Below the pieces are notes generated by a model. That model saw only the letters and a program-made list of their open reading frames with translations, was not told where the DNA came from and searched no databases. Shown piece by piece: positions 1 to 64,000 of a DNA stretch of 64,000 bases. Positions within the stretch are counted from its first letter, which is position 1, and each line of letters starts with the position of its first letter. The translations under genes and the position numbers were made by a program. Source of the DNA: Oceanispirochaeta sp. (GTDB lineage Bacteria > Spirochaetota > Spirochaetia > DSM-2461); the NCBI GenBank assembly GCA_963663385.2, contig CAXXXD010000004.1:256001-320000 (forward strand), in the 5' to 3' direction.

Positions 1-2
1 AA

Positions 3-950
3 AATCTCTTCTATAACATCTTCCTTGGTTACGATTCCGGTCAGGCCTCCGTACTCATCCAGAACAATGGCAATATTGAAGTTTTCTCTTTTGAAATGGA
101 GAAACAGGTCATGGACCATCTTGGTTTCCGGTACAAAGAAGGGCTCTATCATTTTCTCTTTAAGCTTGAATCCCTTCTCTCCCTCCGACAGGGCTTTCAG
201 AATGTCATGCATGAGAACAATCCCCGCTATATGCTCGGGATTTTCCTGATAGACAGGTATTCTGGAGAATCCTGCTTTAAGAATATCCTCAAGAACGTCT
301 TCCACATAGGACTCCTTATCCAGACAGAAAACATTCGTTCTATAGGTGGTTATCCCTTTAATGGGGGTATCGTTAATCCGAAAGACATTTTTTACCATCT
401 GCTGTTCATAGGATTCAACAATACCGATTTTTTCTCCCAGGGCAATCATCTGCAGGAGATTCTCAAGGGTAAACCCTTTCTTTTTTGTTCCGGCAACAAG
501 CCGTGTTATAAGTGAGCTGATACTGGTTATTATCCATATAAAGGGACGGAACAGAATGGAAAGCCAGTGAACCGGGTAAGCCATGTTAAGGCAGATTGAC
601 TCATTTTTAGCCAGAGCAATCTGTTTGGGGGTCACTTCTCCGAATATTAGAACAAACAGGGTCAGGGCTCCTGTCATCGCAGCTACGGCACTAGAACCGA
701 AAAGCTGTATGGTCAGTGATGTTACAAGAGCCGTGGCGCCGATATTTACCAGATTATTTCCGATAAGGAGAGTTGTCAGCAGGATATCCGGTTTTTTGGT
801 GAGGTTATTTACGGTTTTTCCCCGCTTGCCCCCCCTTTCCAGAATATGGTGTATCTGGATTACCGAAAGGGAGGTGAATGCTGTTTCTGTTGATGAAAAT
901 ACGGCTGATAGAATAAAAAGAAGAATTAAAAAAAGGAACTGCAGGATCAT
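3..950 (-). CDS. Hemolysin-family CNNM (DUF21)+CBS domain membrane protein, 3' end outside window
   Basis: Manual translation (absent from ORF track): MILQFLFLILLFILSAVFSSTETAFTSL...LLIGNNLVN...LIFGEVTPKQIA...FSRIPVY...AIVLDEYGGLTGIVTKEDVIEEI. Confidence 0.9.
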   Translation of the reverse strand, partial: MILQFLFLILLFILSAVFSSTETAFTSLSVIQIHHILERGGKRGKTVNNLTKKPDILLTTLLIGNNLVNIGATALVTSLTIQLFGSSAVAAMTGALTLFVLIFGEVTPKQIALAKNESICLNMAYPVHWLSILFRPFIWIITSISSLITRLVAGTKKKGFTLENLLQMIALGEKIGIVESYEQQMVKNVFRINDTPIKGITTYRTNVFCLDKESYVEDVLEDILKAGFSRIPVYQENPEHIAGIVLMHDILKALSEGEKGFKLKEKMIEPFFVPETKMVHDLFLHFKRENFNIAIVLDEYGGLTGIVTKEDVIEEI

Positions 951-1099
951 AGGGCCTCAATTCCATTTAAGAGATCTGTTAAAATACATAAATAAGGGTC
1001 TGCGTCATCCATGTTGAAAATTATTCCTTAAATATCCGATTATTTCAAGTTTTGTTTTTTATCTTGACAGTAATAGGAGTCCATTAAAGAATTATAACT

Positions 1100-2605
1100 A
1101 TGTTTAAAATCAGACACTATGCTCACAATATCCTTTTTTCATCGCTGTATAAGACCCTGATTTTCCTGTTTGTCATGATCTCGGTTTTTCTGACAGACCT
1201 TGTAAGAGGCTGGCTGAATCCGGGAGCAGACAGGATTCAGGAAGTCCTTATGACCCTCTCCTTCTTTTTTCTCCTATCTGAACTGGTTCTGACAGTACTT
1301 GCCGATAAGTACTGGTGGAAAAGGGCGTATTTCTGGCTCTATACATTTGCAACTCTAACCATGCTGTTTGATTTAAACTGGTTTCTGAATTGGGCTTTTG
1401 TCGACCTGGGGACCATTTTCCCCCTGATACCGGTACGGCTTATGCGTCTTATCCGCCTGGTATCCCGTCTAGGCAGAATGATAAGGATAATACGGATATT
1501 CCTGAATAATCAGCTGTCAGCTCTTAAGGCCCGTCTCAGCGGATCCGATGCCGACCGGGGCGATCTGCTTATGACAAAAAAAATTATAAAGCGTCTGACC
1601 GGTAAAGAGCGGACCCGTTTGTGGGATAAACTGGAAAATGTCATTTCCTACGGCACCATGATCTGTTTTCTCTTCCTCTATCTGATGATTATCGGATTGG
1701 GGATACTCCAGACAAATCCTGTTTCTTCTACTTATATAAAGGGGCAGATCTTTCTGGAAAGCGGTATGCAGAATGGCAGGATTGCCGCCTTTCTGGAAGA
1801 GGCAGAGGATCTTCTCTATCTGGAAAGCGAAGGCACTGTACTGTTGGACAGGAGCGGGGAAAAGGCCGGCCTCCGGATGGACGAAGTTCTGAAACTGGAA
1901 AACGGTTCGCTGCTGATACTGGTTGACAACTCTGCATTAATCAGAAAAGTTCACAGGCAGTCTCTTCTGCTGACCCTGATTTTCTTTATAGCCATGTCCT
2001 TTATGAACCTTTTTATCTCCTGGGTGATTAGAAAGTACGGTGTGGAATTTTCCGGGGTGCTGAAAACCCTGGCCCATGCTCTTGATGAACGGGATCCATA
2101 TACCAGGGAACATTCCCGGCATGTGGCGCAGTACGGGCGGAAGCTGGCAGAAGCCATGGGGATGAGCAGAAAAGAGCAGGAGATCGTTCACCTGGCGGGT
2201 GAGCTGCACGATGTAGGGAAAATAGGGGTTCCCGAAGCTGTCCTGCATAAAGACGGTCCGCTTGATGATGAGGAATACGGCATAATGAAAAAGCACCCGG
2301 TTCAGGGGATTGAAATACTCAACAGTATTGTGAACATGGATCAGGTTATACTGGCAGCGTATTACCATCACGAAAAATATAACGGAAAGGGGTATCCGGA
2401 AGGACTGGAGAAGGACAATATCCCCCGTATTGCAAGAATCCTGTCGGTGTGCGATGTCTGGGATGCTCTGACAACAGACCGACCCTACAGAAAGGCTATG
2501 GAGTTCGAGAAGGCTAAATCCATTCTTATAAAAATGAGAGGGGAAGATCTTCCGCCTCTTGAAGTTGATGCTTTCTTTGAACACGAAGTGTGGAAAGCAC
2601 TTTAA
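1100..2605 (+). CDS. Membrane HD-GYP c-di-GMP phosphodiesterase with N-terminal voltage-sensor-like domain
   Basis: C-terminal YTREHS, LHDVGK, HHEKYNGKGYP, RPYRKA motifs; N-terminal TM helices with Arg-periodic RLMRLIRLVSRLGRMIRIIR. Confidence 0.88.
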   Translation: MFKIRHYAHNILFSSLYKTLIFLFVMISVFLTDLVRGWLNPGADRIQEVLMTLSFFFLLSELVLTVLADKYWWKRAYFWLYTFATLTMLFDLNWFLNWAFVDLGTIFPLIPVRLMRLIRLVSRLGRMIRIIRIFLNNQLSALKARLSGSDADRGDLLMTKKIIKRLTGKERTRLWDKLENVISYGTMICFLFLYLMIIGLGILQTNPVSSTYIKGQIFLESGMQNGRIAAFLEEAEDLLYLESEGTVLLDRSGEKAGLRMDEVLKLENGSLLILVDNSALIRKVHRQSLLLTLIFFIAMSFMNLFISWVIRKYGVEFSGVLKTLAHALDERDPYTREHSRHVAQYGRKLAEAMGMSRKEQEIVHLAGELHDVGKIGVPEAVLHKDGPLDDEEYGIMKKHPVQGIEILNSIVNMDQVILAAYYHHEKYNGKGYPEGLEKDNIPRIARILSVCDVWDALTTDRPYRKAMEFEKAKSILIKMRGEDLPPLEVDAFFEHEVWKAL

Positions 2606-2848
2606 CACTTCAGAATAATTATTTGCCCCTGAATAATAATTATCCCTATCTGGCAGATTCCCTTCCCCTGCAGGAATGAAAGTGATTCCTTATTAATAAT
2701 AATACATAATCTTCTATATTTCATGAATTTAGACGAAAACTTATAGAATTTTTAATTCCCCCGGGTTTCCCGTCACTTTTTTATTGTCCCCCGGACTCTT
2801 TCTTATTATTTTAATAAATAATAATAGCGTTATGAAGGAGACTTTCTC

Positions 2849-4723
2849 GTGTCTAATCGTAAATTCAAAACCGAAGTGAACCAGTTGCTGGACCTGCTGA
2901 TTCACTCTCTGTACTCTCATAGTGAGATTTTCTTGAGAGAATTAATATCCAATTCATCAGATGCTCTGGATAAACTGAAATATCTGACCCTGACAGATGA
3001 CAATTTCAAAAATATGGAATGGGATCCCCGGATCGATATCGTTCTGGACAGCAAAGACAAGAAGACAATTATTATCAAGGATAACGGTATCGGTATGAAC
3101 GATGCGGATCTGGCAGATTCCCTTGGAACAATCGCCCGTTCGGGAACCAAAAACTTCCTGAGTCAGCTCTCCGGAGATGCCAGGAAGGATTCCAATCTGA
3201 TCGGACAGTTCGGTGTCGGTTTCTATTCGATTTTTATGGTTGCCGATCATGTGGATGTGGTAACAAAAAAAGCCGGTGAAGATCAGGCCTGGAAATGGAG
3301 CAGCGACGGGCGGGAAGGATACTCCCTGGATAAAGCGGAAAGGGAAGAGGGGGCAGGAACCTCTGTTATCCTTCATCTGAATGATGCCGGTAAAGAATAT
3401 GCCAACAAGTGGGACCTGGAACAGATTATCAAAAAGTATTCCAACCATATAGCTTTCCCCATACATCTGCATTACACCTCCACTTCCTATGAGGGAGAAG
3501 GGGATGACAGAAAAGAGGTCAAAAAGGATAAAGTGGAACAGATCAACACAGCCTCTGCCCTCTGGAAACGTTCTGCCAAAGAGATCAAGGAAGAAGAGTA
3601 TAACGAGTTCTATAAATCCATCTCAAACGATATGGACGATCCTCTTCTGAAAATCCATACAAGAGCAGAAGGAACTCTTGAATATAACACGCTGTTTTTT
3701 GTTCCTAAAAAGGCTCCTTTTGATATGTATCAGGCCGATTATCAGCCTGGTGTCAAGCTGTATGTCCGACGGGTTTTTATTACAGACGATGATAAGGAAC
3801 TTCTCCCCACTTACCTGCGTTTTGTACGGGGTATAATTGATTCGGAAGACCTTCCTCTCAATGTGAGCCGGGAGATCCTGCAGAAGAACAAGGTTCTGTC
3901 CAGCATAAAGAATGCGTCGGTTAAGAAAGTTCTGGGAGAGCTGAAGAAGCTGTCACAGAAAGACGAGGAGTACATCAAGTTTATTGAACAGTACAACCGT
4001 CCCCTGAAGGAGGGTGTGTATTCCGACTACGCCAATAAAGAGGACCTTCTGGAGCTGGTACGGTTCAAGTCTACTTCCGTTGAAGGCTGGACCAGCCTGA
4101 GCGCCTACCTTGACCGCATGCCCGAAGATCAGAAAGGTATCTACTATATTACCGGTGACAACGAACAGACCCTGAGAAACTCACCTCTGCTGGAAGCCTA
4201 CAAGAAAAAGGGTATGGAAGTCCTGATCATGGATGATGAGATTGATGAAATCGTTGCCCCCATGATTGGCCCCTACAAGGAAAAGGAACTTAAAGCTGTT
4301 AACAAGAGCGGCAGTTCGGAAGATCTGAAAACAGAAGAGGACAAGGAGAAGGAAAAATCCGTTGAACCTCTCCTTAAAAAAATCAAGGAAGCCCTGGGCG
4401 AGTCTGTAAAAGATGTTGTTGCTTCCAGCCGTCTTCATGAATCTCCCAGCTGTATTGTGGCCGACGAGAATGATCCCACTGCCCAGATGCAGCAGATGCT
4501 GAAAGCTATGGGCCAGAAGGATCTGCCCGAAATCAAGCCGATTCTGGAAGTAAACCCCGATCATGTCATTGTGAGCCGTCTTCAGGACTCTTCCGATACG
4601 TCTTTGATCGACGATATCAGCTGGCTGCTGCTGGATCAGGCTATTCTGGTGGAAGGGGCTCCTCTCAAGAACCCCCATGAATTCACCCAGCGTCTGAACC
4701 GGGTAATGGAAAAAGCTCTCTAA
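2849..4723 (+). CDS. htpG: Chaperone HtpG (Hsp90)
   Basis: FLRELISNSSDA, DNGIGM, IGQFGVGFYS, LPLNVSREILQ; AAGGAG RBS. Confidence 0.97.
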   Translation: MSNRKFKTEVNQLLDLLIHSLYSHSEIFLRELISNSSDALDKLKYLTLTDDNFKNMEWDPRIDIVLDSKDKKTIIIKDNGIGMNDADLADSLGTIARSGTKNFLSQLSGDARKDSNLIGQFGVGFYSIFMVADHVDVVTKKAGEDQAWKWSSDGREGYSLDKAEREEGAGTSVILHLNDAGKEYANKWDLEQIIKKYSNHIAFPIHLHYTSTSYEGEGDDRKEVKKDKVEQINTASALWKRSAKEIKEEEYNEFYKSISNDMDDPLLKIHTRAEGTLEYNTLFFVPKKAPFDMYQADYQPGVKLYVRRVFITDDDKELLPTYLRFVRGIIDSEDLPLNVSREILQKNKVLSSIKNASVKKVLGELKKLSQKDEEYIKFIEQYNRPLKEGVYSDYANKEDLLELVRFKSTSVEGWTSLSAYLDRMPEDQKGIYYITGDNEQTLRNSPLLEAYKKKGMEVLIMDDEIDEIVAPMIGPYKEKELKAVNKSGSSEDLKTEEDKEKEKSVEPLLKKIKEALGESVKDVVASSRLHESPSCIVADENDPTAQMQQMLKAMGQKDLPEIKPILEVNPDHVIVSRLQDSSDTSLIDDISWLLLDQAILVEGAPLKNPHEFTQRLNRVMEKAL

Positions 4724-4745
4724 GCCTTCTTACCTTGAATTACTT

Positions 4746-4778
4746 AAACTGCTCCGGATCCGGAGCAGTTTTTTTTTT
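4746..4778 (+). terminator. Intrinsic terminator after htpG
   Basis: Perfect palindrome AAACTGCTCCGGATCCGGAGCAGTTT followed by T-run. Confidence 0.85.
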
Positions 4779-4854
4779 GATTTATCGCCAATTATGAGAA
4801 ATAATATATATATCAAACCAAAAACGGATAATACGTAATGCTGAAGATAAAAAA

Positions 4855-6150
4855 GTGAAAATTCTTATAGGCCATACCAATATGGATCTGGACTGTTTCG
4901 GATCCCTTGCCCTTGGCAAGTACTTGTATCCCGATGCGGTGGGAGTTAAAAGCCGCCTTGTTCATCCTGTTGCCAAAGCCCTTTACAATCTCTATAAAAG
5001 GCATCTGAATCTTATGTCATCGAAGGATTTGAAAGATCAGCATGTGGATCAGATCATTGTCTTCGACACCCGTTCCAAAAGCAGGATTAGGGAGTATCTG
5101 GAGATGATTACGGGGTTTCATGGGGATGTAACCATTTATGACCATCATATTAATGATACATCGGATATAAAGGATGCCAAAGTCATTTCTGCGTCTTACG
5201 GAGCCAATACAACTCTACTGGCTCTTGAACTGATGGAAAAGGATGTTGTCCTGAATCCGGTGGATGCTACCATTGCCCTGACAGGCATCTTTGCGGATAC
5301 GGGGAATTTTACTCATGAAAATGTTACCCTTCAGGACTTTCAGGCTTCATCCTGGCTGATGTCCCAGGGAGCCAATATGAAGCTGGTCAGTCAGTTTCTG
5401 AAACCCCTGAAGCAGGATTATCAGATTTCCCTGTTCCATCAGGTTTTAAATCGTCTGGTATACAAGAAACTGCATGGGCATACTATCATCCTCAGTTATT
5501 TTGAGATGAAGGAGCAGGTAAGCGGGTTGGCTCCCATTGTAGAAAAAGTGTTTGAAGTTGAAAATGCGGATGCTATATTTATCCTGTTCGGCCTGGAGAA
5601 GGCCAAAAAGACCCTGATAATCGGCAGGAGTCAGAAAGAGACCATAGACGTTTCCCGCATCCTGGCCCCTTTCGGGGGAGGCGGGCATACCAGGGCCGCT
5701 TCAGCCCAGCTTAAGGGGGAGTGGGGTGAAAAAGTTTATGAGAATTTCATTGTCAGCCTCAGGAACTCCCTGGTGCCTGCCGTAACCGCAGAGGGGATCA
5801 TGACAACAGATGTGGATGTTATCCGGAATACCTGGTCTGTGCTGGATGCTTCTCTGTTTCTGGAAAAAGTCGGGCATACAGGTGCTCCCGTATTGAATGA
5901 TGAAGGCGAAATGTGTGGTTTCATGACCTTGAGGGATATCAGTAAGGCCCGCCGGGCCGATCAGATGAAAGCCCCTGTTAAGAGTTATATGACCAGTAAA
6001 GTCCATTCCTGTAACAGGACGGATAGTATAAAGGATCTGGAGAAACTCTTCCTTAAGTACAATGTGGGACATATACCTGTCTTAAAAGACAGGAAACTTC
6101 TGGGTATTGTTACCAGAACGGATTATCTGCATCATATCGAGCTGCGTTGA
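4855..6150 (+). CDS. DHH/DHHA1 phosphoesterase with tandem CBS domains
   Basis: HTNMDLDC, YDHH, GIFADTG, GGGGH motifs plus two CBS repeats. Confidence 0.85.
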   Translation: MKILIGHTNMDLDCFGSLALGKYLYPDAVGVKSRLVHPVAKALYNLYKRHLNLMSSKDLKDQHVDQIIVFDTRSKSRIREYLEMITGFHGDVTIYDHHINDTSDIKDAKVISASYGANTTLLALELMEKDVVLNPVDATIALTGIFADTGNFTHENVTLQDFQASSWLMSQGANMKLVSQFLKPLKQDYQISLFHQVLNRLVYKKLHGHTIILSYFEMKEQVSGLAPIVEKVFEVENADAIFILFGLEKAKKTLIIGRSQKETIDVSRILAPFGGGGHTRAASAQLKGEWGEKVYENFIVSLRNSLVPAVTAEGIMTTDVDVIRNTWSVLDASLFLEKVGHTGAPVLNDEGEMCGFMTLRDISKARRADQMKAPVKSYMTSKVHSCNRTDSIKDLEKLFLKYNVGHIPVLKDRKLLGIVTRTDYLHHIELR

Positions 6151-6156
6151 CGGGGG

Positions 6157-7446
6157 CTATGCCTTCAGGGAGTCCAGGAGTTCAAAAAATCCGGGAAATG
6201 TAATATCCACAGCTTCGGCCGTATCGATTCTTGTTTCCCCTTCTGCACCCAGGGCTGCAATGGCCAGAGCCATCACAACGCGATGGTCCCCGTGTCCTTT
6301 TACTTCCGCGCCTCTGAGCCTGGAGGGGCGGATGATCATCCCGTCGGGCAGTTCTTCGATGCGGGCGCCCATTTTTTTCAGTTCTGCTGTCATAACGGCA
6401 ATTCGGTCGGTTTCTTTCATCCTGGCCTGGGGTACATTGATGATTCTGGTTTCGCTTCCGGCAAAACAGGCTGTCGCCGCCAGGGCCGGCAGGGCATCGG
6501 GGGTATCGTTCAGATCCAGTTCGGCTCCCTGCAGGCTGCCACCTGTAAAAATCAGGGTGTCTCCCTCAGTTTCGTAGCGGCATCCCATTTTCTCAAGCAT
6601 GGGGATGACTTCCCTGTCCCCCTGTGAATCATTCATATCCAGACCATCAAAACGGAGGGTGGACCCCGTAATGGCTGCGGCGCAGAAAAAGAAGGTGGCT
6701 GAAGAAAAGTCTGAAGGGATCGCTTTTTCAAATCCCTTATAGCTCTGGTTCCCGGGAATAATGAATTCTTTAAAATTCCTGTTTTCAAGTTTGATGCCCC
6801 GCTCTTCCATCCATCTCAGAGTCATCTCCACATAGGGCTTTTCCATAAGAAGGGGTACTGTTATGCGGCTGGGGGCCCTTCCTTTAAGAAGGGGAAGAGC
6901 CATAAGCAGGGCCGAAAGGTACTGGCTGGTGGGACATTCTATGGATGTGCTGCCCCCTTTAAGAGGGCCCTTTACTGTATAAGGCGCACAGCCTCCGGGT
7001 GAGGATTCGATTTCGGCCCCCAGTTCACTTAAAGCATTCAGCAGGTTGGAGGCTGAGCGTCTGCGGATCTGTTCATCCCCGTCGAACCGCACGGGTCTGT
7101 TCAGTACGGCTGCCAATGCGGTTACCAGGTAAAGGGTTGTTCCCGAATTGCCTGTATCGATCAGAAGGTCGTCCCGGGACTCATCTGTTACTGCAGGAAC
7201 AGGTTTGACGACATCCCATCCCGTTTCACTCTCGTTGATTTCCGCACCAAGAAGGCGGCAGGCCTTGAGACAGGACCGGGTGTCTTCGGAGTAAAGCGGA
7301 TAGAAAATCCGGCTGGGACCATCGGCAAAAGACGCAATCAGAAGGGCCCTTATGGTGTGAGATTTTGAGGCGGGAATCCGTAAAGTCCCCTTAAGCTGTG
7401 TCATTTCTTTTCCCGGGGTAATCCCCTGTCTGCATACCGTACTCAT
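6157..7446 (-). CDS. aroA: 3-phosphoshikimate 1-carboxyvinyltransferase (EPSP synthase)
   Basis: ASKSHTIR, GNSGTT, SQYLSALL, RMKETDRI, DHRVVMA. Confidence 0.95.
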   Translation of the reverse strand: MSTVCRQGITPGKEMTQLKGTLRIPASKSHTIRALLIASFADGPSRIFYPLYSEDTRSCLKACRLLGAEINESETGWDVVKPVPAVTDESRDDLLIDTGNSGTTLYLVTALAAVLNRPVRFDGDEQIRRRSASNLLNALSELGAEIESSPGGCAPYTVKGPLKGGSTSIECPTSQYLSALLMALPLLKGRAPSRITVPLLMEKPYVEMTLRWMEERGIKLENRNFKEFIIPGNQSYKGFEKAIPSDFSSATFFFCAAAITGSTLRFDGLDMNDSQGDREVIPMLEKMGCRYETEGDTLIFTGGSLQGAELDLNDTPDALPALAATACFAGSETRIINVPQARMKETDRIAVMTAELKKMGARIEELPDGMIIRPSRLRGAEVKGHGDHRVVMALAIAALGAEGETRIDTAEAVDITFPGFFELLDSLKA

Positions 7447-7484
7447 GGCAACAGAATAGCAGAGATTACAGGACGCTGTCCATG

Positions 7485-7796
7485 TCAGCCAGAGCAGCCG
7501 TAATGTTTCAGGGATACTTTTCCGGCGGGAGAGAAAACAATCCCCTCCGATTCAAGCAGGGCCTTCTGCAGATCCGCAGACTCTCCCCTCAGGGATATTC
7601 CTCCGGAAGAGTTTATAACCCTGTGCCAGGGCAGACCTTCCTTCCGGCTGTCCCGGTTCAGAACCCAGGAAACCTGCCGGCTCATCCGGGGAAAACCGGC
7701 TTCTCTGGCAATCTGGCCGTAAGAGGCTACCTTCCCCTCCGGTATGCTTCGGATGATCTCAATAACCCGGAGAGTAAATTCAGACCTCTGAGACAT
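7485..7796 (-). CDS. Alkyltransferase-like (MGMT family, ATL/YbaZ type) protein
   Basis: IPEGKVASYGQIA and PWHRV motif (Trp in place of the catalytic Cys). Confidence 0.9.
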   Translation of the reverse strand: MSQRSEFTLRVIEIIRSIPEGKVASYGQIAREAGFPRMSRQVSWVLNRDSRKEGLPWHRVINSSGGISLRGESADLQKALLESEGIVFSPAGKVSLKHYGCSG

Positions 7797-7798
7797 GA

Positions 7799-8266
7799 TC
7801 AGCTCCTTTCCCGGCAGACCGGGCAGCCCAGAACATGAACATGAACCTTGCGTCCCGGTCGCTCGAAAACCCGGGCTACAGCAAAGCTGCCCTCTTTCAG
7901 GGGGGTGCCGCAGGACGGGCAGTTCCTGTCTCTGTGCGGTTCGCGGCTGCCTGCCGGGTGTTCACGGTAGCACCAGGGGCAGCCGTATATATTCATGAGT
8001 CTATCTTCTCCTCTGCTGTAGATTACAGAGTGAACCCTCTCTCCCCGGCGGAGGGGATGACCGCAAAGGGGGCATTCCGTTGTTTTTTCAAATCCCGGAT
8101 CAAGGCTTTCTCTATCCCCTTGTTCATTGTCGGTATAGCGGCTTTTGTTTCGGGCTGTGGTGATTATCAGAAACAAAAGTACTGTCAGAAGCAGGATTAT
8201 TATAACAATTTCGGTAATCAACAGTACACTCCCTGTTCTTTTACTAGGCAAGATGCGCCTATTCAT
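7799..8266 (-). CDS. Membrane-anchored protein with four CxxC motifs (double Zn-ribbon-like)
   Basis: N-terminal hydrophobic helix; CPLC, CPWC, CPSC, CPVC. Confidence 0.65.
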   Translation of the reverse strand: MNRRILPSKRTGSVLLITEIVIIILLLTVLLFLIITTARNKSRYTDNEQGDRESLDPGFEKTTECPLCGHPLRRGERVHSVIYSRGEDRLMNIYGCPWCYREHPAGSREPHRDRNCPSCGTPLKEGSFAVARVFERPGRKVHVHVLGCPVCRERS

Positions 8267-8281
8267 AATACCATCTATTCT

Positions 8282-8962
8282 ATGGCAACATTATATATGG
8301 TGGCAACGCCTATCGGCAATTTGCAGGATATGACTTACAGAGCCGTTGAAGTACTGAAAGAAGTGGACGTTATCGCCTGTGAGGACACAAGGCAGTCAGC
8401 AAAGGTCTTGAATCACTACGGGATCAGGAAACACCTGATCAGCTGTCGGGCCCGGAATGAAAAACAGAGCGCCCCCGGAATCCTCAAGCTTATGGAAGAA
8501 GGGAAAGATATAGCCTATGTTTCAGATGCGGGCACACCGGTTCTCAGTGATCCCGGGAGGCTTCTGGTGAGAACTGTCCGGGACGCAGGTTTTCCGGTTA
8601 TCCCTCTGCCCGGTGTATCCGCTTTCTCTACACTGATCAGTGTGTGTGGATTCCCCGGGAAGACGTACCATTTTGAAGGGTTTCTCCCTCAGAAAGGGGC
8701 AAAGCGGAAAAAAAGGCTGGCTGATCTGCTGGAACGGGAAGAATCTTTCATGGTTTATGAATCTCCCTTCCGTATTCTTAAACTGCTGCAGGAGTTATCA
8801 GAGCTGGACTCTGAAAGAATTTGTCTGCTTGGCCGTGAAATGACAAAAAAATTTGAAGAGTATCCGGAAGGAACTGCCGATATGTTAATTAACCACCTGG
8901 AAACGGAAAATCATGTGAAGGGCGAGTTTGCAATACTTGTTTCCGGAGAGAAAAAAGGTTAA
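8282..8962 (+). CDS. rsmI: 16S rRNA (C1402-2'-O)-methyltransferase
   Basis: LYMVATPIGNLQD, ACEDTR, VSDAGTP, YESPFR, REMTKKFEE; start reassigned to ATG 8282. Confidence 0.93.
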   Translation: MATLYMVATPIGNLQDMTYRAVEVLKEVDVIACEDTRQSAKVLNHYGIRKHLISCRARNEKQSAPGILKLMEEGKDIAYVSDAGTPVLSDPGRLLVRTVRDAGFPVIPLPGVSAFSTLISVCGFPGKTYHFEGFLPQKGAKRKKRLADLLEREESFMVYESPFRILKLLQELSELDSERICLLGREMTKKFEEYPEGTADMLINHLETENHVKGEFAILVSGEKKG

Positions 8963-8985
8963 TATTATGGTAGGTATGTCGATAT
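8959..8985 (+). promoter_or_regulatory. Putative sigma28 promoter of flgM
   Basis: TTAA-N15-GTCGATAT resembles the FliA consensus TAAA-N15-GCCGATAA. Confidence 0.5.
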
Positions 8986-9012
8986 TTATTAATGGAGAGC
9001 AAAGGAGCTGAC

Positions 9013-9297
9013 ATGACAATAGACAGATTAGGTCCGGTTGATCCGTTATCCAGATATAAAAAAACTGAAAAAACGGTTCGGATTGAAAACAAGGAAAAAA
9101 CAGACTCGGTTAATGTTTCACAGGAAGCAAAGAAGAGTGCTGAACTTTTTCAGGCGATGGAAAGTGTAAAAGCGGCTCCCGATGTCCGAGAAGACCGAAT
9201 TGCTGAAGTTAAGGCTAAGCTGCAGGATCCGAACTACATTAACGACACGGTAGTAAATTCAGTGGCTGATAAACTGATGGATCTTTTTGGAATTTAA
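9013..9297 (+). CDS. flgM: Anti-sigma28 factor FlgM
   Basis: DSVNVSQEAK...PDVREDRIAEVKAKL...YIN...VADKL; AAGGAG RBS before ATG 9013. Confidence 0.85.
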   Translation: MTIDRLGPVDPLSRYKKTEKTVRIENKEKTDSVNVSQEAKKSAELFQAMESVKAAPDVREDRIAEVKAKLQDPNYINDTVVNSVADKLMDLFGI

Positions 9298-9318
9298 TTC
9301 TATTACGGTGTATATTTC

Positions 9319-9351
9319 AGACAGAGTCCTGTAGGGCTCTGTCTTTTTTTT
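9319..9351 (+). terminator. Intrinsic terminator after flgM
   Basis: AGACAGAG...CTCTGTCT stem followed by T-run. Confidence 0.8.
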
Positions 9352-9364
9352 CGGGAGTTTTTGT

Positions 9365-10492
9365 ATGGCAGAGTTGCATTTTCGAATACCTTCCAAAATC
9401 CTTCAGGGCGTTAACGAGATAAATCGGTCCGGTATTGAGGTCAGCCGCCTGGGAAAGCGGGTTCTGATTATTGCAGATTCCGGTTTGAAAGATCCGCTTT
9501 GGAAGCTGCAGGGACTGTTGGAGTCACACGGGATAAAAACCATCATATTTAACGAAGAGATTAATCACGGGAACACATTTACAATCGACACCTGTGTTAA
9601 ACTGGCTAAGGGAAGTTTTATTGAATCCATCGTAGGATTCGGTGACGGACAGGTTCTTTCTGTAGCCAGAGCCGTTGTTGCAGCTGTTCCCAATAACTGG
9701 CATCCGGACGATCTGTTTGAGTCCGGTCTGATGAATGACCGCTACCTGCCCTATGTGGAAATCCCTACGGCATTCTGGTCTCCCTATCTCCTGCAGGCGT
9801 GCATTCCCCTTACAGAGAGCCGCGGCCTGATGACAAATTATGTAATTGGTGAGAATCATCCTGCCCGGATACTGATACAGGACCCTTCTCTCTCACTGGT
9901 CCTGTCCGAGAAGCAGCGAATCCCCCTCTTTTTCGAATTGATGATGTTCTGCCTGATAGCGGTGCTTCATCCCAGGCGTACGTTTCTTACAGAGGTTCAT
10001 TGCCGGGCCGGTTTTCAGCGGATATGGGAACAGAAAGAGTCCCTTGTCAGGAAATGGGATCTTAATACAGTAGTGAGCTTATCTGAAGCGGGGTCATTGA
10101 TCTCTCTTGCCCAGGATGAAGTCAGTTTTTTCTGGCCGGGATTACTGGTACAGAGTGTTTCCGGTTACTTTCAGGTTTCCCATTCTGTGGTCTCTCTTAT
10201 ACTGCTTCCCTTTATTCTGGATTACCTTTTTGAAACGTCATATAACGAAATGAAGAGTTTCCTCCTCTCTCTTCCGCGGATAGAGGATATTCCTGAAACA
10301 CCGGAAGATCTGCTGGATAGTATCCGGGGGAGTATAGGCTTCTATTCCATGCCCTCCCAGCTGCGTTCCGTTGGTATTGCTATGGATCAGCTGGCCGTTA
10401 CGGCTGAGGCGACAGGTTCTATTATGTCCAGTCTGGAGGTCGGCGGGATTACGGTGGATCAGCTATTTCAGATTTTGAAGAACAGCTGGTAA
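9365..10492 (+). CDS. Iron-containing alcohol dehydrogenase-fold protein, divergent
   Basis: FRIPSKILQG, LGKRVLII, IVGFGDG, EIPTA, IQDPSL, MPSQLRSVGI follow the Fe-ADH layout. Confidence 0.7.
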   Translation: MAELHFRIPSKILQGVNEINRSGIEVSRLGKRVLIIADSGLKDPLWKLQGLLESHGIKTIIFNEEINHGNTFTIDTCVKLAKGSFIESIVGFGDGQVLSVARAVVAAVPNNWHPDDLFESGLMNDRYLPYVEIPTAFWSPYLLQACIPLTESRGLMTNYVIGENHPARILIQDPSLSLVLSEKQRIPLFFELMMFCLIAVLHPRRTFLTEVHCRAGFQRIWEQKESLVRKWDLNTVVSLSEAGSLISLAQDEVSFFWPGLLVQSVSGYFQVSHSVVSLILLPFILDYLFETSYNEMKSFLLSLPRIEDIPETPEDLLDSIRGSIGFYSMPSQLRSVGIAMDQLAVTAEATGSIMSSLEVGGITVDQLFQILKNSW

Positions 10493-11280
10493 TGATAAGC
10501 GTACGAAAACTCTATACTCTCAGAACCGGAACCCGTCTCAGGAAAATTGTTCGTATTCTGGAGGAATGGGAACGGGAGATTCTTGAAGGTGTCCTGCCCG
10601 ATTCTACTTATCTTCAGGATCTTCTGGGAAACATGAGGAATGACAGTGATCTCAGCGAAAGTGTCAAACTGCGCTCCCGGGAACTTTCTGTCAGGTGGAA
10701 CCCTCTGGATGCGGCTTTTTGCCGGCGGCTTGTCAACTCTCTGCGCCACGCACTGCTGGCTCAGTTGGAGGTAGCCACGGCGGATTGGGATTTTATCCAT
10801 CCCGGTGATCAAACCGGTTTGCAGGAGAGATTCTCCTTTCCCGGGATTGCTGTCTACCTGGATGAGATCCGTTCCCCCTTTAATGTGGGGTCCATCTTCC
10901 GGACGGCAGAGAGTATGGGTGCGGCAGAACTCCTGCTCTCACCCGGTACCGCTGATCCCCTTCATCCGCGTGCCCGGAGAACATCCATGGGGTGTGTCGG
11001 CAGGCTTCCCTGGAAAAGGATGGATTACCAGTCTCTGGAAGATTTGAATTGCGACATCTTTGCCCTGGAACTGGGCGGAGAAAGTGTTAACAGCTTCTCC
11101 TTTCCCCGGAAAGGCATTCTTGTTCTGGGGTCCGAAGAGGTGGGCGTCTCCCCGGAATGTCTTAAACTGGCAGACAATTCCCGTGGAAGAGCCTCCATAC
11201 CTCTGTATGGCTGGAAGGGTTCCCTCAATGTTTCTGTAGCATATGGGATCGTTATGAATTTATGGACCCTGAGCCTTTAA
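10492..11280 (+). CDS. TrmH/SpoU family RNA methyltransferase
   Basis: IRSPFNVGSIFRTA, LVLGSEEVGV, SLNVSVA. Confidence 0.9.
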   Translation: MISVRKLYTLRTGTRLRKIVRILEEWEREILEGVLPDSTYLQDLLGNMRNDSDLSESVKLRSRELSVRWNPLDAAFCRRLVNSLRHALLAQLEVATADWDFIHPGDQTGLQERFSFPGIAVYLDEIRSPFNVGSIFRTAESMGAAELLLSPGTADPLHPRARRTSMGCVGRLPWKRMDYQSLEDLNCDIFALELGGESVNSFSFPRKGILVLGSEEVGVSPECLKLADNSRGRASIPLYGWKGSLNVSVAYGIVMNLWTLSL

Positions 11281-11507
11281 CGTTTGAGAGCCGATTCAAT
11301 AGCTCCCTGATTAAAGCCGACTATAACTTTTCCGTTTACATCGATGACGGGTACACCCATCTGTCCGGATTTTCTTACCATCTCTTCAGCTCTTTTCGGG
11401 TCGGTGGCAACGTTGTATTCGGTAAAGGGAATCCGGTTCTTTCTGAAATAGTCCTTGGCCATATTGCAATATCCGCATGAGGGTGTGGAATACATTGTTA
11501 CAGACAT
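11277..11507 (-). CDS. Glutaredoxin-like protein (NrdH/YruB type)
   Basis: YSTPSCGYC, GVPVI, VGFN; AGGAG RBS. Confidence 0.9.
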   Translation of the reverse strand: MSVTMYSTPSCGYCNMAKDYFRKNRIPFTEYNVATDPKRAEEMVRKSGQMGVPVIDVNGKVIVGFNQGAIESALKR

Positions 11508-11584
11508 ATAAAATCTCCTTATATATGAAAAACAATATATAATATAATGAAGATCCTTCCGGGTGTCAACTGTTCCTGTGAAAA

Positions 11585-13063
11585 TTACATCATAAGTTCT
11601 GTTGTAAAGGCTTGAGAAAGTCTGTCACGGATTGTATCAAGCTGATCTTCTGTGGTTATGCGGAAGAACTTCAGAGCATCCCTGTTAATCTGTTCATAAG
11701 TAATCTGTTCCTTTTCAAGATCACATAGCACGTTTGCCAGATAGACGCAGTAAACAACCTTTCTGTACTCGGGCTTTCCGGAATTCGGCTCATGATGATA
11801 GCGGATGGCTTCTACCAGAGATTCTGAAAAATTCCATTTTTCTGCTATTTTTGCCCCGATTTCCGAATGGTTGTACCCGCCGGCCAGGTTTTCAAACAGC
11901 CCTGCGGAAATCTCCTTCTCAGAAGAAAAGGATTTTATTTTTTCCAGCAGCTCAGGATGAATGCTGGAAAAGACAATTTTTCCCATGTCATGAAGGATCC
12001 CTCCCACATAGGCATCGTCTATAAAATCCCTGTTAAGGCGTACATTCCTGGCCAGGTTGAAGGCGTAAAATGCTGTTCTGTGAGCATGATCCCATAGCTC
12101 TTTTTTCTGCGGAAGGTTCAGGATCTTCTCAGACCCATAGGAGTATAGAAGATTTTTCAGTCCCCTCAGTCCCACCATCTTAACGGCATCGGCAATATTA
12201 TCCACCCGGTTAGGCAGCATAAACTGAGCCGAATTCACAACCCTCAGGAGGTCTGCTGTCAGGGAGGGATCAGTACTGATCCTTCTGGCAATCTCATTAA
12301 TATCGGAATCCGGATCGTTGATAAGCTGCTGAATTACCGTAATATTTTCCGGAAACTGGGGAAGAGCGTCTATTTCGCTGACAATACGGGTTGTGAGCAT
12401 ATCCAGTTCTTCCAGTTTTATCTCGGAGATCGGTATTGTCAGGGATGCTGTTGTCTCCCCGTTATCGCCCTCAATCTCAAAGGCTTCTTCATCCAGGCCC
12501 ATCTTTTTCAGCATAAGGATCAGAATGACAATCCCCAGCCCGGCGCCTTCCGAGTCATCCAGCACTTCGGAAAAGGCTTCCTCCATGCTGTCGAATGCAC
12601 GGGAACGGGCAATGCGGTCGTAGATTCTCATCTGTTCCTTACGGTTTATCTCAACGTTATTGCGAATGGAAATCCTAAAGTTTGAACTGAACGTATGAAA
12701 GGATATTTTTATATACAAACCCTTCTGTTTCTGCAGTTCCAGGTAGTGGTCGATCCGGTCCATGGTTTCGGATTTAAAATGTTTCATCCCCTCCGCATAA
12801 TCGTCCTTGTGATTCAGGCTAAGGCCTTTCTCTTCAAAATAAACACGTTTAGTATTGGCTTTTTTCGCATTAACAGCCAGTTCTTTCAGGCAGTAAGCCA
12901 GACGGTCTACCAGAGCGTCCTGACCCAGTTCTTTCAAATATATACCCAGGATTTCTTCGACATAAACCTCTGTTTCGTGATTCAGTTTATAGGTCGTTAT
13001 AGTTACAGGTACCGATTTTTGTATGGCTACCTTTATTTTTTCAGAAATATTGGTTGGAGGCAT
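11585..13063 (-). CDS. HDOD domain protein with N-terminal HATPase-like domain
   Basis: ELAVNA and GAGLGI in the N-half; DPSLTADLLRVVNSA, LHDMGK, HHEP in the C-half; start uncertain (13063 or 13093). Confidence 0.85.
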   Translation of the reverse strand: MPPTNISEKIKVAIQKSVPVTITTYKLNHETEVYVEEILGIYLKELGQDALVDRLAYCLKELAVNAKKANTKRVYFEEKGLSLNHKDDYAEGMKHFKSETMDRIDHYLELQKQKGLYIKISFHTFSSNFRISIRNNVEINRKEQMRIYDRIARSRAFDSMEEAFSEVLDDSEGAGLGIVILILMLKKMGLDEEAFEIEGDNGETTASLTIPISEIKLEELDMLTTRIVSEIDALPQFPENITVIQQLINDPDSDINEIARRISTDPSLTADLLRVVNSAQFMLPNRVDNIADAVKMVGLRGLKNLLYSYGSEKILNLPQKKELWDHAHRTAFYAFNLARNVRLNRDFIDDAYVGGILHDMGKIVFSSIHPELLEKIKSFSSEKEISAGLFENLAGGYNHSEIGAKIAEKWNFSESLVEAIRYHHEPNSGKPEYRKVVYCVYLANVLCDLEKEQITYEQINRDALKFFRITTEDQLDTIRDRLSQAFTTELMM

Positions 13064-13192
13064 GAAGTATCCTTTGGGTTCAAACTTTTTCAATTGGTTA
13101 CTTATAAAAATATATCTCTGATGCCTTTATTGTCAAGCAATCCTTAGGTTTCAACACTCGATTCTTTGGAATAATTAATATACATTTAAGAA

Positions 13193-13954
13193 ATGAATAT
13201 TAAGGAATTTGATGAATGGTGCCGTTCATTTCTGGCAATTGATATGATGAGCGGAAGAGACAGTTCTCTGAACGGACTGCAGATTGGGGATTTCGGCAGA
13301 ACTGTGAAGAAAGTCGCTTTTGCCGTAGATGCCTGTCTTGAGACATTTTCCAGGGCTGTCGATGAGAAGGCGGATCTGCTCTTTGTTCACCATGGCCTTT
13401 TCTGGGGACGTCCCATGGCGGTTACCGGTCCCATGTACAAAAGATTTGAAACCCTTATCAACAACAGGATTGCCCTGTATGCGGTCCATCTGCCGCTTGA
13501 TATGCATGCCGAATTTGGAAACAATGCCATTCTGGCGGATATCCTGGGCCTTGCTGACAGAAAAGAGTTTGGAGAGTACAAAGGTACATTTATTGGTGTG
13601 GAAGGCGTTTTTGAAACTCCCCGGAGCCGTGATGAGGTTGTTCAGAAGCTGTTTGGCGGCTGGGAGGATTCAATCAGGACTCTGCCCTTCGGGCCCGAAA
13701 AGATCAGCAGTGTCGGGATTATTTCGGGCGGTGCTCCCCGTGAAGTGTCAGAGGCTATCGATAAGGGGCTGGATCTGTATATAACCGGAGATGCCTCCCA
13801 CGAAATCTATCATCAGTGTATGGAATCCGGTATCAATGTTATTTTCGGAGGGCATTATCTGACGGAAACCACAGGGGTCCAGGCGGTGCAGAAGAAAGTC
13901 CGGACCGAGCTGGAGCTGGATACTGTTTTTATTGATGTTCCAACAGGACTCTGA
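13193..13954 (+). CDS. Nif3-like dinuclear metal centre protein
   Basis: NGLQ, VHHGLFW, HLPLD, GHYLTE. Confidence 0.92.
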   Translation: MNIKEFDEWCRSFLAIDMMSGRDSSLNGLQIGDFGRTVKKVAFAVDACLETFSRAVDEKADLLFVHHGLFWGRPMAVTGPMYKRFETLINNRIALYAVHLPLDMHAEFGNNAILADILGLADRKEFGEYKGTFIGVEGVFETPRSRDEVVQKLFGGWEDSIRTLPFGPEKISSVGIISGGAPREVSEAIDKGLDLYITGDASHEIYHQCMESGINVIFGGHYLTETTGVQAVQKKVRTELELDTVFIDVPTGL

Positions 13955-13967
13955 TATTGTGTTGAAT

Positions 13968-14483
13968 ATGTCCGAATTACGTTTAAAGAAAAAAATGCAG
14001 CCTCTGATCCTGTCCGTACTTATTATTGTACTGGATCAATTGACAAAACTGCTGATTGTAAAGATGATCCCCTATCGAACAGTGGGGTTTTCCCTGTGGA
14101 ATGATTTTTTCAGGCTTGTTTATGTAAAGAATACGGGGGTCGCCTTCAGTCTGGGAGATCAGCTTCCCGATCTGCTGCGGATCATCCTTTTTATAGCCAT
14201 TCCCCTTGGTATCCTTGTTTATCTTGCTTTCTATCTGGTCAGATCCGGGGAAGAATCGGGTTTTCAGAAATACTGCCTGGCCGGTATTGTCGGAGGAGGG
14301 CTGGGGAACCTGATAGACAGGACCTTCAGACCTGACGGGGTAGTGGATTTTCTGGATTTCCGTTTTTACGGACTGTTCGGAATGGAACGTTTTCCCACAT
14401 TCAATATGGCGGACTCTTCTATCGTTGTCTGCGGTATTCTGCTGTTCATCTCATTCTGGATAAAGGAGAAAAATAAAAAATGA
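13968..14483 (+). CDS. lspA: Lipoprotein signal peptidase II
   Basis: DQLTK, NTGVAFS, GNLIDR, VVDF, FNMAD. Confidence 0.95.
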   Translation: MSELRLKKKMQPLILSVLIIVLDQLTKLLIVKMIPYRTVGFSLWNDFFRLVYVKNTGVAFSLGDQLPDLLRIILFIAIPLGILVYLAFYLVRSGEESGFQKYCLAGIVGGGLGNLIDRTFRPDGVVDFLDFRFYGLFGMERFPTFNMADSSIVVCGILLFISFWIKEKNKK

Positions 14484-14752
14484 ATAAAAAAGTGAATACA
14501 ATACTGTTTATGCTGGCCGGTACGGTTCTTAATATAGTTACCATGCTGGGCCTTTTTCTGATACTGCTCTTTGCAGCGAATCTGGTTCTGACACCCGAGA
14601 CAGATTCAACCATCAAGATGGTTGTTTTTCTGCTTGTCATAACCCTTTCCGTTCTGGGGTCATTCTTCCTTTATTCCCGGCTGGTAAAATGGATAAATGA
14701 AAAGTGGGACCTTGACCGGTATATGCATCCCCTTTTCGGGAAAAAGCGCTGA
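14480..14752 (+). CDS. Small two-TM hypothetical protein
   Basis: Two hydrophobic helices; overlaps lspA stop; AAGGAG upstream. Confidence 0.7.
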   Translation: MNKKVNTILFMLAGTVLNIVTMLGLFLILLFAANLVLTPETDSTIKMVVFLLVITLSVLGSFFLYSRLVKWINEKWDLDRYMHPLFGKKR

Positions 14753-14756
14753 CCTG

Positions 14757-16409
14757 TCAGTAGCCGTCCGAAGCAGCGCGGTTCAAATCCTTTTTGTAAA
14801 GTTCGTTATAAACAAAACCCCGGTTCCGCAGTCTGTCTTTCAGCTCCTGCGGGAAAGGAATGTCCCTCCAGAATATCCCGCGGGCTTCTTTATCGAGTTT
14901 CTGAACACCTTCACTCTCTTTTGTTACCCATAAAATATAATCTTCAATAAATTTCAGGCGGACATCCCCGCGCATTTTCCGTTCTGAGAAGAACTGGTAG
15001 TAGTGGCCTGTGAGACCTTCTTCCATCCAGTAGTGCTGAGCCTTCTCCTTGGCCACCTGCCATCTGAGATCCGCTACAGCATGGATCACAGCAATCTTAA
15101 GGTTCTTGGGATACATAGGAATGGCTATGCGTCCCCGGCTGGTGGATCTGTTATACCGTTCAAAGGGTTCCCAGCAGATTCCAAAATCACCATAACAGGG
15201 TATCAGAATAATATGAGGAACAATACGGTTGGTTTTCTGTTTAAATGTCCTGTGAAAAAGGCTTGGATCGATGGATTCAATTTCATGGAGCTGTTTGATA
15301 ACATTTTCCCGTGTGGCCACATCTTCCAGGCGGGGGGTAAAGAACTGTTTCATCAGAATGGGCAGGTGGTTCCCCTGTCTGCCTACACACAGTTTTGCCA
15401 TCTGCCGGATGCTGGAGATCTCTTTTTGAACAACCGAGCGGTCTACCTCCATAATACTGCCCATTTTTCTGGCGGTCTGTTGAAACATTCTGTAGTTCTG
15501 GTCTGCTTCATTCAGTTGTTTATAATGGACGGTCATCTCCCTCTGCAGCTGTGAAAGTTCCCGGGTAAGGTTGATAATATCCATGAGCCCCCGTGTCTGT
15601 CCTTCCGTATAGATGCTTTCCAGTTCAGAAAAAGCAGCGTTGCGGGTATGTTCAGAGATCTCATTGATCCTGTTTTTTATCATATTCTCCCGCTGGCTCC
15701 GCTTCATTTGAAGGTTCTGAAGGGTTGTAAGGTGGGCGTCCCTGCTCCCCTTGGATTTATCAAGCTGCATCCGGACTTTCTGGTCCTGGGTTCTTTTTGC
15801 CGGTTTTGTCTCATCCGAGGCCAGGGGTGCTACATAACCGCCCAGAACCTTAAGAAGCCACTCATCAACATAATGGATAGGTTCTCCGCATGTATTCCTG
15901 TCGATAATACTGCCGAGCATCTTACGCTGGTCCGCAGAGATAATGTTGGGCAAAAGGATGGCAAATCGTAGAAACAGACGTTTCGGTTCCGTTTCCCATT
16001 GGCCTGCTTTGCCGGATATCAACGTATAGAGTTCCCAGAACTGGGTTATCAGCTTTGTCCGGAAAATCTGTTTTTCCTTGGGATCCTTTGTTTTCAGGAA
16101 CTGGGAGAGAATGCTGTGGATTGTATGGGAGACCTCTCCTTCTCCGGCCAGTACGGATTTATAGAAGTTCGCATTGGAAAAGATAGGGTTGGGATCCCGG
16201 GATAGCTCATCAGGGACAAGAAAGGACTCTCTGGTTATATCGTCTTCGGCAGAGGTATCGGTCTGGGAAGTCTCATCCTGAGAAGTTTCATCAAACAGGT
16301 TTTCATAATCAGGCGGCGCATTCAGATCGGCGGTGCCGTTTGTGCCAAGTCCCAGAAGAGAAGCAATTTCCGGATCTATATCGCCTGAAAAGATATCATC
16401 GTTCTCCAT
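14757..16409 (-). CDS. Hypothetical protein with coiled-coil middle region
   Basis: 550-aa uninterrupted ORF; no motif recognised. Confidence 0.7.
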   Translation of the reverse strand: MENDDIFSGDIDPEIASLLGLGTNGTADLNAPPDYENLFDETSQDETSQTDTSAEDDITRESFLVPDELSRDPNPIFSNANFYKSVLAGEGEVSHTIHSILSQFLKTKDPKEKQIFRTKLITQFWELYTLISGKAGQWETEPKRLFLRFAILLPNIISADQRKMLGSIIDRNTCGEPIHYVDEWLLKVLGGYVAPLASDETKPAKRTQDQKVRMQLDKSKGSRDAHLTTLQNLQMKRSQRENMIKNRINEISEHTRNAAFSELESIYTEGQTRGLMDIINLTRELSQLQREMTVHYKQLNEADQNYRMFQQTARKMGSIMEVDRSVVQKEISSIRQMAKLCVGRQGNHLPILMKQFFTPRLEDVATRENVIKQLHEIESIDPSLFHRTFKQKTNRIVPHIILIPCYGDFGICWEPFERYNRSTSRGRIAIPMYPKNLKIAVIHAVADLRWQVAKEKAQHYWMEEGLTGHYYQFFSERKMRGDVRLKFIEDYILWVTKESEGVQKLDKEARGIFWRDIPFPQELKDRLRNRGFVYNELYKKDLNRAASDGY

Positions 16410-16436
16410 TATTGTACCCCGATTTCAATTCTGCAT

Positions 16437-16488
16437 AAAAAAAAGAGCTGAAAACAGCCTTTCGTATAAGGACAATTTTCAGCTCTTA
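16437..16488 (-). terminator. Terminator downstream of tRNA-Ala
   Basis: AAGAGCTGAAAA / TTTTCAGCTCTT inverted repeat with T-run on the minus strand. Confidence 0.7.
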
Positions 16489-16489
16489 A

Positions 16490-16563
16490 TGGAGGTGGTG
16501 GGAATCGAACCCATGACCTCGTGAATGCCATTCACGCGCTCTAGCCAACTGAGCTACACCCCC
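16490..16563 (-). tRNA. tRNA-Ala(GGC), CCA not encoded
   Basis: GGGGGTGTAGCTCAGTTGGCTAGAGCGCGTGAATGGCATTCACGAGGTCATGGGTTCGATTCCCACCACCTCCA; cloverleaf with G3:U70. Confidence 0.97.
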
Positions 16564-16576
16564 AAAATGTATGGCC

Positions 16577-16605
16577 ATCTTAATGACTTATCTGAAAGCT
16601 GTCAA
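16577..16605 (-). promoter_or_regulatory. Sigma70 promoter of tRNA-Ala
   Basis: TTGACA-17-TAAGAT. Confidence 0.75.
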
Positions 16606-16629
16606 TACATTCTGTGTAAATTTAATCTA

Positions 16630-16658
16630 TTGTATTATGCCTGTTCCGTCAATATAAT
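16630..16658 (+). promoter_or_regulatory. Sigma70 promoter of the moxR cluster (likely leaderless)
   Basis: TTGTAT-17-TATAAT, 6 nt before ATG 16665. Confidence 0.6.
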
Positions 16659-16664
16659 AGAGGC

Positions 16665-17600
16665 ATGGAAAAAATCCCCGGAAAGGAACTCCCCCATCTC
16701 CTTATCTCAGAAATAAATCGCGTTATAAAGGGACAGGCCCGTTTATTGAAACTTTTTATTACCGGGATACTGGCGGACGGGCACATTCTTCTTGAAGGGC
16801 TGCCCGGTACGGGGAAAACGACTCTGGCTCAGACCCTTTCCGCACTGATTGACCAATCCGATTTCAGAAGGATCCAGTTTACTCCGGACCTTCTTCCTTA
16901 TGATATAACAGGAATCGATGTCTGGAATCAGGAATCCCGCTGTTTTGAATTCAAACCCGGTCCTGTTTTTACTCATATCCTTCTGGCTGATGAAATCAAC
17001 CGGACCACACCCAAGGTTCAATCGGCCCTCCTGGAGGTTATGGCGGAACAGCAGGTTTCAATCGGCAGGGATACTTATGCATTGAAAGATTTTTTCCTTG
17101 TACTGGCAACACAGAATCCACTGGATCATGAGGGGACCTATCCTCTCCCCGAGGCACAAAAGGATCGTTTTCTCATGAAGCTGGTTCCTGACTATCCGGA
17201 TCCGGAATCAGAACTTGCCGTTCTGAAGGGTGATCCGTCTCATGCGGTTCTTCCCCTTCTGAAACCGGTCTGTACGGTGGATGACTTCCTGAACTGCCGG
17301 CGGGAAGCATCCCGGGTTTTCTGTGATGATTCCCTTCTTCAGTGTATTGTCAGGATTGTCCGGAAAACCAGAGAGCATAGGGACTTAACGGCCGGCGTCT
17401 CTCCCCGGGGCGCTCTGATGCTGCTGGCAGCCTGTCGTAGCAGCGCCTTTATTGATAAAAGGGATTATGTGACAGATCAGGATATCCTGGATGTGGCGTC
17501 TGCCGTTCTGGCCCACAGGATAATGCCTTACAGCACAGACCTGGATTGTGCCGGATTTATAGATGAGGTTGTGCGTGGTGAAATCGAAAAACTGCATTAA
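16665..17600 (+). CDS. MoxR family AAA+ ATPase
   Basis: GLPGTGKT, RIQFTPDLLP, LADEINR, ATQNP, YPLPEAQ. Confidence 0.93.
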   Translation: MEKIPGKELPHLLISEINRVIKGQARLLKLFITGILADGHILLEGLPGTGKTTLAQTLSALIDQSDFRRIQFTPDLLPYDITGIDVWNQESRCFEFKPGPVFTHILLADEINRTTPKVQSALLEVMAEQQVSIGRDTYALKDFFLVLATQNPLDHEGTYPLPEAQKDRFLMKLVPDYPDPESELAVLKGDPSHAVLPLLKPVCTVDDFLNCRREASRVFCDDSLLQCIVRIVRKTREHRDLTAGVSPRGALMLLAACRSSAFIDKRDYVTDQDILDVASAVLAHRIMPYSTDLDCAGFIDEVVRGEIEKLH

Positions 17601-17633
17601 CTCCGGTGGAGCCGCTTTTTTTTTCTTTCCCTG

Positions 17634-18668
17634 ATGAGTCTGGCAGCCGGACTGTTCCTGCGCAGTCTCCCGCTCCTGTCTATGGGGATCCTTAATCTCT
17701 TCGTTTTTTTATGCATTGGCGTTCCTTTTCTCCTTCTCTCTTTTCGCATCAGAAAAATTGTGATTTTTCCGGTGCTGCCCCATCGCATGGATGATGCATC
17801 CCTCCTGAAAGAATACTGCAGGGATATTTTCCCCGTATCCCGGGGGCTTCGTTTCTCCTGTCTGCTGGATCTTCAGTGGGAAGAATACAGGTCCCTTCAA
17901 CTGAGCAGTTCTGACAGGGGACCCGGGGAGGGCACGACGGACCGGTTCTGCAGAGGAATTTACACCATCAACTCGTGCAAACTGGTAGTCCGGGACAGGT
18001 TTAATCTGTTCCGGACCGAGTTCTCCCGGGATTACAGGCAGATCCTGACGGTCTATCCAGCCGGGAACGGAACAGGCTCCCAGGCTCTGCTGAAGAGATT
18101 TAGTTCCGAGGCCCGGACCGCCAGCCGGTCCCTTCTGAAGGACAGCAGTTACTACGAGTCCCGGCTCTACTCTCCCGGGGACGATCCCAGGCGGATCAAC
18201 TGGAAACTTCAGGCCCGGTTTGGAAGCCTTTTTGTCAAGGATGGTTATACCGCTTCCCCCTCCGGGAAAAAAATCCTGATGCTGGCAGATGGCAGGGGGG
18301 CACTGCCCTCAGTGGATAATTTATACCGTGAGTGCCGTTCCCTGCTGGAAGCCCTTCTTGAGCATGGGTTCGATATTTATCTCCACGCTACTGGAATGAG
18401 TGCTCCCGTAAAGGTTTCTGTACCTTTCGGTCAGGATGGATATAATACACTCCTGGCATCTGCTCCACCGGTTCCGTTTGATGCGGGGGGGATTGATTTA
18501 TCCGTTTCCTATGGTGCGGTGTTCCTTTTTACTGCCGATACTTCCATACTGGAAAAACTGAAGGGGGATCTGTTTACTTCCGAAAGGGTTCTCAAGTTTT
18601 TGTTTCTACCAGAAAATGAAACTCAGAGACAGATCAGGGGAGGTTGGCATGTCAGTGAAATTCGGTAG
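17634..18668 (+). CDS. DUF58 domain protein
   Basis: RLYSPGDDPRRINWK motif; follows moxR. Confidence 0.8.
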   Translation: MSLAAGLFLRSLPLLSMGILNLFVFLCIGVPFLLLSFRIRKIVIFPVLPHRMDDASLLKEYCRDIFPVSRGLRFSCLLDLQWEEYRSLQLSSSDRGPGEGTTDRFCRGIYTINSCKLVVRDRFNLFRTEFSRDYRQILTVYPAGNGTGSQALLKRFSSEARTASRSLLKDSSYYESRLYSPGDDPRRINWKLQARFGSLFVKDGYTASPSGKKILMLADGRGALPSVDNLYRECRSLLEALLEHGFDIYLHATGMSAPVKVSVPFGQDGYNTLLASAPPVPFDAGGIDLSVSYGAVFLFTADTSILEKLKGDLFTSERVLKFLFLPENETQRQIRGGWHVSEIR

Positions 18669-20778
18669 CTCCTGTGTCAGGAACTTTATGCATATCCTCT
18701 TATTTCTTCTCTACTGGACTGCCTGTTCGGGAGAACTGTCCCTGTATGGGGGAATCATAATTTTCCTGGTTTTCTATATTCCTTTCCTGCTGCCGGTTTT
18801 CCGGGGGAGCCGGTCCCTATGGACGAGAGCCCTTTTTTATATTCTGTTTATTCTTCTTCTGTTTCCGGCAGTCAGACTGTATCAACTGGTGACGGCGGGA
18901 CTCTCTCCTCCCTGGGATTTAGGGGGAATCCTTTTTCAGTCCCACTATATTCTAATCGTTCCCCCTCTCCTTATTTGTCTGTTTCTGGTGTCTGCCGCCG
19001 AGAAAATCCCCTGGTTTTATACATTTGAAGTTCTACTCTACTCAGCTTTACTCGCGTTCTTTACTGGAAAACCGGACTGGAATCTGCAGGACTATTCGGG
19101 GCGCCTGATTCTTACCTGTCTGGCATTGTCAGCCGGAAGCGGCGGGATTCTCCTTCTCCTTTTATGGGGGAGGGGGAAAACCGTTCAGATTGATGTTTTC
19201 AGGGATATTCCGGTATTCCTGATACTGCTGAGTCTGGTTCTGATACCGGTCAGCCGCCTGTACCGTTCCGAGTCGGTAAAAGAGGGGGGCGGACTGCTGG
19301 AGTCGTCCCTCTTTCATTTCGATTTTACCGATTACCTGACCCTGGAAAGTAAAATCTCCATGAAAGATGAGCTGGTACTGCTTCTGCAGATGGAGGACGC
19401 ACCGGAAAAATCCTATCTGAGGCGGTATATACTGTCCGCCTATGACAGGGACAGAGGATTTTTCCGGGACCCTGAAAATACTCCCGAATCGGAGGATCTG
19501 TTCCTGCCGGAGTACCGGGTTCCTGAAAAGCCGGTAAAATGGGATATTCCGTTTTATTCCCGGCGGGAAAAGCTGGAGCAAACCCTGTATTTCATCAATT
19601 TTGATTCAGCCGCCTTTCTTGGCATAAACCTTCCGGAGGAAATCACCCCCTATTATACCTGGGAGGACTCTTCTTTTTCCCGGATCTATACGGTGGGATC
19701 TTCTGTCAGCCGGGCTAGCGTCTGGGATCTGATTCCGGAGGACCCCCTGCCGGCGGCGTCCCGGGAAAATGCCACTTTTCTGGAATACTATACGGAATGG
19801 GGGAAACAGGATGACGCCCGTCAGAATATTAAAGCACTGGCAGAAGATATTACCGGGGGGATAGAAGGGTATTATCAGAAAGCGGCTGCCATTCAGGAAT
19901 ACCTGCAAAACGAATACCTCTACTCTCTATCCCCCGGAACAGCGGAGGACGGCGATCAGCTCTCTTACTTTCTTTTTGATGCCAAAAAGGGGTACTGCTC
20001 CTATTTCGCCTTTTCCATGACTCTTCTCTGCCGCAGCATCGGGATACCCGCGCGGGTAGCCCTGGGTTTCTGGGTGGATACGGGATCGGAGGTCCTGAAC
20101 TTTTATCCGGTCAACGCCAATCAGGCTCATGCCTGGGTGGAGGTTTACTTTCCCCGGTTCGGATGGATGGAATTTGATCCGACTTCCCAGACCCCGGCTC
20201 CCGGAGAGGATTACGAGTTCGCCAGCTTCAATCCGGAAGAACTGGAGCCGTTTATTACAGAGATCCTGGCTAAGCAGGGATCTTTAACCGTCTCTGATAT
20301 TACAACCGCCGAGCCATCCGCTTCCCCGGGGCGTTTCATCAGGGAGCAGTGGAAGAAAGTGCTGAACCATCCGTTTCTGACTGCTGCCGGTTTTATCCTC
20401 CTTCTGTCCGGACTCTCTTTTCTAAGGCTTTTTATCTCTTTTTCATCCTTCCCCCGGACGGAAAACCGGATCCTCTTCTGGTACAGACTTCACAGAACTG
20501 TATTGATTGGCGGTCTGGGGCTGGATGGGGCTGTTTCGACGCCTCTGGAGCTGGCGGAGGCCTGCCGCGGCAGGGGCTTCGGGGAAGCCGATGCTTTCTG
20601 CAGAAATTATCTTCTGCTGCGCTTCGGGAAGGATCCGGTCAGGCGGAACAAAAATGCCCTTTCCGACTGGTTCGATTCAGCCAGAGAAATGCGAAGGCGT
20701 TTATACAGCAATATAGGGATAGGGAAAAGCATCCGGTTATTTACGGGGATGCTGATCAGACCCGGGAGGCGGTTATGA
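18649..20778 (+). CDS. Membrane transglutaminase-like protein (TgpA type)
   Basis: N-terminal TMs; GYCSYFA, GIPARVALG, AHAWVEVY, FDPT. Confidence 0.9.
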   Translation: MSVKFGSSCVRNFMHILLFLLYWTACSGELSLYGGIIIFLVFYIPFLLPVFRGSRSLWTRALFYILFILLLFPAVRLYQLVTAGLSPPWDLGGILFQSHYILIVPPLLICLFLVSAAEKIPWFYTFEVLLYSALLAFFTGKPDWNLQDYSGRLILTCLALSAGSGGILLLLLWGRGKTVQIDVFRDIPVFLILLSLVLIPVSRLYRSESVKEGGGLLESSLFHFDFTDYLTLESKISMKDELVLLLQMEDAPEKSYLRRYILSAYDRDRGFFRDPENTPESEDLFLPEYRVPEKPVKWDIPFYSRREKLEQTLYFINFDSAAFLGINLPEEITPYYTWEDSSFSRIYTVGSSVSRASVWDLIPEDPLPAASRENATFLEYYTEWGKQDDARQNIKALAEDITGGIEGYYQKAAAIQEYLQNEYLYSLSPGTAEDGDQLSYFLFDAKKGYCSYFAFSMTLLCRSIGIPARVALGFWVDTGSEVLNFYPVNANQAHAWVEVYFPRFGWMEFDPTSQTPAPGEDYEFASFNPEELEPFITEILAKQGSLTVSDITTAEPSASPGRFIREQWKKVLNHPFLTAAGFILLLSGLSFLRLFISFSSFPRTENRILFWYRLHRTVLIGGLGLDGAVSTPLELAEACRGRGFGEADAFCRNYLLLRFGKDPVRRNKNALSDWFDSAREMRRRLYSNIGIGKSIRLFTGMLIRPGRRL

Positions 20779-22508
20779 TAAAACGATTGATACTCCTGGT
20801 TCTCCTCCTTGTCTGTCCGGTCCTCGGGTCGGCTGAGTCGGCTGAAAATCTGCTGGATGAGATTGACCGGGCTATTACCGGCGAGTTCTATTCCCGTGCC
20901 CTCAGTCTCCTGAAAACGGGTTCCCTCCTTTATCCCGGGGACTTCCGTTTTCCTGTGGCCGAAGGAGATCTGTATAGTACCAGGAAGCTGTATAATCTTG
21001 CTCTGGCTTCCTATGAAAAAGCGGAGACCCTTGATCCTCTGAATCACAGAGTCCGCGAAGATATGGCTTCCACTCTGGCGTTTCTGGATCGGAATGAAGA
21101 GGCCATTGTCTATCTGGAAGGGCTTTTGGAAGAAGGGGATGATTCCAATCTGGCCGACGATCTCGGGTGGCTCTACTTCAAGACCCATCAGCCCGAAAAG
21201 GGGATTTCCTTGCTGGAGAATATCCTGGCAGGGGAATTTCACAAGTCCCTTGCCCTGACTCTCGGAACCCTTTATTCAGAGATTCCCAATCAGGAACTTT
21301 GCCGGAAATACTACCTGCTGGCCATAGACAGCGCTCTGTTGTCGGGAGAAAGCTATTTTGCTTCTGTCGGGTATTACAACCTCTCCCTGGCGGAACAGGC
21401 CTTCTACTCCTACGAGAAGGCCATCGAGTATGCCCGGCTTTCCCTGGAGCAGATGGACCGGGCGGGGGGGCACCTCGCTCTGGGCGACCTTTACCTGATG
21501 AAAGGGGATTATGAGAGTGCAGAAAGGGAGACAATGAAAGCTGTTCCCCTGGATAAAACGCCCCTGTCCACTCTGAATCTTGCATCCATACACAGGATGA
21601 AAGGGGAGCTGGACATTGCGCTGCGTGAAGCGGAATCTCTCCGGTCGGATGCCGATGATTCCTGGATGTACTATTACGGGATCGATTCCCGTCAATTTGA
21701 TATGGATGTCAATGAGCTTCTGCGGGACATCCATAAGGGGCTGTATAACCGGGAACGGCTTTTCCCGTCGAGAGGCATCCGGGGCGGCCTTCTGAAGCTG
21801 TTCAGGGCGGGCCGGAACTATGTTCTGTACCGGTATTATGATACGCAGTTCAGAATCCTGTCTTTCCGGGTGGGGCGGACCCAGTGGGAGAGGAGTTCTC
21901 CTCTGCGGGGTGCTCTGACCCTGGCTGCCGCTTCTGAGGGATTTGAGCCGACCGCAGTCAAATATCTGAGTTTTGCCCGGGATCAGGAGGCGGATGATCC
22001 CCTGTCTTCTCCCTGGTATAGCCTGGAGCTGGGGCGGGAGCGAAAAGACCGTGAATTACTGGGCCGTGCAATCGCCGATTTTCAGGAAGAATGGGAAGGC
22101 CGGCTGGTGGAGGAGTGTTCCAGAGAGATCCTCTACCTGAGCCGCCGGGATAGGAAGAGCCCTTCTTACCGGAAGAGTGCCACAGCGGTCTACTTTCAGA
22201 ATCCCGGAGGACTGGTTCAGTACGGTTTAAAACTCCCTCTTTATCTGAGTGTCAGCGGAGAAGATTCCTCTATTCTGAACCGGCTGCTGAAAAAGCAGAT
22301 GAATCATTCGGGCTTTTACCTTACACCCTCCTATGGGGGGGTAGAGGCGACTCTTCGGGTGCATTCCATCGGGGAACGGAGTTTCACTTACTCCCTTACC
22401 CGGGCGGACGGCAGCTCTGTCCTCTCCGGCCGGATTGATGCAGAACGGGGGAGGAAGGACGGGGTTTATGATCTGGTTTCATCTCTGACAACCTCCCTGT
22501 TTCCCTGA
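20775..22508 (+). CDS. Secreted tetratricopeptide-repeat protein
   Basis: Start reassigned to ATG 20775 (GGAGG RBS, signal peptide MIKRLILLVLLLV); TPR-like helical repeats. Confidence 0.75.
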   Translation: MIKRLILLVLLLVCPVLGSAESAENLLDEIDRAITGEFYSRALSLLKTGSLLYPGDFRFPVAEGDLYSTRKLYNLALASYEKAETLDPLNHRVREDMASTLAFLDRNEEAIVYLEGLLEEGDDSNLADDLGWLYFKTHQPEKGISLLENILAGEFHKSLALTLGTLYSEIPNQELCRKYYLLAIDSALLSGESYFASVGYYNLSLAEQAFYSYEKAIEYARLSLEQMDRAGGHLALGDLYLMKGDYESAERETMKAVPLDKTPLSTLNLASIHRMKGELDIALREAESLRSDADDSWMYYYGIDSRQFDMDVNELLRDIHKGLYNRERLFPSRGIRGGLLKLFRAGRNYVLYRYYDTQFRILSFRVGRTQWERSSPLRGALTLAAASEGFEPTAVKYLSFARDQEADDPLSSPWYSLELGRERKDRELLGRAIADFQEEWEGRLVEECSREILYLSRRDRKSPSYRKSATAVYFQNPGGLVQYGLKLPLYLSVSGEDSSILNRLLKKQMNHSGFYLTPSYGGVEATLRVHSIGERSFTYSLTRADGSSVLSGRIDAERGRKDGVYDLVSSLTTSLFP

Positions 22509-24640
22509 AACACCCAGCTGATACAGTCTTCCACTATTACCGTGTAGTCCTTTCCATTCTGTTTCAGTTTATAGGAACCGGTTTTGCCGCAGCTTTTGCA
22601 GGACTCTTTCAGAGAGTGTTTTCTGTAGCAGTTACGGCTGATAAAGAGGGGGAGTCCTGAGGAATCTCCGACAACGGAGAATCGGGCAGGGAGCTCTTCT
22701 GCGGGGGATTCCACCCAGCCGTAACAGCCTTTCAGATTTCCCGGTATTAACTCTTCAATGAGCATCAGTCCTGCCCTGTTGGCTGTGAGCAGACCCGTAT
22801 CAATAATGTAATCCCGGCTTCTGAAGTGCCCCTCTTTCATAAGGCCTATATGGCCCCAGTTGTTCAGTCCGAAAAGGGGTTCCGCCCCCGCGGTCTCGTC
22901 TTCGGCTTTTCGCAATGCGGCCGTATAGGAACCCTCCCCGCCGGGGAACTGAAGAGGCGATAGGGGAATAAAGGCTGTCCCTCTCCATCGGCCGGGTTTC
23001 GGGTGTGCCTGATGAAGGGAAAAATCTGTAAGGTAGGGCAGGGGAGTTCCCCCGGGTGTCCATTCCTTCCGAGGGGGGAGTGCCTTCCATTCCGTTCTTT
23101 TCTCGAAATCAAGCCACTCTCTATCCAGTTCCGAAAGGATAAAGTCTTTTTTCTCTGTCAACTGCCTTCTCTGATGTTCCATGAAAAGCCGGTAGATTTC
23201 CTGTCGGATCTTCTTGATGCGGGACGGGGGAAGGAAAAGCCCGTTCCCCCTCCTGTCCTCTTCCGGAAAACGTATGGGGCCGAATGTAAAATTATACTCT
23301 CCCGATCTGGAGAATTCAGTCCGGATTTTCTTCTCAAGCAGGTCCTGTTTATCTGATGCCTGTGCTTCCAGGGGGATGGAATGACGGAACCCCCATGATG
23401 GTACGGCCAGGTTGATTTCTGTTTCAGAAAGGGTGACTTCCAGGGAAATCGGCTTTTTATAGGGGGAATAGGCTTCCGTCCTTATCTCCTTCCAATGGTG
23501 AGCGTGGGACTGTACTTTGTAAATGGTCGCTCCTGTTACCGGGAGAGGGTCATTAAGCTGAAGCCTGACCCGTCCGGGGGGATAGGAATCTCGTTTTCCG
23601 GGAAACCGGACCGCAAACTGGATCGCCCTGTTCTTTTTATCCAGGTACATTAATCCGTCTCTTGTATTCAGGCTGACGGCGGACTCCAGCGTAATGACTT
23701 TCCCATTGTTTCCGACGACTTCTCCCGCCGGGACACCCATGTGGGAGGGGTAGGCGGTATTGATCATGTCTTCCCCCTTCCGGCTGAAAAGGTGGCCTTT
23801 TACCGGTTTCCTGGCATAGGCTATCCGGGCCTCTTCTTCCAGATACCGGATCTTTTCACTAGCCTCCCCGTCCAGAATGTGGCGGTAGAGCTTTGAGACA
23901 GAAGCCGCATAGGCGGGGGATTTCATTCGTCCTTCGATCTTCAGGGAACAGATGCCCGCATCGGACATTTTCCGGATATCCTCCCCGGCATACAGGTCGT
24001 TGCAGGAGAAGAAATAGCCCTGGTCATCATTCTGTTCAAACCAGGTCCTGCATATCTGTCCGCAGTCCCCCCTGTTCCCCGACCGCCCGAGGAGCAGGCC
24101 CGAGGCCAGGCACATCCCTGAAAATCCATAGCACTGGGCGCCGTGGATAAACGCCTCCAGCTCCAGATCAGGACAGGCTCTATGGAGTATCTCCATTTCG
24201 CTCATACTCAGTTCCCGGGGGAGTACAACCCTTTTAAATCCGATCTCCTGAAGGGTTTTCAGCCCCCATGCATTATGAACAGCCATTTGAGTCGAACCGT
24301 GAAGATCCAGGCCGGGGAAGTGGTCCCGGACAATCTTGACCAGACCCGGATCCTGTACAATCAGGCCGTCCGGATCCATCTCGTCTATAATCTGAAGGGT
24401 GTCGATAACCCGGGGAAGTTCACTCTCTTTCAGGATGGTATTAAGGGTGATATAGACCTTCTTCTCCCGGGATAAGGTCCACTGCCGCAGACGGCTCAGC
24501 TGATCAGGGGTGAGGTTTTTTGCCGCTTTTCTGGCGGAAAAACTCTGCAGGCCGCAATACACCGCATCCGCTCCGTTTTCCAGCGCTGCCATGGCTGATT
24601 CAAAACTGCCCCCCGGGGCAAGAAGTTCGGTTCTGTTCAT
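22466..24640 (-). CDS. U32 family protein (RlhA-like)
   Basis: ELLAPGG, GADAVY, HGSTQM, RVVLPRELS, NRGDCGQICR, SLKIEGRMK. Confidence 0.9.
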   Translation of the reverse strand: MNRTELLAPGGSFESAMAALENGADAVYCGLQSFSARKAAKNLTPDQLSRLRQWTLSREKKVYITLNTILKESELPRVIDTLQIIDEMDPDGLIVQDPGLVKIVRDHFPGLDLHGSTQMAVHNAWGLKTLQEIGFKRVVLPRELSMSEMEILHRACPDLELEAFIHGAQCYGFSGMCLASGLLLGRSGNRGDCGQICRTWFEQNDDQGYFFSCNDLYAGEDIRKMSDAGICSLKIEGRMKSPAYAASVSKLYRHILDGEASEKIRYLEEEARIAYARKPVKGHLFSRKGEDMINTAYPSHMGVPAGEVVGNNGKVITLESAVSLNTRDGLMYLDKKNRAIQFAVRFPGKRDSYPPGRVRLQLNDPLPVTGATIYKVQSHAHHWKEIRTEAYSPYKKPISLEVTLSETEINLAVPSWGFRHSIPLEAQASDKQDLLEKKIRTEFSRSGEYNFTFGPIRFPEEDRRGNGLFLPPSRIKKIRQEIYRLFMEHQRRQLTEKKDFILSELDREWLDFEKRTEWKALPPRKEWTPGGTPLPYLTDFSLHQAHPKPGRWRGTAFIPLSPLQFPGGEGSYTAALRKAEDETAGAEPLFGLNNWGHIGLMKEGHFRSRDYIIDTGLLTANRAGLMLIEELIPGNLKGCYGWVESPAEELPARFSVVGDSSGLPLFISRNCYRKHSLKESCKSCGKTGSYKLKQNGKDYTVIVEDCISWVFQGNREVVRDETRS

Positions 24641-24711
24641 GGGGAAAATCTAACATTGTGTTTCTCCTTTGTATAGTTTGGCTTTTCCTTTTTCTGGTAT
24701 AATCTGCGAGT

Positions 24712-25416
24712 ATGAAAAGAATCTCAGCTCCTGAGCTATCCGACCCCGTTTCCTGTCCCTACCTTGAAAACCATTCCTACAGACAGGAGTATTTTCTGGG
24801 AGTAAAAGGGGATTCAGATAGTTTTCAGACTCTTCTTGATGCACGCTGGAGACGATTCGGGGTAGTATTTTTCAGGCCGGTCTGTCCTGATTGCCGCAAA
24901 TGTATCCCCATCAGGGTGGATGTAAAACGCTTTAAACCGTCAAGAAGCCAGAAAAGGGTACTGAGGAAGAACAGGAAGACGGTTGTCCGTTTTTCGAACC
25001 TTGTCTATAAACCGGAAATGTTCAGGATTTATGAAAAACACAGCCGGGTCAAATTTGATCAGTCTGTAACAGAGGAGGAGTTCTTCAGGAGTTTCTTTCA
25101 GCCTGCCGTTCCATCTTTTCAATCGGAGTTCTATGCGGATGATCAAATGATCGGGTTTGGTATCCTGGATATCGCTGCAACGGGTCTCAGTACGGTTTAT
25201 TTCGCCTATGATCCCGCCTTCAGTGTTTTGAGTCCGGGGACATTCAGTATTCTTGCAGAGATTGAGGAAACAGGAAAGCTGGGGCTGGACTACTATTACA
25301 GCGGTTATTATATCAGGGAGTGTTCCCGGATGGCCTATAAAGGGAAATTTCATCCCTATGAAATGCTGATTGATGGAACCTGGATTCCTGAAGAGTCCCC
25401 TGATAATCCTGTTTAG
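24712..25416 (+). CDS. Arginyl/leucyl-tRNA-protein transferase (ATE/Bpt family)
   Basis: CPYL, WRRFG..FFRPVCPDCRKC, LSTVYFAYDP, YYYSGYYI, MAYK. Confidence 0.9.
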   Translation: MKRISAPELSDPVSCPYLENHSYRQEYFLGVKGDSDSFQTLLDARWRRFGVVFFRPVCPDCRKCIPIRVDVKRFKPSRSQKRVLRKNRKTVVRFSNLVYKPEMFRIYEKHSRVKFDQSVTEEEFFRSFFQPAVPSFQSEFYADDQMIGFGILDIAATGLSTVYFAYDPAFSVLSPGTFSILAEIEETGKLGLDYYYSGYYIRECSRMAYKGKFHPYEMLIDGTWIPEESPDNPV

Positions 25417-26384
25417 AATACGGCGTAGGATGTTCCCAGAAAATACAAATAGAACAGGAGCAGAAGAACTCCTTCAAAGCGGTGTACCTTTTTATCCTGC
25501 AGGATAAAAATTCCTACAACCGTGGCGGCCAGAAAGAAGGGGAGAGTCTTCAGGGGAAAGTTCTCTGTTATTCTGAGGGGGCCGAAGAAGGCGCTTATTC
25601 CCATAACCGCAAAGGTATTGAATATATTCGAACCGATCACATTCCCTACAGCCATCTCTCCCTTGCCTTTTCTGGCTGCCTGAACGGATACCATCACTTC
25701 CGGCAGGGATGTTCCCAGAGCCACAGCCGTTAGGGCGATTATATCTGTTCCGATCCCGACAATTTCGGAAATCCTTACAACTGAACGAACCGTAATATCC
25801 GCCCCAAAGGTAATTCCGACAGGGCAGAGTACAAGGATAATCCATGGTTTGATCCCCAGTTTCCCCTTGTCCTCTTCTTCGCTCAGCTGTTCCGAAATCG
25901 AGCCGCTTTTTATGGAACGGTACAGGTAGAGGGCCAATCCCGACAGACAGATAACCGCTTCTGCCGTAGTGAAGTTTCTGTCGTAGGTCATAAGGGACAG
26001 GAGGATGGCCGAACTTACCAGGAAGGGCAGGTCCATTTTGAAAATATCATGTTCAATTGTGTAGGAGCTGGCAAAAAGGGCGCTTACTCCCAGTACCAGA
26101 AAGATGTTTGTAATATTGGAGCCCACCACATTGGATATGACAATCTCCGAATTCCCGGCTATTACGGCAACAACGGATGACGCCAGTTCGGGAAGAGATG
26201 TTCCGAAACCAATGATAACCACGCCGATGATAAATCCCGGGAGATTGAAGTGTACTCCTATTGTTTCCGCCGAATCTATAAACCAGTCCGAGCTGTAACT
26301 CAGCAGCATCAGTCCTGCGGCAAGCGCCAGAAACCATAGTAAAAGTAACATCTTTTCCCTCTCTGAGTAATCTGGAAGAATCAT
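25413..26384 (-). CDS. Calcium/sodium antiporter (YrbG family)
   Basis: Two GTSLPE alpha-repeats; GSNITN and GSNIFN. Confidence 0.92.
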   Translation of the reverse strand: MILPDYSEREKMLLLLWFLALAAGLMLLSYSSDWFIDSAETIGVHFNLPGFIIGVVIIGFGTSLPELASSVVAVIAGNSEIVISNVVGSNITNIFLVLGVSALFASSYTIEHDIFKMDLPFLVSSAILLSLMTYDRNFTTAEAVICLSGLALYLYRSIKSGSISEQLSEEEDKGKLGIKPWIILVLCPVGITFGADITVRSVVRISEIVGIGTDIIALTAVALGTSLPEVMVSVQAARKGKGEMAVGNVIGSNIFNTFAVMGISAFFGPLRITENFPLKTLPFFLAATVVGIFILQDKKVHRFEGVLLLLFYLYFLGTSYAVF

Positions 26385-26448
26385 ACTCCTTCCCCGGTAA
26401 ATGGGGAATCCGTTCCGGAGGGTTTTTGAAAATATTCTATAAAAGGGG

Positions 26449-26477
26449 TTGATTTCCCCACGTATTTTGTATATAAA
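26449..26477 (+). promoter_or_regulatory. Sigma70 promoter of tRNA-Gly
   Basis: TTGATT-17-TATAAA. Confidence 0.6.
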
Positions 26478-26490
26478 TACCTTCGTAATT

Positions 26491-26562
26491 GCGAAAGTAG
26501 CTCAGTGGTAGAGCTCCACCTTGCCAAGGTGGATGTCGCGGGTTCAAGTCCCGTCTTTCGCT
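26491..26562 (+). tRNA. tRNA-Gly(GCC), CCA not encoded
   Basis: GCGAAAGTAGCTCAGTGGTAGAGCTCCACCTTGCCAAGGTGGATGTCGCGGGTTCAAGTCCCGTCTTTCGCT. Confidence 0.97.
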
Positions 26563-26569
26563 TAAAGCA

Positions 26570-26601
26570 AAGGCTGAATCTCTGATTCAGTCTTTTTTTT
26601 T
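26570..26601 (+). terminator. Terminator after tRNA-Gly
   Basis: AAGGCTGAATC-TCT-GATTCAGTCTT followed by T-run. Confidence 0.8.
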
Positions 26602-26773
26602 ATAATCGTGGGACTTGAAACCATTCCTACCGTTAAATAAAGAAAGTTTCCAAAACTCAGGAAATCGATCTCTTTGTTATTAAATAGGAGATGGATGTTT
26701 ACTATATTTTCCTTGCTGACTGCTGTTTTCTCTGGTAAAATGTACTTTTATTTTATTGAGGGTTATCCATAGC

Positions 26774-28627
26774 ATGTCCAGTTCAAAAATTTTACCCAGG
26801 ATTGCCTATTTGCTGATTCTGAGTATCTTCCTTCTTGTCGGGACAATATTCCTCTCCATGCACCTTTCCATAAGAACGCTCCCTCAGGCAAAGCACGGTA
26901 TTCTGGATTTAAGGTCTTTGAGTATGGACTCTGATCCGGTAATTCCTCTCAATGGCGAGTGGCTTTATTATCCCGGCAGACTGGATCAGAATGATGATCG
27001 CCCCCTATCAAGCAGCAAGGGAGAGACTTTTTCTGTCCCGAATTTCTGGAGCTCTCCTTCCCTGCCGAAAGAGAACCGTTTCGGATACGGGGTATTTCGT
27101 CTCCGGATCCTCCTGCCGGATGAGTGTAAAAGTTTTGCCATCAAACTGAAGAATATTACGCCCAACTATGAACTTTGGATAAATGATGAATTTATTACAG
27201 GGGCAGGAGTTGTAAGTCCTGACAGAACGGAATCCAGACCCGGGAATAAAACGTATCTGACTACCGTTCCCTGTCCCGGGTCAGTCGCTAATATCTCTGT
27301 CAATATATCTAACTACCATAATATTTCTGCCGGAATAAACCGTGAAATCCTGATAGGGGAGTTTCAGGCTCTCTCCAGGATACATATACGTTCCATAATT
27401 CTGGAAGCCCTGACTCTGGGCGCAATTGCGGTTATTTCTCTCTATACCCTATCTGTTTTTATGCTGGATTCCAGAAAGATGGATACCCTGTTTTTAAGCA
27501 TTCTCTGTTTCAGCTCTCTTTTGTTTGCAGGACTGAAAAATGAAATGCTTCTGCTCCATTTCTTCCCTTTCCTCGAGGGAGAAGTTCGGTCAAAAATCAT
27601 ATTTCTGATACTGAATAATATGGGCGGTTTGATATTTTTCTACTTTCGGTCGCTCTATCAAAACTGTTTTTCATCGGCAGGAAGCAGATATTTTATTTTT
27701 TATATGAGTTTGAGTTCCCTTATTGTTCTTCTTTTTCCCATGCATATTCACAGCATGCTGGTTTTGCCCATGGAACTCTTTGTAGCCGCTTCCATAGTTA
27801 TAGTCCTGGCAATAGTCATTTTAAAGACCAGAAGGGAACAGATAGAACAGAATATCCTTACTCAGGTTGTCGTTATGCTGGTATTTATAAGCCTGATAGT
27901 CGGTATTCTGGATGATATTTCCTATATCCAGTTCAACTCAATCAGCCTGGTGTTCCTGCTTATACTCCTTGGCATTATCCTGCTGAGAGCCAGAGAATAC
28001 TCCCTTAATATCGGTCAGATGGAGGATCTGGAGGATTCCCGTGAGACACTGGCCAGGATCAATCAGGAACTGCTGGCCATTTCCCAACTGGACAGTCTGA
28101 CCGGAATCGCCAACAGGCGTCGTTTTGATCAGCAGCTTCTGGCTCTCTGGCAGACTGAAAAGTATACCGGAAAATCAGTAGGGCTTATCATGATCGATAT
28201 AGACTACTTTAAAAACTATAACGATTATTACGGGCATCAGAAAGGAGATGCCTGTCTTGTCAGGGTTGTCAACGGTTTAAAGAATGCCCTTCATCGCCAG
28301 AATGACTTCCTGGCCCGGTACGGAGGAGAGGAGTTTGCCGTAGTTCTCTCGGATCTGGATGGAGACGGGGTCTACAGGGTGGCAGAGAATCTGCGGAGGA
28401 ATGTTTATAACCTTGGCATTCAGCACGAAGCCTCCTCCTGTGCCCCGATTGTAACTATCAGTGTAGGGTGTGCCGTTCTGCAGGCCGGGATTGAGAGTAC
28501 ATTGACCGAATTGATATCCCAGGCCGATAAGGCTTTGTATCAGGCAAAGGCGCTCGGTCGCAATCAGGTTTGCATGGATTCGGAAATCTCTGAATTCGCT
28601 TTCCCGGACGAACTTTCCTTCGGTTAA
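26774..28627 (+). CDS. Membrane diguanylate cyclase with 7TM-DISM-like sensor
   Basis: LNGEWLYYP extracellular domain, multiple TMs, DSLTGIANRR, DIDYFK, RYGGEEF. Confidence 0.9.
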   Translation: MSSSKILPRIAYLLILSIFLLVGTIFLSMHLSIRTLPQAKHGILDLRSLSMDSDPVIPLNGEWLYYPGRLDQNDDRPLSSSKGETFSVPNFWSSPSLPKENRFGYGVFRLRILLPDECKSFAIKLKNITPNYELWINDEFITGAGVVSPDRTESRPGNKTYLTTVPCPGSVANISVNISNYHNISAGINREILIGEFQALSRIHIRSIILEALTLGAIAVISLYTLSVFMLDSRKMDTLFLSILCFSSLLFAGLKNEMLLLHFFPFLEGEVRSKIIFLILNNMGGLIFFYFRSLYQNCFSSAGSRYFIFYMSLSSLIVLLFPMHIHSMLVLPMELFVAASIVIVLAIVILKTRREQIEQNILTQVVVMLVFISLIVGILDDISYIQFNSISLVFLLILLGIILLRAREYSLNIGQMEDLEDSRETLARINQELLAISQLDSLTGIANRRRFDQQLLALWQTEKYTGKSVGLIMIDIDYFKNYNDYYGHQKGDACLVRVVNGLKNALHRQNDFLARYGGEEFAVVLSDLDGDGVYRVAENLRRNVYNLGIQHEASSCAPIVTISVGCAVLQAGIESTLTELISQADKALYQAKALGRNQVCMDSEISEFAFPDELSFG

Positions 28628-28659
28628 ACCTCCTGTCTCAGCGGTACCTTAACTTCGAT

Positions 28660-28679
28660 CCTCGAGCGTAGTCGAGAGG
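28660..28679. repeat. REP-like intergenic repeat, copy 1
   Basis: Core CGAGCGTAGTCGAG shared with 41405-41418 and 57723-57736. Confidence 0.7.
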
Positions 28680-28727
28680 GGGAAGGATATTGCTGTTATA
28701 TATAGTCTCTGATATTCTCAAACGCAT

Positions 28728-29621
28728 ATGAATAATATCAGAAAATCAGAGTTAATGCTTGTTTATATAACCGTTATCTGGGGGGGAACCTTTGTCTCAA
28801 TCAAAGCGGCCCTATCCTATACATCGCCTCTTCTGCTTATGGCTGTAAGGTTCTTTACTGCCTTTCTGTTTTTTATCCTTATCAACAGGATTAATATTCT
28901 GAAAATCAGCAGGAAGGGGGTGCTGTATGGTTCTCTTCTGGGGCTTCTGATGTTTCTGGGGTACGGGCTTCAGACGATAGGTCTTAACTTTACATCTGCC
29001 AGCCGTTCCGGATTTATTACCTATTTTTACGCTCTCCTCACCCCGTTTTTTCAGTTTCTCATCCTGAAGAGAAAACCCTTCTGGGGGAATCTTGCCGGTT
29101 TGTCCCTGGCGTTTGCCGGTTTGTACCTGATTACCGGGGGAATGGGAAAAGGGGAGCTTAACCTGGGGGATGGGATTACGCTCCTCAGCGCTGTGGCGTT
29201 CAGTCTCTATATTGTTTGTCTCAATCTGCTGAGCCGGAATGAGAATTCCGAAAATCTGACAACTGTTCAGCTCCTTGTTACGTCCATTCTTGCGGTTCTC
29301 CTGATGCCTGTCTTTGAAGAGCCTTTTATAATCCACTCCTTTGTCCTCTGGGGAAACATCCTTTTTCTCAGCCTTCTGGGAAGTGTCGTAGCCGTCTATG
29401 TTATGACCCGCTATCAGAATGCCGTATCCCCTACCCGGGCTGCCATTCTCTACTCTCTGGAACCGGTTTTCTCGGCATTCCTGGCGGTCTGGATCCTCAA
29501 GGAGGTTTTCGGTTCCTCTCAAATCCTGGGTGCTGTATTAATTCTGGGGGGGGTATTATTTTCAGAGGTTCTGGAAATCAGGCGCAGTACAGGGGAAGCC
29601 GTCCTAAATCCGGTTGACTGA
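28728..29621 (+). CDS. EamA/DMT family transporter
   Basis: IWGGTF, QTIGLNFTSA, LEPVFS; about 10 TMs. Confidence 0.9.
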   Translation: MNNIRKSELMLVYITVIWGGTFVSIKAALSYTSPLLLMAVRFFTAFLFFILINRINILKISRKGVLYGSLLGLLMFLGYGLQTIGLNFTSASRSGFITYFYALLTPFFQFLILKRKPFWGNLAGLSLAFAGLYLITGGMGKGELNLGDGITLLSAVAFSLYIVCLNLLSRNENSENLTTVQLLVTSILAVLLMPVFEEPFIIHSFVLWGNILFLSLLGSVVAVYVMTRYQNAVSPTRAAILYSLEPVFSAFLAVWILKEVFGSSQILGAVLILGGVLFSEVLEIRRSTGEAVLNPVD

Positions 29622-29639
29622 TTCGCCGATAGTTGAAGT

Positions 29640-31214
29640 GTGGAATCATCATTATTGAGAACATACCATGCGGATCTCTCTCGTCATCCCCTTTTCAGAG
29701 GGCTTTCTTCCGGAGAATTTGAGATACTCCGGCGGTATTATCAGATCATCCGGATTCCCGGGTGTTCGGATTTTATCTATCCCGGTGATGCAATGGATTC
29801 GCTCCATGTTGTACTGAAAGGGCAGGCCCTGTCAGAAAAGAAACGGTATTACCCCGGTGACTTCTGGGGACTGGAGCATCTTCTCAAACCGGAATCCTGC
29901 GTCCACAGTTTTTCAGGCAAAGATGATCTTGTCGTGTTCCGTTTAAAATCGGAAAACTTTCGACGGATGCTGAAATCCCATCCCAAATTATCCAGGCACT
30001 TCCGTCCCCGCAGGGATGATGAGGATCTGCTTGTGGAAGGACTCCCGAGGGATAACTGGAAATCGGTAAAGCGGTTCACCTCCCTGCAGGAACGGAAAGG
30101 AACCCTCATCCACTATAAAAGCCGTACCAGTAAAAAGTCCTTTTCCTTTTCCCTTCTTATTCCGGCAGGGATCCTGCTGGCAGGAATAATCCTATCCGAA
30201 CTGAATGGATGGTTTCTGCTCCTGCTCCCTCTGGGACTGGCGATTCTCGGAGGAGAATGTTTTTTCAGGAATCTGACACTATACAAAGTAAGCGACAGGG
30301 CGGTAATAAAACGCTTTTTTAATTTCAGAACTTTCCGGCAGGATCAGGAGATTATTCCCATTGACCAGATTCAGACTGTGACAATCAGTACGAAGGGACT
30401 GGTTTCCAAGCTGCTCAGAATAGGCGATCTTCATGTCCAGACGGCCGGTAAGGGCATTCAGTTTCTCCGGATAGATTCTCCGGCCAGGCTTCAGATCAAA
30501 CTGATGGAGCTGAAGAAAAGAGCTGTAACAGAGGAGCATGGAAGGGAAAGGGATGCCCTTCGAGAGCTGGTCGGCAGCCGCTTTACCCCCGAAACGGCGA
30601 ATGAGGTCCTGTATTCGGGAGATCTCTCGTCCCCGGAGCAGGAGACTCTCTCGAATAAACAGGTATTCAGAAAAAGTCCGTTTATTCTGATGGGGCAGTT
30701 GTTCCCGCCGCTGGTCCTAACCTCGGTTTTCATCGCAGCATCCTGCCTCCTGGCAGAGGAGCTTGCCTCCTATTGGAGAATAGCCCTGGCGGGAGGGGGG
30801 ATAGCAGGAGTGATAAGAGCTGCCTGGCTGACTGCGGACTGGTGGAATGATATTTATATGATTAATTTCCCCCATATCTGGGATATTGAACGGAAGCCCC
30901 TGGGGAAGGAAGATGTGAGAAAGCAGACGGAACTCGGCCTGATCCTGAATGTTACAGCCAGTCAGAAGGGACTGTTTTCATTGATTTTCAACTATGGAAA
31001 TGTTCTGATTGAAACCGCCGGCAGGGGAGAGCCCCTGGTCTTCTACTCAGTCAGGAATCCATTTTCCGTGCAGAACGAACTGCTTCGGTACAGGGATTAC
31101 TCATTGAGAATACAAGAGACCCGGAGGCGGGCTCAGGCACGGGAAGATTTGATGGAATTCACCGAAATACTGGATCAGGCCCGCAGCAGAAAAGATACAG
31201 GGAGTCGAATATGA
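29640..31214 (+). CDS. Membrane protein with cNMP-binding-like domain and two bacterial PH-like domains
   Basis: PLFRGLS...VVLKG...PGDFWG; two segments of RIGDLHVQTAG / NYGNVLIETAG type. Confidence 0.65.
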   Translation: MESSLLRTYHADLSRHPLFRGLSSGEFEILRRYYQIIRIPGCSDFIYPGDAMDSLHVVLKGQALSEKKRYYPGDFWGLEHLLKPESCVHSFSGKDDLVVFRLKSENFRRMLKSHPKLSRHFRPRRDDEDLLVEGLPRDNWKSVKRFTSLQERKGTLIHYKSRTSKKSFSFSLLIPAGILLAGIILSELNGWFLLLLPLGLAILGGECFFRNLTLYKVSDRAVIKRFFNFRTFRQDQEIIPIDQIQTVTISTKGLVSKLLRIGDLHVQTAGKGIQFLRIDSPARLQIKLMELKKRAVTEEHGRERDALRELVGSRFTPETANEVLYSGDLSSPEQETLSNKQVFRKSPFILMGQLFPPLVLTSVFIAASCLLAEELASYWRIALAGGGIAGVIRAAWLTADWWNDIYMINFPHIWDIERKPLGKEDVRKQTELGLILNVTASQKGLFSLIFNYGNVLIETAGRGEPLVFYSVRNPFSVQNELLRYRDYSLRIQETRRRAQAREDLMEFTEILDQARSRKDTGSRI

Positions 31215-32800
31215 GAAGTAATAGTATAAAGATTGGAATCATCCTGGCCGTATGGACGATCGGTTCTATCCACTCCCTCTGGAGTGAGGAGATATCCTAC
31301 TTCCGGAAAATACGGATTGACCAGAGTGAGAGAATTCACGGAGAGTATCCTCTGGCCGAGAAGGATGCGGATAAGGTGAACTCCTATAAGGTTTTTACCA
31401 TGGACGATGGCCGGATCAGCAGGATCGAATATCACCGGAGCGGGACTTCTCTGGCGGATCCTCTTCTGGGCGTGCCGGTGATTAAATTCACCTACAATGG
31501 CTCCTATGTCAGGCGGACTTTTCTGGATTCCCGGGGGAAGGAAGTTCCCGATGATCAGGGCATCTATTCTGTACGGTTGAAAAAGAACAGTTCCGGTGCC
31601 GTCACCGCCTCTTTTCATTACGACCGCTACGGGAACCTGATGGCGGACCGGAACGGAATCGCCTCCATTATGTGGGATGTGGATAAAAACAACAGGAAGG
31701 TTTCCGCCCTCTTTTTCGATCCCAAAGGAAACCGGGTAGCCAACGGAAAAGGGGTTTACGAGTTGAAATACCTCTATGACGACAGGGGTAACCTCTCTAT
31801 GGTTATGGAGCTGGATGAACGGGGCGTTCCCGTTGAGGGACCGGCAGCGGTGCGGCGGGAGTGGGACGAAAAAGGCAACCTTGTCCGCGAGAGCTGGCTG
31901 AACAGCAGGGAAGAGCCTGTTCTGAACCCGGAGGGGGTTTCTTCCATCGCCTATCACTGGGATGATAGCGGGAATAAACTCCTCCGGGTGAATTTTGACG
32001 AGAGAGGAAATCTTACCGCCGATTCCGGTCATGTTGTGCAATACCGCTGGTCCTATGATGATTTCGGAAACCGTATACGGGAAGAACATTACGATGTAAA
32101 CGGGAATCTGACATACGATGCCAGGGGAGTGGCTGTCTACCGCTGGATTCACTATCCCCAGGGAAATGAGCTGGAACAGAATAACCTTGATACCGCACTG
32201 GAGCTGGTAAGGGATGAAAAGGGGTTTGCCTCCTATCGCTGGGTATTTGATGAAAGGGGTAATATTACAGAAGAAAAATACTATGATATAGACAACACCC
32301 TGAAAAAGGACTACTGGGGGATTGCCATGTACCGTTATAATTTTGACGATGCCGGGAATCTGATAGAGTCCAGGAGTTATTCAAATTATGATTCACTGAT
32401 TTCCGATAATACGGGTGTGGCAGTCTACCGATGGGATTACGATCTTGACGGCAACAAGACTTCGGAGATGCATTTCGATGATGAAGAGAAACCGGTTGAA
32501 AACCTTGAAGGGATAGCATCCTATAAATGGGAGTATGATGAAGAGGGGAATGCTGTAAAGCAGAGCCAGTTCGGTTTGTTCGGGCAGTATAAGGCCAATC
32601 CGGACGGAGTGGCCATCTATCGCTGGGAGTACGATAAATACGGGAATACCCTCTCGGAGTCCTACTACGGAATTGACGAACAGATTGTTGAGAACCGGGA
32701 GGGGACGGCTGTTGCCCTGTGGGAGTACGATGACAGGGGGAACCCTCTGAAGACATCCCGGTTCAACAGAAAGAAGCTTCCCCTGGAGCTGACCCGCTAA
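31211..32800 (+). CDS. Secreted YD-like repeat protein
   Basis: Signal peptide followed by ~25-aa repeats G(V/I)AxYRWxYDxxGN. Confidence 0.75.
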   Translation: MRSNSIKIGIILAVWTIGSIHSLWSEEISYFRKIRIDQSERIHGEYPLAEKDADKVNSYKVFTMDDGRISRIEYHRSGTSLADPLLGVPVIKFTYNGSYVRRTFLDSRGKEVPDDQGIYSVRLKKNSSGAVTASFHYDRYGNLMADRNGIASIMWDVDKNNRKVSALFFDPKGNRVANGKGVYELKYLYDDRGNLSMVMELDERGVPVEGPAAVRREWDEKGNLVRESWLNSREEPVLNPEGVSSIAYHWDDSGNKLLRVNFDERGNLTADSGHVVQYRWSYDDFGNRIREEHYDVNGNLTYDARGVAVYRWIHYPQGNELEQNNLDTALELVRDEKGFASYRWVFDERGNITEEKYYDIDNTLKKDYWGIAMYRYNFDDAGNLIESRSYSNYDSLISDNTGVAVYRWDYDLDGNKTSEMHFDDEEKPVENLEGIASYKWEYDEEGNAVKQSQFGLFGQYKANPDGVAIYRWEYDKYGNTLSESYYGIDEQIVENREGTAVALWEYDDRGNPLKTSRFNRKKLPLELTR

Positions 32801-33447
32801 CGGGATTTTTCAACGCCCCGTTTGCGGCACCGGCCGGATAAACGGCAGAGGGAGCATCTGGGGGACTGGGGAGTACAGATCCGCTGCCCATAGAGAACAA
32901 GAAGTTCGTTAATGCTTATCCAGTACTCCCGGGGGAGTACTTTTTCCAGGGCTTTGACAGAGTCATCCGGTTTTTCTGTTTTGATCCAGCCCATTCGGTT
33001 GGCTATCCTGTGAACATGGGTATCCACGCAGATGGCTGGGATGGCAAATCCCAGACTGAGTACAAGATTGGCTGTTTTCAGGCCGACCCCTGGCAGGGCC
33101 AGCAGGGATTCCCGGTTTGAGGGAACTTCTCCGTTATTTTCATTCAGCAGAATCCGGCTTATTTTTTTCAGGTTGGCAGATTTCACCCTGTAGAATCCGC
33201 AAGGGTAGATCAGTTCGGCTATCCTATCCTCCTCCAGCCGGGATAACCGGGCAAGGGTCGGCGCTTCTTCAAAAAGCCTCCTGGAAGCTTTCAGGGTAAC
33301 ATCGTCCTTGGTTCTGAGAGATATAATCGTAGATACGAGGATCTTATAGGGACTGCCGCTCTCTTCTCCGATCAGAGAAACCGATGGCAGTTCCGTCTGC
33401 TCCTTCAGGCGGTTCAATTCCTGAAAAACAGATTTCCAGTCAGGCAT
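32797..33447 (-). CDS. nth: Endonuclease III
   Basis: LPGVGLKTA, VDTHVHR, CTPQSPRCSLC...C. Confidence 0.93.
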   Translation of the reverse strand: MPDWKSVFQELNRLKEQTELPSVSLIGEESGSPYKILVSTIISLRTKDDVTLKASRRLFEEAPTLARLSRLEEDRIAELIYPCGFYRVKSANLKKISRILLNENNGEVPSNRESLLALPGVGLKTANLVLSLGFAIPAICVDTHVHRIANRMGWIKTEKPDDSVKALEKVLPREYWISINELLVLYGQRICTPQSPRCSLCRLSGRCRKRGVEKSR

Positions 33448-33919
33448 AGACCGGTATCAGCAGAACCGCAGCCATGGCCTCTATGGCAAAACCCTGTCCG
33501 CAGGCGTCTAGCTTCTCTTTTGTCTTTGCTTTTACGGCTACGCATTCCTGTGGAATCGAAAGGTCTTCGGCCAATCTGCGCCTTATACTCTCTCTGTATG
33601 GAAGGAGTTTCGGTTTTTCCAGTATGACAGTACTGTCCAGATTCCCTATCCGATATCCCGCCTTCCTTACCCTTTCCGCTGTTTCCTTCAGGAGAAGACG
33701 GCTTGAAACGCCTTTCCATTTCGGATCGGACGGGGGATAGTGGGTGCCGATATCACCGTCGGCCAGAGCCCCGAGGAGCGCGTCGATAACGGCATGGATA
33801 AGAACATCTCCGTCTGAATGGCCGTCTTCCCCTTTTTCAAAGGGAATGGTAATCCCTCCTATTATCAAAGGCCTGCCTTCTGTCAGACGATGAATGTCGT
33901 ATCCCTGTCCGATTCTCAT
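33440..33919 (-). CDS. ispF: MECDP synthase
   Basis: RIGQGYDIH, HSDGDVLIHA, GDIG. Confidence 0.96.
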   Translation of the reverse strand: MRIGQGYDIHRLTEGRPLIIGGITIPFEKGEDGHSDGDVLIHAVIDALLGALADGDIGTHYPPSDPKWKGVSSRLLLKETAERVRKAGYRIGNLDSTVILEKPKLLPYRESIRRRLAEDLSIPQECVAVKAKTKEKLDACGQGFAIEAMAAVLLIPVYA

Positions 33920-34575
33920 TTTCTCTCCAGATCCTGGGGGTAGGTAATTTTTATGTTGCGGGGGTCTCCCTTCACCGTATGGGCCGGCCCAATATAAACG
34001 CTCCAGATTTCTGAGTCATCAATAAAGCTGACCTCTCCGTTTCTGGCCTTTTTATGAGCCTCCCATATTTCCGGGAAGGAGAATCCCTGTGGTGTCTGGG
34101 CGCTGACAGTTCTGCTCCTTTCCAGATGGGTTTCAATATCTCCCAGAGGGGAGAGCACTTTCATGGCGCTGACAGAGGGTATAACGGGGGTGCTGTTGCC
34201 TCTTTGAACAGTTCCTTCCAGTACGCGCCGTATCAGTTCTTCCGTAATATGGGGTCTGGCTCCGTCGTGAATCAGAACCAGGTCGCTTTCTTTTTCAGTC
34301 AGAACAGCCAGGGCGTTGAAGACCGACTCCTGGCGGGAGCAGCCTCCCTGAACATAGGTAATGGGGAAATTGATATGATGGAGAGCCTTTTTCATCTCCC
34401 CCTCTTTACCTTCGGGAAACGTTACAATGATATGGTTGAACTCCTCAGAGAGAACAAAAGGAAGAACGGCCCTTTCCAGAACGGTTCTTCCTTTTAATAA
34501 ACTGAATTCTTTTTTGCCCCTGCCCTTCATCCTGCTGCTGGATCCGGCAGCTGTTATTATGGCAGCTTTTATCAT
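33916..34575 (-). CDS. ispD: MEP cytidylyltransferase
   Basis: AAGSSSRM, SRQESV, IHDGARP, QTPQGF, NIKITY. Confidence 0.93.
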   Translation of the reverse strand: MIKAAIITAAGSSSRMKGRGKKEFSLLKGRTVLERAVLPFVLSEEFNHIIVTFPEGKEGEMKKALHHINFPITYVQGGCSRQESVFNALAVLTEKESDLVLIHDGARPHITEELIRRVLEGTVQRGNSTPVIPSVSAMKVLSPLGDIETHLERSRTVSAQTPQGFSFPEIWEAHKKARNGEVSFIDDSEIWSVYIGPAHTVKGDPRNIKITYPQDLERK

Positions 34576-35078
34576 TTCTCCGCTTCGAGTTTGCTGAAAA
34601 TCAGCTGTTCTATATCATCTTTGCTCTTGCCCAGAGAGAAGGAAATCTCATCAATCAGGAGTTTCAGGGCATTGTCATAGAGTTTACGTTCCAGGATGGG
34701 GAGTTCCTTGATTTTACTTCTGTGATAGAGTGTTGTTACAACAGTGGCTATATCAAGAACGGAACCCTTCTTCAGCAGGTCCACATTCATCTGATAGCGC
34801 ATTTTCCAGTCTGTGGGAACAGGTTCATACTCTTTGGTAATCAGCTCCAGAGCTTTTTTGGATTCTTCGGGAGAAACGATGGCTCTCACTCCCAGCTCTT
34901 CCGCTTTCGATGTGGGGATCATAACTGTCATATCCGATACTTCCAGATAAATGACGTAATAGAGGACTTTTTCCCCTTTGAATTCTTTTTCTTCTATTTT
35001 CTCAATTCTTCCAACGCCCTGAGTCGGATAAACAACTTCCTGCTTGGCTTTAAAGAGGGTCTCTGTGGTTTTTTCCAT
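34572..35078 (-). CDS. carD: CarD family transcription factor
   Basis: VVYPTQGVGRI, WKMRY; upstream of ispDF. Confidence 0.9.
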   Translation of the reverse strand: MEKTTETLFKAKQEVVYPTQGVGRIEKIEEKEFKGEKVLYYVIYLEVSDMTVMIPTSKAEELGVRAIVSPEESKKALELITKEYEPVPTDWKMRYQMNVDLLKKGSVLDIATVVTTLYHRSKIKELPILERKLYDNALKLLIDEISFSLGKSKDDIEQLIFSKLEAEK

Positions 35079-35085
35079 GCCGGAT

Positions 35086-35115
35086 ATTATACCCTGCGGA
35101 CAGATTGAAAGTCAA
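35086..35115 (-). promoter_or_regulatory. Sigma70 promoter of carD-ispD-ispF-nth (likely leaderless)
   Basis: TTGACT-18-TATAAT, 7 nt before ATG. Confidence 0.65.
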
Positions 35116-35164
35116 ACCGCCCGAGGGCGGATATCCCACTTTCTCCTGTCTGTGATAAATCCTG

Positions 35165-37126
35165 TCAGGAGGGTAGATTCTTCAGCCAGTCGGTCATGTC
35201 CGCATCACTGGGCATCCGCCAGTCTCCCCGGGGGGACAGGGCTATGGTTCCCACCTTTGGTCCATCGGGCAGACAGGAGCGTTTGAACTGCTGGGAGAAA
35301 AAACGGCGGACAAATCGTTCCAGCCATTTCCTCAGTATCTCTTCCCTGTATTTTCCTTCAAAAGCCTGCTGCGCCAGATAGAAGACCTTGTCAGGGGAGA
35401 ATCCGCAGCGGATCAGGTGATAGAGGAAGAAGTCATGCAGTTCGTAAGGGCCTATGAGATCTTCCGTTTTCTGGGCGATATTCCCCTGTCTGTCCGGAGG
35501 CAGGAGTTCCGGAGAAATGGGCGTATCGATAATATCATGGAGGATACGGGCTGCTTTGCTGTTTTTCTGCTGATCCGCCACATACTGTACAAGGTAGCGG
35601 ACCAGAGTTTTGGGAACCCCCGTATTTACCGCATACATGGACATATGGTCCCCGTTATAGGTGCACCAGCCCAGGGCCAGTTCAGAAAGATCGCCTGTTC
35701 CGATTACAATCCCGCCTATCATGTTGGCTTTGTTCATCAGGTACATGGTCCTCTGTCTGGCCTGGACGTTTTCGTAGGCTACATCAGAAGGGGTCCCCGA
35801 ATGATCCAGCTCTTTCATCTGAAGAGAACAGATCTCTTTTATATCCAGGGTTTCTATGGGGATGTTCATCTCTTCGCAGAGCAGTCGGGCATTGCTTTTC
35901 GTTCTTCCTGTCGTGCCGAATCCGGGCATGGTATAGCAGTGAAGGCCGGAGAGATCCAGATTCAGACGCCGGAATGCTTCGGCTGTTACAAGAAGGGCCA
36001 GCGTGGAATCCAGCCCCCCGGAGAGACCCAGTACAACCTCTTTACAGCCGATATGTTTCAGCCGGGAAGCCAGGCCGGTACTCTGAATGGAAAATATCTC
36101 CTGGCAGCGTTCCTTCCTGTCCTGACGGGAGGAGGGGACAAAGGGCTGGGGATTTATAGAACGAAGAAGATCCCTCCCTTCTGAACCGGCTGCCGGTTTC
36201 TTTTTCTGATCGATTGTAAATCCAATTATGCGGTGGGTCAGCCGCTCCCTTTCCATCTGTACGGTTTGCGAAAACGAGGGGGAATTCAGTCTTTCGTGCT
36301 CCAGGAGTTCCAGATCCACATCAGCTGCTTCGAAGTGTCCTTCCGGCAGGAAACGGGCTCCTTCTGCCAGCAGCCGGCCATTTTCGTAAATAAGAGAGTG
36401 TCCGCCATAAACCGTATCGGTTGTGGATTCTCCGGGGCCGGCTGAGCTGTAGGCATAGGCCGCCATACACCGGGCGGACTGCTGTGCTGTAACAGTCTTT
36501 CTGTAATCAGCTTTTCCAACCAGTTCATTACTGGCAGAGGGGTTGGCAATAATCAGGGCTCCTCCGAGGGCCAGCTCTGTGCTGGGAGGAAGGGGGGACC
36601 AGAGGTCTTCACAGATTTCAATCCCGAATCGAAAGAGGGGGAAGTCCCGGTTTTGAAAGATCAGACCGGTTCCGAAAGGTACTTCATCTCCGTTCAGCAG
36701 TACCGACTCCTCCTTAATGTCCCGTCCTGATGCAAACCATCGCTGTTCGTAGAACTCATTGCTGTTGGGGATATAGGTTTTTGCCGTAATCCCTACTGTT
36801 TTCCCGCCTCCGATGAGAGCGGCACAGTTGAACAGGCGGCTGTTCACAATCAGGGGCAGGCCGATGATAAAGGGAAAGTCCAGATGGCCGGAAAGGGTGA
36901 TCAGTTCCTGCAGTGCTCTGCCGGCAGCTGCGAGAAGCGTCTGCTGCCTGAACAGATCCCCGCAGCTGTAGCCGGTGAGACACAGTTCCGGGAAGAGTAC
37001 CAGGTCCGGTTCTTTGTCCTTCAGCTGATTAAGCTGTCGGGTGATATTGCTGAGGTTGGCAGATACGGCGCCGGCTTTTACGGGCGGAACCGCTGTGATA
37101 ATTCTGGCAAAGTTATATTTTTTCAA
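35165..37126 (-). CDS. nadE: Glutamine-dependent NAD+ synthetase
   Basis: FPELCLTGY, EICEDLW, LGLSGGLDST, ENVQARQR, GTGDLSE; TTG start after AGGGAG. Confidence 0.95.
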   Translation of the reverse strand: MKKYNFARIITAVPPVKAGAVSANLSNITRQLNQLKDKEPDLVLFPELCLTGYSCGDLFRQQTLLAAAGRALQELITLSGHLDFPFIIGLPLIVNSRLFNCAALIGGGKTVGITAKTYIPNSNEFYEQRWFASGRDIKEESVLLNGDEVPFGTGLIFQNRDFPLFRFGIEICEDLWSPLPPSTELALGGALIIANPSASNELVGKADYRKTVTAQQSARCMAAYAYSSAGPGESTTDTVYGGHSLIYENGRLLAEGARFLPEGHFEAADVDLELLEHERLNSPSFSQTVQMERERLTHRIIGFTIDQKKKPAAGSEGRDLLRSINPQPFVPSSRQDRKERCQEIFSIQSTGLASRLKHIGCKEVVLGLSGGLDSTLALLVTAEAFRRLNLDLSGLHCYTMPGFGTTGRTKSNARLLCEEMNIPIETLDIKEICSLQMKELDHSGTPSDVAYENVQARQRTMYLMNKANMIGGIVIGTGDLSELALGWCTYNGDHMSMYAVNTGVPKTLVRYLVQYVADQQKNSKAARILHDIIDTPISPELLPPDRQGNIAQKTEDLIGPYELHDFFLYHLIRCGFSPDKVFYLAQQAFEGKYREEILRKWLERFVRRFFSQQFKRSCLPDGPKVGTIALSPRGDWRMPSDADMTDWLKNLPS

Positions 37127-37381
37127 CGTACTATCTCCCTGAATAAGGCATGAGCGGGCACCGCTGAGCTGATTTTTCAAATCCTTTTTCGATGGATACC
37201 CTGAACTTGAATTTATCTATTGTTCGGGGATGGTGTCAACAGTACAAAATAGTCGGATTCCGTTATTCTGTTTACAATATTGTAGGAAATTGATAAAGCG
37301 CTAGAATCCATTTCGGAATAGGATTTCTGTAAGTCTCTATATAGAAAATAACTGTATTTTTACAAAGCTCTTATCAAAAAA

Positions 37382-37397
37382 TGGCATATATCTTGCA
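37382..37397 (+). promoter_or_regulatory. Sigma54 (-24/-12) promoter
   Basis: TGGCAT-ATATC-TTGCA matches TGGCAC-N5-TTGCW. Confidence 0.75.
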
Positions 37398-37458
37398 TTT
37401 TCATTATTACAACATCGAATGGATACAGGATTCTTCCTGTGTCCGGCAGGAGGATTAT

Positions 37459-38304
37459 GTGGTTAACTTTGACAGCAGTCAGTCTCTCTGGGTAATCGAT
37501 TCAACCCTCAGGGAACGGAGCATGATGAAAGGCCGTGAATACACTGAGCCGGAAAAACTTAAAATTGCCAGTCTGCTTGCATTGGCAGGGGTTCACGAAA
37601 TTGAAGCCGGAATCCCCTCAAAGGGGGCCAGAGAGTGCCGTGCGATCCGACAGATTAAAATTGAAAATCCCCATAGCCTTGTCACCTGCTGGGCCAAGGC
37701 CAATCCTGAATCCATTGAGCTGGCAAAAAGGTGCTCGGTTAATAGTATACACCTCTGCTTTCCGGAAGAAACCGTGGAGTCCAATCTTTCCGCCGCGCAG
37801 TTTGAAGCCCGCCTGGATGAGATGTGCCGGTTGATTAGGCAGAGCTTCAAATCATTTGATTATGTAAGTGTCGGTATTTCCAATCCTTTCAGAGGGGATA
37901 TGATTAAACTGGAACGTTTTATATCCCGTGCTGTTCACTGCGGGGCCATGAGGATACGGCTGGCCGACTCGGGGATCCGGATCAATCCGGAAGATGTGCA
38001 GAACTTCTTTGATAAAATAAGCACCAGAACGATCGCGCCCCTTGAATTCCATGGCCATAATGAGGCCGGAACGGCACTGGAAAACACGATAAGAGCCATC
38101 AGAGGCGGGGCTCAGGCGGTCAGTATGACTGTTACGGGGCTGGGGGAGAACGGAGGAGTCGCCAGTCTGGAAAAGATGGGGCCGGCTCTTCTCAGACAGT
38201 TCCAGTATACGAATCTGAATTTCTATAAGCTTAATGAAGCGGCAAAATATGTGGGTATGCTGGAAAACCGGCGGAAAACGCGGAAGCGGGTAAAAGCCGC
38301 CTGA
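37459..38304 (+). CDS. Homocitrate synthase (NifV)-like HMGL-fold protein with degenerate motifs
   Basis: IDSTLRE, EIEAGIP, RIRLAD, EFHGHNE, TVTGLGENGG; GTG after AGGAGG. Confidence 0.75.
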   Translation: MVNFDSSQSLWVIDSTLRERSMMKGREYTEPEKLKIASLLALAGVHEIEAGIPSKGARECRAIRQIKIENPHSLVTCWAKANPESIELAKRCSVNSIHLCFPEETVESNLSAAQFEARLDEMCRLIRQSFKSFDYVSVGISNPFRGDMIKLERFISRAVHCGAMRIRLADSGIRINPEDVQNFFDKISTRTIAPLEFHGHNEAGTALENTIRAIRGGAQAVSMTVTGLGENGGVASLEKMGPALLRQFQYTNLNFYKLNEAAKYVGMLENRRKTRKRVKAA

Positions 38305-38425
38305 TTTTCCGGCAGGGAAGGAGCGGGGGGGACTCCCCGCAAGTCACGCGTTCTGTCTGGTCCAATAGAGAAAATTGTTATATAATCCCCGGGTATTACC
38401 ACGGGAGGTACCCTTCAGGGGATTC

Positions 38426-40567
38426 ATGAGAATCTTTTTTTACAAGCGGATAGGACGCTTTTCCCTTCTTTCCTTTTTTATTATTCCGGTTCTTTTAATT
38501 GCAGCCTGTGTTTCCTCTTCTGTGTATACTGTTTCCCGGGCCTGCCGGGATATGGATTCTCTTCTGGAAAACGGTATAATCCCGTCGGAGGATTTCCTTT
38601 CGGGAGGCATGAATCCGCGCACCCTGTCCCTGTTTCTGGAAAACTACTCCGATACCCAATTGCTTGCAGCCGGGTATCTCCTTCAAAACCGGAGAGAGCT
38701 GGATAAGGCTGTTTTTCTGCTTGACCAGATCCCGCTTTCCTCTTCCCCTCTTTCAGCTATGGCAGGAGATCTTCTGCTGGAGTGCCTGAGAGAGAGGGAG
38801 GAATGGGGCAGGATTGCCGCCTGCTCGTCAGAGAGGCTTTCTCTGGAGACGGACGGCCGGTATGCGGACAGCCTGATCAGTTCTTTGACCGAGGCTGTCT
38901 GGAAGGGGCATCTGGATTCCGGAGAATATTCGGGGTTTTACGAAAACAGTCTGTCCGGATGGTCGGTTCCCCTCAGAGCGGAAAAGGGAATACTTGATTA
39001 TACAGATTATATCCGTTTTCTCCTGACAGAGGATCCGGTCCTGATAGATGAGATAATACAGAATCGGCCAGGGCTTTTCCCCGGGCGGGAAGATCCGGCC
39101 GATCCGACGCACCGGATTCTGACGACCCGTTCCCTTATCAAAGAAGTCCGTTACGGTGACGCTGAAGCCCTGATACGGGATCTGTGGGATGATTTTTCTT
39201 CCCTCTCCTCTCTTCCTTCTGCTTTTCTGGAAGATTTTAAAAGAGTGATTACCGGATCGGGAGAAGAGGATTACTGGATCCCTGTTATTGAGGAATGGAA
39301 AAAGGGGCAGCCGGACGATTTCAGCCGGTCATTTCTTTTAGCTGCGCTTTGCGAAGGGGACAGACAGTGGAAAAGAGCCTTCGATCTTTATAATACAGCT
39401 GCCGAATCGGGGTTATCCTTTCAGAGGCGGAGGGCCCAGTGGTACCAGCTTCGTCTGCTTATCAGGCAGGATCCTGAAAATGTACCGGATTTTCTTTTTC
39501 AGAATGCTGAATCATGGGGGAACACGGACTACTTTGACGACCTGATGGATGAATACTACAGCCTTCTTGTCCGTTCCCGTTCCTGGAGAGGGCTGAAAGA
39601 TACGCTGAAGGCGCTGGAGGGGGCATCCCTGTCCGGTCCGGTGGTTCAGGGGCAGTTCCTGCTGAACGAAGCTGCTGTTCTGGGGCTGACTGAGTTACCC
39701 GGGGATATTTTTACAGCGGGGGAATCCTCCGAAATGAGCAACGACTATTATGCTCTGCTTCAGGATGCATCCTCCTGGCCGGTTGGCAGTTCCGTTACAG
39801 GTTTGACAGCGGATATCGGCCTGTCACCCCGAGAGGCGGCGGTGGCTGAGGTATACAGGATTCTGCATCAGGCGGGGTATCCGGAACTGTGTCTCTCCCT
39901 ATGGAATCACCGAAAGGACGTTCTGGACTTCGATACGGTTGAAGGGCTTTGTGTCTACCTCTTCAAACAGAAAGAATTCTACAGTCTGATACAGTTCTCC
40001 GGTTACTGGTATTACAGGTGGCCCCGCCCCCTGGCCCTTAACCTTCTGCCCTGGCTCTATCCTACGGACAACGGGCTTCCCGTGAACCTGCTGAGCAGGG
40101 AGTACGAACTGCCTGAAGAGCTGATAGAGGGAATCATCCGGCGGGAGAGTGCTTTCAACAAGACCATCGAATCCTTTGCCGGCGCTCAGGGGCTGATGCA
40201 GATAATGCCGGCAACGGCCAGCGATCTTGCCTCCCGGCACCGCATTCCCGAGTGGGATCTGATGAATCCGGATGACAATATCCGTCTGGGGAGCCTTTAC
40301 CTCAACTGGCTGATCGAACGCCCCTGGACGGACAACTATGCGGACGTTCTGGCTGCCTATAACGGAGGGGGCGGCAATCTCCGGCAGTGGAAGAGGCGTT
40401 ACGGGTCTCTGGGGAATCAGCTGTTTATTCAGAGTATCCCCTATAGTGAAACCCGGAATTATATACGTAAGGTTATTGTAGCAGCCGGTGCTTACCGGTA
40501 TCTTAATACAGGAGCTGCGCCGGGAGAGTGGGTTTCTCTGTTCTTTGCTCCTTTCCCGGCAATGTAA
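38426..40567 (+). CDS. Lytic transglycosylase (Slt domain), probable lipoprotein
   Basis: IIRRES, GLMQIMP, AAYNGG, ETRNYI; LIAAC lipobox-like. Confidence 0.88.
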   Translation: MRIFFYKRIGRFSLLSFFIIPVLLIAACVSSSVYTVSRACRDMDSLLENGIIPSEDFLSGGMNPRTLSLFLENYSDTQLLAAGYLLQNRRELDKAVFLLDQIPLSSSPLSAMAGDLLLECLREREEWGRIAACSSERLSLETDGRYADSLISSLTEAVWKGHLDSGEYSGFYENSLSGWSVPLRAEKGILDYTDYIRFLLTEDPVLIDEIIQNRPGLFPGREDPADPTHRILTTRSLIKEVRYGDAEALIRDLWDDFSSLSSLPSAFLEDFKRVITGSGEEDYWIPVIEEWKKGQPDDFSRSFLLAALCEGDRQWKRAFDLYNTAAESGLSFQRRRAQWYQLRLLIRQDPENVPDFLFQNAESWGNTDYFDDLMDEYYSLLVRSRSWRGLKDTLKALEGASLSGPVVQGQFLLNEAAVLGLTELPGDIFTAGESSEMSNDYYALLQDASSWPVGSSVTGLTADIGLSPREAAVAEVYRILHQAGYPELCLSLWNHRKDVLDFDTVEGLCVYLFKQKEFYSLIQFSGYWYYRWPRPLALNLLPWLYPTDNGLPVNLLSREYELPEELIEGIIRRESAFNKTIESFAGAQGLMQIMPATASDLASRHRIPEWDLMNPDDNIRLGSLYLNWLIERPWTDNYADVLAAYNGGGGNLRQWKRRYGSLGNQLFIQSIPYSETRNYIRKVIVAAGAYRYLNTGAAPGEWVSLFFAPFPAM

Positions 40568-40588
40568 ATATAACAGGATGGTTGATTT

Positions 40589-41383
40589 ATGAATTATTTC
40601 CAGGGAATCTTTCTGGGCATACTGCAGGGCGTTACGGAATTCCTTCCCGTATCCAGCTCGGGGCACTTGCTTATGATGCGTAATATACTGGGGCTGGGAG
40701 ACATCCCTGTTCTTTTTGATGTTCTGCTGCATGTGGCGACGCTGATTGTTGTTCTTGTCATGTTCCGGAAAAAGGTGCTGGAACTGGTAGGCTCTCTGTT
40801 CAGATGGATAGTCCGGAAGTCGGACGATCAGGATAAGGTGAATATGAAGCTTATTGCCATTATTCTGATTGCGGTATTTGTGACAGGGGTTCTGGGACTG
40901 TTTATCGACGGACTGAATCTTTCCGAAACTCCCAGGATCGTCTTTCCTTTTTATCTGGTAACAGCTGTGCTTCTCTGGATGACACGCAAAGCGCCATCCG
41001 GCAGAAAATACAGAGACCTGGGGTATGCGGATGGTCTGATAACTGGTGTGGCTCAGGGATTCGGTGTTCTTCCGGGCATTTCCCGTTCCGGAATAACGAT
41101 CTCTGCCGGCCTTTATAGAAAAATGGACCGGGATGTGGCTGCGGAATACTCTTTTCTTATCTCCATTCCGGCTATCATCGGGGCGGTTTTACTGGATATG
41201 AAGGATGCCTCGGATCTATTAAGCGCCGTATCCCTTCCTGTTTTGGGCGTTTCCTTTCTTGTTACCATGATTTCCGGATTTCTGGCCCTTTCGCTTCTGG
41301 TAAAGCTGATCAACAGCGGTAAGTTCTACTTCTTCTCCTTCTATCTGGTACCACTGGGAATCCTGGGACTGATCTTTTTCTGA
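40589..41383 (+). CDS. uppP: Undecaprenyl-diphosphatase
   Basis: QGVTEFLPVSSSGH, PGISRSG. Confidence 0.95.
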   Translation: MNYFQGIFLGILQGVTEFLPVSSSGHLLMMRNILGLGDIPVLFDVLLHVATLIVVLVMFRKKVLELVGSLFRWIVRKSDDQDKVNMKLIAIILIAVFVTGVLGLFIDGLNLSETPRIVFPFYLVTAVLLWMTRKAPSGRKYRDLGYADGLITGVAQGFGVLPGISRSGITISAGLYRKMDRDVAAEYSFLISIPAIIGAVLLDMKDASDLLSAVSLPVLGVSFLVTMISGFLALSLLVKLINSGKFYFFSFYLVPLGILGLIFF

Positions 41384-41401
41384 CCTCCCCCATCCCCGGA
41401 T

Positions 41402-41420
41402 CCCCGAGCGTAGTCGAGGG
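41402..41420. repeat. REP-like intergenic repeat, copy 2
   Basis: CCCCGAGCGTAGTCGAGGG. Confidence 0.7.
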
Positions 41421-41471
41421 AGAGGGGTCAAGGAGCTGGATTTTAAGCCGATAATGACAGGGGGAGGATAC

Positions 41472-44324
41472 GTGAATTCCAAAAAAATTAAAAAGACTCT
41501 GGCTGGCGTACTGGCAACGGCGGCTTTCTTGCTCTTTATCCTATTAATCGCCGGAGCTTCGGGTGTGAAAAGGGGTCCGGGGTATTTCCTGTTCCAGTCC
41601 TTTCATCTGGCTTCATTTTATATACCCGTTTATCTGCTGATCTGTGCCTATGTGCTCCTGGCTGAAAAAAGCCATAAACTGTTGGCGGGACTGAACTTTT
41701 CACTTCTCCCTTTTTTAACCTTTACTCTGCTGCTGCATGTTCTGACAGGTAACCGGAGCATCCCTGTTTCAAGAGTTCTGGTTCTGGAAATCGGTAAATT
41801 TGTATCATCTCTCTTTCTTCTTCTGCTGCTGGGGGTGGAAGCGGCCCTGATTTATAGACTGTGTAATATTCTTTTCCCCCATGAGAAATGGATTCCCGAA
41901 ACATCCGCAGGATTTTATAAAATTCCCGGAAAGATCTTTTCTCTGAAAGAAACAGTAACCAGCTTCCTGTCACGCTCTCCATCAAACGAGGCCGAAGGAG
42001 AGGACCGGGAAGAGGAATCCGTTCCTGTTCAAAGGGAGGTTTTTCCCTTTCCGGATCTGCCGGCCCCTCCGGAGCCGGTGAAGGATGTGGATGACAGCGA
42101 AATCCAGTCCCTGATTTCATCGGTTCTCAACCCGAAGCCTTCTTTTCCGGAAAAAGCTGCTTTCGATCCGGTTCCCCTGGTGAAAAAAGAGGAGAAGAGG
42201 AGCTTTAATCCCGAGAAAACACTCAGTATCGACGAAGTAATGGAAAGAGAGGACCCCGTGAGGGCCTTCGATCCGGTTCCGGTTTCTGACCCGGGGATTG
42301 ATTTTCTGCTGAACCCGGTCGGGGATAAATCTGTCGCCGAAATGCCTGAGTCTGAAATTGGTGATAAGGAGCCCGTTTTCCGGGAATCCCGTGCTGTTTC
42401 CTCCGGATTATCCGGACCAATGGATTCTGATGAGCCTGATGATCCTTTTCAGGATTCTGAATACACCGAAGAGTTTGATTCCCCTGTTGAACATGAGCCT
42501 GCGGAATTCGGGACACCCCTGACTGAATCCGAACCGGAGGAGTCTGATGATCCGGACATCCCCGCCGGAAATGAAGAGTATGACTTTGAGGATGAACTGT
42601 CTGATTCAGAGGATGACGAGTATGAAAACTCCGGATACATCTCCGACCGGATGGATGAACTGGACTCCTGGCGTACCCCTTCTTTTCAGGAGGATGAACC
42701 TGTAATGGTGGAAGATCTGGATGATGCGGAGGATGAGGACTCTGCCTTTCCGGATGATTATGATGAGGAAACGGAATCTTCCTTTTCTATCGAAGCCAAG
42801 CTCAGCCCCGAAGGGGAGACAGAGAGAATGGGTATCGCGCCGAAAGGGCTTCCTCCCAGGCACCGCCGCTGGCAGAAGTATGAGGTTCCTGTAACTGGTC
42901 TGCTGAAGGAGTATCCCGATGAGGGGTTTGACCAGATTGATGAACATACACGACGGTCGGCCCGGGCGCTGGAAGAGACCCTTCTGGAGTTTAAAATCGA
43001 TGCTAAAGTAACGGGTATTTCCAAGGGGCCTGTTATTACCATGTTTGAAATTCAGCCGGCCCCGGGTGTAAAGGTCTCCCGCATTGTGAACCTTCAGGAT
43101 AACCTGGCTCTGCGTCTGGCTTCCTCCCGTATCCGTATTGTCGCTCCCATACCCGGCAAGCAGGCCATCGGTATTGAAGTTCCCAATAAGAAGCGCTCCA
43201 TCGTCTCTTTCAGTCAGCTGGCTTCTTCAGATGATTATACGGAAGGCGATTTCGAAATTCCCGTTATCCTGGGAAAGGATATCAGCGGTGGCAACCAGGT
43301 TATCGATCTGGCCCGGACGCCCCACCTGCTTATTGCCGGTTCCACCGGTTCGGGTAAATCGGTCTGTGTCAACTCTCTGATCTGTTCCATTCTGTTTCAG
43401 AAGTCTCCCCGGGATGTGAAGCTGATGATGGTGGATCCCAAGATTGTAGAGCTGAAGCTGTATAACGATATTCCCCACCTGCTCACACCGGTTATAACGG
43501 AGCCCAAACGGGCCTTTCAGGCGGTTCAGTGGTGTCTGTACGAAATGGAGAGGCGTTACTCCCTGCTGGATTCTATGGGAGTCCGGGATATCAAGAGCTA
43601 TAACAAGAGGATCAGGGAGAGGGATATTGCCACGACCAAGCTTCCCTATATTGTTCTCGTGATTGATGAGTTTGCCGACCTGATGGCAACCTCGGGCAAG
43701 GAGCTGGAGGGCATTGTGGCCCGCCTGGCGGCCATGTCCCGTGCGGTGGGGATTCACCTGGTTCTGGCGACCCAGAGGCCGTCTATCGATGTTATTACCG
43801 GTCTGATCAAGGCCAACTTCCCCTCCCGGATTGCCTTTATGGTGGCCAGCAAGACCGACTCCCGCATAATTATCGATATGATGGGGGCGGAAAAGCTGCT
43901 GGGCAAGGGGGATATGCTCTTTACCTCAGCCTGGGACCCCTTTCCCTCCCGAATGCAGGGGGCCTTCCTGTCCGAGGATGAGGTGGAGCGGGTTGTCTCC
44001 TATGTGAAGACACTGGGAGAGCCGGAATATATCGACGATGAGATTTTTCTGGATGAAGAGGATGAATACAGTAGTGACGGGGGAGGGGACAGTTCCTTCA
44101 GCGATCCATTGTACAACAAGTCTCTGGAAATAGTGATGCAGTCCGGGAAAGCTTCAGCTTCCTACCTTCAGCGGCGGCTGAAAATCGGTTACAACCGGGC
44201 GGCCCGGCTGGTGGAAGAGATGGAGATCCGCGGTATCGTGGGGCCCCAGAACGGTTCCAAGCCCCGGGAGGTTATCCATATCCCCGATATGCCGGGCAGC
44301 CGGGTGCTGAACGGGGAGGAGTAG
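41472..44324 (+). CDS. ftsK: DNA translocase FtsK
   Basis: PHLLIAGSTGSGKS, IDEFADLM, ATQRPS, LQRRLKIGYNRAAR; GTG after GGAGG. Confidence 0.96.
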   Translation: MNSKKIKKTLAGVLATAAFLLFILLIAGASGVKRGPGYFLFQSFHLASFYIPVYLLICAYVLLAEKSHKLLAGLNFSLLPFLTFTLLLHVLTGNRSIPVSRVLVLEIGKFVSSLFLLLLLGVEAALIYRLCNILFPHEKWIPETSAGFYKIPGKIFSLKETVTSFLSRSPSNEAEGEDREEESVPVQREVFPFPDLPAPPEPVKDVDDSEIQSLISSVLNPKPSFPEKAAFDPVPLVKKEEKRSFNPEKTLSIDEVMEREDPVRAFDPVPVSDPGIDFLLNPVGDKSVAEMPESEIGDKEPVFRESRAVSSGLSGPMDSDEPDDPFQDSEYTEEFDSPVEHEPAEFGTPLTESEPEESDDPDIPAGNEEYDFEDELSDSEDDEYENSGYISDRMDELDSWRTPSFQEDEPVMVEDLDDAEDEDSAFPDDYDEETESSFSIEAKLSPEGETERMGIAPKGLPPRHRRWQKYEVPVTGLLKEYPDEGFDQIDEHTRRSARALEETLLEFKIDAKVTGISKGPVITMFEIQPAPGVKVSRIVNLQDNLALRLASSRIRIVAPIPGKQAIGIEVPNKKRSIVSFSQLASSDDYTEGDFEIPVILGKDISGGNQVIDLARTPHLLIAGSTGSGKSVCVNSLICSILFQKSPRDVKLMMVDPKIVELKLYNDIPHLLTPVITEPKRAFQAVQWCLYEMERRYSLLDSMGVRDIKSYNKRIRERDIATTKLPYIVLVIDEFADLMATSGKELEGIVARLAAMSRAVGIHLVLATQRPSIDVITGLIKANFPSRIAFMVASKTDSRIIIDMMGAEKLLGKGDMLFTSAWDPFPSRMQGAFLSEDEVERVVSYVKTLGEPEYIDDEIFLDEEDEYSSDGGGDSSFSDPLYNKSLEIVMQSGKASASYLQRRLKIGYNRAARLVEEMEIRGIVGPQNGSKPREVIHIPDMPGSRVLNGEE

Positions 44325-44349
44325 GGCTGAGAAAAGATATGGAGGTTTC

Positions 44350-44717
44350 CTACCATTCTAACGGATCAATGATCTTTATATCTTCTACCTTTTTAAGATC
44401 TCTTTGTCTGCTGTAACCAGAGTCAGATCTTTTTCGATAGCGGTAGCCACGATAATTGCGTCGGGAATTTTCAGTCCATACTTTTTCCGGACGAAGATAG
44501 ACCGCTCAGTAATGTCTCCGTCTGTTTCAAACTCAATCAGGTCACTGACAAAACGTCGAATCATAAATTCCTGATCTTCATTATTCTTCCCGCAACTCAG
44601 CTCTATATGAGAAATAAAGGAGAGATATAATTCATCTTCAAAAGAAATCTTTTCAAAGAGAGGGAAAATGCCTTCAAGGCAGTATACAACAGCGTTGGTA
44701 TCCAACAGATATCTCAT
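44350..44717 (-). pseudogene. PIN-domain (VapC) toxin, C-terminus apparently lost by a 1-nt frameshift
   Basis: LLDTN, ISHIEL, DAIIVATA, LVTAD; stop at 44385; an alternative frame continues KVEDIKIIDPLEW* to 44350. Confidence 0.7.
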
Positions 44718-44959
44718 CTGTTATCCCATTCTTTTCGTAATTTCCTCTGGTATTCGACTCCATCGACACCCCAACCTTTTAATGATCCCTGAAGCGCCTT
44801 AAGTCTTTTAAAGCGGGCTTTTCTGTCTTCAGTACCTTTCGGGCGAACGATGATTGTTACATCCTGAGGATCAAGAGGAAGATCTTTATCCTCGATCACC
44901 AGGTGATGATTCTGGTCGATACGTCCTGATAACTCATAATTTTCCATTTCCAATGACAT
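44714..44959 (-). CDS. Putative antitoxin of the PIN toxin
   Basis: 81-aa ORF with RBS, ATGA-coupled to the PIN gene; ends DGVEYQRKLRKEWDNR. Confidence 0.75.
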   Translation of the reverse strand: MSLEMENYELSGRIDQNHHLVIEDKDLPLDPQDVTIIVRPKGTEDRKARFKRLKALQGSLKGWGVDGVEYQRKLRKEWDNR

Positions 44960-45109
44960 ACTTGTTCCCCTTGGGTCCTTTAACATTAATATATCACTTT
45001 TACACCTGTTCTTACAGGATGGCTTCAAACATGTTACATTATTATTTACAGTTCGCTGTAAGCGCAAGCCCACTCCTGCGGTCGTTAAGAGGGACATACG
45101 TTGTTTTTT

Positions 45110-45270
45110 TCAGAACCGGAGCCACGACGGCGGAGGGGCGGCCTGCGGTACCTGCCGGAAAGACTTCTTCAACGTGAAATGTTATTCCGGCGAAAAATGA
45201 AATTGGGAATCATAACAAGAATGTTGCTGCCGTTTCCCTTCGGTCACAGCAGAACAATGGTGTTATGAAT
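45110..45270. repeat. ~160-bp direct repeat copy A with terminal attC-like hairpin (45210-45268)
   Basis: First 109 bp differ from 54237-54345 at 12 positions; ends TCATAAC...GTTATGA. Confidence 0.9.
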
Positions 45271-45272
45271 AA

Positions 45273-45593
45273 CTAAATCTCTTTGATAGTGGACTTGGAA
45301 GGACTGCTCCAAGATATTTTTTTATATTTACCTTTAATCTTTCCTTTTTCGCGATATTCCTCAAACTGCTCGGAAGGACTCCAGTCTTTACCAGCAGAAA
45401 AATACACATCCAAATCGTTTAACTTAATAAATTTTTCAATTTTATCTTCTGTATCAGAATATGGTATAGACCAATATTCTGGGTAATCACTATCTATACT
45501 TGCTTCTAATTCCAATAGTTTTGTTTCAAAAGATTTTGTGACATTTTTTATATATATCTTATCAGTTACAAAAACAACATATGGATTAATCAT
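45273..45593 (-). CDS. Putative immunity protein for Rhs-CT2
   Basis: AT-rich small ORF directly after the toxin; GGAGG RBS. Confidence 0.7.
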   Translation of the reverse strand: MINPYVVFVTDKIYIKNVTKSFETKLLELEASIDSDYPEYWSIPYSDTEDKIEKFIKLNDLDVYFSAGKDWSPSEQFEEYREKGKIKGKYKKISWSSPSKSTIKEI

Positions 45594-45607
45594 CGATTTA
45601 TTCCCTC

Positions 45608-46594
45608 CTATCTTGTTGGAATTGAATTAATAATCATTTCTGGTCCTCCACCGGGAAGTCCTTTTCCTCCACCTTGAAAGAACTCATTTCCACCAGCAAT
45701 AGGACTTCTTGGAGCCATCTCTTTTATACCAGAAACTTCAGTAATTCTAAATCCATTCCCTAAGGTCCCGGGATTAAGGCCTAATACTTTCTCCAATGCC
45801 ACACCTTGCTGTTTTGAATTAAAAGAACCAGGAGAGAAGTTCCCTATTGCACCTGTAAGCGCTTTTTTATCTGTTATATAAGTTCCAGAACGCCCAATGG
45901 AATCAAATTCTTTAAACCATGATTCAGGAGATACGTTATATCCGACGTTCATTTCTAACATATTTTGCTGTCTAGATGTAAAGAGATTTTTTAGTGAAGG
46001 GTTATTAAAAACACTATCTGCATTAAGGCCACCCACTCCCAGCATACATAGATCAAGAAAGGTTCCGACTGCTAGTGACTTAGCATCTCCTGGGGGTAAA
46101 TATTCTCCATTGGGTCCGTGATAACCAGAATCCCAACCATTTGTCATTCCATTAACAAGTGCACCAACGCCAAGCCCCATATCATAAAGTAGCTTTTCAA
46201 ACGGTCCAAGTGCTGGCATATAACCACTAGCTTGTGGCCCTGCCGGTGTTACTTCTCCTAAGTTCTCTGGAGCTAATGGATCATTGGGTTTATCATCACC
46301 ATCGTCGTCATCATCTTTCTCTATAGGTCGTTTAGAATCTGAATCATATTCACCAGATTCTTCACTAGATAATCCAAAGATCAACCCCGTCGGATCTACA
46401 TATTTAATAGGATTGTTCGAGGTGTAAACATACCAGTTTTGCCCGTCTCTAGCCGGATCTTCAGATATAAATCTCCCCGTATCCGCATCATACCACCTAG
46501 CATTGTAGTAATAATCACCCTCTCCCCCTAAATCGTTGCAAAAAGGAGACCTGCAAGGAGGCGTTGAAACTGGAATTTCTCTAGTAGCTGTCAT
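45608..46594 (-). CDS. Orphan Rhs core plus C-terminal toxin (CT2), N-terminally truncated
   Basis: YYYNARWYDADTGRFISEDP...NNPIKYVDPTG followed by a variable tip; no RBS seen at the annotated start. Confidence 0.85.
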   Translation of the reverse strand: MTATREIPVSTPPCRSPFCNDLGGEGDYYYNARWYDADTGRFISEDPARDGQNWYVYTSNNPIKYVDPTGLIFGLSSEESGEYDSDSKRPIEKDDDDDGDDKPNDPLAPENLGEVTPAGPQASGYMPALGPFEKLLYDMGLGVGALVNGMTNGWDSGYHGPNGEYLPPGDAKSLAVGTFLDLCMLGVGGLNADSVFNNPSLKNLFTSRQQNMLEMNVGYNVSPESWFKEFDSIGRSGTYITDKKALTGAIGNFSPGSFNSKQQGVALEKVLGLNPGTLGNGFRITEVSGIKEMAPRSPIAGGNEFFQGGGKGLPGGGPEMIINSIPTR

Positions 46595-46611
46595 GGTACG
46601 TTAATAAACTA

Positions 46612-47631
46612 TCATTTACCTATCTTACGGGCAAGCGCTTTTCTATTCTTCTCTCTTTGCTTCAGACTGTCCCGAACCAGAGTTTCCAGTGAATCAAGAT
46701 AGGAGTCGGTCACCTCGGCGAAATGGAAATTCTCCCTGGGATGGTACTGCCTGTAGGAAGCCTTGATGTTCTCTTCGCTTTGCCGGGAGTAAACCACCGT
46801 GGTTTCCACCGATTCATGCCCCAAAAGCTCCTGAACATAGCGGATCTCCGCCCCGTGGGCCAGAAGATGGGAAGCACAGCCGTGCCGGAGGGAGTGGACG
46901 GTCAGCCCTTTCCGGTAGAGTCCGCACTTTTCACTCAGCAGTTTAAACCGTTTGTTGATCCCTCCGTGAGTAAACCGGTAGCCCCCGGAAAGGATCAGAG
47001 GCCTGTGGTGTGCTTTCACGCCTTCCAGATACTTATCCAGAAACCAGGCGGCCGCCTTGGTCACTGGGACCCGGCGGTCCTTGGAAAACTTGCTCTGGTG
47101 GATCCACAATAACCGGCTGGCCGGATCGTAATCTTTCACATCCAGATGGGCCGCTTCGGAAGACCGGAGACCGGAAGAGTAAATCAGTTCAAACAGGGCC
47201 CTGTCCCGGAGCCCCAGGGGCTGGTGAATATCGATGGAATCCAGAAAGAGTGCGGTCTCGTCCTCACTCAAAACTTCTTTGATCCGCTCCTGCCGTTTCC
47301 CGAAGCGGACTGTCTCCACCGGTGAGGACAAAACCAGGTTGTTTTCATACAAACAGAGATAGAACTTTTTCACGGAGGTGAAAATACTCATCCTCGTTGA
47401 GTCCTTGTAGCCCCGTCCTCTCTCTCCGGGATGCTCCTGCAGCCAGGAAAGGAAGGAGACAATATCACTCCTTTTCACATCCCGGATGTCTTTCGTGCCA
47501 GTTTCATCCAAAAAGGTAAAGAAGGGGGTAAGCTGAGCTTTCTTTGTCCGAATAGTTCCCTCTTTAAATCCCTGGGCCTTCAGGTATCCGGCGAAAAGGG
47601 AAAGGGCTTTCTGCCTTGAGAGTCTTTTCAT
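46612..47631 (-). CDS. Tyrosine recombinase (XerD-like) 2
   Basis: SSGLRSSE, SKFSKDR, HSLRH, LLGH, TVVY; start reassigned to the ATGA overlap at 47631. Confidence 0.92.
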   Translation of the reverse strand: MKRLSRQKALSLFAGYLKAQGFKEGTIRTKKAQLTPFFTFLDETGTKDIRDVKRSDIVSFLSWLQEHPGERGRGYKDSTRMSIFTSVKKFYLCLYENNLVLSSPVETVRFGKRQERIKEVLSEDETALFLDSIDIHQPLGLRDRALFELIYSSGLRSSEAAHLDVKDYDPASRLLWIHQSKFSKDRRVPVTKAAAWFLDKYLEGVKAHHRPLILSGGYRFTHGGINKRFKLLSEKCGLYRKGLTVHSLRHGCASHLLAHGAEIRYVQELLGHESVETTVVYSRQSEENIKASYRQYHPRENFHFAEVTDSYLDSLETLVRDSLKQREKNRKALARKIGK

Positions 47632-48674
47632 CTCCTTTTTCCCAGCTGTCTGGGATGGTGGCGGTCCAGCTGCTCCTTTACCTCTTTCACATCCACTTTG
47701 GTGTAAATCTCGGTGTTCCCGATGGCCCGGTGCCCCAGGATCTGCTGAATCTGCCTCAAGGGGCAGCCTTGTTTCAGAAGATGGTAGCCCAGACAGTGCC
47801 GGAGGCTGTGGGCTGTCATAAAAGGAATTCCGACTTCTTCGCAAGCCTCTTTCAGATCCCTGTTGAAAGCCTTTCCCAGTTCATCCGAGGAAGAGCCGAA
47901 AAGCCTTTCCCTGTTGCTCTTGCCGGTCAGGATCTCATCCCGAACGGTTAGAAACCGCCTTAATACACTGGCGGCGTAGTCGTTCAGGTAGACCTTCCGG
48001 TCGAATCCTCCCTTGCCGGAGATAACGGTGATCTCTTTCCTTTCAAGATTCAGGTTCTCTTCCTGAAGGTCAGCCGCTTCGCTGATTCGGAGGCCCGAGG
48101 CGTAAAGCAGCTCGGCCAGCACATGGGTCAAATACCGCCTTTTCCGGGCTTTCAGTCCCTTCACGGCAGAGAAGTCCGCCAGACGGGAGAGAAGCCGGGC
48201 CAGTTCTTTCTCCATGGGTAAATCCCTGGGAATGATCCTTTCACCCCGGGGAGCTTTGACGGCGGTAAAGGGATCGGAAACAAGCTTTCCCGAATCCCTC
48301 ATCCACCGGCTGAAGGAGGAAGCGGCCTGACGGTAGGAAGCCAGGGTGTTTACCCTGTAGTCTTCTCCGCTTCCGGTTCCCCGTTCTGTAAGGTGTGCCA
48401 TGAAGCCTCTGGCCGCCCGGATGTCCGTCTGATCCGCCGTCAGTCCTTCTTCTTCCAGATAGGCCAGAAAATGGGGAATCCGGCTGTGGGCGTTCCGGAG
48501 AGCCTGGGAAGAAGCTCCCAGGGCTTTTTTCTCTTCCAGATAGCTGTCTAGCAGGGTTTGATGGGCTTTATGTATGTTTCCTGCGCTTCCGGACACTTCC
48601 CTTCGGGAAGTTCCTGCCGCTTTATGAGAAAAGGAACCCTGACGCTCTCGCGTCAGCCTTTTATCATTATTCAT
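47628..48674 (-). CDS. Tyrosine recombinase (XerC-like) 1
   Basis: ASGLRISE, GKGG, HSLRH, ILGH, TEIY. Confidence 0.92.
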   Translation of the reverse strand: MNNDKRLTRERQGSFSHKAAGTSRREVSGSAGNIHKAHQTLLDSYLEEKKALGASSQALRNAHSRIPHFLAYLEEEGLTADQTDIRAARGFMAHLTERGTGSGEDYRVNTLASYRQAASSFSRWMRDSGKLVSDPFTAVKAPRGERIIPRDLPMEKELARLLSRLADFSAVKGLKARKRRYLTHVLAELLYASGLRISEAADLQEENLNLERKEITVISGKGGFDRKVYLNDYAASVLRRFLTVRDEILTGKSNRERLFGSSSDELGKAFNRDLKEACEEVGIPFMTAHSLRHCLGYHLLKQGCPLRQIQQILGHRAIGNTEIYTKVDVKEVKEQLDRHHPRQLGKRR

Positions 48675-48800
48675 GCTCTGTCTCTCTCCGGGATTTTGTA
48701 CCCACTTTCTCCTAAACCTTTACCGGATTTAACTTTAAGCCGAATAGTCGGCCTGTACCCGGTTTTCCCACTTTCGGCTAATCCCTTACCAGAACAACAA

Positions 48801-51461
48801 TTATTGTTTTTCATCATTCCGTACCCGCTTTGTACCCGGTTCCCTGGTTAAATGGTCAGGTGAAGGAATCACCGAGTCATCGAAAAGAACTAGGTCAGAA
48901 TCAGCCGCCAGTCCGTAACGCCTGGTCATACCCCGGCCCGATCCTTTGCTCCGGATGTATTCATACTCTGTCAAAAGCCTCATATTCTTCTTGATCAGCT
49001 CATGGGAGAATCCGGAGACCTCCCGGATCTCCCGCTGGGTCACCCAGATATCGGTCAGGAATAGCCCGTCCTTCTCCGCTTTGCTTTTAAGAAGATCCCG
49101 GAGCTCCTCATACAAAATGACAGCCGAACGGGGTAAAGTGGTCATGGTGGAAGAAAGCAGGGTCTTCATGATCCGGTAAGCCACCTTGTAGTCTTCCAGG
49201 TCGCACTCTATGTAATGCTTCCCCTGATCATTCTTCTCCTGTTTCTGGTACTGCCTCAGGAAGCACACGCAGGCAATGAGGTCTACAAACCGTTCATGGT
49301 CCCGCCGGCTCCGCATCATGGAAGAGGGAAAGTCCAGCTCCCCGGCGAAAGGATTAACAATTACCCGGTTTTTCAGGAGCCTTTGGGCGGCCTGGTGGGT
49401 CTTAATGATTTCCGGGAGATCTTCTTCCTTCTTCCGGTAGGCTTCCAGGGTGTACTTCTCCCTCTGCCTCCGGTGGATCTCCCTGGTCTGCTCCCGGCTC
49501 TCGTCTGTGTTTACCACAAAGCAGCGGGAGGCGTTCTCCGGGTTGATCTCCGTCGAAGTGGAGGACATCACGGCGGAAACAATGACTTTTTTCCGTACCA
49601 GCTTGCTGGTCATTCTTCCGGTCTTCTCATCCTTGGTGGTCACCAATCGGGACAGCTCTTTTCCGGATAACATCTCCCGCATCTGATGATCTACGCTCTC
49701 CGAGTGGACCGCCTCTCCCATGACCAGAAACTTGTGCAGCAGAGCTTCATCGGGAAGGTAGTTCAAGGCCTGGTCGGAAAGGCTGGTCATGGAAATCACA
49801 TCCTCTTCGGGCATCAGCTTTTTTACCGTATCGATCAGAAAGCTTTTACCAGCGGCGGACTGGGAGATGACGATTACGCTTACCGGATCGGCCATCAGAC
49901 GGGAGGAGGCGGCCAGGTACATAAGGATCTTGTTTTCCTCCTCTCCCACGTAGCCCAGAGCTTCCGTATCCCTGACAATCCTGTCGAAAAGATTGGGATC
50001 CTGTAAAAGGGAGAGGCCAGCTGCCTCTTCCTCAGGGGTCAAAGACCCCTTCTTTAAACCGGTATCCGAAAGGGCCCGTTCAGACTCTTCTTCCAAATAG
50101 TCCAGGATATCCAGTAAATCCTTTTCAATCCTGGCGGATTCCTCGCCGAACCGGCGAGCGACCGCGACAGAGAAAAGGGTCCGGCTCCGGGCGGAGAAGA
50201 GGTCTACATTGTCGATGAACTTGACAGTATCATCCGCCGGCCTCTGACAGCGGACATTCACCTTCAGGGAACTGACAAATCCTTCTTTAACTCCGATGAT
50301 CCGGTAATCCAGAGAAGAACAATGAAACAGGTACTTACCATCGGCCACCAGTGGCCTTTTATCACCCTCCGGCGGTTTCAGAATGCTGCTCTCGATCAGG
50401 GATAGAACTTGTTCCTTTGTGATTTTTGGTAATGACTCATTCCAGTCCTTGGAAGGCGGGAAGATGGTTCTGACGGCAATACCCTTTTCGAAAAGAGTTT
50501 TTCCGACCTTTTCTGCAGCCTCCCGGCCCGCTTCATCACCGTCGAAAGCAAGGACAACTTCCTTTGTACGGTTTTCTTTCAAAGCTTCTACAAGGTGACT
50601 GGTCACCCCGTTGGCGCCGTAAGAGCAGGAAACATTTTCGCATCCCAAAACCATCAGCGAAAAGGCATCAATCACCGATTCTGTCAGGATCATCCGGTCC
50701 GGGTAAACCTTGAATGCCTGGTGGTTAAACAGGCCCCGGTGGGGCCCTTTCAAATAAAGGTGTTTCACCCTGGACCTTTCATTTATCTTCCTGCCGTAAA
50801 ATCTCCGGACTTTCCCATCGGAAGAATAGAGTGGGAAAACAATGCAGTCCCGGAAGGTTTCAAGGTTCTTTTCCGTAAAGAGGCCCGCCTCTTTCAGCTC
50901 CTGAAACTGGACTTCGGACAGTTTGTCTTTCAAGTCTCCGGGGCAGTAGCCGACTTTCAGCCGTCCCAGAAGCTCCGGAGCATAGATCCCCCGTTTTTTC
51001 AGGTAGGAAACTGCTTCCGGATGGGAGAGCTGACGGTGATAGTAATCCGTTACATCTTCCAATGAGGTTGTTTTAAGCAGAGGTTCGCCCTCCAGTGGCA
51101 CCGGCGGAGCCGGTACCTCCTTCGGCCTGAATGCCTTTCCCTCATCTCCTTTCAAGATAGCCAGAGCCTCTTTAAACTCCACGCCCTGGTGCCTCATCAC
51201 AAAGTCAAACACATCCCCGCCGGCCCCGCAGCCGAAACAGTGAAACAGTCCCTTGGACTGGTCCACCGAAAGAGAAGGATTCTTGTCCTCATGGAAGGGG
51301 CACAGCCCCATGAAAGAAGAGCCTTTCTTCTCGAGAGAGATACCATAGGAGGTAATCACACTGACTATATCGGTTTGTGCCTTGATCCGGTCTTTTTCAA
51401 ACTCGTCCAGCAGGGAAGCCCCCTTCAAAGGGCTCCTGCCTTTCAGCTTTGAAGAAGTCAT
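48801..51461 (-). CDS. DnaG-like primase (CHC2 Zn finger + TOPRIM) fused to a P-loop NTPase domain
   Basis: CPFHEDKNPS...HCFGC; ESVIDAFS; FDGDEAG; SQSAAGKS; ATGA overlap with the parA stop. Confidence 0.9.
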   Translation of the reverse strand: MTSSKLKGRSPLKGASLLDEFEKDRIKAQTDIVSVITSYGISLEKKGSSFMGLCPFHEDKNPSLSVDQSKGLFHCFGCGAGGDVFDFVMRHQGVEFKEALAILKGDEGKAFRPKEVPAPPVPLEGEPLLKTTSLEDVTDYYHRQLSHPEAVSYLKKRGIYAPELLGRLKVGYCPGDLKDKLSEVQFQELKEAGLFTEKNLETFRDCIVFPLYSSDGKVRRFYGRKINERSRVKHLYLKGPHRGLFNHQAFKVYPDRMILTESVIDAFSLMVLGCENVSCSYGANGVTSHLVEALKENRTKEVVLAFDGDEAGREAAEKVGKTLFEKGIAVRTIFPPSKDWNESLPKITKEQVLSLIESSILKPPEGDKRPLVADGKYLFHCSSLDYRIIGVKEGFVSSLKVNVRCQRPADDTVKFIDNVDLFSARSRTLFSVAVARRFGEESARIEKDLLDILDYLEEESERALSDTGLKKGSLTPEEEAAGLSLLQDPNLFDRIVRDTEALGYVGEEENKILMYLAASSRLMADPVSVIVISQSAAGKSFLIDTVKKLMPEEDVISMTSLSDQALNYLPDEALLHKFLVMGEAVHSESVDHQMREMLSGKELSRLVTTKDEKTGRMTSKLVRKKVIVSAVMSSTSTEINPENASRCFVVNTDESREQTREIHRRQREKYTLEAYRKKEEDLPEIIKTHQAAQRLLKNRVIVNPFAGELDFPSSMMRSRRDHERFVDLIACVCFLRQYQKQEKNDQGKHYIECDLEDYKVAYRIMKTLLSSTMTTLPRSAVILYEELRDLLKSKAEKDGLFLTDIWVTQREIREVSGFSHELIKKNMRLLTEYEYIRSKGSGRGMTRRYGLAADSDLVLFDDSVIPSPDHLTREPGTKRVRNDEKQ

Positions 51462-52264
51462 AGACCGCACCGGGATAAAAGTTCATTCCCCAGAGCCCTT
51501 ACTTCCTCCGCGGGCCTTTTCCATTGGTTACCGGACAGCTGGACCAGGCCCTTCCTCTCGGCAATGGCTTCCTCGATCCGGATCGACCGGCTGATCACGG
51601 TCTCAAAACAGGTTTCTCCGAAGAACCCGGTCAGTTCGGCTTTCAGCTCCCGGCCGATCAGGGTAACCGGGTTGTAGCTGTTAAGGACGACTCCCAGGGC
51701 GTAAAGAGTCGGGTTCAGGCTCCGCCTGATCTTCTCCATGGTTTCCAGAAGGTCCGAAGCTCCCTGCAGGGCGTACTGACTGGCTGTAATGGGCATCACA
51801 AGGTGATCGGCGGCTACAAGGGCATTGCCCGTGAGGATTCCCAGGGAAGGGGGAGTATCCATCAGGATAAAATCGTAGGATTCGAACTCCTCCCGTTCGA
51901 AAAGCTCCTTAAACCGTACATAGCCGTCGAACTCTCCCACAAGCTGTTTTTCCAGCAGGCTGAGATAGATCGATCCGGAAAGGATCTCAAGATTCTCACT
52001 GACACTTTGAACGTGAATTTCATCTTCTGTAATGGCCTCGTACAGTCCTTTTCCCGGCTGGTCGAAGAAACTTCTGGAAAGGTTGCCTTGGCTGTCACAG
52101 TCTACCAGAAGGGTTTTCAGCCCTTTATCATGGGCCAGGTAACAGCCCAGTTCTCTTGTCATGGTGGTCTTGCCGACCCCGCCTTTCTGGTTGGTAAATA
52201 CGATCTTTTGGCGACTAAGAATGGGGCCCTGATGCTTTGCATCACCCATTTTATCTAGATTCAC
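51458..52264 (-). CDS. ParA/Soj family ATPase
   Basis: NQKGGVGKTT, VDCDSQGN, DTPPSLG. Confidence 0.92.
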   Translation of the reverse strand: MNLDKMGDAKHQGPILSRQKIVFTNQKGGVGKTTMTRELGCYLAHDKGLKTLLVDCDSQGNLSRSFFDQPGKGLYEAITEDEIHVQSVSENLEILSGSIYLSLLEKQLVGEFDGYVRFKELFEREEFESYDFILMDTPPSLGILTGNALVAADHLVMPITASQYALQGASDLLETMEKIRRSLNPTLYALGVVLNSYNPVTLIGRELKAELTGFFGETCFETVISRSIRIEEAIAERKGLVQLSGNQWKRPAEEVRALGNELLSRCGL

Positions 52265-52517
52265 ACTGGGCCTCCTCTTCCTTCTTCCAGAGGAGGTTCC
52301 GGATCACTTCCAGAGTCTCGGGGATCTTCTTCAAAGGAGTCCGGCAGGTACCCAGAAAAAGTTTACGGTCTCCGGTAATGTTCTCTCCTTCCAGAGTGAA
52401 AACCATCTCCTGGGCTCCCAGGGTTCCCATGCTCAGGTAAACATCGACCAGCCGGTGGTGCTGATCCAAAAGGTAGGCGACTTCGGCCAGGTTGGCTGTT
52501 ATGAGGCTGTCTTTCAC
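52251..52517 (-). CDS. Small hypothetical protein (DUF5659-like, paralogue 2)
   Basis: GTG start overlaps the upstream stop; TANLAEVAYLL...FTLEG resembles the neighbouring ORF. Confidence 0.6.
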   Translation of the reverse strand: MKDSLITANLAEVAYLLDQHHRLVDVYLSMGTLGAQEMVFTLEGENITGDRKLFLGTCRTPLKKIPETLEVIRNLLWKKEEEAQCESR

Positions 52518-52798
52518 TGGTGGCCCCCTTTCATGCTTTTCCGGTAGTCCCGCTTGGCATTGTTGGCGTAGTTGTTGATCTCTCCGTAACAACGGCGGAA
52601 GAGAACCAGATTGACAACCGCTTCACTTCTCAAAAAGTCGCTTTGAAGATGAGGAATGACTTCTCCTTCGAAGTAGAAGTCGCAGATGATATCTTTGGTG
52701 ACGTTCCCGGCCAGAAGGCGGCAGGTAACCAGGTGGGGCGTTACCCCTTTAGTCAGGTAGTAGGCGGCCTCGTACAGGTCGCTGGTGCGGATTTCCAT
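52514..52798 (-). CDS. Small hypothetical protein (DUF5659-like, paralogue 1)
   Basis: TSDLYEAAYYL...FYFEG; GGAG RBS. Confidence 0.65.
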   Translation of the reverse strand: MEIRTSDLYEAAYYLTKGVTPHLVTCRLLAGNVTKDIICDFYFEGEVIPHLQSDFLRSEAVVNLVLFRRCYGEINNYANNAKRDYRKSMKGGHQ

Positions 52799-52869
52799 TC
52801 TTTACTCCATCGGAAGGAGCAGAACGGCATTTGCGGGGATAAGAATTTATGGTAGAATTGTAAGTGCAT
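52753..52869 (-). CDS. Putative 38-aa upstream ORF/leader peptide
   Basis: GGAG-9nt-ATG; MHLQFYHKFLSPQMPFCSFRWSKEWKSAPATCTRPPTT*; overlaps the next gene out of frame. Confidence 0.4.
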   Translation of the reverse strand: MHLQFYHKFLSPQMPFCSFRWSKEWKSAPATCTRPPTT

Positions 52870-52941
52870 GGAGTTCTACTCCTATGTTGTTTTTAAGCCT
52901 GTTTCCCGAAGGTCGCCAAACACTCGGAAACGGGCTTTTTT
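52864..52941 (+). ncRNA. Putative ~78-nt cis-antisense RNA (SymR-like layout)
   Basis: Extended -10 TGGTAGAAT (52850-52858); covers the uORF ATG and RBS; ends in hairpin AAGCCTGTTTCC...GGAAACGGGCTT plus T-run. Confidence 0.55.
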
Positions 52942-52992
52942 ATTGCCAACGGCAATATTTCAAAAGTGTGTCAAGTAGCATTTGACTGTTTA

Positions 52993-53021
52993 ATAATGAC
53001 ACATCATGTATCACTCGTCAA
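52993..53021 (-). promoter_or_regulatory. Putative promoter of the element operon with an overlapping palindromic operator
   Basis: TTGACG-17-CATTAT; TGACACAT-C-ATGTATCA at 52997-53013. Confidence 0.5.
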
Positions 53022-53041
53022 GTTATATGATAAGATAAATC

Positions 53042-53437
53042 ATGCCTCAAGTACCGAAGAAAGAATTACCCCCTTTAAAAATCAGTGACAAAAGCATTGG
53101 TGAAATCATTGCCAAAATAAGAAAACAGAGAGGACTTACACAGCTTGAATTGGCTGAAACAATTGGCATTACAAGAACCGCATTATCTGCCTATGAAAGC
53201 GGAAGAGTCCGACTTTATGATGAAATGATAGCAAGATTCGCCATTGCTCTGAATGTCTCGACTGACACTCTTTTCGGGCTGAAGGATGAAAATATTCTTG
53301 CACAGGATACAAATCTGAAACTTACAAAACGCCTGAAAGAACTGGAAGAACTCCCACCGGCAGACCAAAAAAAAATCCTTGAGCATATCAAGGATTTGAG
53401 AGCCATGAATGAATTAAAGGAAAATCAATCCAAATAG
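53042..53437 (+). CDS. XRE family HTH repressor
   Basis: IRKQRGLTQLELAETIGITRTALSAYESG; divergent from the element operon. Confidence 0.92.
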   Translation: MPQVPKKELPPLKISDKSIGEIIAKIRKQRGLTQLELAETIGITRTALSAYESGRVRLYDEMIARFAIALNVSTDTLFGLKDENILAQDTNLKLTKRLKELEELPPADQKKILEHIKDLRAMNELKENQSK

Positions 53438-53489
53438 ATATTCTTTCGATATCCGGCTATTACAAAGAGAATGAGAAACCTAACCCTGC

Positions 53490-53783
53490 TTACTGCTTAC
53501 TGCATTCCATATTCATCTCTTTTCGAAGTAAATCATTCAGCAAAGTCTGATACCCTTTACCATGACTTTTTAGCCAAAGAAGAATGTCCGCATCGATTCG
53601 GGTGGTTATCTGCTCTTTCCTGGGCTTGTAAATATCGTGAAAAGGGACGGCCCTGGAAAAATCCTCATCAGACCACTCTTTTATGTCACTGGTATCTATT
53701 TCGGAGTCGGGTAATTCGGCAAGCTTGGCGAGTCTTGCCTTTGTGTCTTCATCCATAGGACTAAAACCATTTTCCTGCTTCAT
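53490..53783 (-). CDS. brnA: BrnA antitoxin
   Basis: IDTSDI, ITTRIDADIL.WLK..GKGYQT. Confidence 0.88.
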   Translation of the reverse strand: MKQENGFSPMDEDTKARLAKLAELPDSEIDTSDIKEWSDEDFSRAVPFHDIYKPRKEQITTRIDADILLWLKSHGKGYQTLLNDLLRKEMNMECSKQ

Positions 53784-54048
53784 ACTTCCTCCTCTCTGCC
53801 GTTGTTGCTTTTCGGGCAGATATTATTCTGAAAACGTCTTCATCCTGCTGATCTCTCATGGTGTAAACCACAAGCACCAGCAGAATGCCGCCGATATGCC
53901 CCATAATTTGCTGACGGGGCTCTGAATCCGTGTAATCCTCACGAACCAGGGCAAACGGGTCGGCAAAAACATACTTGGCGTCTTTGAATGACAATCCGTG
54001 TTTCTTCTGGTTGATTATGTCTTTTTCTTTATCCCATTCAAAGGTCAT
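53761..54048 (-). CDS. brnT: BrnT toxin (DUF497)
   Basis: FEWDKEK..N..KHGLSF...RIISARKAT..ER..Y. Confidence 0.92.
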   Translation of the reverse strand: MTFEWDKEKDIINQKKHGLSFKDAKYVFADPFALVREDYTDSEPRQQIMGHIGGILLVLVVYTMRDQQDEDVFRIISARKATTAERRKYEAGKWF

Positions 54049-54054
54049 AATATA

Positions 54055-54083
54055 ATTATACTATTGTAACTACATTTTTGCAA
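54055..54083 (-). promoter_or_regulatory. brnTA promoter (likely leaderless) with palindrome TGTA-AC-TACA
   Basis: TTGCAA-17-TATAAT, 6 nt before ATG; palindrome 54065-54074 in the spacer. Confidence 0.75.
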
Positions 54084-54236
54084 TTATGATAAAAAGAGAA
54101 AACACTCCGCCAGCTCCTGTATAAAATTATTCTGGAATCTATAAACTTACCACTAAAAGCAGGTGAACAGAGAATTCGTTATATGGCGAAGCGGACAGCT
54201 GCCAGGGACGGCAGCTGCAGATAACGGATTTTCTGA

Positions 54237-54396
54237 TCAGAACCGGAGCCACGACGGCGGAGGTTCGGCCTGCGGTTACTGCCGGAAAAGCTTTTTCAAC
54301 GTGAAATGTCATTCCGGCGAAAAATAAAATTAGGGGTCATAACAACAGTGCTGCACCAGACAGGCAAGCCTGCAGGTGAGCATGGACGTTATGAAT
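54237..54396. repeat. ~160-bp direct repeat copy B with terminal attC-like hairpin (54337-54394)
   Basis: Homologous to 45110-45270. Confidence 0.9.
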
Positions 54397-54858
54397 TTAC
54401 GGAATGTGAGAAAAAGCATCTTTAAAGGTTTTATTCTTATAATCCCAATTAAATGTCTTAGTATCTCCTACAGAATTTCCAGAGGCAAAATAAGGAGTTA
54501 AAACTATACCCGGAGAATATTCTTTATTATTTGGGTAAGACAATTTCATCTTAAATCCATAAAAGATTAACTCATGATTCTTAAATGATATCAAGATTTT
54601 CCCTGTTGCATCTTCAAGTATATCATCATGAAAATAAATTACATGATCCCGATTAATATCAGACTTCAGAACACCTATGAAGCTTTCACATATGTCTGAA
54701 TCAGAATAATAATCAGTGTAAATCTGAACAATGTCATCATCTATTATTAATTCGAAGTCAGCAGACTTTTTATTTAATAATATTATATCATCAGAAAATA
54801 TTACTGATGAAAATAAAAGGATTTGTACTGTTATTAGAAAAATATTCCTCAATCCCAT
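54397..54858 (-). CDS. Putative periplasmic immunity protein for Rhs-CT1
   Basis: AT-rich; overlaps the toxin 3' end; signal-peptide-like MGLRNIFLITVQILLFSSVIFS. Confidence 0.7.
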   Translation of the reverse strand: MGLRNIFLITVQILLFSSVIFSDDIILLNKKSADFELIIDDDIVQIYTDYYSDSDICESFIGVLKSDINRDHVIYFHDDILEDATGKILISFKNHELIFYGFKMKLSYPNNKEYSPGIVLTPYFASGNSVGDTKTFNWDYKNKTFKDAFSHIP

Positions 54859-55712
54859 AAAATATAACCCCAATTGTAGTTTTTATTTATCTTTTTCTTT
54901 GCATATTGATCTAAGAAGCCATTTTCAACCATATTAATTTTACCAGCATTTGATGATGGATGAACTTCTCCTGCTTCTGTAACTGTCGTAACATGATCGT
55001 AAACACCATCACCATCCCAATCATAAAAGTTTTGAGAACCCACTCCACCATTTCCCGGTTTCAGTAGGTTAGGATCATTGGCCATTTCATCAGCAGTTCG
55101 ATCACCAATACCAACACCACTTACTGTTTCAGCTGAAATCATAGATGTCGAAGAACAGTCTAATCCTTGTCCTTCAGGTGATGGAGTTTCTCCACCAGAA
55201 TGATAATTACCACCTACAAACGATTTCGCTGTTTCGGCCAAACCATTGTTAAGGATTTCATCAACCGTTTCAGATATTTCATCATATGCAGCTTCAGTTA
55301 TATTATCCATTATCTCATCTTCAACTGCTTGAATCTGTTCATTAAGCCGATCTATATTTCGGTCATTATCCATACCGGAATTAATCAGATCATCTTTTTT
55401 ATCTTTAAGATCATTTCTTCGATCTTCTCTGCCTTGTGCATCTCTTCTATCTTTTCTATCGCTTTTCTTTTTTTCATATTCCGTATTTCTCTGCTCTCGA
55501 TCTCTTTCATCATCAGCACTATCGCCATCAACACGGCGCATTCCTGTAGGATCGACAAATTTTAGAGGGTTGTTTGATACATAATTGAACCAGTTTTGGC
55601 CGTCTCTAGCCGGGTCTTCCGATATAAACCTTCCGGTCCCCGCATCATACCACCGTGCATTGTAGTAATAGAGTCCGGTATCTTCATCCAGATCCTTTCC
55701 GGTATATTTCAT
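54849..55712 (-). CDS. Short Rhs core plus NlpC/P60-like C-terminal toxin (CT1)
   Basis: YTGKDLDEDTGLYYYNARWYD...VDPTG; tip Y.SGG...GLDCSS...DHV...HPSS. Confidence 0.85.
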   Translation of the reverse strand: MKYTGKDLDEDTGLYYYNARWYDAGTGRFISEDPARDGQNWFNYVSNNPLKFVDPTGMRRVDGDSADDERDREQRNTEYEKKKSDRKDRRDAQGREDRRNDLKDKKDDLINSGMDNDRNIDRLNEQIQAVEDEIMDNITEAAYDEISETVDEILNNGLAETAKSFVGGNYHSGGETPSPEGQGLDCSSTSMISAETVSGVGIGDRTADEMANDPNLLKPGNGGVGSQNFYDWDGDGVYDHVTTVTEAGEVHPSSNAGKINMVENGFLDQYAKKKINKNYNWGYILWD

Positions 55713-57049
55713 TACTTCTCTTGGGATTTACGCTCGGTTTCCTCTTTTCTCTGTTCAGCCATCTCACTGATCCTGCGGGCAAATTCGGGGAAGCGACCCA
55801 GAATCTGGTCGAAGGTTTCCTTGTCGATGGAGTAGCAGTCGCAGTACTCCCTGGCCTTGATGGTGGCGTTACGGGGGGCGCTGAAGAGAAGGGCAATCTC
55901 CCCGAAGAACGAGCCGGCGCCCAGGGTGGCATAGACAATTTTTTCGTCTTCCGAAACAACATCAACCGATCCCCGGCTGATAAAGTACATCTCGTAGCCT
56001 ATCTCACCCTTGATCACCACATAGTCTCCAGGCGTAAAGACAACCGGCTGCAGGTTCAGGATAATGTCTTTAATAAACTCTTCCGACGTCCCCTGAAAGA
56101 GGGGTACCTTCTGAATAATATCCCGGTTCAGAAAGAGGGAAACCGAAGTCTGAAGCGGTTTGGGCAGGTCCGTCAGGATGGATGATTCGTCATAGCCCCG
56201 GCGGCTCTCCCACAGGTAGTCGTAGTAGTCGTTTATCTTGTCCTTCAGGTCCGAGGGAATATGCTTGTACTTCATGAAGGTGGTGATTTTTTCCATCTTT
56301 TCCTGATACTGGGACTTGGCGATATCTATATTGGCAATGATATTGGCAATATTACCAATAATAAAACCGTACATACCGGCACCGATCAGCTCGACGATTA
56401 TAATAAATATTATCTGTGCATTGTTGGTCTGGTCCGGAGTGATATCACCGTATCCAATGGTCGTAAGCGTTGTAACCGTCCAGTAGAAGGATACAATATA
56501 GCGGTTCAGCCGGGTATTGTCTCCCAGGCCTCCGGTAATATAAATCCAGCCGCAGGAAATCAGATGAGCTGCGATGAGAATCCAGAAAATCAACAGAGCC
56601 ATCCGGATAAAACTCGGATTCATCTTTTTGTTGTTGCGGATCCGGCTGATCATCCTTCCTATACGGAAGAGCTTCACCAGCCTCAGCAGATTGGCGTAAA
56701 GCGCAATCTCCAGTATAAGGGGATGGTTGAACAGGGTCAGGACCATATACAGGGGGAGAGCCGCCACTATATCCAGGGGCAGGTCCCGTTTTCTGTATAG
56801 CTTGAAAATAATCTCTTTATTGTCGAAATACTCCCGCTGGTCGTAAAAGCCCGTATGGGATTCCAGATAGATATCGAGGATGAAGATCATGGAGATCAGG
56901 AAATCGAAAAGGAGAAGGCGTCCCCTCATGGGGATACGGAATACCGTAGTCAGGGGGACGATTATGGTAATAGTTATGGTCAATAACAGGATGAACGTAT
57001 CCCAGGCAATCTTTTTTCTGCTGTTTGGATTGATAATTTGAAATTCCAT
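55712..57049 (-). CDS. Cyclic-nucleotide-gated K+ channel (SthK-like)
   Basis: S4 LLRLVKLFR, filter TTIGYGD, C-linker, CNBD FFGEIALL...PRNAT. Confidence 0.92.
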   Translation of the reverse strand: MEFQIINPNSRKKIAWDTFILLLTITITIIVPLTTVFRIPMRGRLLLFDFLISMIFILDIYLESHTGFYDQREYFDNKEIIFKLYRKRDLPLDIVAALPLYMVLTLFNHPLILEIALYANLLRLVKLFRIGRMISRIRNNKKMNPSFIRMALLIFWILIAAHLISCGWIYITGGLGDNTRLNRYIVSFYWTVTTLTTIGYGDITPDQTNNAQIIFIIIVELIGAGMYGFIIGNIANIIANIDIAKSQYQEKMEKITTFMKYKHIPSDLKDKINDYYDYLWESRRGYDESSILTDLPKPLQTSVSLFLNRDIIQKVPLFQGTSEEFIKDIILNLQPVVFTPGDYVVIKGEIGYEMYFISRGSVDVVSEDEKIVYATLGAGSFFGEIALLFSAPRNATIKAREYCDCYSIDKETFDQILGRFPEFARRISEMAEQRKEETERKSQEK

Positions 57050-57174
57050 ATTAATTTATTATCGGAGAAGAGCCTTTTTATCTCCATTCTTTTTCATCAG
57101 AGCTTTATGGGAAATTCATAGTATGCTGTAATACAGTAAGGTTTATATTCATTTAAGCGGCAGGGAGAGGAAAA

Positions 57175-57690
57175 ATGGTGGAAAGAAGTACCGGGGAAGA
57201 GATCTTCGACCGGGTAGACAGGGACGACCGGGTTATCGGAAAAGTGTTAAGGAGCGAGGCCCATGGCAATCCGGATCTGATACACCGGGTGGCTCATGTG
57301 CTTGTATTTGATTCATCGGGGGAGCTCTTTCTGCAGAAGCGGGGAAAGCATAAGGATGTGCAGCCTGGTAAGTGGGATACCTCCGTAGGGGGGCATGTGG
57401 ACGCAGGGGAATCCTATGATGCCGCAGCTCTGCGGGAGATGCGGGAAGAGCTGGGAATCGATGGCGCTGCCGTGGAATTTCTGTATAAATACCTTCATCG
57501 GAATGAGTATGAGTCGGAATACGTCTGTACCTACCGCTGCATCTGGGACGGCCCGATAGAGATTCATCCGGATGAGATTGACGAAGGACGCTTCTGGACC
57601 CTGAAGAGTATCCGCAGCAGCAGCCCCGATCACTTCACACCCAATTTTCTGGATGAACTGGAACGGTTCAGTCAATTCTCCCAGTTCTAG
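57175..57690 (+). CDS. NUDIX hydrolase (YfcD/Idi-like)
   Basis: GGHVDAGESYDAAALREMREELG. Confidence 0.9.
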   Translation: MVERSTGEEIFDRVDRDDRVIGKVLRSEAHGNPDLIHRVAHVLVFDSSGELFLQKRGKHKDVQPGKWDTSVGGHVDAGESYDAAALREMREELGIDGAAVEFLYKYLHRNEYESEYVCTYRCIWDGPIEIHPDEIDEGRFWTLKSIRSSSPDHFTPNFLDELERFSQFSQF

Positions 57691-57697
57691 GAGCCAG

Positions 57698-57751
57698 AAA
57701 AAAACCGCCCTCCTCAGTACCCCGAGCGTAGTCGAGGGGGGAGGGGGCGGT
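57698..57751. repeat. REP-like repeat copy 3 within a terminator-like hairpin between convergent genes
   Basis: ACCGCCC...GGGCGGT stem enclosing CCCGAGCGTAGTCGAGGG; A-run gives a U-tract for pckG. Confidence 0.7.
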
Positions 57752-57777
57752 CCGATTATCAAGCTGAAAAGCTTAAA

Positions 57778-59667
57778 TTAACCTTTGTAGTCACCGGGTT
57801 TGATTTCATCACCGTATTTTTCTTTAACGGCTTTGTATTTGGCAATAGCTGCATCCCAGTATTCGTTCAGCTCTGCAGGTACGTTGCTGTCTTTGCTGGC
57901 AAAGAATTTTTTGGTTCTTTCCAGTTTCTCGATCAGTTTGGTACAGCGGAAGGTGAACAGGTAGGTATATTTCTCTTCGTTGAATCCTTCGTTGGGGAGG
58001 AACTCATCGAAAAGGGCCTGCAGGTCTTCGTACTTGGGGATTTTACCGGAGGGAGTATCGATGGCATCGAATTCGCCGTGGATTCTTCCTTCTGCCCAGT
58101 GTACCCATACTTTCTTGGCCAGCTTGCTGGTCATGAACTCACCCTTGGGACCTCTCATAAAGTAGTTGGTGGAGTAAACCCTGGGTTCTTCTTTCATACC
58201 TTCTACGAACTTGATGTTATTCATGGTGTACTCACCCAGAGGGTAGGATACAAAGTCCATGTTGGCCATGGGAGAAGCAGCTCTTACACCTTCAGCGCCC
58301 AGGGTCGCCGCAGTGGTTTCAGATTCCAGGGTACAGGCTTTCAGCAGGATACCGTCTTTCCATGAGGGAGACTCTTCAACGGGAACGGAAGTATCGCTGT
58401 CACGTCCGCCATAGAGAACACCGGAAACCTTGACACCTTCCTTGGCTTCAAAACCTTCTTTGTCATAGTTTTCCAGGTAATCCAGTCTCATGGTGTACCG
58501 TGAGTTGGGGTGAGCAACGGGAACAACATTACCTTTGTCGTCTTTCATGCCTTCAGTCCATTCTCCGATGTGGTTCAGACCGGATTTGGGAGCCTCAACT
58601 CCCTGACCGAGCCAGTACGGCATTTTGTCGGGACCCTGCAGGATATTGGAGAAGATAACTTCCTGGTTTTTCATACAGTTTTCGAAAATTACGGGATCGT
58701 CTTCTGCGTTAACGTCTTTGATGATACCGAAGATTCCCTGCTCAACGTTTACAGCGCGGAATTCGCCGTCGATTTTGCGGGCATAGATGATATCGTCACC
58801 AACAATCTGTTCGCCGGGGATCATGGCTGTAGCGGTTTTACCACAGGCTGAGGGGTAGGCACCGGAGAAATAGGTTTTTCTTCCGCCCTTTCCGTTACAG
58901 GCCATCAGGAACATGTGCTCACAGAGCCATCCTTCTTCTCCGGCTTTGTTGATAGCCAGTCTCATAGCGTGTTTTTTCAAACCGATGGAGTTACCGGCAT
59001 ACTGGTCATTCATGGAGTAAACGATATTATTCTGGGTATCCATGTAGATCCGTCTCTTATCCAGTTTTACGGTACATCCTCTCTCGTCCAGGGGACCTGC
59101 AGAATGGATGAAACGGAAAAAGTCTTCGCAGCCGGGGTTGTTCAGGAAGTGCTTGTATCCGGCTCTGTAAAGAATGGCTTCGGAATGACATACGTAGGAA
59201 GAGTCCGTAAACTGGATACAGGGTACGGTAAAAGGACTTTCAGCAGGTCCTTCTGTGAAGAATTTCACATAAGTTTCTTTTCCTTCCATATTACCTTTGG
59301 CGATTTCCATTATTTCTTCAAGAGCTTCGTCGTAGGGAAGGGAGTTCATGGCTTTCATTTTTTCCATGTTCTCGGGGTAAACCATGTATCTTGTGTTTAC
59401 CTTGTCACGGGCCTGATCGCCGTAGCCGTCCCAGTGGATGGTCTGTTCAGAGTTTGCCATAGGGAATTCTTCCCCATTCTTAAGTGCGGCAGCTTTGACA
59501 TATTCTTCGTCTTCCTTGCTGTCATCACAAACATAGATAGAGGCGGGGTTACAGTGTTCTGCAAAAGAACCAATAAATTCCATAACCTTTTCATTTTTGA
59601 GGGCTTCCAGTTTTGCAAAACTGGACTCGTTCATTTTGCTTTTCAGCAGATCTGTATACTTGGACAT
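57778..59667 (-). CDS. pckG: Phosphoenolpyruvate carboxykinase (GTP)
   Basis: WLCEHM, AYPSACGKT, VGDDI, AHPNSRY, YGGRD; start reassigned to ATG 59667 after GGAG. Confidence 0.93.
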   Translation of the reverse strand: MSKYTDLLKSKMNESSFAKLEALKNEKVMEFIGSFAEHCNPASIYVCDDSKEDEEYVKAAALKNGEEFPMANSEQTIHWDGYGDQARDKVNTRYMVYPENMEKMKAMNSLPYDEALEEIMEIAKGNMEGKETYVKFFTEGPAESPFTVPCIQFTDSSYVCHSEAILYRAGYKHFLNNPGCEDFFRFIHSAGPLDERGCTVKLDKRRIYMDTQNNIVYSMNDQYAGNSIGLKKHAMRLAINKAGEEGWLCEHMFLMACNGKGGRKTYFSGAYPSACGKTATAMIPGEQIVGDDIIYARKIDGEFRAVNVEQGIFGIIKDVNAEDDPVIFENCMKNQEVIFSNILQGPDKMPYWLGQGVEAPKSGLNHIGEWTEGMKDDKGNVVPVAHPNSRYTMRLDYLENYDKEGFEAKEGVKVSGVLYGGRDSDTSVPVEESPSWKDGILLKACTLESETTAATLGAEGVRAASPMANMDFVSYPLGEYTMNNIKFVEGMKEEPRVYSTNYFMRGPKGEFMTSKLAKKVWVHWAEGRIHGEFDAIDTPSGKIPKYEDLQALFDEFLPNEGFNEEKYTYLFTFRCTKLIEKLERTKKFFASKDSNVPAELNEYWDAAIAKYKAVKEKYGDEIKPGDYKG

Positions 59668-59916
59668 TTCAACTCCTTGAAATTTAAAAAATCCTAATAT
59701 CCCTTTTGTCAGGGAAAAAGCACATTCCCGGTATTTAAATAGTATTTGTGTCAAAAAATCAATTAACAACCATTTGGGGAAATGTGGATTAAATAATATG
59801 ATAGAACCAAATGGAGAGTCAATGAACTGGGTATTTTGATCGATGAATAATTCAGTCTTTTTTTACCCATATCATTTTTTTTCAGATGGAAATCCGATTA
59901 ATAATAGGAATATGCT

Positions 59917-61086
59917 ATGAAATTACCATCGGTTATACGAACCAGGCCCTTTTCCGATTCCTGGTTCTGTTCCAGGTATCAGGTCTCTCCCTACCGGGGA
60001 TGCCGGCACGGCTGTCTGTACTGTGACGGGAGGGCGGAGAAGTATTACGTAGAGGGTTCATTTGATCAGGATATTACCTCACGGGATGATCTGCCCGGCA
60101 GGCTGACCTCGGATATCCGTAAACTAAGGGAAAGAGGGTATGTGTCTCTTGGATCCGGGGTTACCGATGCATATCAGCCTCTCGAAGCGGAGAAAGAGCT
60201 GACCAGGCAAATTGCGTCCATTCTACTGGAATACCGGATTCCTGCGGTTGTACTTACCAAATCCGTACTGGCTCTGCGGGATCTGGACCTCTGGTCCGAG
60301 TTGAGTCGTACTTCGTCATTTCATCTGCTGGTTTCATTTTCAACTCTGAATGAAGAGATTCGGAAGGTTGTCGAACCAAATGCCTCCTCTGTTAATGAGC
60401 GTCTGGATATGATCCGGAGGTTTCGGGACGCCTGTTGTCCTGTCAGTGTTCTGGCTATGCCCCTCCTTCCCGGGATCAGTGACACGGGAGAGGACAGTCC
60501 TCTCAACTTTCCCGAATCTGTCAGGCCGGATTGTATAATGCCCTCTACACTCACTTTAAGGCCCGGCCGGCAGAAAGACCTTTTTCTGGACTGCATCCGG
60601 AAGAACTTTCCGGAGAAACTTCCCCTTTACAAGGACCTGTACAGGGAAAACAGAGCCTCCGGATCGCCTCTTGATAAATACTGCGACTCTCTTTATAGAG
60701 AGACTTCCCGGATCCTTCTGAAAAAGGGAATTCCTCCCATGATTCCGCATCGAATCTGGAAGGGGCATGTTTCTCTGGCTGATGAGATATCCTTTCTTCT
60801 TGCTCATATGGATGTCCTTTATTCCATGCGGAAGGTGGATACAAAGGCATTGAAAAAAGCTCTTCTCTCTTATGAAGCCTGGATTAAAACTATAAGAACC
60901 GATTTTAACCGGAGGCGCTCCCTGAGCAGGGAGTATCTGGATGATCTGATTTTAATGTACAGCCGGAACGGTTCTCTCTCTGATCTTTTCGGTAATGAGA
61001 AACTGGGGCAGTTTTTCAGGGACGTCCTTGAAAAGGGGATGATCCTGGATTATATAAATTGCCGTTTGGATCAGAACTCTCAATAG
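59917..61086 (+). CDS. Radical SAM protein (SplB/Rv2578c-like)
   Basis: PYRGCRHGCLYC, VTDAYQPLE, LTKS...RDLD. Confidence 0.88.
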   Translation: MKLPSVIRTRPFSDSWFCSRYQVSPYRGCRHGCLYCDGRAEKYYVEGSFDQDITSRDDLPGRLTSDIRKLRERGYVSLGSGVTDAYQPLEAEKELTRQIASILLEYRIPAVVLTKSVLALRDLDLWSELSRTSSFHLLVSFSTLNEEIRKVVEPNASSVNERLDMIRRFRDACCPVSVLAMPLLPGISDTGEDSPLNFPESVRPDCIMPSTLTLRPGRQKDLFLDCIRKNFPEKLPLYKDLYRENRASGSPLDKYCDSLYRETSRILLKKGIPPMIPHRIWKGHVSLADEISFLLAHMDVLYSMRKVDTKALKKALLSYEAWIKTIRTDFNRRRSLSREYLDDLILMYSRNGSLSDLFGNEKLGQFFRDVLEKGMILDYINCRLDQNSQ

Positions 61087-61382
61087 GTCTGATGTTTACT
61101 GCTCTTGTCCATATGAAGAGGGACCCACCAGGAATATCCCAGGAGTATCGTCAGTACTGCTATCTGACTGGCGGTGTATTCGTTACACTGGGGCATCTTG
61201 CGGGAAACAAATACAAACTGGAGGATATGCGAAAGCAGAAATAATCCCAGTATCATCAGGTAAGCAATGTTCGGGGAGTTTAAGTTGCAGTAAATTAAAA
61301 GAATCCATGTAGCTAGAACGGCAAACTGATTCAGTTTCCAGAAAATATTCTCATGAAATAACGGCATGTAATATTGCTCCAC
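61080..61382 (-). CDS. Small membrane hypothetical protein
   Basis: Three hydrophobic segments. Confidence 0.5.
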   Translation of the reverse strand: MEQYYMPLFHENIFWKLNQFAVLATWILLIYCNLNSPNIAYLMILGLFLLSHILQFVFVSRKMPQCNEYTASQIAVLTILLGYSWWVPLHMDKSSKHQTY

Positions 61383-61470
61383 TGAACTATATTATGAGGC
61401 ATCAGCTGTTCGACCTCAAAGGAGTAAATACGAATGTTTTGTGAAGATTTCAGGAAGGGGATCTTAAAAA

Positions 61471-62538
61471 TCAGCTATCTTTAATAAATGTGCAGCTGTT
61501 AATCTTAAATCCAATTCCTTCATCCTGTTTGAAATCATCAGAGGTATGGGTCTGAACTTTTAATGTGATATCTTCCGCCTTTACGGTATAAAGGTAGTGA
61601 TTCCCTTTATATAGACGGGATACGATTGTTCCTTTCTGCAGCCCCTCCGAACCGTTTCCTTTTGCCAGGCTTATATTCTCTGGACGAATGATACAGAGAA
61701 CCTGTTCATTCGGGAATCCCGCGCTTTCCGGTATGTTCAGCTTCATCCTCTTGTCACTGCAGAATGAGATGGAGTCTCCATTCTCCACTATCCGGCCTTT
61801 CAGGATGTTTTTCACACCCATGAACTCTGCGGCAAAAGCGCTCTCCGGGTGTCCGTAGATCCGGGTGGGAGAACCCGACTGTATGATTTGTCCTTCGTTC
61901 ATAAGTATAATTCTGTCACTCATGGCCATGGCTTCGGTCTGGTCATGAGTGACATGGATAATCGTAAGGTCCAGGGCTTTCTGTATGGTCCTTATCTCTT
62001 CCTGCATCTCCTCTCTTAATCTGGCATCGAGATTGGAGAGGGGTTCGTCCAGGAGCAGAAGGTCCGGGTTCATGATCAAAGCCCGTCCAAGCGCAACCCG
62101 CTGCTGTTCTCCTCCGCTTAGCTGACCGGGATAGCGGCTTCCCTTTTCTCTCAGGCGAACCAGCTCTAAAATCCGGTTCACCTCCTGTCGTATAAAAGCC
62201 CTGTTTCTTTTATGCATTTTCAGGGGAAACGCCAGATTCTTTTCTACTGTCATATGGGGCCATAATGCATAGTTCTGAAATACCATACCGATATTCCTTG
62301 ATTCCGGCGGCTCATAGAGACCGTTCTCCGGGTCATTCAGCAAATTGCCGTTCAGTTCGATCACACCGCTGTCCGGTGTCTCAATCCCAGCAATGCAGGC
62401 CAATAGAGTGCTTTTCCCGCAGCCGCTCGGACCGAGTATGGCAAGAAGTTCACCCCTCTTTACTGTGAAGCTTGTGCCGTTCAGAGCTGTCACCCTTCCA
62501 TAGGTTTTTTTTGTATTCTTTATTATCAGCTGGTTCAT
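61471..62538 (-). CDS. ABC transporter ATP-binding protein (FbpC/PotA type)
   Basis: GPSGCGKST, LSGGEQQR, LLLDEP; start reassigned to the ATGA overlap at 62538. Confidence 0.92.
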   Translation of the reverse strand: MNQLIIKNTKKTYGRVTALNGTSFTVKRGELLAILGPSGCGKSTLLACIAGIETPDSGVIELNGNLLNDPENGLYEPPESRNIGMVFQNYALWPHMTVEKNLAFPLKMHKRNRAFIRQEVNRILELVRLREKGSRYPGQLSGGEQQRVALGRALIMNPDLLLLDEPLSNLDARLREEMQEEIRTIQKALDLTIIHVTHDQTEAMAMSDRIILMNEGQIIQSGSPTRIYGHPESAFAAEFMGVKNILKGRIVENGDSISFCSDKRMKLNIPESAGFPNEQVLCIIRPENISLAKGNGSEGLQKGTIVSRLYKGNHYLYTVKAEDITLKVQTHTSDDFKQDEGIGFKINSCTFIKDS

Positions 62539-63998
62539 TGCTTTTTCCTTGTCCTTTGAAGCAGGTTTCCTCCGAGAATCAGGAGGATAACGATGATTGC
62601 CAGGGCCGAAGTCATTTCCAGACCGTAAGACTGAGACTGCATTCCGAAGAGCAGAACGCCGACGGTTTCCTGACCGGAGGAGTACAGCATCAGCGATATG
62701 GGGATCTCCCTCAGGGCAATCATCAGACAGATTAAAAATCCTGCTTTGTAGCCGGGGGCAAGCAGGGGGAGCAGTATCCTGAAAAACGTATCGATCTTTG
62801 ATGCCCCGGCAGTTCTGGCCGCATACAGAATATCCCGGCTTTGGGTGGCCAGAAGACCTGAAACCTGTTTCATCACAAGAGGAGTAAACAGCACTGTATA
62901 GGTAATAATAATGGCCATGGGTGTACCGTAGAATTTCAGGGGGGGGCGGTTCCAGGCAAAAATGGCCGCTATGGCCAGAACCGTATTGGGAATAGCCATG
63001 GGCCAGGTCGCTGCCGCTTCCATTATCCGGCTGGGCAGGGAGGGCTGATACTGCCGCATAAGCAGGGCTCCGGTACCGACTGCAGACGCAAGAAGCGCGG
63101 CTGATCCACCGAAGAACAGACTGTTTGCAAAAGCCCGAAGAGCCTTCCCGGAGCCGAACAGAAGCGCCCTGTAATTGTTCAGAGTCAGATACCGCCATTG
63201 TAAAGGCAGTCCCCACCGGAGCAGCAGGGAAGAGAGAAACATGGACAGGATCGGTATCAGACAGGCCAGTGTATAAAACAGAGCAATGCCGACCAGTAAG
63301 GGATACTTCTTTTTCCCCAGAATATTGATGATTTTGGATCTTCCGCCGGATTGAAGGATCCGTTCCTTGTGAAGGATTATTCCCTGAATGCCATGCAGCC
63401 CTGTGGATATGGCAACAAGAAGAAGGGAGAGGGCGGCCGCATCCCCCGTTCGGAGGCTGCTCAGGGCTGAATAGATACCGGTCGGGAGAGTATTGATTCC
63501 CACAGGCAGGCAGAGAAGGGCCGGGACCGCGAAATTCGCAATTGTTCTGGAAAATACCAGAAAACCTGTTGAAAACAGGCTAGGGAGTATCAATGGCAGA
63601 GTTACCGTAACAAAGGCCCGGCTTTGAGTCGCTCCCGACAGAAGGGCTGCTTTTTCAAGGTCCGGGGGTACTTTTTCAAGGGCATTCCTCAGTGAGAGAA
63701 ACATTAATGGGTAGAGGTGGAGGGTCATTACAATAATCACAGCCCGGATCGAGTAGGGGTTGGGGTGAAATGATCCGTTCGGGACCAGGATACGCACAAT
63801 CCGTTCCAGATAACCGTTTCTGCCGAATATCTGCATCCAGGAGAGCGCCAGGATATACGGAGGAATTGTAAAGGAGATAAAGGTGAAAAACTCGATTACT
63901 CCTTTGAATGGAAAATCGGTTTTGACCACCAGCCAGGCCAGTATCCCTCCCAGAACAGAGGATAAAACAAAAACCCCTACAGCTATTTCCAGTGAAGT
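62535..63998 (-). CDS. ABC transporter permease (FbpB type), 5' end outside window
   Basis: Two EAA-like loops (LEKAALLSGA, ILYAARTAGA). Confidence 0.9.
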   Translation of the reverse strand, partial: TSLEIAVGVFVLSSVLGGILAWLVVKTDFPFKGVIEFFTFISFTIPPYILALSWMQIFGRNGYLERIVRILVPNGSFHPNPYSIRAVIIVMTLHLYPLMFLSLRNALEKVPPDLEKAALLSGATQSRAFVTVTLPLILPSLFSTGFLVFSRTIANFAVPALLCLPVGINTLPTGIYSALSSLRTGDAAALSLLLVAISTGLHGIQGIILHKERILQSGGRSKIINILGKKKYPLLVGIALFYTLACLIPILSMFLSSLLLRWGLPLQWRYLTLNNYRALLFGSGKALRAFANSLFFGGSAALLASAVGTGALLMRQYQPSLPSRIMEAAATWPMAIPNTVLAIAAIFAWNRPPLKFYGTPMAIIITYTVLFTPLVMKQVSGLLATQSRDILYAARTAGASKIDTFFRILLPLLAPGYKAGFLICLMIALREIPISLMLYSSGQETVGVLLFGMQSQSYGLEMTSALAIIVILLILGGNLLQRTRKKQ

Positions 63999-64000
63999 CT

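Follow-up and report, generated by a model that had tools for sequence, protein, structure and literature searches.

Displacement of Rhs C-terminal tips has been described by Jackson et al. 2009 (PMC2935791), where, in the accessible part of the article, an incoming tip pushes the resident tip and a core fragment downstream and a circle is implied. Integrase-like genes and tyrosine recombinases also lie beside tips and immunity genes in the Rhs loci of Snodgrassella and Gilliamella, where the available portion of the report mentions neither a site of attachment nor the limits of an element nor anything attC-like (PMC5727410), and Xer-type systems beside Rhs poly-immunity arrays are credited to Martinkus et al. 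2026 in the accessible text of 10.64898/2026.07.13.738213, a possible overlap with what we describe. Similarly, rAID-1 of Bacteroidales, in the available part of its description (10.1101/471110), combines a XerD-family recombinase and immunity genes with integron-like intergenic repeats, a single recombinase standing ahead of many orphan immunity genes in one long array. The locus reported here, found in a 64,000-nucleotide stretch of Oceanispirochaeta sp. DNA (the window), resembles each of these in the respects just named. However, its crossing lies within 11 bp and not via homologous recombination in a long near-identical core, and unlike rAID-1 it carries toxin tips and a replication module along with a pair of recombinases and is inserted into Rhs; its gene order falls outside the rAID-1 definition (one XerD-like gene and at least two co-directional orphan immunity genes). 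In a literature search with most subscription papers and supplements outside its scope, neither this element nor the hairpin class that it carries turned up.

The island (44325..55712) lies between convergent ftsK and K+ channel genes, which end within ~250 nt of each other in 6/9 of the same-genus genomes examined. It opens with the PIN-domain toxin (PF01850) of the resident module and its putative antitoxin, assigned by position (44385..45097, minus strand), followed by the first copy of a conserved repeat (45110..45227, plus strand) that leads into hairpin 1; the second copy (54237..54354, plus strand) is 87% identical, with a longest exact match of 27 nt, and leads into hairpin 2. This 118-bp repeat had escaped an earlier note on the same DNA. 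Beyond hairpin 1, all on the minus strand, are the displaced putative immunity gene 1 (45273..45593), the displaced Rhs tip 1 (45608..46594), made up of an element-derived start, an Rhs core tail (TIGR03696, 54.5 bits) and a C-terminal putative toxin, XerC/D-like tyrosine recombinase 2 (46612..47844, with a start likely near 47631) and recombinase 1 (47628..48674), a CHC2 zinc finger/Toprim primase with a long C-terminal domain (48801..51470), a ParA-type ATPase (51458..52264, PF13614) and two small ORFs that are kept in related elements and have no family match (52251..52798). An XRE-type helix-turn-helix regulator (53042..53437, plus strand, PF01381) and a BrnT/BrnA toxin-antitoxin pair (53490..54048, minus strand, PF04365 and PF14384) come before the second repeat and hairpin, after which lie, again on the minus strand, the incoming putative immunity gene 2 (54397..54873), with an identical copy on C3, and an Rhs core tail fused to the incoming tip 2 (54849..55712, TIGR03696, 71.6 bits). 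The labels ‘immunity’ and ‘toxin’ of the earlier note hold by position only: the two putative immunity ORFs have no match in Pfam, NCBIfam or PHROGs, and the ORFs upstream of them, the putative toxins, match Rhs core models alone.

The most recently moved unit is 9,157 bp long and has the same sequence at two loci, in the window and on C3. The two copies share 9,168 identical bases with an 11-bp direct repeat at each end, all 10 mismatches falling outside; identity with the C3 copy begins at the repeat on the recombinase side (46500..46510) and stops at the repeat on the toxin side (55657..55667), both on the minus strand and both in Rhs core codons for Y-Y-N-A. The unit contains the two recombinases, the primase, ParA and a toxin-antitoxin pair, and carries hairpin 2 inside it. 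At both loci it lies within Rhs core fragments and has the same 11-bp ends; the core continues in frame into the tip of the element, behind which the previous tip and its immunity gene have been displaced. The same junction was found in three same-genus genomes, and in G017 a related 9.9-kb unit lies inside a full-length Rhs gene of 2,136 aa. The core repeats are 80% alike over 128 nt, and both insertions cross within the 11 bp. The best reading of these sequences is that the element is a site-specific displacer of Rhs tips, and insertion is probably carried out by its own two XerC/D-like recombinases through a circular intermediate, the latter implied by the presence of the same unit at two loci. 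To the left of the 11-bp core there is, by eye, a candidate dif-like half site. Seven public runs, in the form of assembled contigs from at most four studies, contained no joint of the kind that excision would leave, either at the 11-bp core or at the hairpins, and because contigs drop rare variants this absence says nothing against circles. A joint 54331-45210 in these runs was discarded as an excision product, as it matches a paralogue on C1, and the summed depth over the element (~2-3 times that of the flanks) is consistent with three chromosomal copies. Recombinase 1 had no plasmid match at E 1e-30, the primase matched one weak viral locus, and relatives of the element occur across spirochaetes and Bacteroidota.

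The earlier note had proposed that the toxin/immunity pairs are handled as cassettes, by a distant IntI or by the recombinases of the element. The pairs are indeed exchangeable modules, but they are not bounded by attC, since the mobile unit ends at the 11-bp Rhs core repeat. That the element's own recombinases read the folded hairpins would fit with their catalytic residues (R-K-H-R-H-Y), which are invariant in the alignment, and with a 6-nt spacer and a conserved GYT/ARC start of the L box that set the hairpins apart from array attC sites. However, both enzymes lack ~25-35 residues at the IntI-specific insertion in the alignment and reach only 103 and 91 bits against TIGR02249 (cut-off 265), the mobile unit ends elsewhere, and most elements of this backbone are hairpin-free (a hairpin is carried by 10/42 related modules and none was seen in 32/42), and we consider such a role very unlikely.

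Both hairpins are genuine integron-style attC-like sites, reversed relative to their ORFs. Hairpin 1 (45210..45268) is part of the resident module and hairpin 2 (54337..54394) lies inside the mobile unit, and both sequences are present as first reported, next to minus-strand ORFs that end at 45273 (4 nt away) and 54397 (2 nt away). A covariance model built from 28 integron attC sites of the same family, with none of these hairpins included, returned hairpin 2 (32.8 bits) and hairpin 1 (25.0 bits) as the top two matches in the window, with rough E-values of 2e-6 and 3e-4, respectively, which supports the attC geometry first suggested; in a whole-genome search with this model, in which 150/1280 candidates were scored, both were unlisted. 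The model matches them on the plus strand and not on the minus strand, a single base being inserted in each arm, and they are therefore oriented against the neighbouring genes, as the earlier note had held. Similar to the attC sites of chromosomal integrons and CALINs (in the accessible parts of PMC2727003, PMC7439510 and 10.1101/030866), they have R and L boxes, an unpaired central spacer, an extrahelical base on the R''-L'' arm and AAC/GTT feet. In each, R'' and R' form 7/7 pairs with AAC/GTT and L'' and L' form 7/7 pairs, the extra G lies on the R''-L'' arm, and plus is the top strand. The central spacer is unpaired in both, partial pairing being possible in the lowest-energy fold of hairpin 2, and a second extrahelical base 6 bp past the first fits hairpin 2 in the model alignment and is less clear in hairpin 1. 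Two details of the first description required revision: the spacers, given as 5 nt, are 6/6 in the attC register, and the extra G, listed as an oddity, is normal in the lineage (15/20 matches in an unconstrained scan around the intI of 14 relatives). DNA folding z-scores are -3.14 (plus) and -4.06 (minus) for hairpin 1 and -2.78 (plus) and -3.47 (minus) for hairpin 2, with minus-strand fold probabilities of 0.86 and 0.92, respectively. When both strands of the entire 5.3-Mb genome were scanned under strict geometry, 7 matches emerged, 4 of them from this hairpin family; a looser scan gave 1 match in 1.39 Mb of shuffled DNA. Rfam found two tRNAs in the window and nothing else.

The window is free of integron integrase, as previously reported, and a search elsewhere located an intact IntI in the host genome (G000:C2:1687729-1688955; 381 bits, six catalytic residues), which faces away from its own array, so that this is not the reversed-intI arrangement seen in Treponema. 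A gene cassette is an ORF with an attC facing the same way, and here the ORFs are on minus and the attC top strand on plus; an integron or CALIN has intI beside its sites or at least two attC within 4 kb, and here IntI is on C2. Unlike in a CALIN as defined in the accessible part of 10.1101/030866, the sites sit in an Rhs element away from intI and 9.1 kb apart, beyond the 4-kb rule. It could be argued that each tip-immunity pair is an integron cassette of the ordinary kind, cut out on its own by IntI and captured at attI, considering that the hairpins are placed like attC, directly past the stop codon, and that in G008 one module lies at most 7.5 kb from an intI, behind ordinary attC sites. 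However, the polarity is reversed, the other end of the pair is without attC, and the G008 hairpin also faces against its array, and this explanation appears most improbable.

Across genomes the hairpins form a distinct attC-like class with a 6-nt first spacer, near-perfect feet and an often compensated change of crossover base. As the set was selected by pattern and with a model trained on these same hairpins, its covariation and its unvarying extra G are in part products of the selection. A hairpin of attC geometry, facing the opposite way, follows each tip-immunity pair of the host genome (7/7 Rhs cores). The first spacer is 6 nt in the hairpins and 5 nt in 60/61 array sites, and R''/R' pairing is 7/7 in 41/53 hairpins compared with 9/61 array sites, under thresholds that differ. 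The first base of the crossover triplet is altered in 20/53 sites and compensated in 19, with TT/AA constant under a scan that fixed TAA/TT. Compared with chromosomal-integron attC sites, as far as the accessible parts of the same three sources describe them, the hairpins differ also in that their terminal stem is short, they point against the ORF, their feet in relatives often read AAG/CTT or AAT/ATT, and they can form back-to-back pairs. In 36 hairpin pairs that share at least 90% of their sequence, the 40 nt beyond R'' have an identity of 0.73 and those beyond R' one of 0.48 (0.48 and 0.45 in other pairs), with 0-4 identical bases past R'; this sharp stop makes the R' end a cargo boundary. 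Within hairpin types the unpaired spacers vary at 164/504 positions and the R box at 53/616. In one such hairpin (L156), the R'' box contains a relative of the attC-homing intron. Two further candidates were set aside: the sites in a decayed row of cassettes at G000:C4:1012-1024 kb differ in shape and, by eye, fall outside this class, and the R' foot GTTGTTT in G007, which resembled an IntI junction, turned out to be an insertion sequence with 7 bp duplicated.

An alternative that we regard as rather unlikely is that the hairpins descend from attC and are no longer recombined, serving as structural repeats, such as a hairpin closing the 3' end of the immunity transcript, while cargo is reshuffled by insertion and RecA crossovers in the adjacent repeats. 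The repeats are mosaic. Two element variants in the host genome have a common backbone and different hairpin types, and their identity breaks ~110 nt ahead of the hairpin; the break falls within the repeat, a sign of homologous recombination at that place. Moreover the feet are mostly perfect, wobble-compatible mismatches favour the minus strand, here the transcript strand (13 vs 3), and no IntI was found in 4/24 genomes with a hairpin-model match, one of the four being 88% complete. In contrast, neither hairpin is among 18 regional calls of intrinsic terminators, defined by a G+C-rich stem followed by a T run, which also speaks against their acting as terminators only, the outcome that the earlier note had set against its own proposal; 13/38 Rhs-linked hairpins face the other way; 529/574 cells are full Watson-Crick pairs; and the many distinct immunity-hairpin joints at R' are left unexplained. 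The hairpins could instead bound a small mobile unit that is non-autonomous and moved by some other enzyme, two of them standing back-to-back on either side of a toxin-antitoxin pair or of a third hairpin, and the window would hold eroded halves. Back-to-back pairs do occur in five genomes (G001, G004, G009, G017 and G021), one of these pairs folds into three hairpins (z -10.6), and a lone copy lies between ordinary convergent genes at G000:C3:1355532. However, copy number is low (1-9 per genome), 38/53 hairpins are within 3 kb of an Rhs core and no candidate enzyme was found beside them, making this quite unlikely.

The reading that we prefer, for which the sequences leave the chances about even, is that the attC-like hairpins mark the downstream edge of the cargo, that the element's own recombinases insert a circle, and that IntI rarely uses the hairpins. 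The element would enter as a circle into the 11-bp Rhs core site via its two recombinases, and the hairpins would give the host integron integrase a second place for crossing over, seldom used; acting in trans, this enzyme would recombine the folded minus strands at R'. Recombination at the hairpins is plausible, and occasional exchange by IntI in trans seems to us a balanced question. For IntI1 the first base of the crossover triplet may vary as long as the two partners agree (PMC2811028), and according to the accessible part of PMC7439510 it still recombines sites whose extrahelical base is shifted one position toward the apex, the same shift as in the hairpins, which counts for use by IntI. 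Also in favour of this reading are the attC model scores on the plus strand, the intact host IntI, the intron relative in an R'' box and the G008 module near an intI; against it are the 6-nt first spacer, the many related modules in which no hairpin was seen, the genomes in which no IntI was found and the break ahead of the hairpin between the two variants of the host genome. The near-perfect R''/R' feet suggest that crossing with unlike partners is rare, and even 3-kb cassettes excise poorly when their bottom strands are on the leading-strand template (PMC5371416), as is predicted for these sites 9.1 kb apart. An attC x attC event in this orientation would excise 9.1 kb, whole element included: hairpin 1 x hairpin 2 would give a circle of element backbone and displaced tip, a new toxin variant, and hairpins with a changed crossover base would recombine with their own kind only and not with attI. 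It is a tentative and somewhat doubtful extension that these steps make up a two-enzyme cycle, in which a self-replicating element enters Rhs by its own recombinases and leaves with the displaced pair by host-IntI attC x attC recombination, attC subfamilies with changed crossover bases insulating this traffic from the integron.

Exchange of Rhs tips has so far been explained by a hypothetical circle and homologous recombination, whose part can be tested directly with the element described here, since it is defined, occurs in identical form at two loci and ends exactly at 11-bp repeats in the Rhs core. Should the hairpins also be IntI substrates, they would be attC sites at work outside integrons and in reverse polarity, and would provide natural changes of the crossover base, which in the literature that we found are known as laboratory mutants only.

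Both hairpins, at 45210-45268 and 54337-54394, are real and lie in the sequence as the earlier note described them, each beside the putative immunity gene of a putative Rhs toxin tip, with the minus-strand genes stopping 4 nt from hairpin 1 and 2 nt from hairpin 2, within the 2-4 nt claimed. Their folding z-scores run from -2.8 to -4.1, and on the minus strand the spacer-proximal pairs, three in the R box and three in the L box, form with a probability of 0.86 (hairpin 1) and 0.92 (hairpin 2). A covariance model built from 28 attC sites in arrays of this and related genomes, with none of these hairpins in its training set, scored hairpin 2 at 32.8 bits and hairpin 1 at 25.0 bits, matching both on the + strand only; in a genome-wide search, in which 150 of 1280 candidates were scored, the two were not listed. 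A strict geometry scan of the 5.3-Mb genome gave seven matches, four of them from the hairpin family, and a 118-bp repeat ends in the hairpin at both sites. On model scores and box pairing, the hairpins are attC-like by structure, as had been proposed. Several modules (Rhs core fragment, tip and immunity gene) also share a segment, at 54157-54226 in the window, in which what may be the right half of an attC-like site precedes a short hairpin of another kind. Two tRNA genes (16490-16563, 26491-26562) are unrelated to the hairpins.

The search for intI elsewhere in the genome that the note called for found one IntI above cut-off (381 bits, contig C2), with intact catalytic residues and its gene directed away from its attC array, whose sites are often interrupted by a group II intron. 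Four attC clusters are present (C2:1650000-1688000, C3:727000-756000, C4:1178000-1197000 and C1:26000-38000), one adjoining intI and many of their sites holding identical intron copies; in a relative, L261:8959-16344 (G013) has some ten attC sites, nearly identical and spaced 400 bp apart, mostly with no ORF of at least 80 aa between them. Array sites mark their polarity by TAACAA at the start and by an extra base at position 4 of the L'' box, usually G (15 of 20 matches in an unconstrained scan around relatives' intI). The extrahelical G, thought an oddity, is therefore commonplace here, and both hairpins have the + strand of the window as their top strand, which upholds the orientation opposite to the minus-strand ORFs. 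According to a part of PMC2727003, the first extrahelical base decides strand choice and its identity carries little weight.

We found that the hairpins form a class apart from array sites. Across 20 array loci (356 kb), 61 AAC/GTT sites had 5/5 spacers in 59 cases and perfect feet (R''/R' pairing) in 9, and two more matches, scoring at the floor, carried different triplets. Hairpin loci were chosen by pattern (29 matches in 11/61 genomes; control, 1) and by a hairpin model (24/61 genomes). In the 53 distinct hairpin sites, whose pattern-based choice inflates these proportions, the first spacer was 6 nt in 48, feet were perfect in 41, and triplets were AAC/GTT in 33, AAG/CTT in 14, AAT/ATT in 5 and mismatched in 1. 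Covariation at 11/18 pairs (0/500 shuffles) is likewise inflated by this selection; less circular is the variation within hairpin types, at 164/504 spacer positions versus 53/616 in R boxes. Relative to an Rhs module within 3 kb, 25 hairpins point against it and 13 with it, while 15 have none in the DNA examined, two of which resemble ordinary attC. One lone AAG/CTT hairpin (C3:1355532-1355591) lies between two convergent host genes with no Rhs core nearby. Back-to-back hairpin pairs, seen in five relatives, surround a central hairpin at L243:1379-1557, L228, L229, L044:5990-6171 and L328, and flank a toxin-antitoxin pair in L329. At L344:2290-3592 (G007) the R' end of one hairpin is interrupted by an insertion sequence, presumably IS481-like, with a 7-bp duplication. 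Considering that for IntI1 the first triplet base need only match between partners (part of PMC2811028), and that it accepts as substrates sites whose extrahelical bases lie 9 and 16 nt away from the R box (part of PMC7439510), the same distances that we count here, the class would thus be compatible with IntI as a candidate substrate.

The DNA separating the two hairpins encodes two tyrosine recombinases along with a primase, ParA, a regulator and BrnTA; the recombinases are without the IntI insertion, the part that grips extrahelical bases. The closest named records to the primase segment, among the matches listed, are labelled Oceanispirochaeta sp. (96-98% identical). Since ftsK and a channel gene are close neighbours in 6/9 same-genus genomes, the whole of 44325-55712 is an insertion; in the other three (G001, G008, G009) the gap holds other DNA, making it a possible insertion hotspot. 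The window shares 9,168 identical bases (46500-55667) with a copy on C3, bounded by an 11-bp direct repeat in the Rhs codons Y-Y-N-A with mismatches just outside. These features set the element's boundaries and show that a single unit has gone into two distinct Rhs fragments at an identical 11-bp site, despite core repeats only 80% alike over 128 nt. Hairpin 2 is inside the mobile unit and hairpin 1 is part of the resident module. The unit occurs a third time, carrying a different tip, across the ends of contigs C2 and C3.

Each of the seven Rhs cores of this genome is a short fragment, in an open frame no longer than 330 aa, with a hairpin behind it; no full-length Rhs was therefore found here, and the tips are likely orphans that are not delivered. 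Five more class hairpins each follow a tip and putative immunity gene (C2:1863695, C3:1644476, C3:1634883, C4:1138911, C1:281379). The modules on C1, C2, at C4:1138911 and at window 44385-46594 have a toxin-antitoxin pair at the end and no backbone on that side. Modules at window 55690-55712 and C4:1140009 start at identical K-Y-T-G-K codons close to the joint of the G017-type element, with an unrelated host gene immediately before each; G017 itself holds a related 9.9-kb unit within a 2,136-aa Rhs gene, joined instead at F-T-G-K codons. Related primases occur in at least 73 genome and at least 80 metagenome loci (best 80 each) and one viral locus; of 55 terminal recombinases, 23 have an Rhs core within 1.5 kb. 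The layout recurs in Bacteroidota, where some elements have long core repeats through which homologous recombination would be possible as well. Of the 42 Rhs modules that had 2 kb of sequence downstream, 10 carried a hairpin; of the nine in Bacteroidota-named loci, none did. In Treponema elements (L091, L100, L101) the variable region has a long hairpin of another kind.

Integrases near Rhs loci are reported in part of PMC5727410 and, as known through a citing paper, by Martinkus et al. (2026); rAID-1, as far as the available portion of 10.1101/471110 describes it, differs from this element. The hairpin class is absent from the portions available of PMC8352920, PMC8618304, PMC3607928, PMC8946536, 10.1101/030866 and 10.1101/2022.02.06.479319, and our literature search found no description of it or the element. 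The proposed handling of toxin/immunity pairs as cassettes was not borne out in the form proposed; the hairpins belong to neither a cassette nor a CALIN. Against attC-type recombination, the feet are mostly perfect, no intron occurs in any of the 8 hairpins of this genome, its two element variants already diverge in the repeat before the hairpin, and of the 24 hairpin-model genomes IntI was not found in four (19 above cut-off, one below). Moreover, 9.1 kb separate the hairpins, whose bottom strands fall on the predicted template of the leading strand, an arrangement in which even 3-kb cassettes excise poorly (part of PMC5371416). In its favour, similarity between like hairpins persists past R'' (0.73) and is at background past R' (0.48 vs 0.45; 36 pairs, not independent), the immunity ORF ends at or near the R' foot with its stop inside the foot in 6/25, and at L156:5727-7800 an AAG/CTT hairpin has a relative of the attC-homing group II intron in its R'' box, three bases off the intron's usual position. 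Recombination of attC with attC in the window would free the backbone together with the displaced tip, and so a new variant.

What the first reader, a model, noticed from the sequence alone, without database searches (positions are those of the whole stretch)
46500..55670. Integrative element that appears to target the Rhs core and swap toxin tips
Seen: two Rhs cores 9157 bp apart share CCGCATCATACCACC-nn-GCATTGTAGTAATA (46483-46513 and 55640-55670). Homology stops exactly at the YYYN codons. Upstream of the right copy is normal Rhs sequence (KYTGKDLDEDTGL); upstream of the left copy is unrelated DNA running into the recombinase stop ~100 bp away. Between them lie CT1, immunity, brnTA, xre, two small genes, parA, primase-NTPase and two recombinases, with no capsid, conjugation or relaxase genes. 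Inference: a circle carrying core+CT1 integrated into a resident Rhs core, installing its toxin in frame and displacing CT2. Excision would restore TGL-YYYN...CT2. This would be a self-replicating, site-specific polymorphic-toxin switching element. Similar primase/integrase clusters occur near rhs genes elsewhere, but I know of no mechanistic description.
Basis: partly seen in the sequence, partly recalled or inferred. Interest (0 to 1): 0.88.

Follow-up and report, generated by a model that had tools for sequence, protein, structure and literature searches.

The report
Mobile element that inserts into Rhs toxin tips
A 9.2-kb mobile element with its own paired recombinases inserts at one exact 11-base spot inside the last conserved codons of Rhs toxin genes, bringing a new toxin end and antidote in frame and pushing the old one downstream, which gives a testable answer to how these bacterial weapons swap warheads.

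Summary
The element is 9,157 bp (46511-55667). An 11-bp core lies at both ends (46500-46510, 55657-55667). On the gene strand the core reads TACTACAATGC, part of the YYYNA codons of the Rhs core tip.

A second copy elsewhere in the genome is 100% identical over 9,168 bp. Identity stops at the outer edge of each core, and both flanks differ. A third copy shares the identical 7.7-kb backbone but carries another toxin/immunity cassette.

All five junctions cross over within the same 11-12 bases, although 128 bp of 80% homology lies beside them. That indicates site-specific recombination, presumably by the two XerC/D-like recombinases.

Correction: this genome has no full-length Rhs (0 RHS-repeat hits). 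The "resident core" is a 14-codon stub beside a potassium-channel gene, and the whole 11.4-kb island is absent from six same-genus relatives.

Relatives fit the model. In a complete spirochaete chromosome, two homologous elements sit in tandem behind a 3,440-aa Rhs. In 13 of 16 assessable loci across several phyla, an Rhs tip follows the primase and recombinases.

No circle or empty site was observed, and replication is inferred. Seven literature searches found no description. This scan's earlier notes held nothing on it.

The parts
46511..55667 (-). The integrative element, counted with one copy of the core (9,157 bp). In gene direction (minus strand): core, tip-CT_R, immunity, hairpin+D2, BrnTA, Xre, two small ORFs, ParA, primase-NTPase, RecB, RecA, leader.
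   Evidence: 100% identical to a second copy on contig C3 from w46500 to w55667, with different flanks on both sides. The backbone w46500-54224 is 100% identical to the C3 copy and differs from the C2 copy only by two gap openings (99.97%).
55657..55667 (-). Upstream copy of the 11-bp core (attL-like). Reads TACTACAATGC on the gene strand, inside the YYYNA codons.
   Evidence: Identity between the window and C3 copies ends at w55667. Upstream the two differ (KYTGKDLDEDTGL stub against GEIDAATGL).
46500..46510 (-). Downstream copy of the 11-bp core (attR-like).
   Evidence: All three backbone copies are identical up to this core, then diverge into three different tips, CT_L, CT_X and CT_Y.
55668..55712 (-). 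Stub: ATG plus 14 Rhs-type codons (MKYTGKDLDEDTGLY...). The ATG overlaps the stop codon of the ion-channel gene.
   Evidence: The same KYTGKDLDEDTGL precedes YYFN in the 3,418-aa Rhs open frame of a same-genus genome.
54849..55712 (-). stub-tip-CT_R ORF (287 aa): the element's own toxin end, in frame with the stub.
   Evidence: TIGR03696 positions 18-76, E 5.6e-20. No Pfam family for the C-terminal part. Weak lead to NlpC/P60-type amidases (atlas score 0.89-0.90).
54397..54873 (-). Putative immunity gene of CT_R (158 aa, signal-peptide-like N-terminus).
   Evidence: Position only. No family in Pfam or NCBIfam.
54225..54394 (-). Cassette 3' end: hairpin (TCATAAC...GTTATGA, 54337-54394) plus D2 repeat (54237-54354). 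The backbone copies stop being identical at 54226.
53490..54048 (-). BrnT (53761-54048) and BrnA (53490-53783) toxin-antitoxin pair.
   Evidence: PF04365 E 4e-23; PF14384 E 1e-15.
53042..53437 (+). Xre-type HTH regulator, divergent from the rest.
   Evidence: PF01381 E 4e-14. The same position and strand are kept in distant relatives.
52251..52798 (-). Two small ORFs (113 and 94 aa) of unknown function.
   Evidence: No family found. Conserved in relatives' elements.
51458..52264 (-). ParA-type partition ATPase.
   Evidence: PF13614 E 4e-42; NF041546.
48801..51470 (-). Primase (zf-CHC2, DnaG_N, Toprim) fused to a P-loop NTPase half (889 aa).
47628..48674 (-). RecB: XerC/D-like tyrosine recombinase (348 aa).
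   Evidence: PF00589 E 1e-30. XerD and XerC models score 154 bits against cut-offs near 330.
46612..47631 (-). RecA (my label): second XerC/D-like tyrosine recombinase. Likely start is the ATG at 47631 behind an AGGAG, overlapping the RecB stop.
   Evidence: PF00589 E 1e-34. It is 26-29% identical to RecB.
46514..46611 (-). Leader: element DNA between the recombinase stop and the core. It supplies an in-frame ATG and 27 codons (MTATREIPV...GEGD) to whichever tip lies downstream.
   Evidence: The same leader is seen in 6 of 6 recombinase-proximal tips of two other same-genus genomes: L016 x2, L017 x2, L097 and L105.
45608..46594 (-). leader-tip-CT_L ORF (328 aa): the displaced toxin end.
   Evidence: TIGR03696 positions 29-76. 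The toxin part has no family. Atlas leads only.
45273..45593 (-). Putative immunity gene of CT_L (106 aa).
   Evidence: Position only.
45110..45268 (-). Hairpin (45210-45268) and D2 repeat (45110-45227) of the displaced cassette.
44385..45097 (-). PIN-domain toxin (44385-44717) with an upstream small ORF (VapBC-like). This is the left end of the 11.4-kb island that relatives lack.
   Evidence: PF01850 E 7e-12. The island is absent in six relatives.

Best explanation
This is a site-specific integrative element of 9,157 bp that uses part of the Rhs gene itself as its attachment site.

Proposed mechanism:
- The excised circle would carry, next to each other, a non-coding leader, the 11-bp core TACTACAATGC (codons YYNA of the conserved YYYNARWYD motif), and its own copy of the last ~45 codons of the Rhs core. 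That copy is fused to a toxin domain and followed by an immunity gene.
- The two XerC/D-like recombinases, probably acting as a pair, exchange strands within the core of any gene that has the same tip.
- The element's toxin end then becomes fused in frame to whatever lies upstream: a full-length Rhs in relatives, a 14-codon stub here.
- The previous tip, toxin and immunity gene are pushed behind the element. There the leader gives them a new in-frame start codon.
- Repeated insertions build tandem arrays.

Shown: the exact ends, multiple identical copies at different loci, in-frame junctions, and conserved linkage to Rhs tips in relatives.

Inferred:
- which enzyme acts
- the circular intermediate
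- episomal replication and partition by the primase-NTPase and ParA
- stabilisation by BrnTA
- the way the element moves between cells
- any killing advantage

In this genome no Rhs shell exists. The cassettes therefore probably serve only as immunity and as orphan toxin/antitoxin-like pairs.
For: 1. Window and contig-C3 copies are 100% identical from w46500 to w55667 (9,168 bp). The first mismatch on each side lies directly outside the 11-bp core, and the flanks are unrelated on both sides.
2. The 7,725-bp backbone is 100% identical to the C3 copy and 99.97% (two gap openings, no mismatch) to the C2 copy. The backbone is followed by three different tips (CT_L, CT_X, CT_Y), which diverge within one or two bases after the core.
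3. All 5 of 5 junctions (3 recombinase-side, 2 upstream-side) cross over within the same 11-12 bases. The adjoining 128 bp of 80% homology was not used.
4. The core occurs only twice in the window.
5. Across the 18 tips from three genomes, the bases AATGC and GGTGGTATGATGC are invariant, synonymous positions included.
6. A tip follows the last recombinase in 13 of 16 assessable loci with a full-length primase homologue. Found in: L016, L017, L018, L019, L023, L030, L051; L104, L105, L106; L152, L164 and, below cut-off, L157. Not found in: L022, L125, L153.
7. In a complete spirochaete chromosome (G002), a 3,440-aa Rhs heads an array of two homologous elements, each followed by a leader-tip orphan. 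L022 has an Rhs ORF of at least 2,898 aa, followed by immunity, Xre, primase and integrase in the same order.
8. In a same-genus genome, the contig carrying a 3,418-aa Rhs open frame ends exactly at the TCATAAC hairpin start after the toxin and immunity genes.
9. Stub plus displaced tip read in frame.
10. Both recombinases have full tyrosine-recombinase catalytic domains.
Against: - No circular form and no empty site was seen. Public-run contigs gave neither junction. None of the 20 metagenome contigs with a full-length primase had terminal overlap.
- No full-length Rhs exists in this genome or, by open-frame length, in same-genus G012 (maximum 450 aa). The proposed benefit cannot apply there, yet the copies are identical and look recently active.
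- The 11.4-kb island, including stub and 'resident' cassette, is missing from the FtsK/channel interval of six relatives. How the first att-bearing stub got there is unexplained.
- Three assessable homologous loci show no tip after the recombinase.
- Two class-level genomes with weaker primase homologues have no tip at all.
- A second breakpoint at w54226, by D2, shows that not all exchange happens at the core.
- I found no clear dif-like inverted half-sites around the core by eye.
- Identical repeat copies in an assembly can be partly a polishing effect.
Confidence: 0.75

Rival explanations
1. The att site is the hairpin/D2 region, not the YYYN core. On this reading the mobile unit is backbone + leader + the tip cassette downstream of the recombinases. 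It inserts behind the D2 of a resident cassette and adds silent orphans rather than fusing to Rhs.
For: - A conserved 60-88-nt hairpin with the fixed base TCATAAC...GTTATGA follows every immunity gene. It comes in three stem versions that keep pairing.
- It is 86-94% conserved in another species, more than the neighbouring genes.
- Otherwise identical backbones diverge at w54226 beside D2.
- The terminal cassette CT_Y keeps about 60 bp of backbone-start sequence after its D2.
Against: - The CT_R cassette upstream of the backbone is 100% identical at two loci, and its identity ends at the core, not at D2. Two unrelated 'resident' cassettes would not match like that.
- Three identical backbones are followed by three different tips that diverge exactly at the core. 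A break at the core is therefore needed in this model as well.
- D2 copies differ at many positions along their whole length. That fits homologous exchange better than a fixed crossover.
Confidence: 0.1
2. There is no site-specific step. The copies and arrays arose by RecA-dependent homologous recombination and segmental duplication between the conserved tip (D1) and D2 repeats, as in the two-step model of Jackson et al. 2009. The recombinases would serve only the element's own upkeep (dimer resolution).
For: - Homologous recombination between main and orphan rhs is documented (Koskiniemi 2014, PMC3967940; search-listing abstract only).
- Jackson 2009 (PMC2935791; passages read) proposed homologous excision and insertion through a circle.
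- XerC/D-like pairs are classic dimer resolvases.
- The D2-side exchange looks homologous.
Against: - 5 of 5 junctions fall in one 11-12-bp window at the very edge of a 128-bp block of 80% homology, with no homology at all on the other side. Homologous exchange would scatter crossovers inside the block.
- The linkage recombinase-leader-tip is kept where primases are only 30-60% identical.
- Different lineages break at different fixed points of the tip.
Confidence: 0.1
3. The element is an ordinary island whose normal target is elsewhere. The Rhs-tip cassettes are simply cargo at both ends, and the repeat is a by-product of carrying two related cargo genes.
For: - The island as a whole lies between FtsK and a channel gene where relatives have nothing.
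- Three homologous loci lack a tip after the recombinase.
Against: - The unit that is 100% identical between loci is bounded by the cores and holds only one cassette.
- The second locus has different flanks on both sides.
- The tip is found next to the recombinases in 13 of 16 assessable loci.
Confidence: 0.05

Closest known systems
Rhs C-terminal displacement and orphan tip arrays (Jackson et al. 2009, PMC2935791, passages read; Poole 2011, PMC3150448, and Koskiniemi 2014, PMC3967940, search-listing abstracts only)
   Same: - New tip-toxin-immunity modules enter at the end of the core, and the old ones are left downstream as strings of orphans.
- Tips have a GC content different from the rest. 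Here the cassettes are 33-37% GC against 51% for the backbone.
   Different: - Those models use homologous recombination, and orphans keep variable lengths of core.
[quoted passage not shown]
- Here the incoming module is part of an element with its own recombinases.
- The break is at one fixed 11-bp site.
- Orphans carry a non-Rhs leader instead of core sequence.
Integrons
   Same: - A tyrosine recombinase stacks cassettes at one fixed site, so that the newest is placed behind the expression signals.
- Backbone-less cassettes exist: the second Rhs locus of G002.
- Each cassette ends in an imperfect hairpin with an AAC...GTT base.
   Different: - The recombinases travel with the cassette rather than sitting on a fixed platform.
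- They lack integron-integrase status: TIGR02249 scores 102 and 90 bits against a cut-off of 265.
- The site is inside codons, so the product is a protein fusion.
- No evidence places the crossover in the hairpin.
Integrative elements and prophages that insert into the 3' end of a gene and carry a replacement 3' end (tRNA, tmRNA and protein-gene targets; from general knowledge, not from a call)
   Same: The element's att region holds a copy of the target's 3' part, so the gene stays open after insertion. Short identical cores flank the element.
   Different: Here the replacement end is deliberately not equivalent: it encodes another toxin plus its immunity gene. Two recombinases are present instead of one integrase. 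No capsid or transfer genes are present.
Recombinase-linked immunity islands: XerC/D genes next to polyimmunity loci (Zhang et al. 2012, PMC3482391, passage read); rAID-1 systems of Bacteroidales (Ross et al. 2019, recalled, not read); Rhs-associated integrases in bee-gut bacteria (Steele et al. 2017, PMC5727410, passages read)
   Same: Xer-like or integrase genes lie next to toxin/immunity cassettes. The authors suspected a role in capture of cassettes.
   Different: Those reports give no attachment site, no element boundaries and no fusion to the toxin gene. Steele et al. state that further work is needed.
Shufflons and other recombinase-driven C-terminal switching (R64 PilV/Rci; recalled, not from a call)
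   Same: A tyrosine recombinase changes the C-terminal segment of a protein at short conserved sites within the coding sequence.
   Different: Shufflons invert resident segments. This element integrates and brings new segments from outside.

Membership tests
Tyrosine-recombinase integrative element (genomic island / integrative mobilisable element) | Encodes a tyrosine recombinase with an intact catalytic domain | tested here: met
   Two genes hit PF00589, E 1e-34 and 1e-30, covering positions 2-170 and 19-170 of 172.
Tyrosine-recombinase integrative element (genomic island / integrative mobilisable element) | Discrete unit bounded by short direct repeats (att core) | tested here: met
   An 11-bp core lies at 46500-46510 and 55657-55667. 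The 100% identity between copies ends at its outer edges.
Tyrosine-recombinase integrative element (genomic island / integrative mobilisable element) | Same unit present at different loci with different flanks | tested here: met
   Copies lie on C4 (the window), C3, and the C2/C3 contig ends.
Tyrosine-recombinase integrative element (genomic island / integrative mobilisable element) | Excised circle and restored empty site detectable | tested here: inconclusive
   Neither junction appeared in contigs of four public runs, but contigs drop rare forms. 0 of 20 metagenome contigs had terminal overlap.
Rhs / YD-repeat polymorphic toxin | YD-repeat shell (RHS_repeat, PF05593) | tested here: not met
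   0 hits in the whole genome at 98% completeness. Controls and relatives do hit: L022 has 10 stretches.
Rhs / YD-repeat polymorphic toxin | Rhs-associated core tip ending in the DPxG motif | tested here: met
   TIGR03696 scores above cut-off for 7 of 7 tips, but each is partial: positions 2-76 to 29-76.
Rhs / YD-repeat polymorphic toxin | Variable C-terminal toxin followed by a cognate immunity gene | not testable with these tools
   Variable C-termini and small downstream ORFs are present. No family was found for either. Toxicity and protection were not assayed.
Integron | IntI-type integrase | tested here: not met
   TIGR02249 scores 102 and 90 bits against a cut-off of 265. The XerC/D models score higher.
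Integron | attC-type folded site at the cassette end where exchange occurs | tested here: inconclusive
   A hairpin with an AAC...GTT base and three covarying stems is present. The mapped crossovers lie at the core, about 1.3 kb away.
XerC/XerD chromosome-dimer resolvases | Score above the equivalog cut-off | tested here: not met
   Scores of 154-189 bits against cut-offs of 330-335. The resemblance is at family level only.
Phage satellite of the P4 / PICI kind | Integrase plus primase-helicase together with genes for hijacking a helper capsid, or presence in virus collections | tested here: not met
   No capsid or packaging family was hit. In the viral contig collection, 15 of 15 hits match only the N-terminal primase part, at most query residues 21-333, and none is full length.

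The most novel reading that the evidence does not exclude
This may be a cross-phylum family of 'Rhs-tip cassette' elements that behaves like an integron whose insertion site lies inside the codons of the Rhs core tip.

- Autonomous 8-9-kb versions carry paired Xer-like recombinases, a primase-NTPase and ParA.
- Backbone-less cassettes (tip-toxin-immunity-hairpin-leader) would be moved in trans.
- Every insertion would make a new in-frame toxin fusion, deliver the matching immunity gene, and turn the old tip into a leader-started orphan.
- In hosts with a full-length Rhs, carriers would then kill kin that lack the element, so the element would drive itself through populations.
- In hosts without Rhs, it would persist as an immunity and addiction island.
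- Different lineages would have retargeted to different fixed points of the tip or shell.
Probability: 0.45. Interest if true: 0.9.

Novelty: new variant of a known kind. Interest (0 to 1): 0.82.

Why it matters
Rhs toxins are among the most widespread bacterial weapons. Since 2009 their diversity has been explained by 'C-terminal displacement' through an unknown circular intermediate. The authors of that model noted that no integrase was known to accompany Rhs.

This element supplies a concrete candidate:
- a carrier with its own recombinases and possible replication and partition genes
- an exact 11-bp target inside the conserved tip
- an in-frame delivery of toxin plus immunity

That makes the question directly testable with two proteins and a 30-bp site.

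It would also be a rare case of a mobile element whose attachment site is chosen so that insertion rewrites the business end of a host protein. The consequences could include kin killing, strain incompatibility and the spread of immunity genes. A recombinase pair that makes precise in-frame C-terminal swaps could also be of practical use.

Tried and rejected
1. Public reads. Only assembled contigs were available. They bridge CT_L into the backbone (45413-46529) and the core into the channel gene (55638-58120), and one contig spans exactly 46500-54224. None joined the stub to CT_L, and none joined the leader to CT_R. Contigs drop rare forms, so this gives no verdict. I do not use depth as a copy number.

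2. Circular contigs. 0 of 20 metagenome contigs with a full-length primase have terminal overlap. The viral collection holds only N-terminal primase look-alikes.

3. Rfam on 44000-56000. The only hit is a sub-threshold tfoR match inside the primase gene (24.5 bits against 70), taken as chance.

4. Toxin and immunity families. Pfam at E up to 1 and NCBIfam found none. The atlas gave leads only: NlpC/P60-like for CT_R at 0.89-0.90; nothing usable for CT_L.

5. A displaced tip after the integrase of L022. None was found in 2.8 kb by blastn, tblastx or TIGR03696.

6. My first reading of blastn, that the copies end at 46386 at 99.7% identity, was wrong. That was an extension through the 80% repeat. 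Exact comparison puts the end at 46500.

7. Dif-like inverted half-sites around the core. I looked by eye only and saw nothing convincing.

8. Earlier notes of this scan. They hold nothing on this element. One note pointed to Jackson 2009.

9. Literature. Seven searches found no description of an element with its att site in the Rhs tip. One further search was mistyped. Subscription journals are not covered.

Full report
**The observation**

They belong to a 128-nt repeat of 80% identity (46386-46513 and 55543-55670). On the minus strand this repeat codes the end of the Rhs-associated core domain: YYYNARWYDA.TGRFISEDPARDGQNW..NNP.K.VDPTG. Towards higher coordinates the similarity ends at the YYYN codons.

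Neither copy lies in an Rhs gene.
- The left one is in a 328-aa ORF (45608-46594) that begins with a non-Rhs peptide, MTATREIPV...GEGD.
- The right one is in a 287-aa ORF (54849-55712) that begins M-KYTGKDLDEDTGL. Its ATG overlaps the stop codon of a cyclic-nucleotide-gated ion-channel gene.

A second repeat, D2 (45110-45227 and 54237-54354, 87% identity), follows the small gene downstream of each toxin ORF. Each side is therefore a cassette: tip, variable C-terminus, putative immunity gene, hairpin, D2.

Between the cassettes lie BrnT/BrnA, Xre, two small ORFs, ParA, a DnaG-type primase fused to a P-loop half, and two tyrosine recombinases. No capsid, relaxase or conjugation family was hit.

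**The element's ends**

The genome holding the window (4 contigs, 98% complete) has seven tips. All lie in open frames of 278-330 aa. Eight D2 copies were found.

Exact comparison shows that the window and a locus on contig C3 are 100% identical from w46500 to w55667. The first mismatch falls directly outside an 11-bp core at each end. On the + strand the core is GCATTGTAGTA; on the gene strand it is TACTACAATGC.

The flanks differ on both sides:
- Upstream: the KYTGKDLDEDTGL stub next to the channel gene in the window, against ...GEIDAATGL on C3.
- Downstream: CT_L in the window, against CT_X on C3.

A third backbone runs off the end of contig C2. It overlaps the end of C3 in the opposite sense, so the two contig ends probably join into a tandem of two elements and three cassettes (the join is inferred). 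This third backbone is 99.97% identical, with two gap openings and no mismatch.

The three recombinase-side junctions share the leader and the core, then diverge within one or two bases into three different tips. All five junctions therefore cross over in the same 11-12 bases, at the very edge of a 128-bp block of 80% homology and with no homology on the other side. That is the pattern of site-specific recombination, not homologous recombination. My first blastn figures (ends at 46386, 99.7% identity) were an extension artefact (corrected).

The core occurs only twice in the window. Across the 18 tips from three genomes, AATGC and GGTGGTATGATGC are invariant, synonymous positions included.

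**What is not there**

No RHS repeat (PF05593) was found anywhere in this genome, while the control genomes did hit.

In six same-genus relatives, FtsK and the channel gene are neighbours. The gap is 21-198 bp in five and about 1.4 kb in one, with no tip or cassette in any. The whole segment 44325-55711 is therefore an insertion. It includes the VapBC-like pair, the 'resident' CT_L cassette and the stub.

The stub is genuine Rhs sequence. KYTGKDLDEDTGL directly precedes YYFN in the 3,418-aa Rhs open frame of a same-genus genome. One solo cassette on contig C1 keeps about 40 residues of core.

This lineage seems to have lost its Rhs shell while keeping cassettes and an apparently active element. 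How a stub with an att site reached the FtsK/channel interval is unexplained.

**Relatives**

The primase protein finds homologues at 86-87% identity in another genome whose record title names Oceanispirochaeta, at 57-60% in other spirochaetes, and at 26-36% in Elusimicrobia, Opitutia, Bacteroidales and a proteobacterium. Metagenome contigs give 28-49%.

The order Xre (opposite strand), primase, recombinase(s), tip recurs. Tally for a tip after the last recombinase, over the 16 loci with enough sequence beyond it:
- Present in 13: L016, L017, L018, L019, L023, L030, L051, L104, L105, L106, L152, L164, and, below cut-off, L157.
- Not found in 3: L022 (2.8 kb examined), L125 (1.2 kb), L153 (0.9 kb).
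- Other contigs end too soon to judge.

In a sample of 201 genomes of the class, the NTPase half was found in 8, including this genome. Five of the other seven were tested for tips:
- G012, G116 and G166 have a tip next to the element.
- G127 and G142, both fragmented and with weaker homologues, have no tip at all.
- G185 appears to be the same chromosome as G002: the primase coordinates match.
- G037 was not tested.

**The model seen with a full-length Rhs**

In G002, a complete chromosome, a 3,440-aa Rhs with a signal-peptide-like start ends in ...DEDAQL-YYFNARWYD..., then a toxin domain, then a small gene. Two homologous elements follow in tandem. The first is disrupted by an insertion in ParA. 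Each element is followed by a leader-tip-toxin orphan.

The second element's orphan starts its Rhs part at YFNARWYD, as in the window. The first element's orphan starts 17 residues later, at DGLLWY. L018 shares that later breakpoint.

Other lineages break elsewhere:
- near model position 54 in L157
- some 300-400 residues up in the shell in Elusimicrobia (L030)

L022 has an Rhs ORF of at least 2,898 aa with 10 RHS-repeat stretches, followed by immunity, Xre, primase and integrase. No displaced tip was seen in the 2.8 kb before its contig ends.

In the same-genus genome, the contig with the full-length Rhs stops exactly at the first bases of the hairpin after the toxin and immunity genes. That is where a repeat would break an assembly.

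**Cassettes without a backbone**

At a second Rhs locus of G002, a 3,487-aa Rhs open frame is followed by two orphan cassettes. Each is preceded by a D2-like segment and by 200-250 bp that match (81-85%) the stretch beginning at the recombinase stop of the G002 element, that is, its leader. No backbone lies between them.

These look like non-autonomous cassettes inserted at the same core, which gives the system an integron-like flavour.

**The second breakpoint**

The two element types in this genome share the backbone only up to w54226. Their D2, hairpin, immunity gene and toxin all differ. Cassettes are 33-37% GC against 51% for the backbone.

After every immunity gene lies a hairpin with the fixed base TCATAAC...GTTATGA. 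It has three different, still pairing, stems and is 86-94% conserved in another species.

I read this as the cassette's 3' end. Exchange there looks homologous, because differences are spread along D2. A second specific site is not excluded.

**Mechanism and its status**

Shown:
- exact ends
- identical copies at different loci
- in-frame junctions
- conserved linkage to tips
- placement behind full-length Rhs genes in relatives

Inferred:
- that the two XerC/D-like recombinases act on the core. Both score below the Xer and integron-integrase cut-offs. They are 26-29% identical to each other, and their genes overlap stop-to-start.
- that a circle exists
- that primase-NTPase and ParA maintain the circle
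- that BrnTA stabilises it
- that carriers gain by a new toxin or immunity

No circle or empty site was found in contigs of four public runs or in metagenome contigs. That neither supports nor refutes the model.

**Comparison with what is known**

Jackson et al. 2009 described tip displacement and proposed homologous excision and insertion through an episomal circle. [quoted passage not shown]

Steele et al. 2017 saw integrase-like genes near Rhs loci and left their role open. Zhang et al. 2012 noted XerC/D genes next to polyimmunity loci.

Seven searches of the held library found no paper that defines an element with its attachment site in the Rhs tip. Journals outside the library were not searched.

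I file it as a new variant of known kinds: a tyrosine-recombinase integrative element, and Rhs displacement arrays. It is not a new category.

Noticed in passing
window 45210-45268 and 54337-54394; own-genome copies near C3:1644550, C2:1863595, C4:1138842, C1:281321: Every immunity gene is followed by a 60-88-nt hairpin with the fixed base TCATAAC...GTTATGA. Three different internal stems all pair. The hairpin is followed by the ~120-nt D2 block. It resembles an integron attC base (AAC...GTT), but no crossover maps there. No Rfam family matches.
   Followed up: partly
L095 (G002:C1:3418000-3437999) 12576-15618: A second full-length Rhs locus has two orphan cassettes. Each is preceded by a D2-like segment plus the element-type leader, but no recombinase or primase backbone lies between them. 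These are candidate non-autonomous cassettes. The first orphan is split by a stop codon.
   Followed up: partly
window 44325-55711 against L098-L103: The whole 11.4-kb island is missing between FtsK and the ion-channel gene in six same-genus relatives. How the Rhs stub with its att core arrived there is unexplained. The stub's ATG overlaps the channel gene's stop (TAATG).
   Followed up: partly
own genome C1:280601-282933: A solo cassette keeps about 40 residues of true Rhs core upstream of the tip. An 89-bp remnant (91%) of the backbone's Xre/BrnA spacer lies about 0.7 kb beyond its D2. It is probably the truncated remains of the former main rhs gene with a decayed element.
   Followed up: partly
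L093+L094 (G002:C1) local 17549-20878: The first element behind the full-length Rhs is interrupted by two minus-strand ORFs (429 and 267 aa). By eye these look like a transposase plus AAA ATPase pair; I ran no family search on them. ParA is reduced to residues 82-268.
   Followed up: no
window 46511-46513, contigs of run X5: Contigs of a second organism label carry other sequences joined at exactly this point. One reads ...FEGSS before the tip, like the leader of the G002 element. This hints at a further element type in that strain.
   Followed up: no
window 55682-58500, contigs of run X8: A third organism label has the channel-gene flank nearly identical (2 differences in 2.8 kb), with its contig ending at 55682, and no CT_R cassette. 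A close strain may hold another cassette at this junction.
   Followed up: no
window 45273-46385 and 54397-55542 against 46612-54048: Cassettes are 33-37% GC, while the backbone is 51% and the neighbouring chromosome genes 48-52%.
   Followed up: yes
window 41387-41427 and 57705-57745: A 41-nt G+C-rich repeat (78% identity) lies just after two unrelated genes outside the island. It may be a REP-like or terminator element.
   Followed up: no
L105 (G012:C2:1-14000) 984-1760 and 10147-10779: In a same-genus genome, the two tips flanking one element have identical N-terminal sequences, suggesting a tandem of the same element. That genome also shows no full-length Rhs: the largest tip-bearing open frame is 450 aa.
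   Followed up: partly
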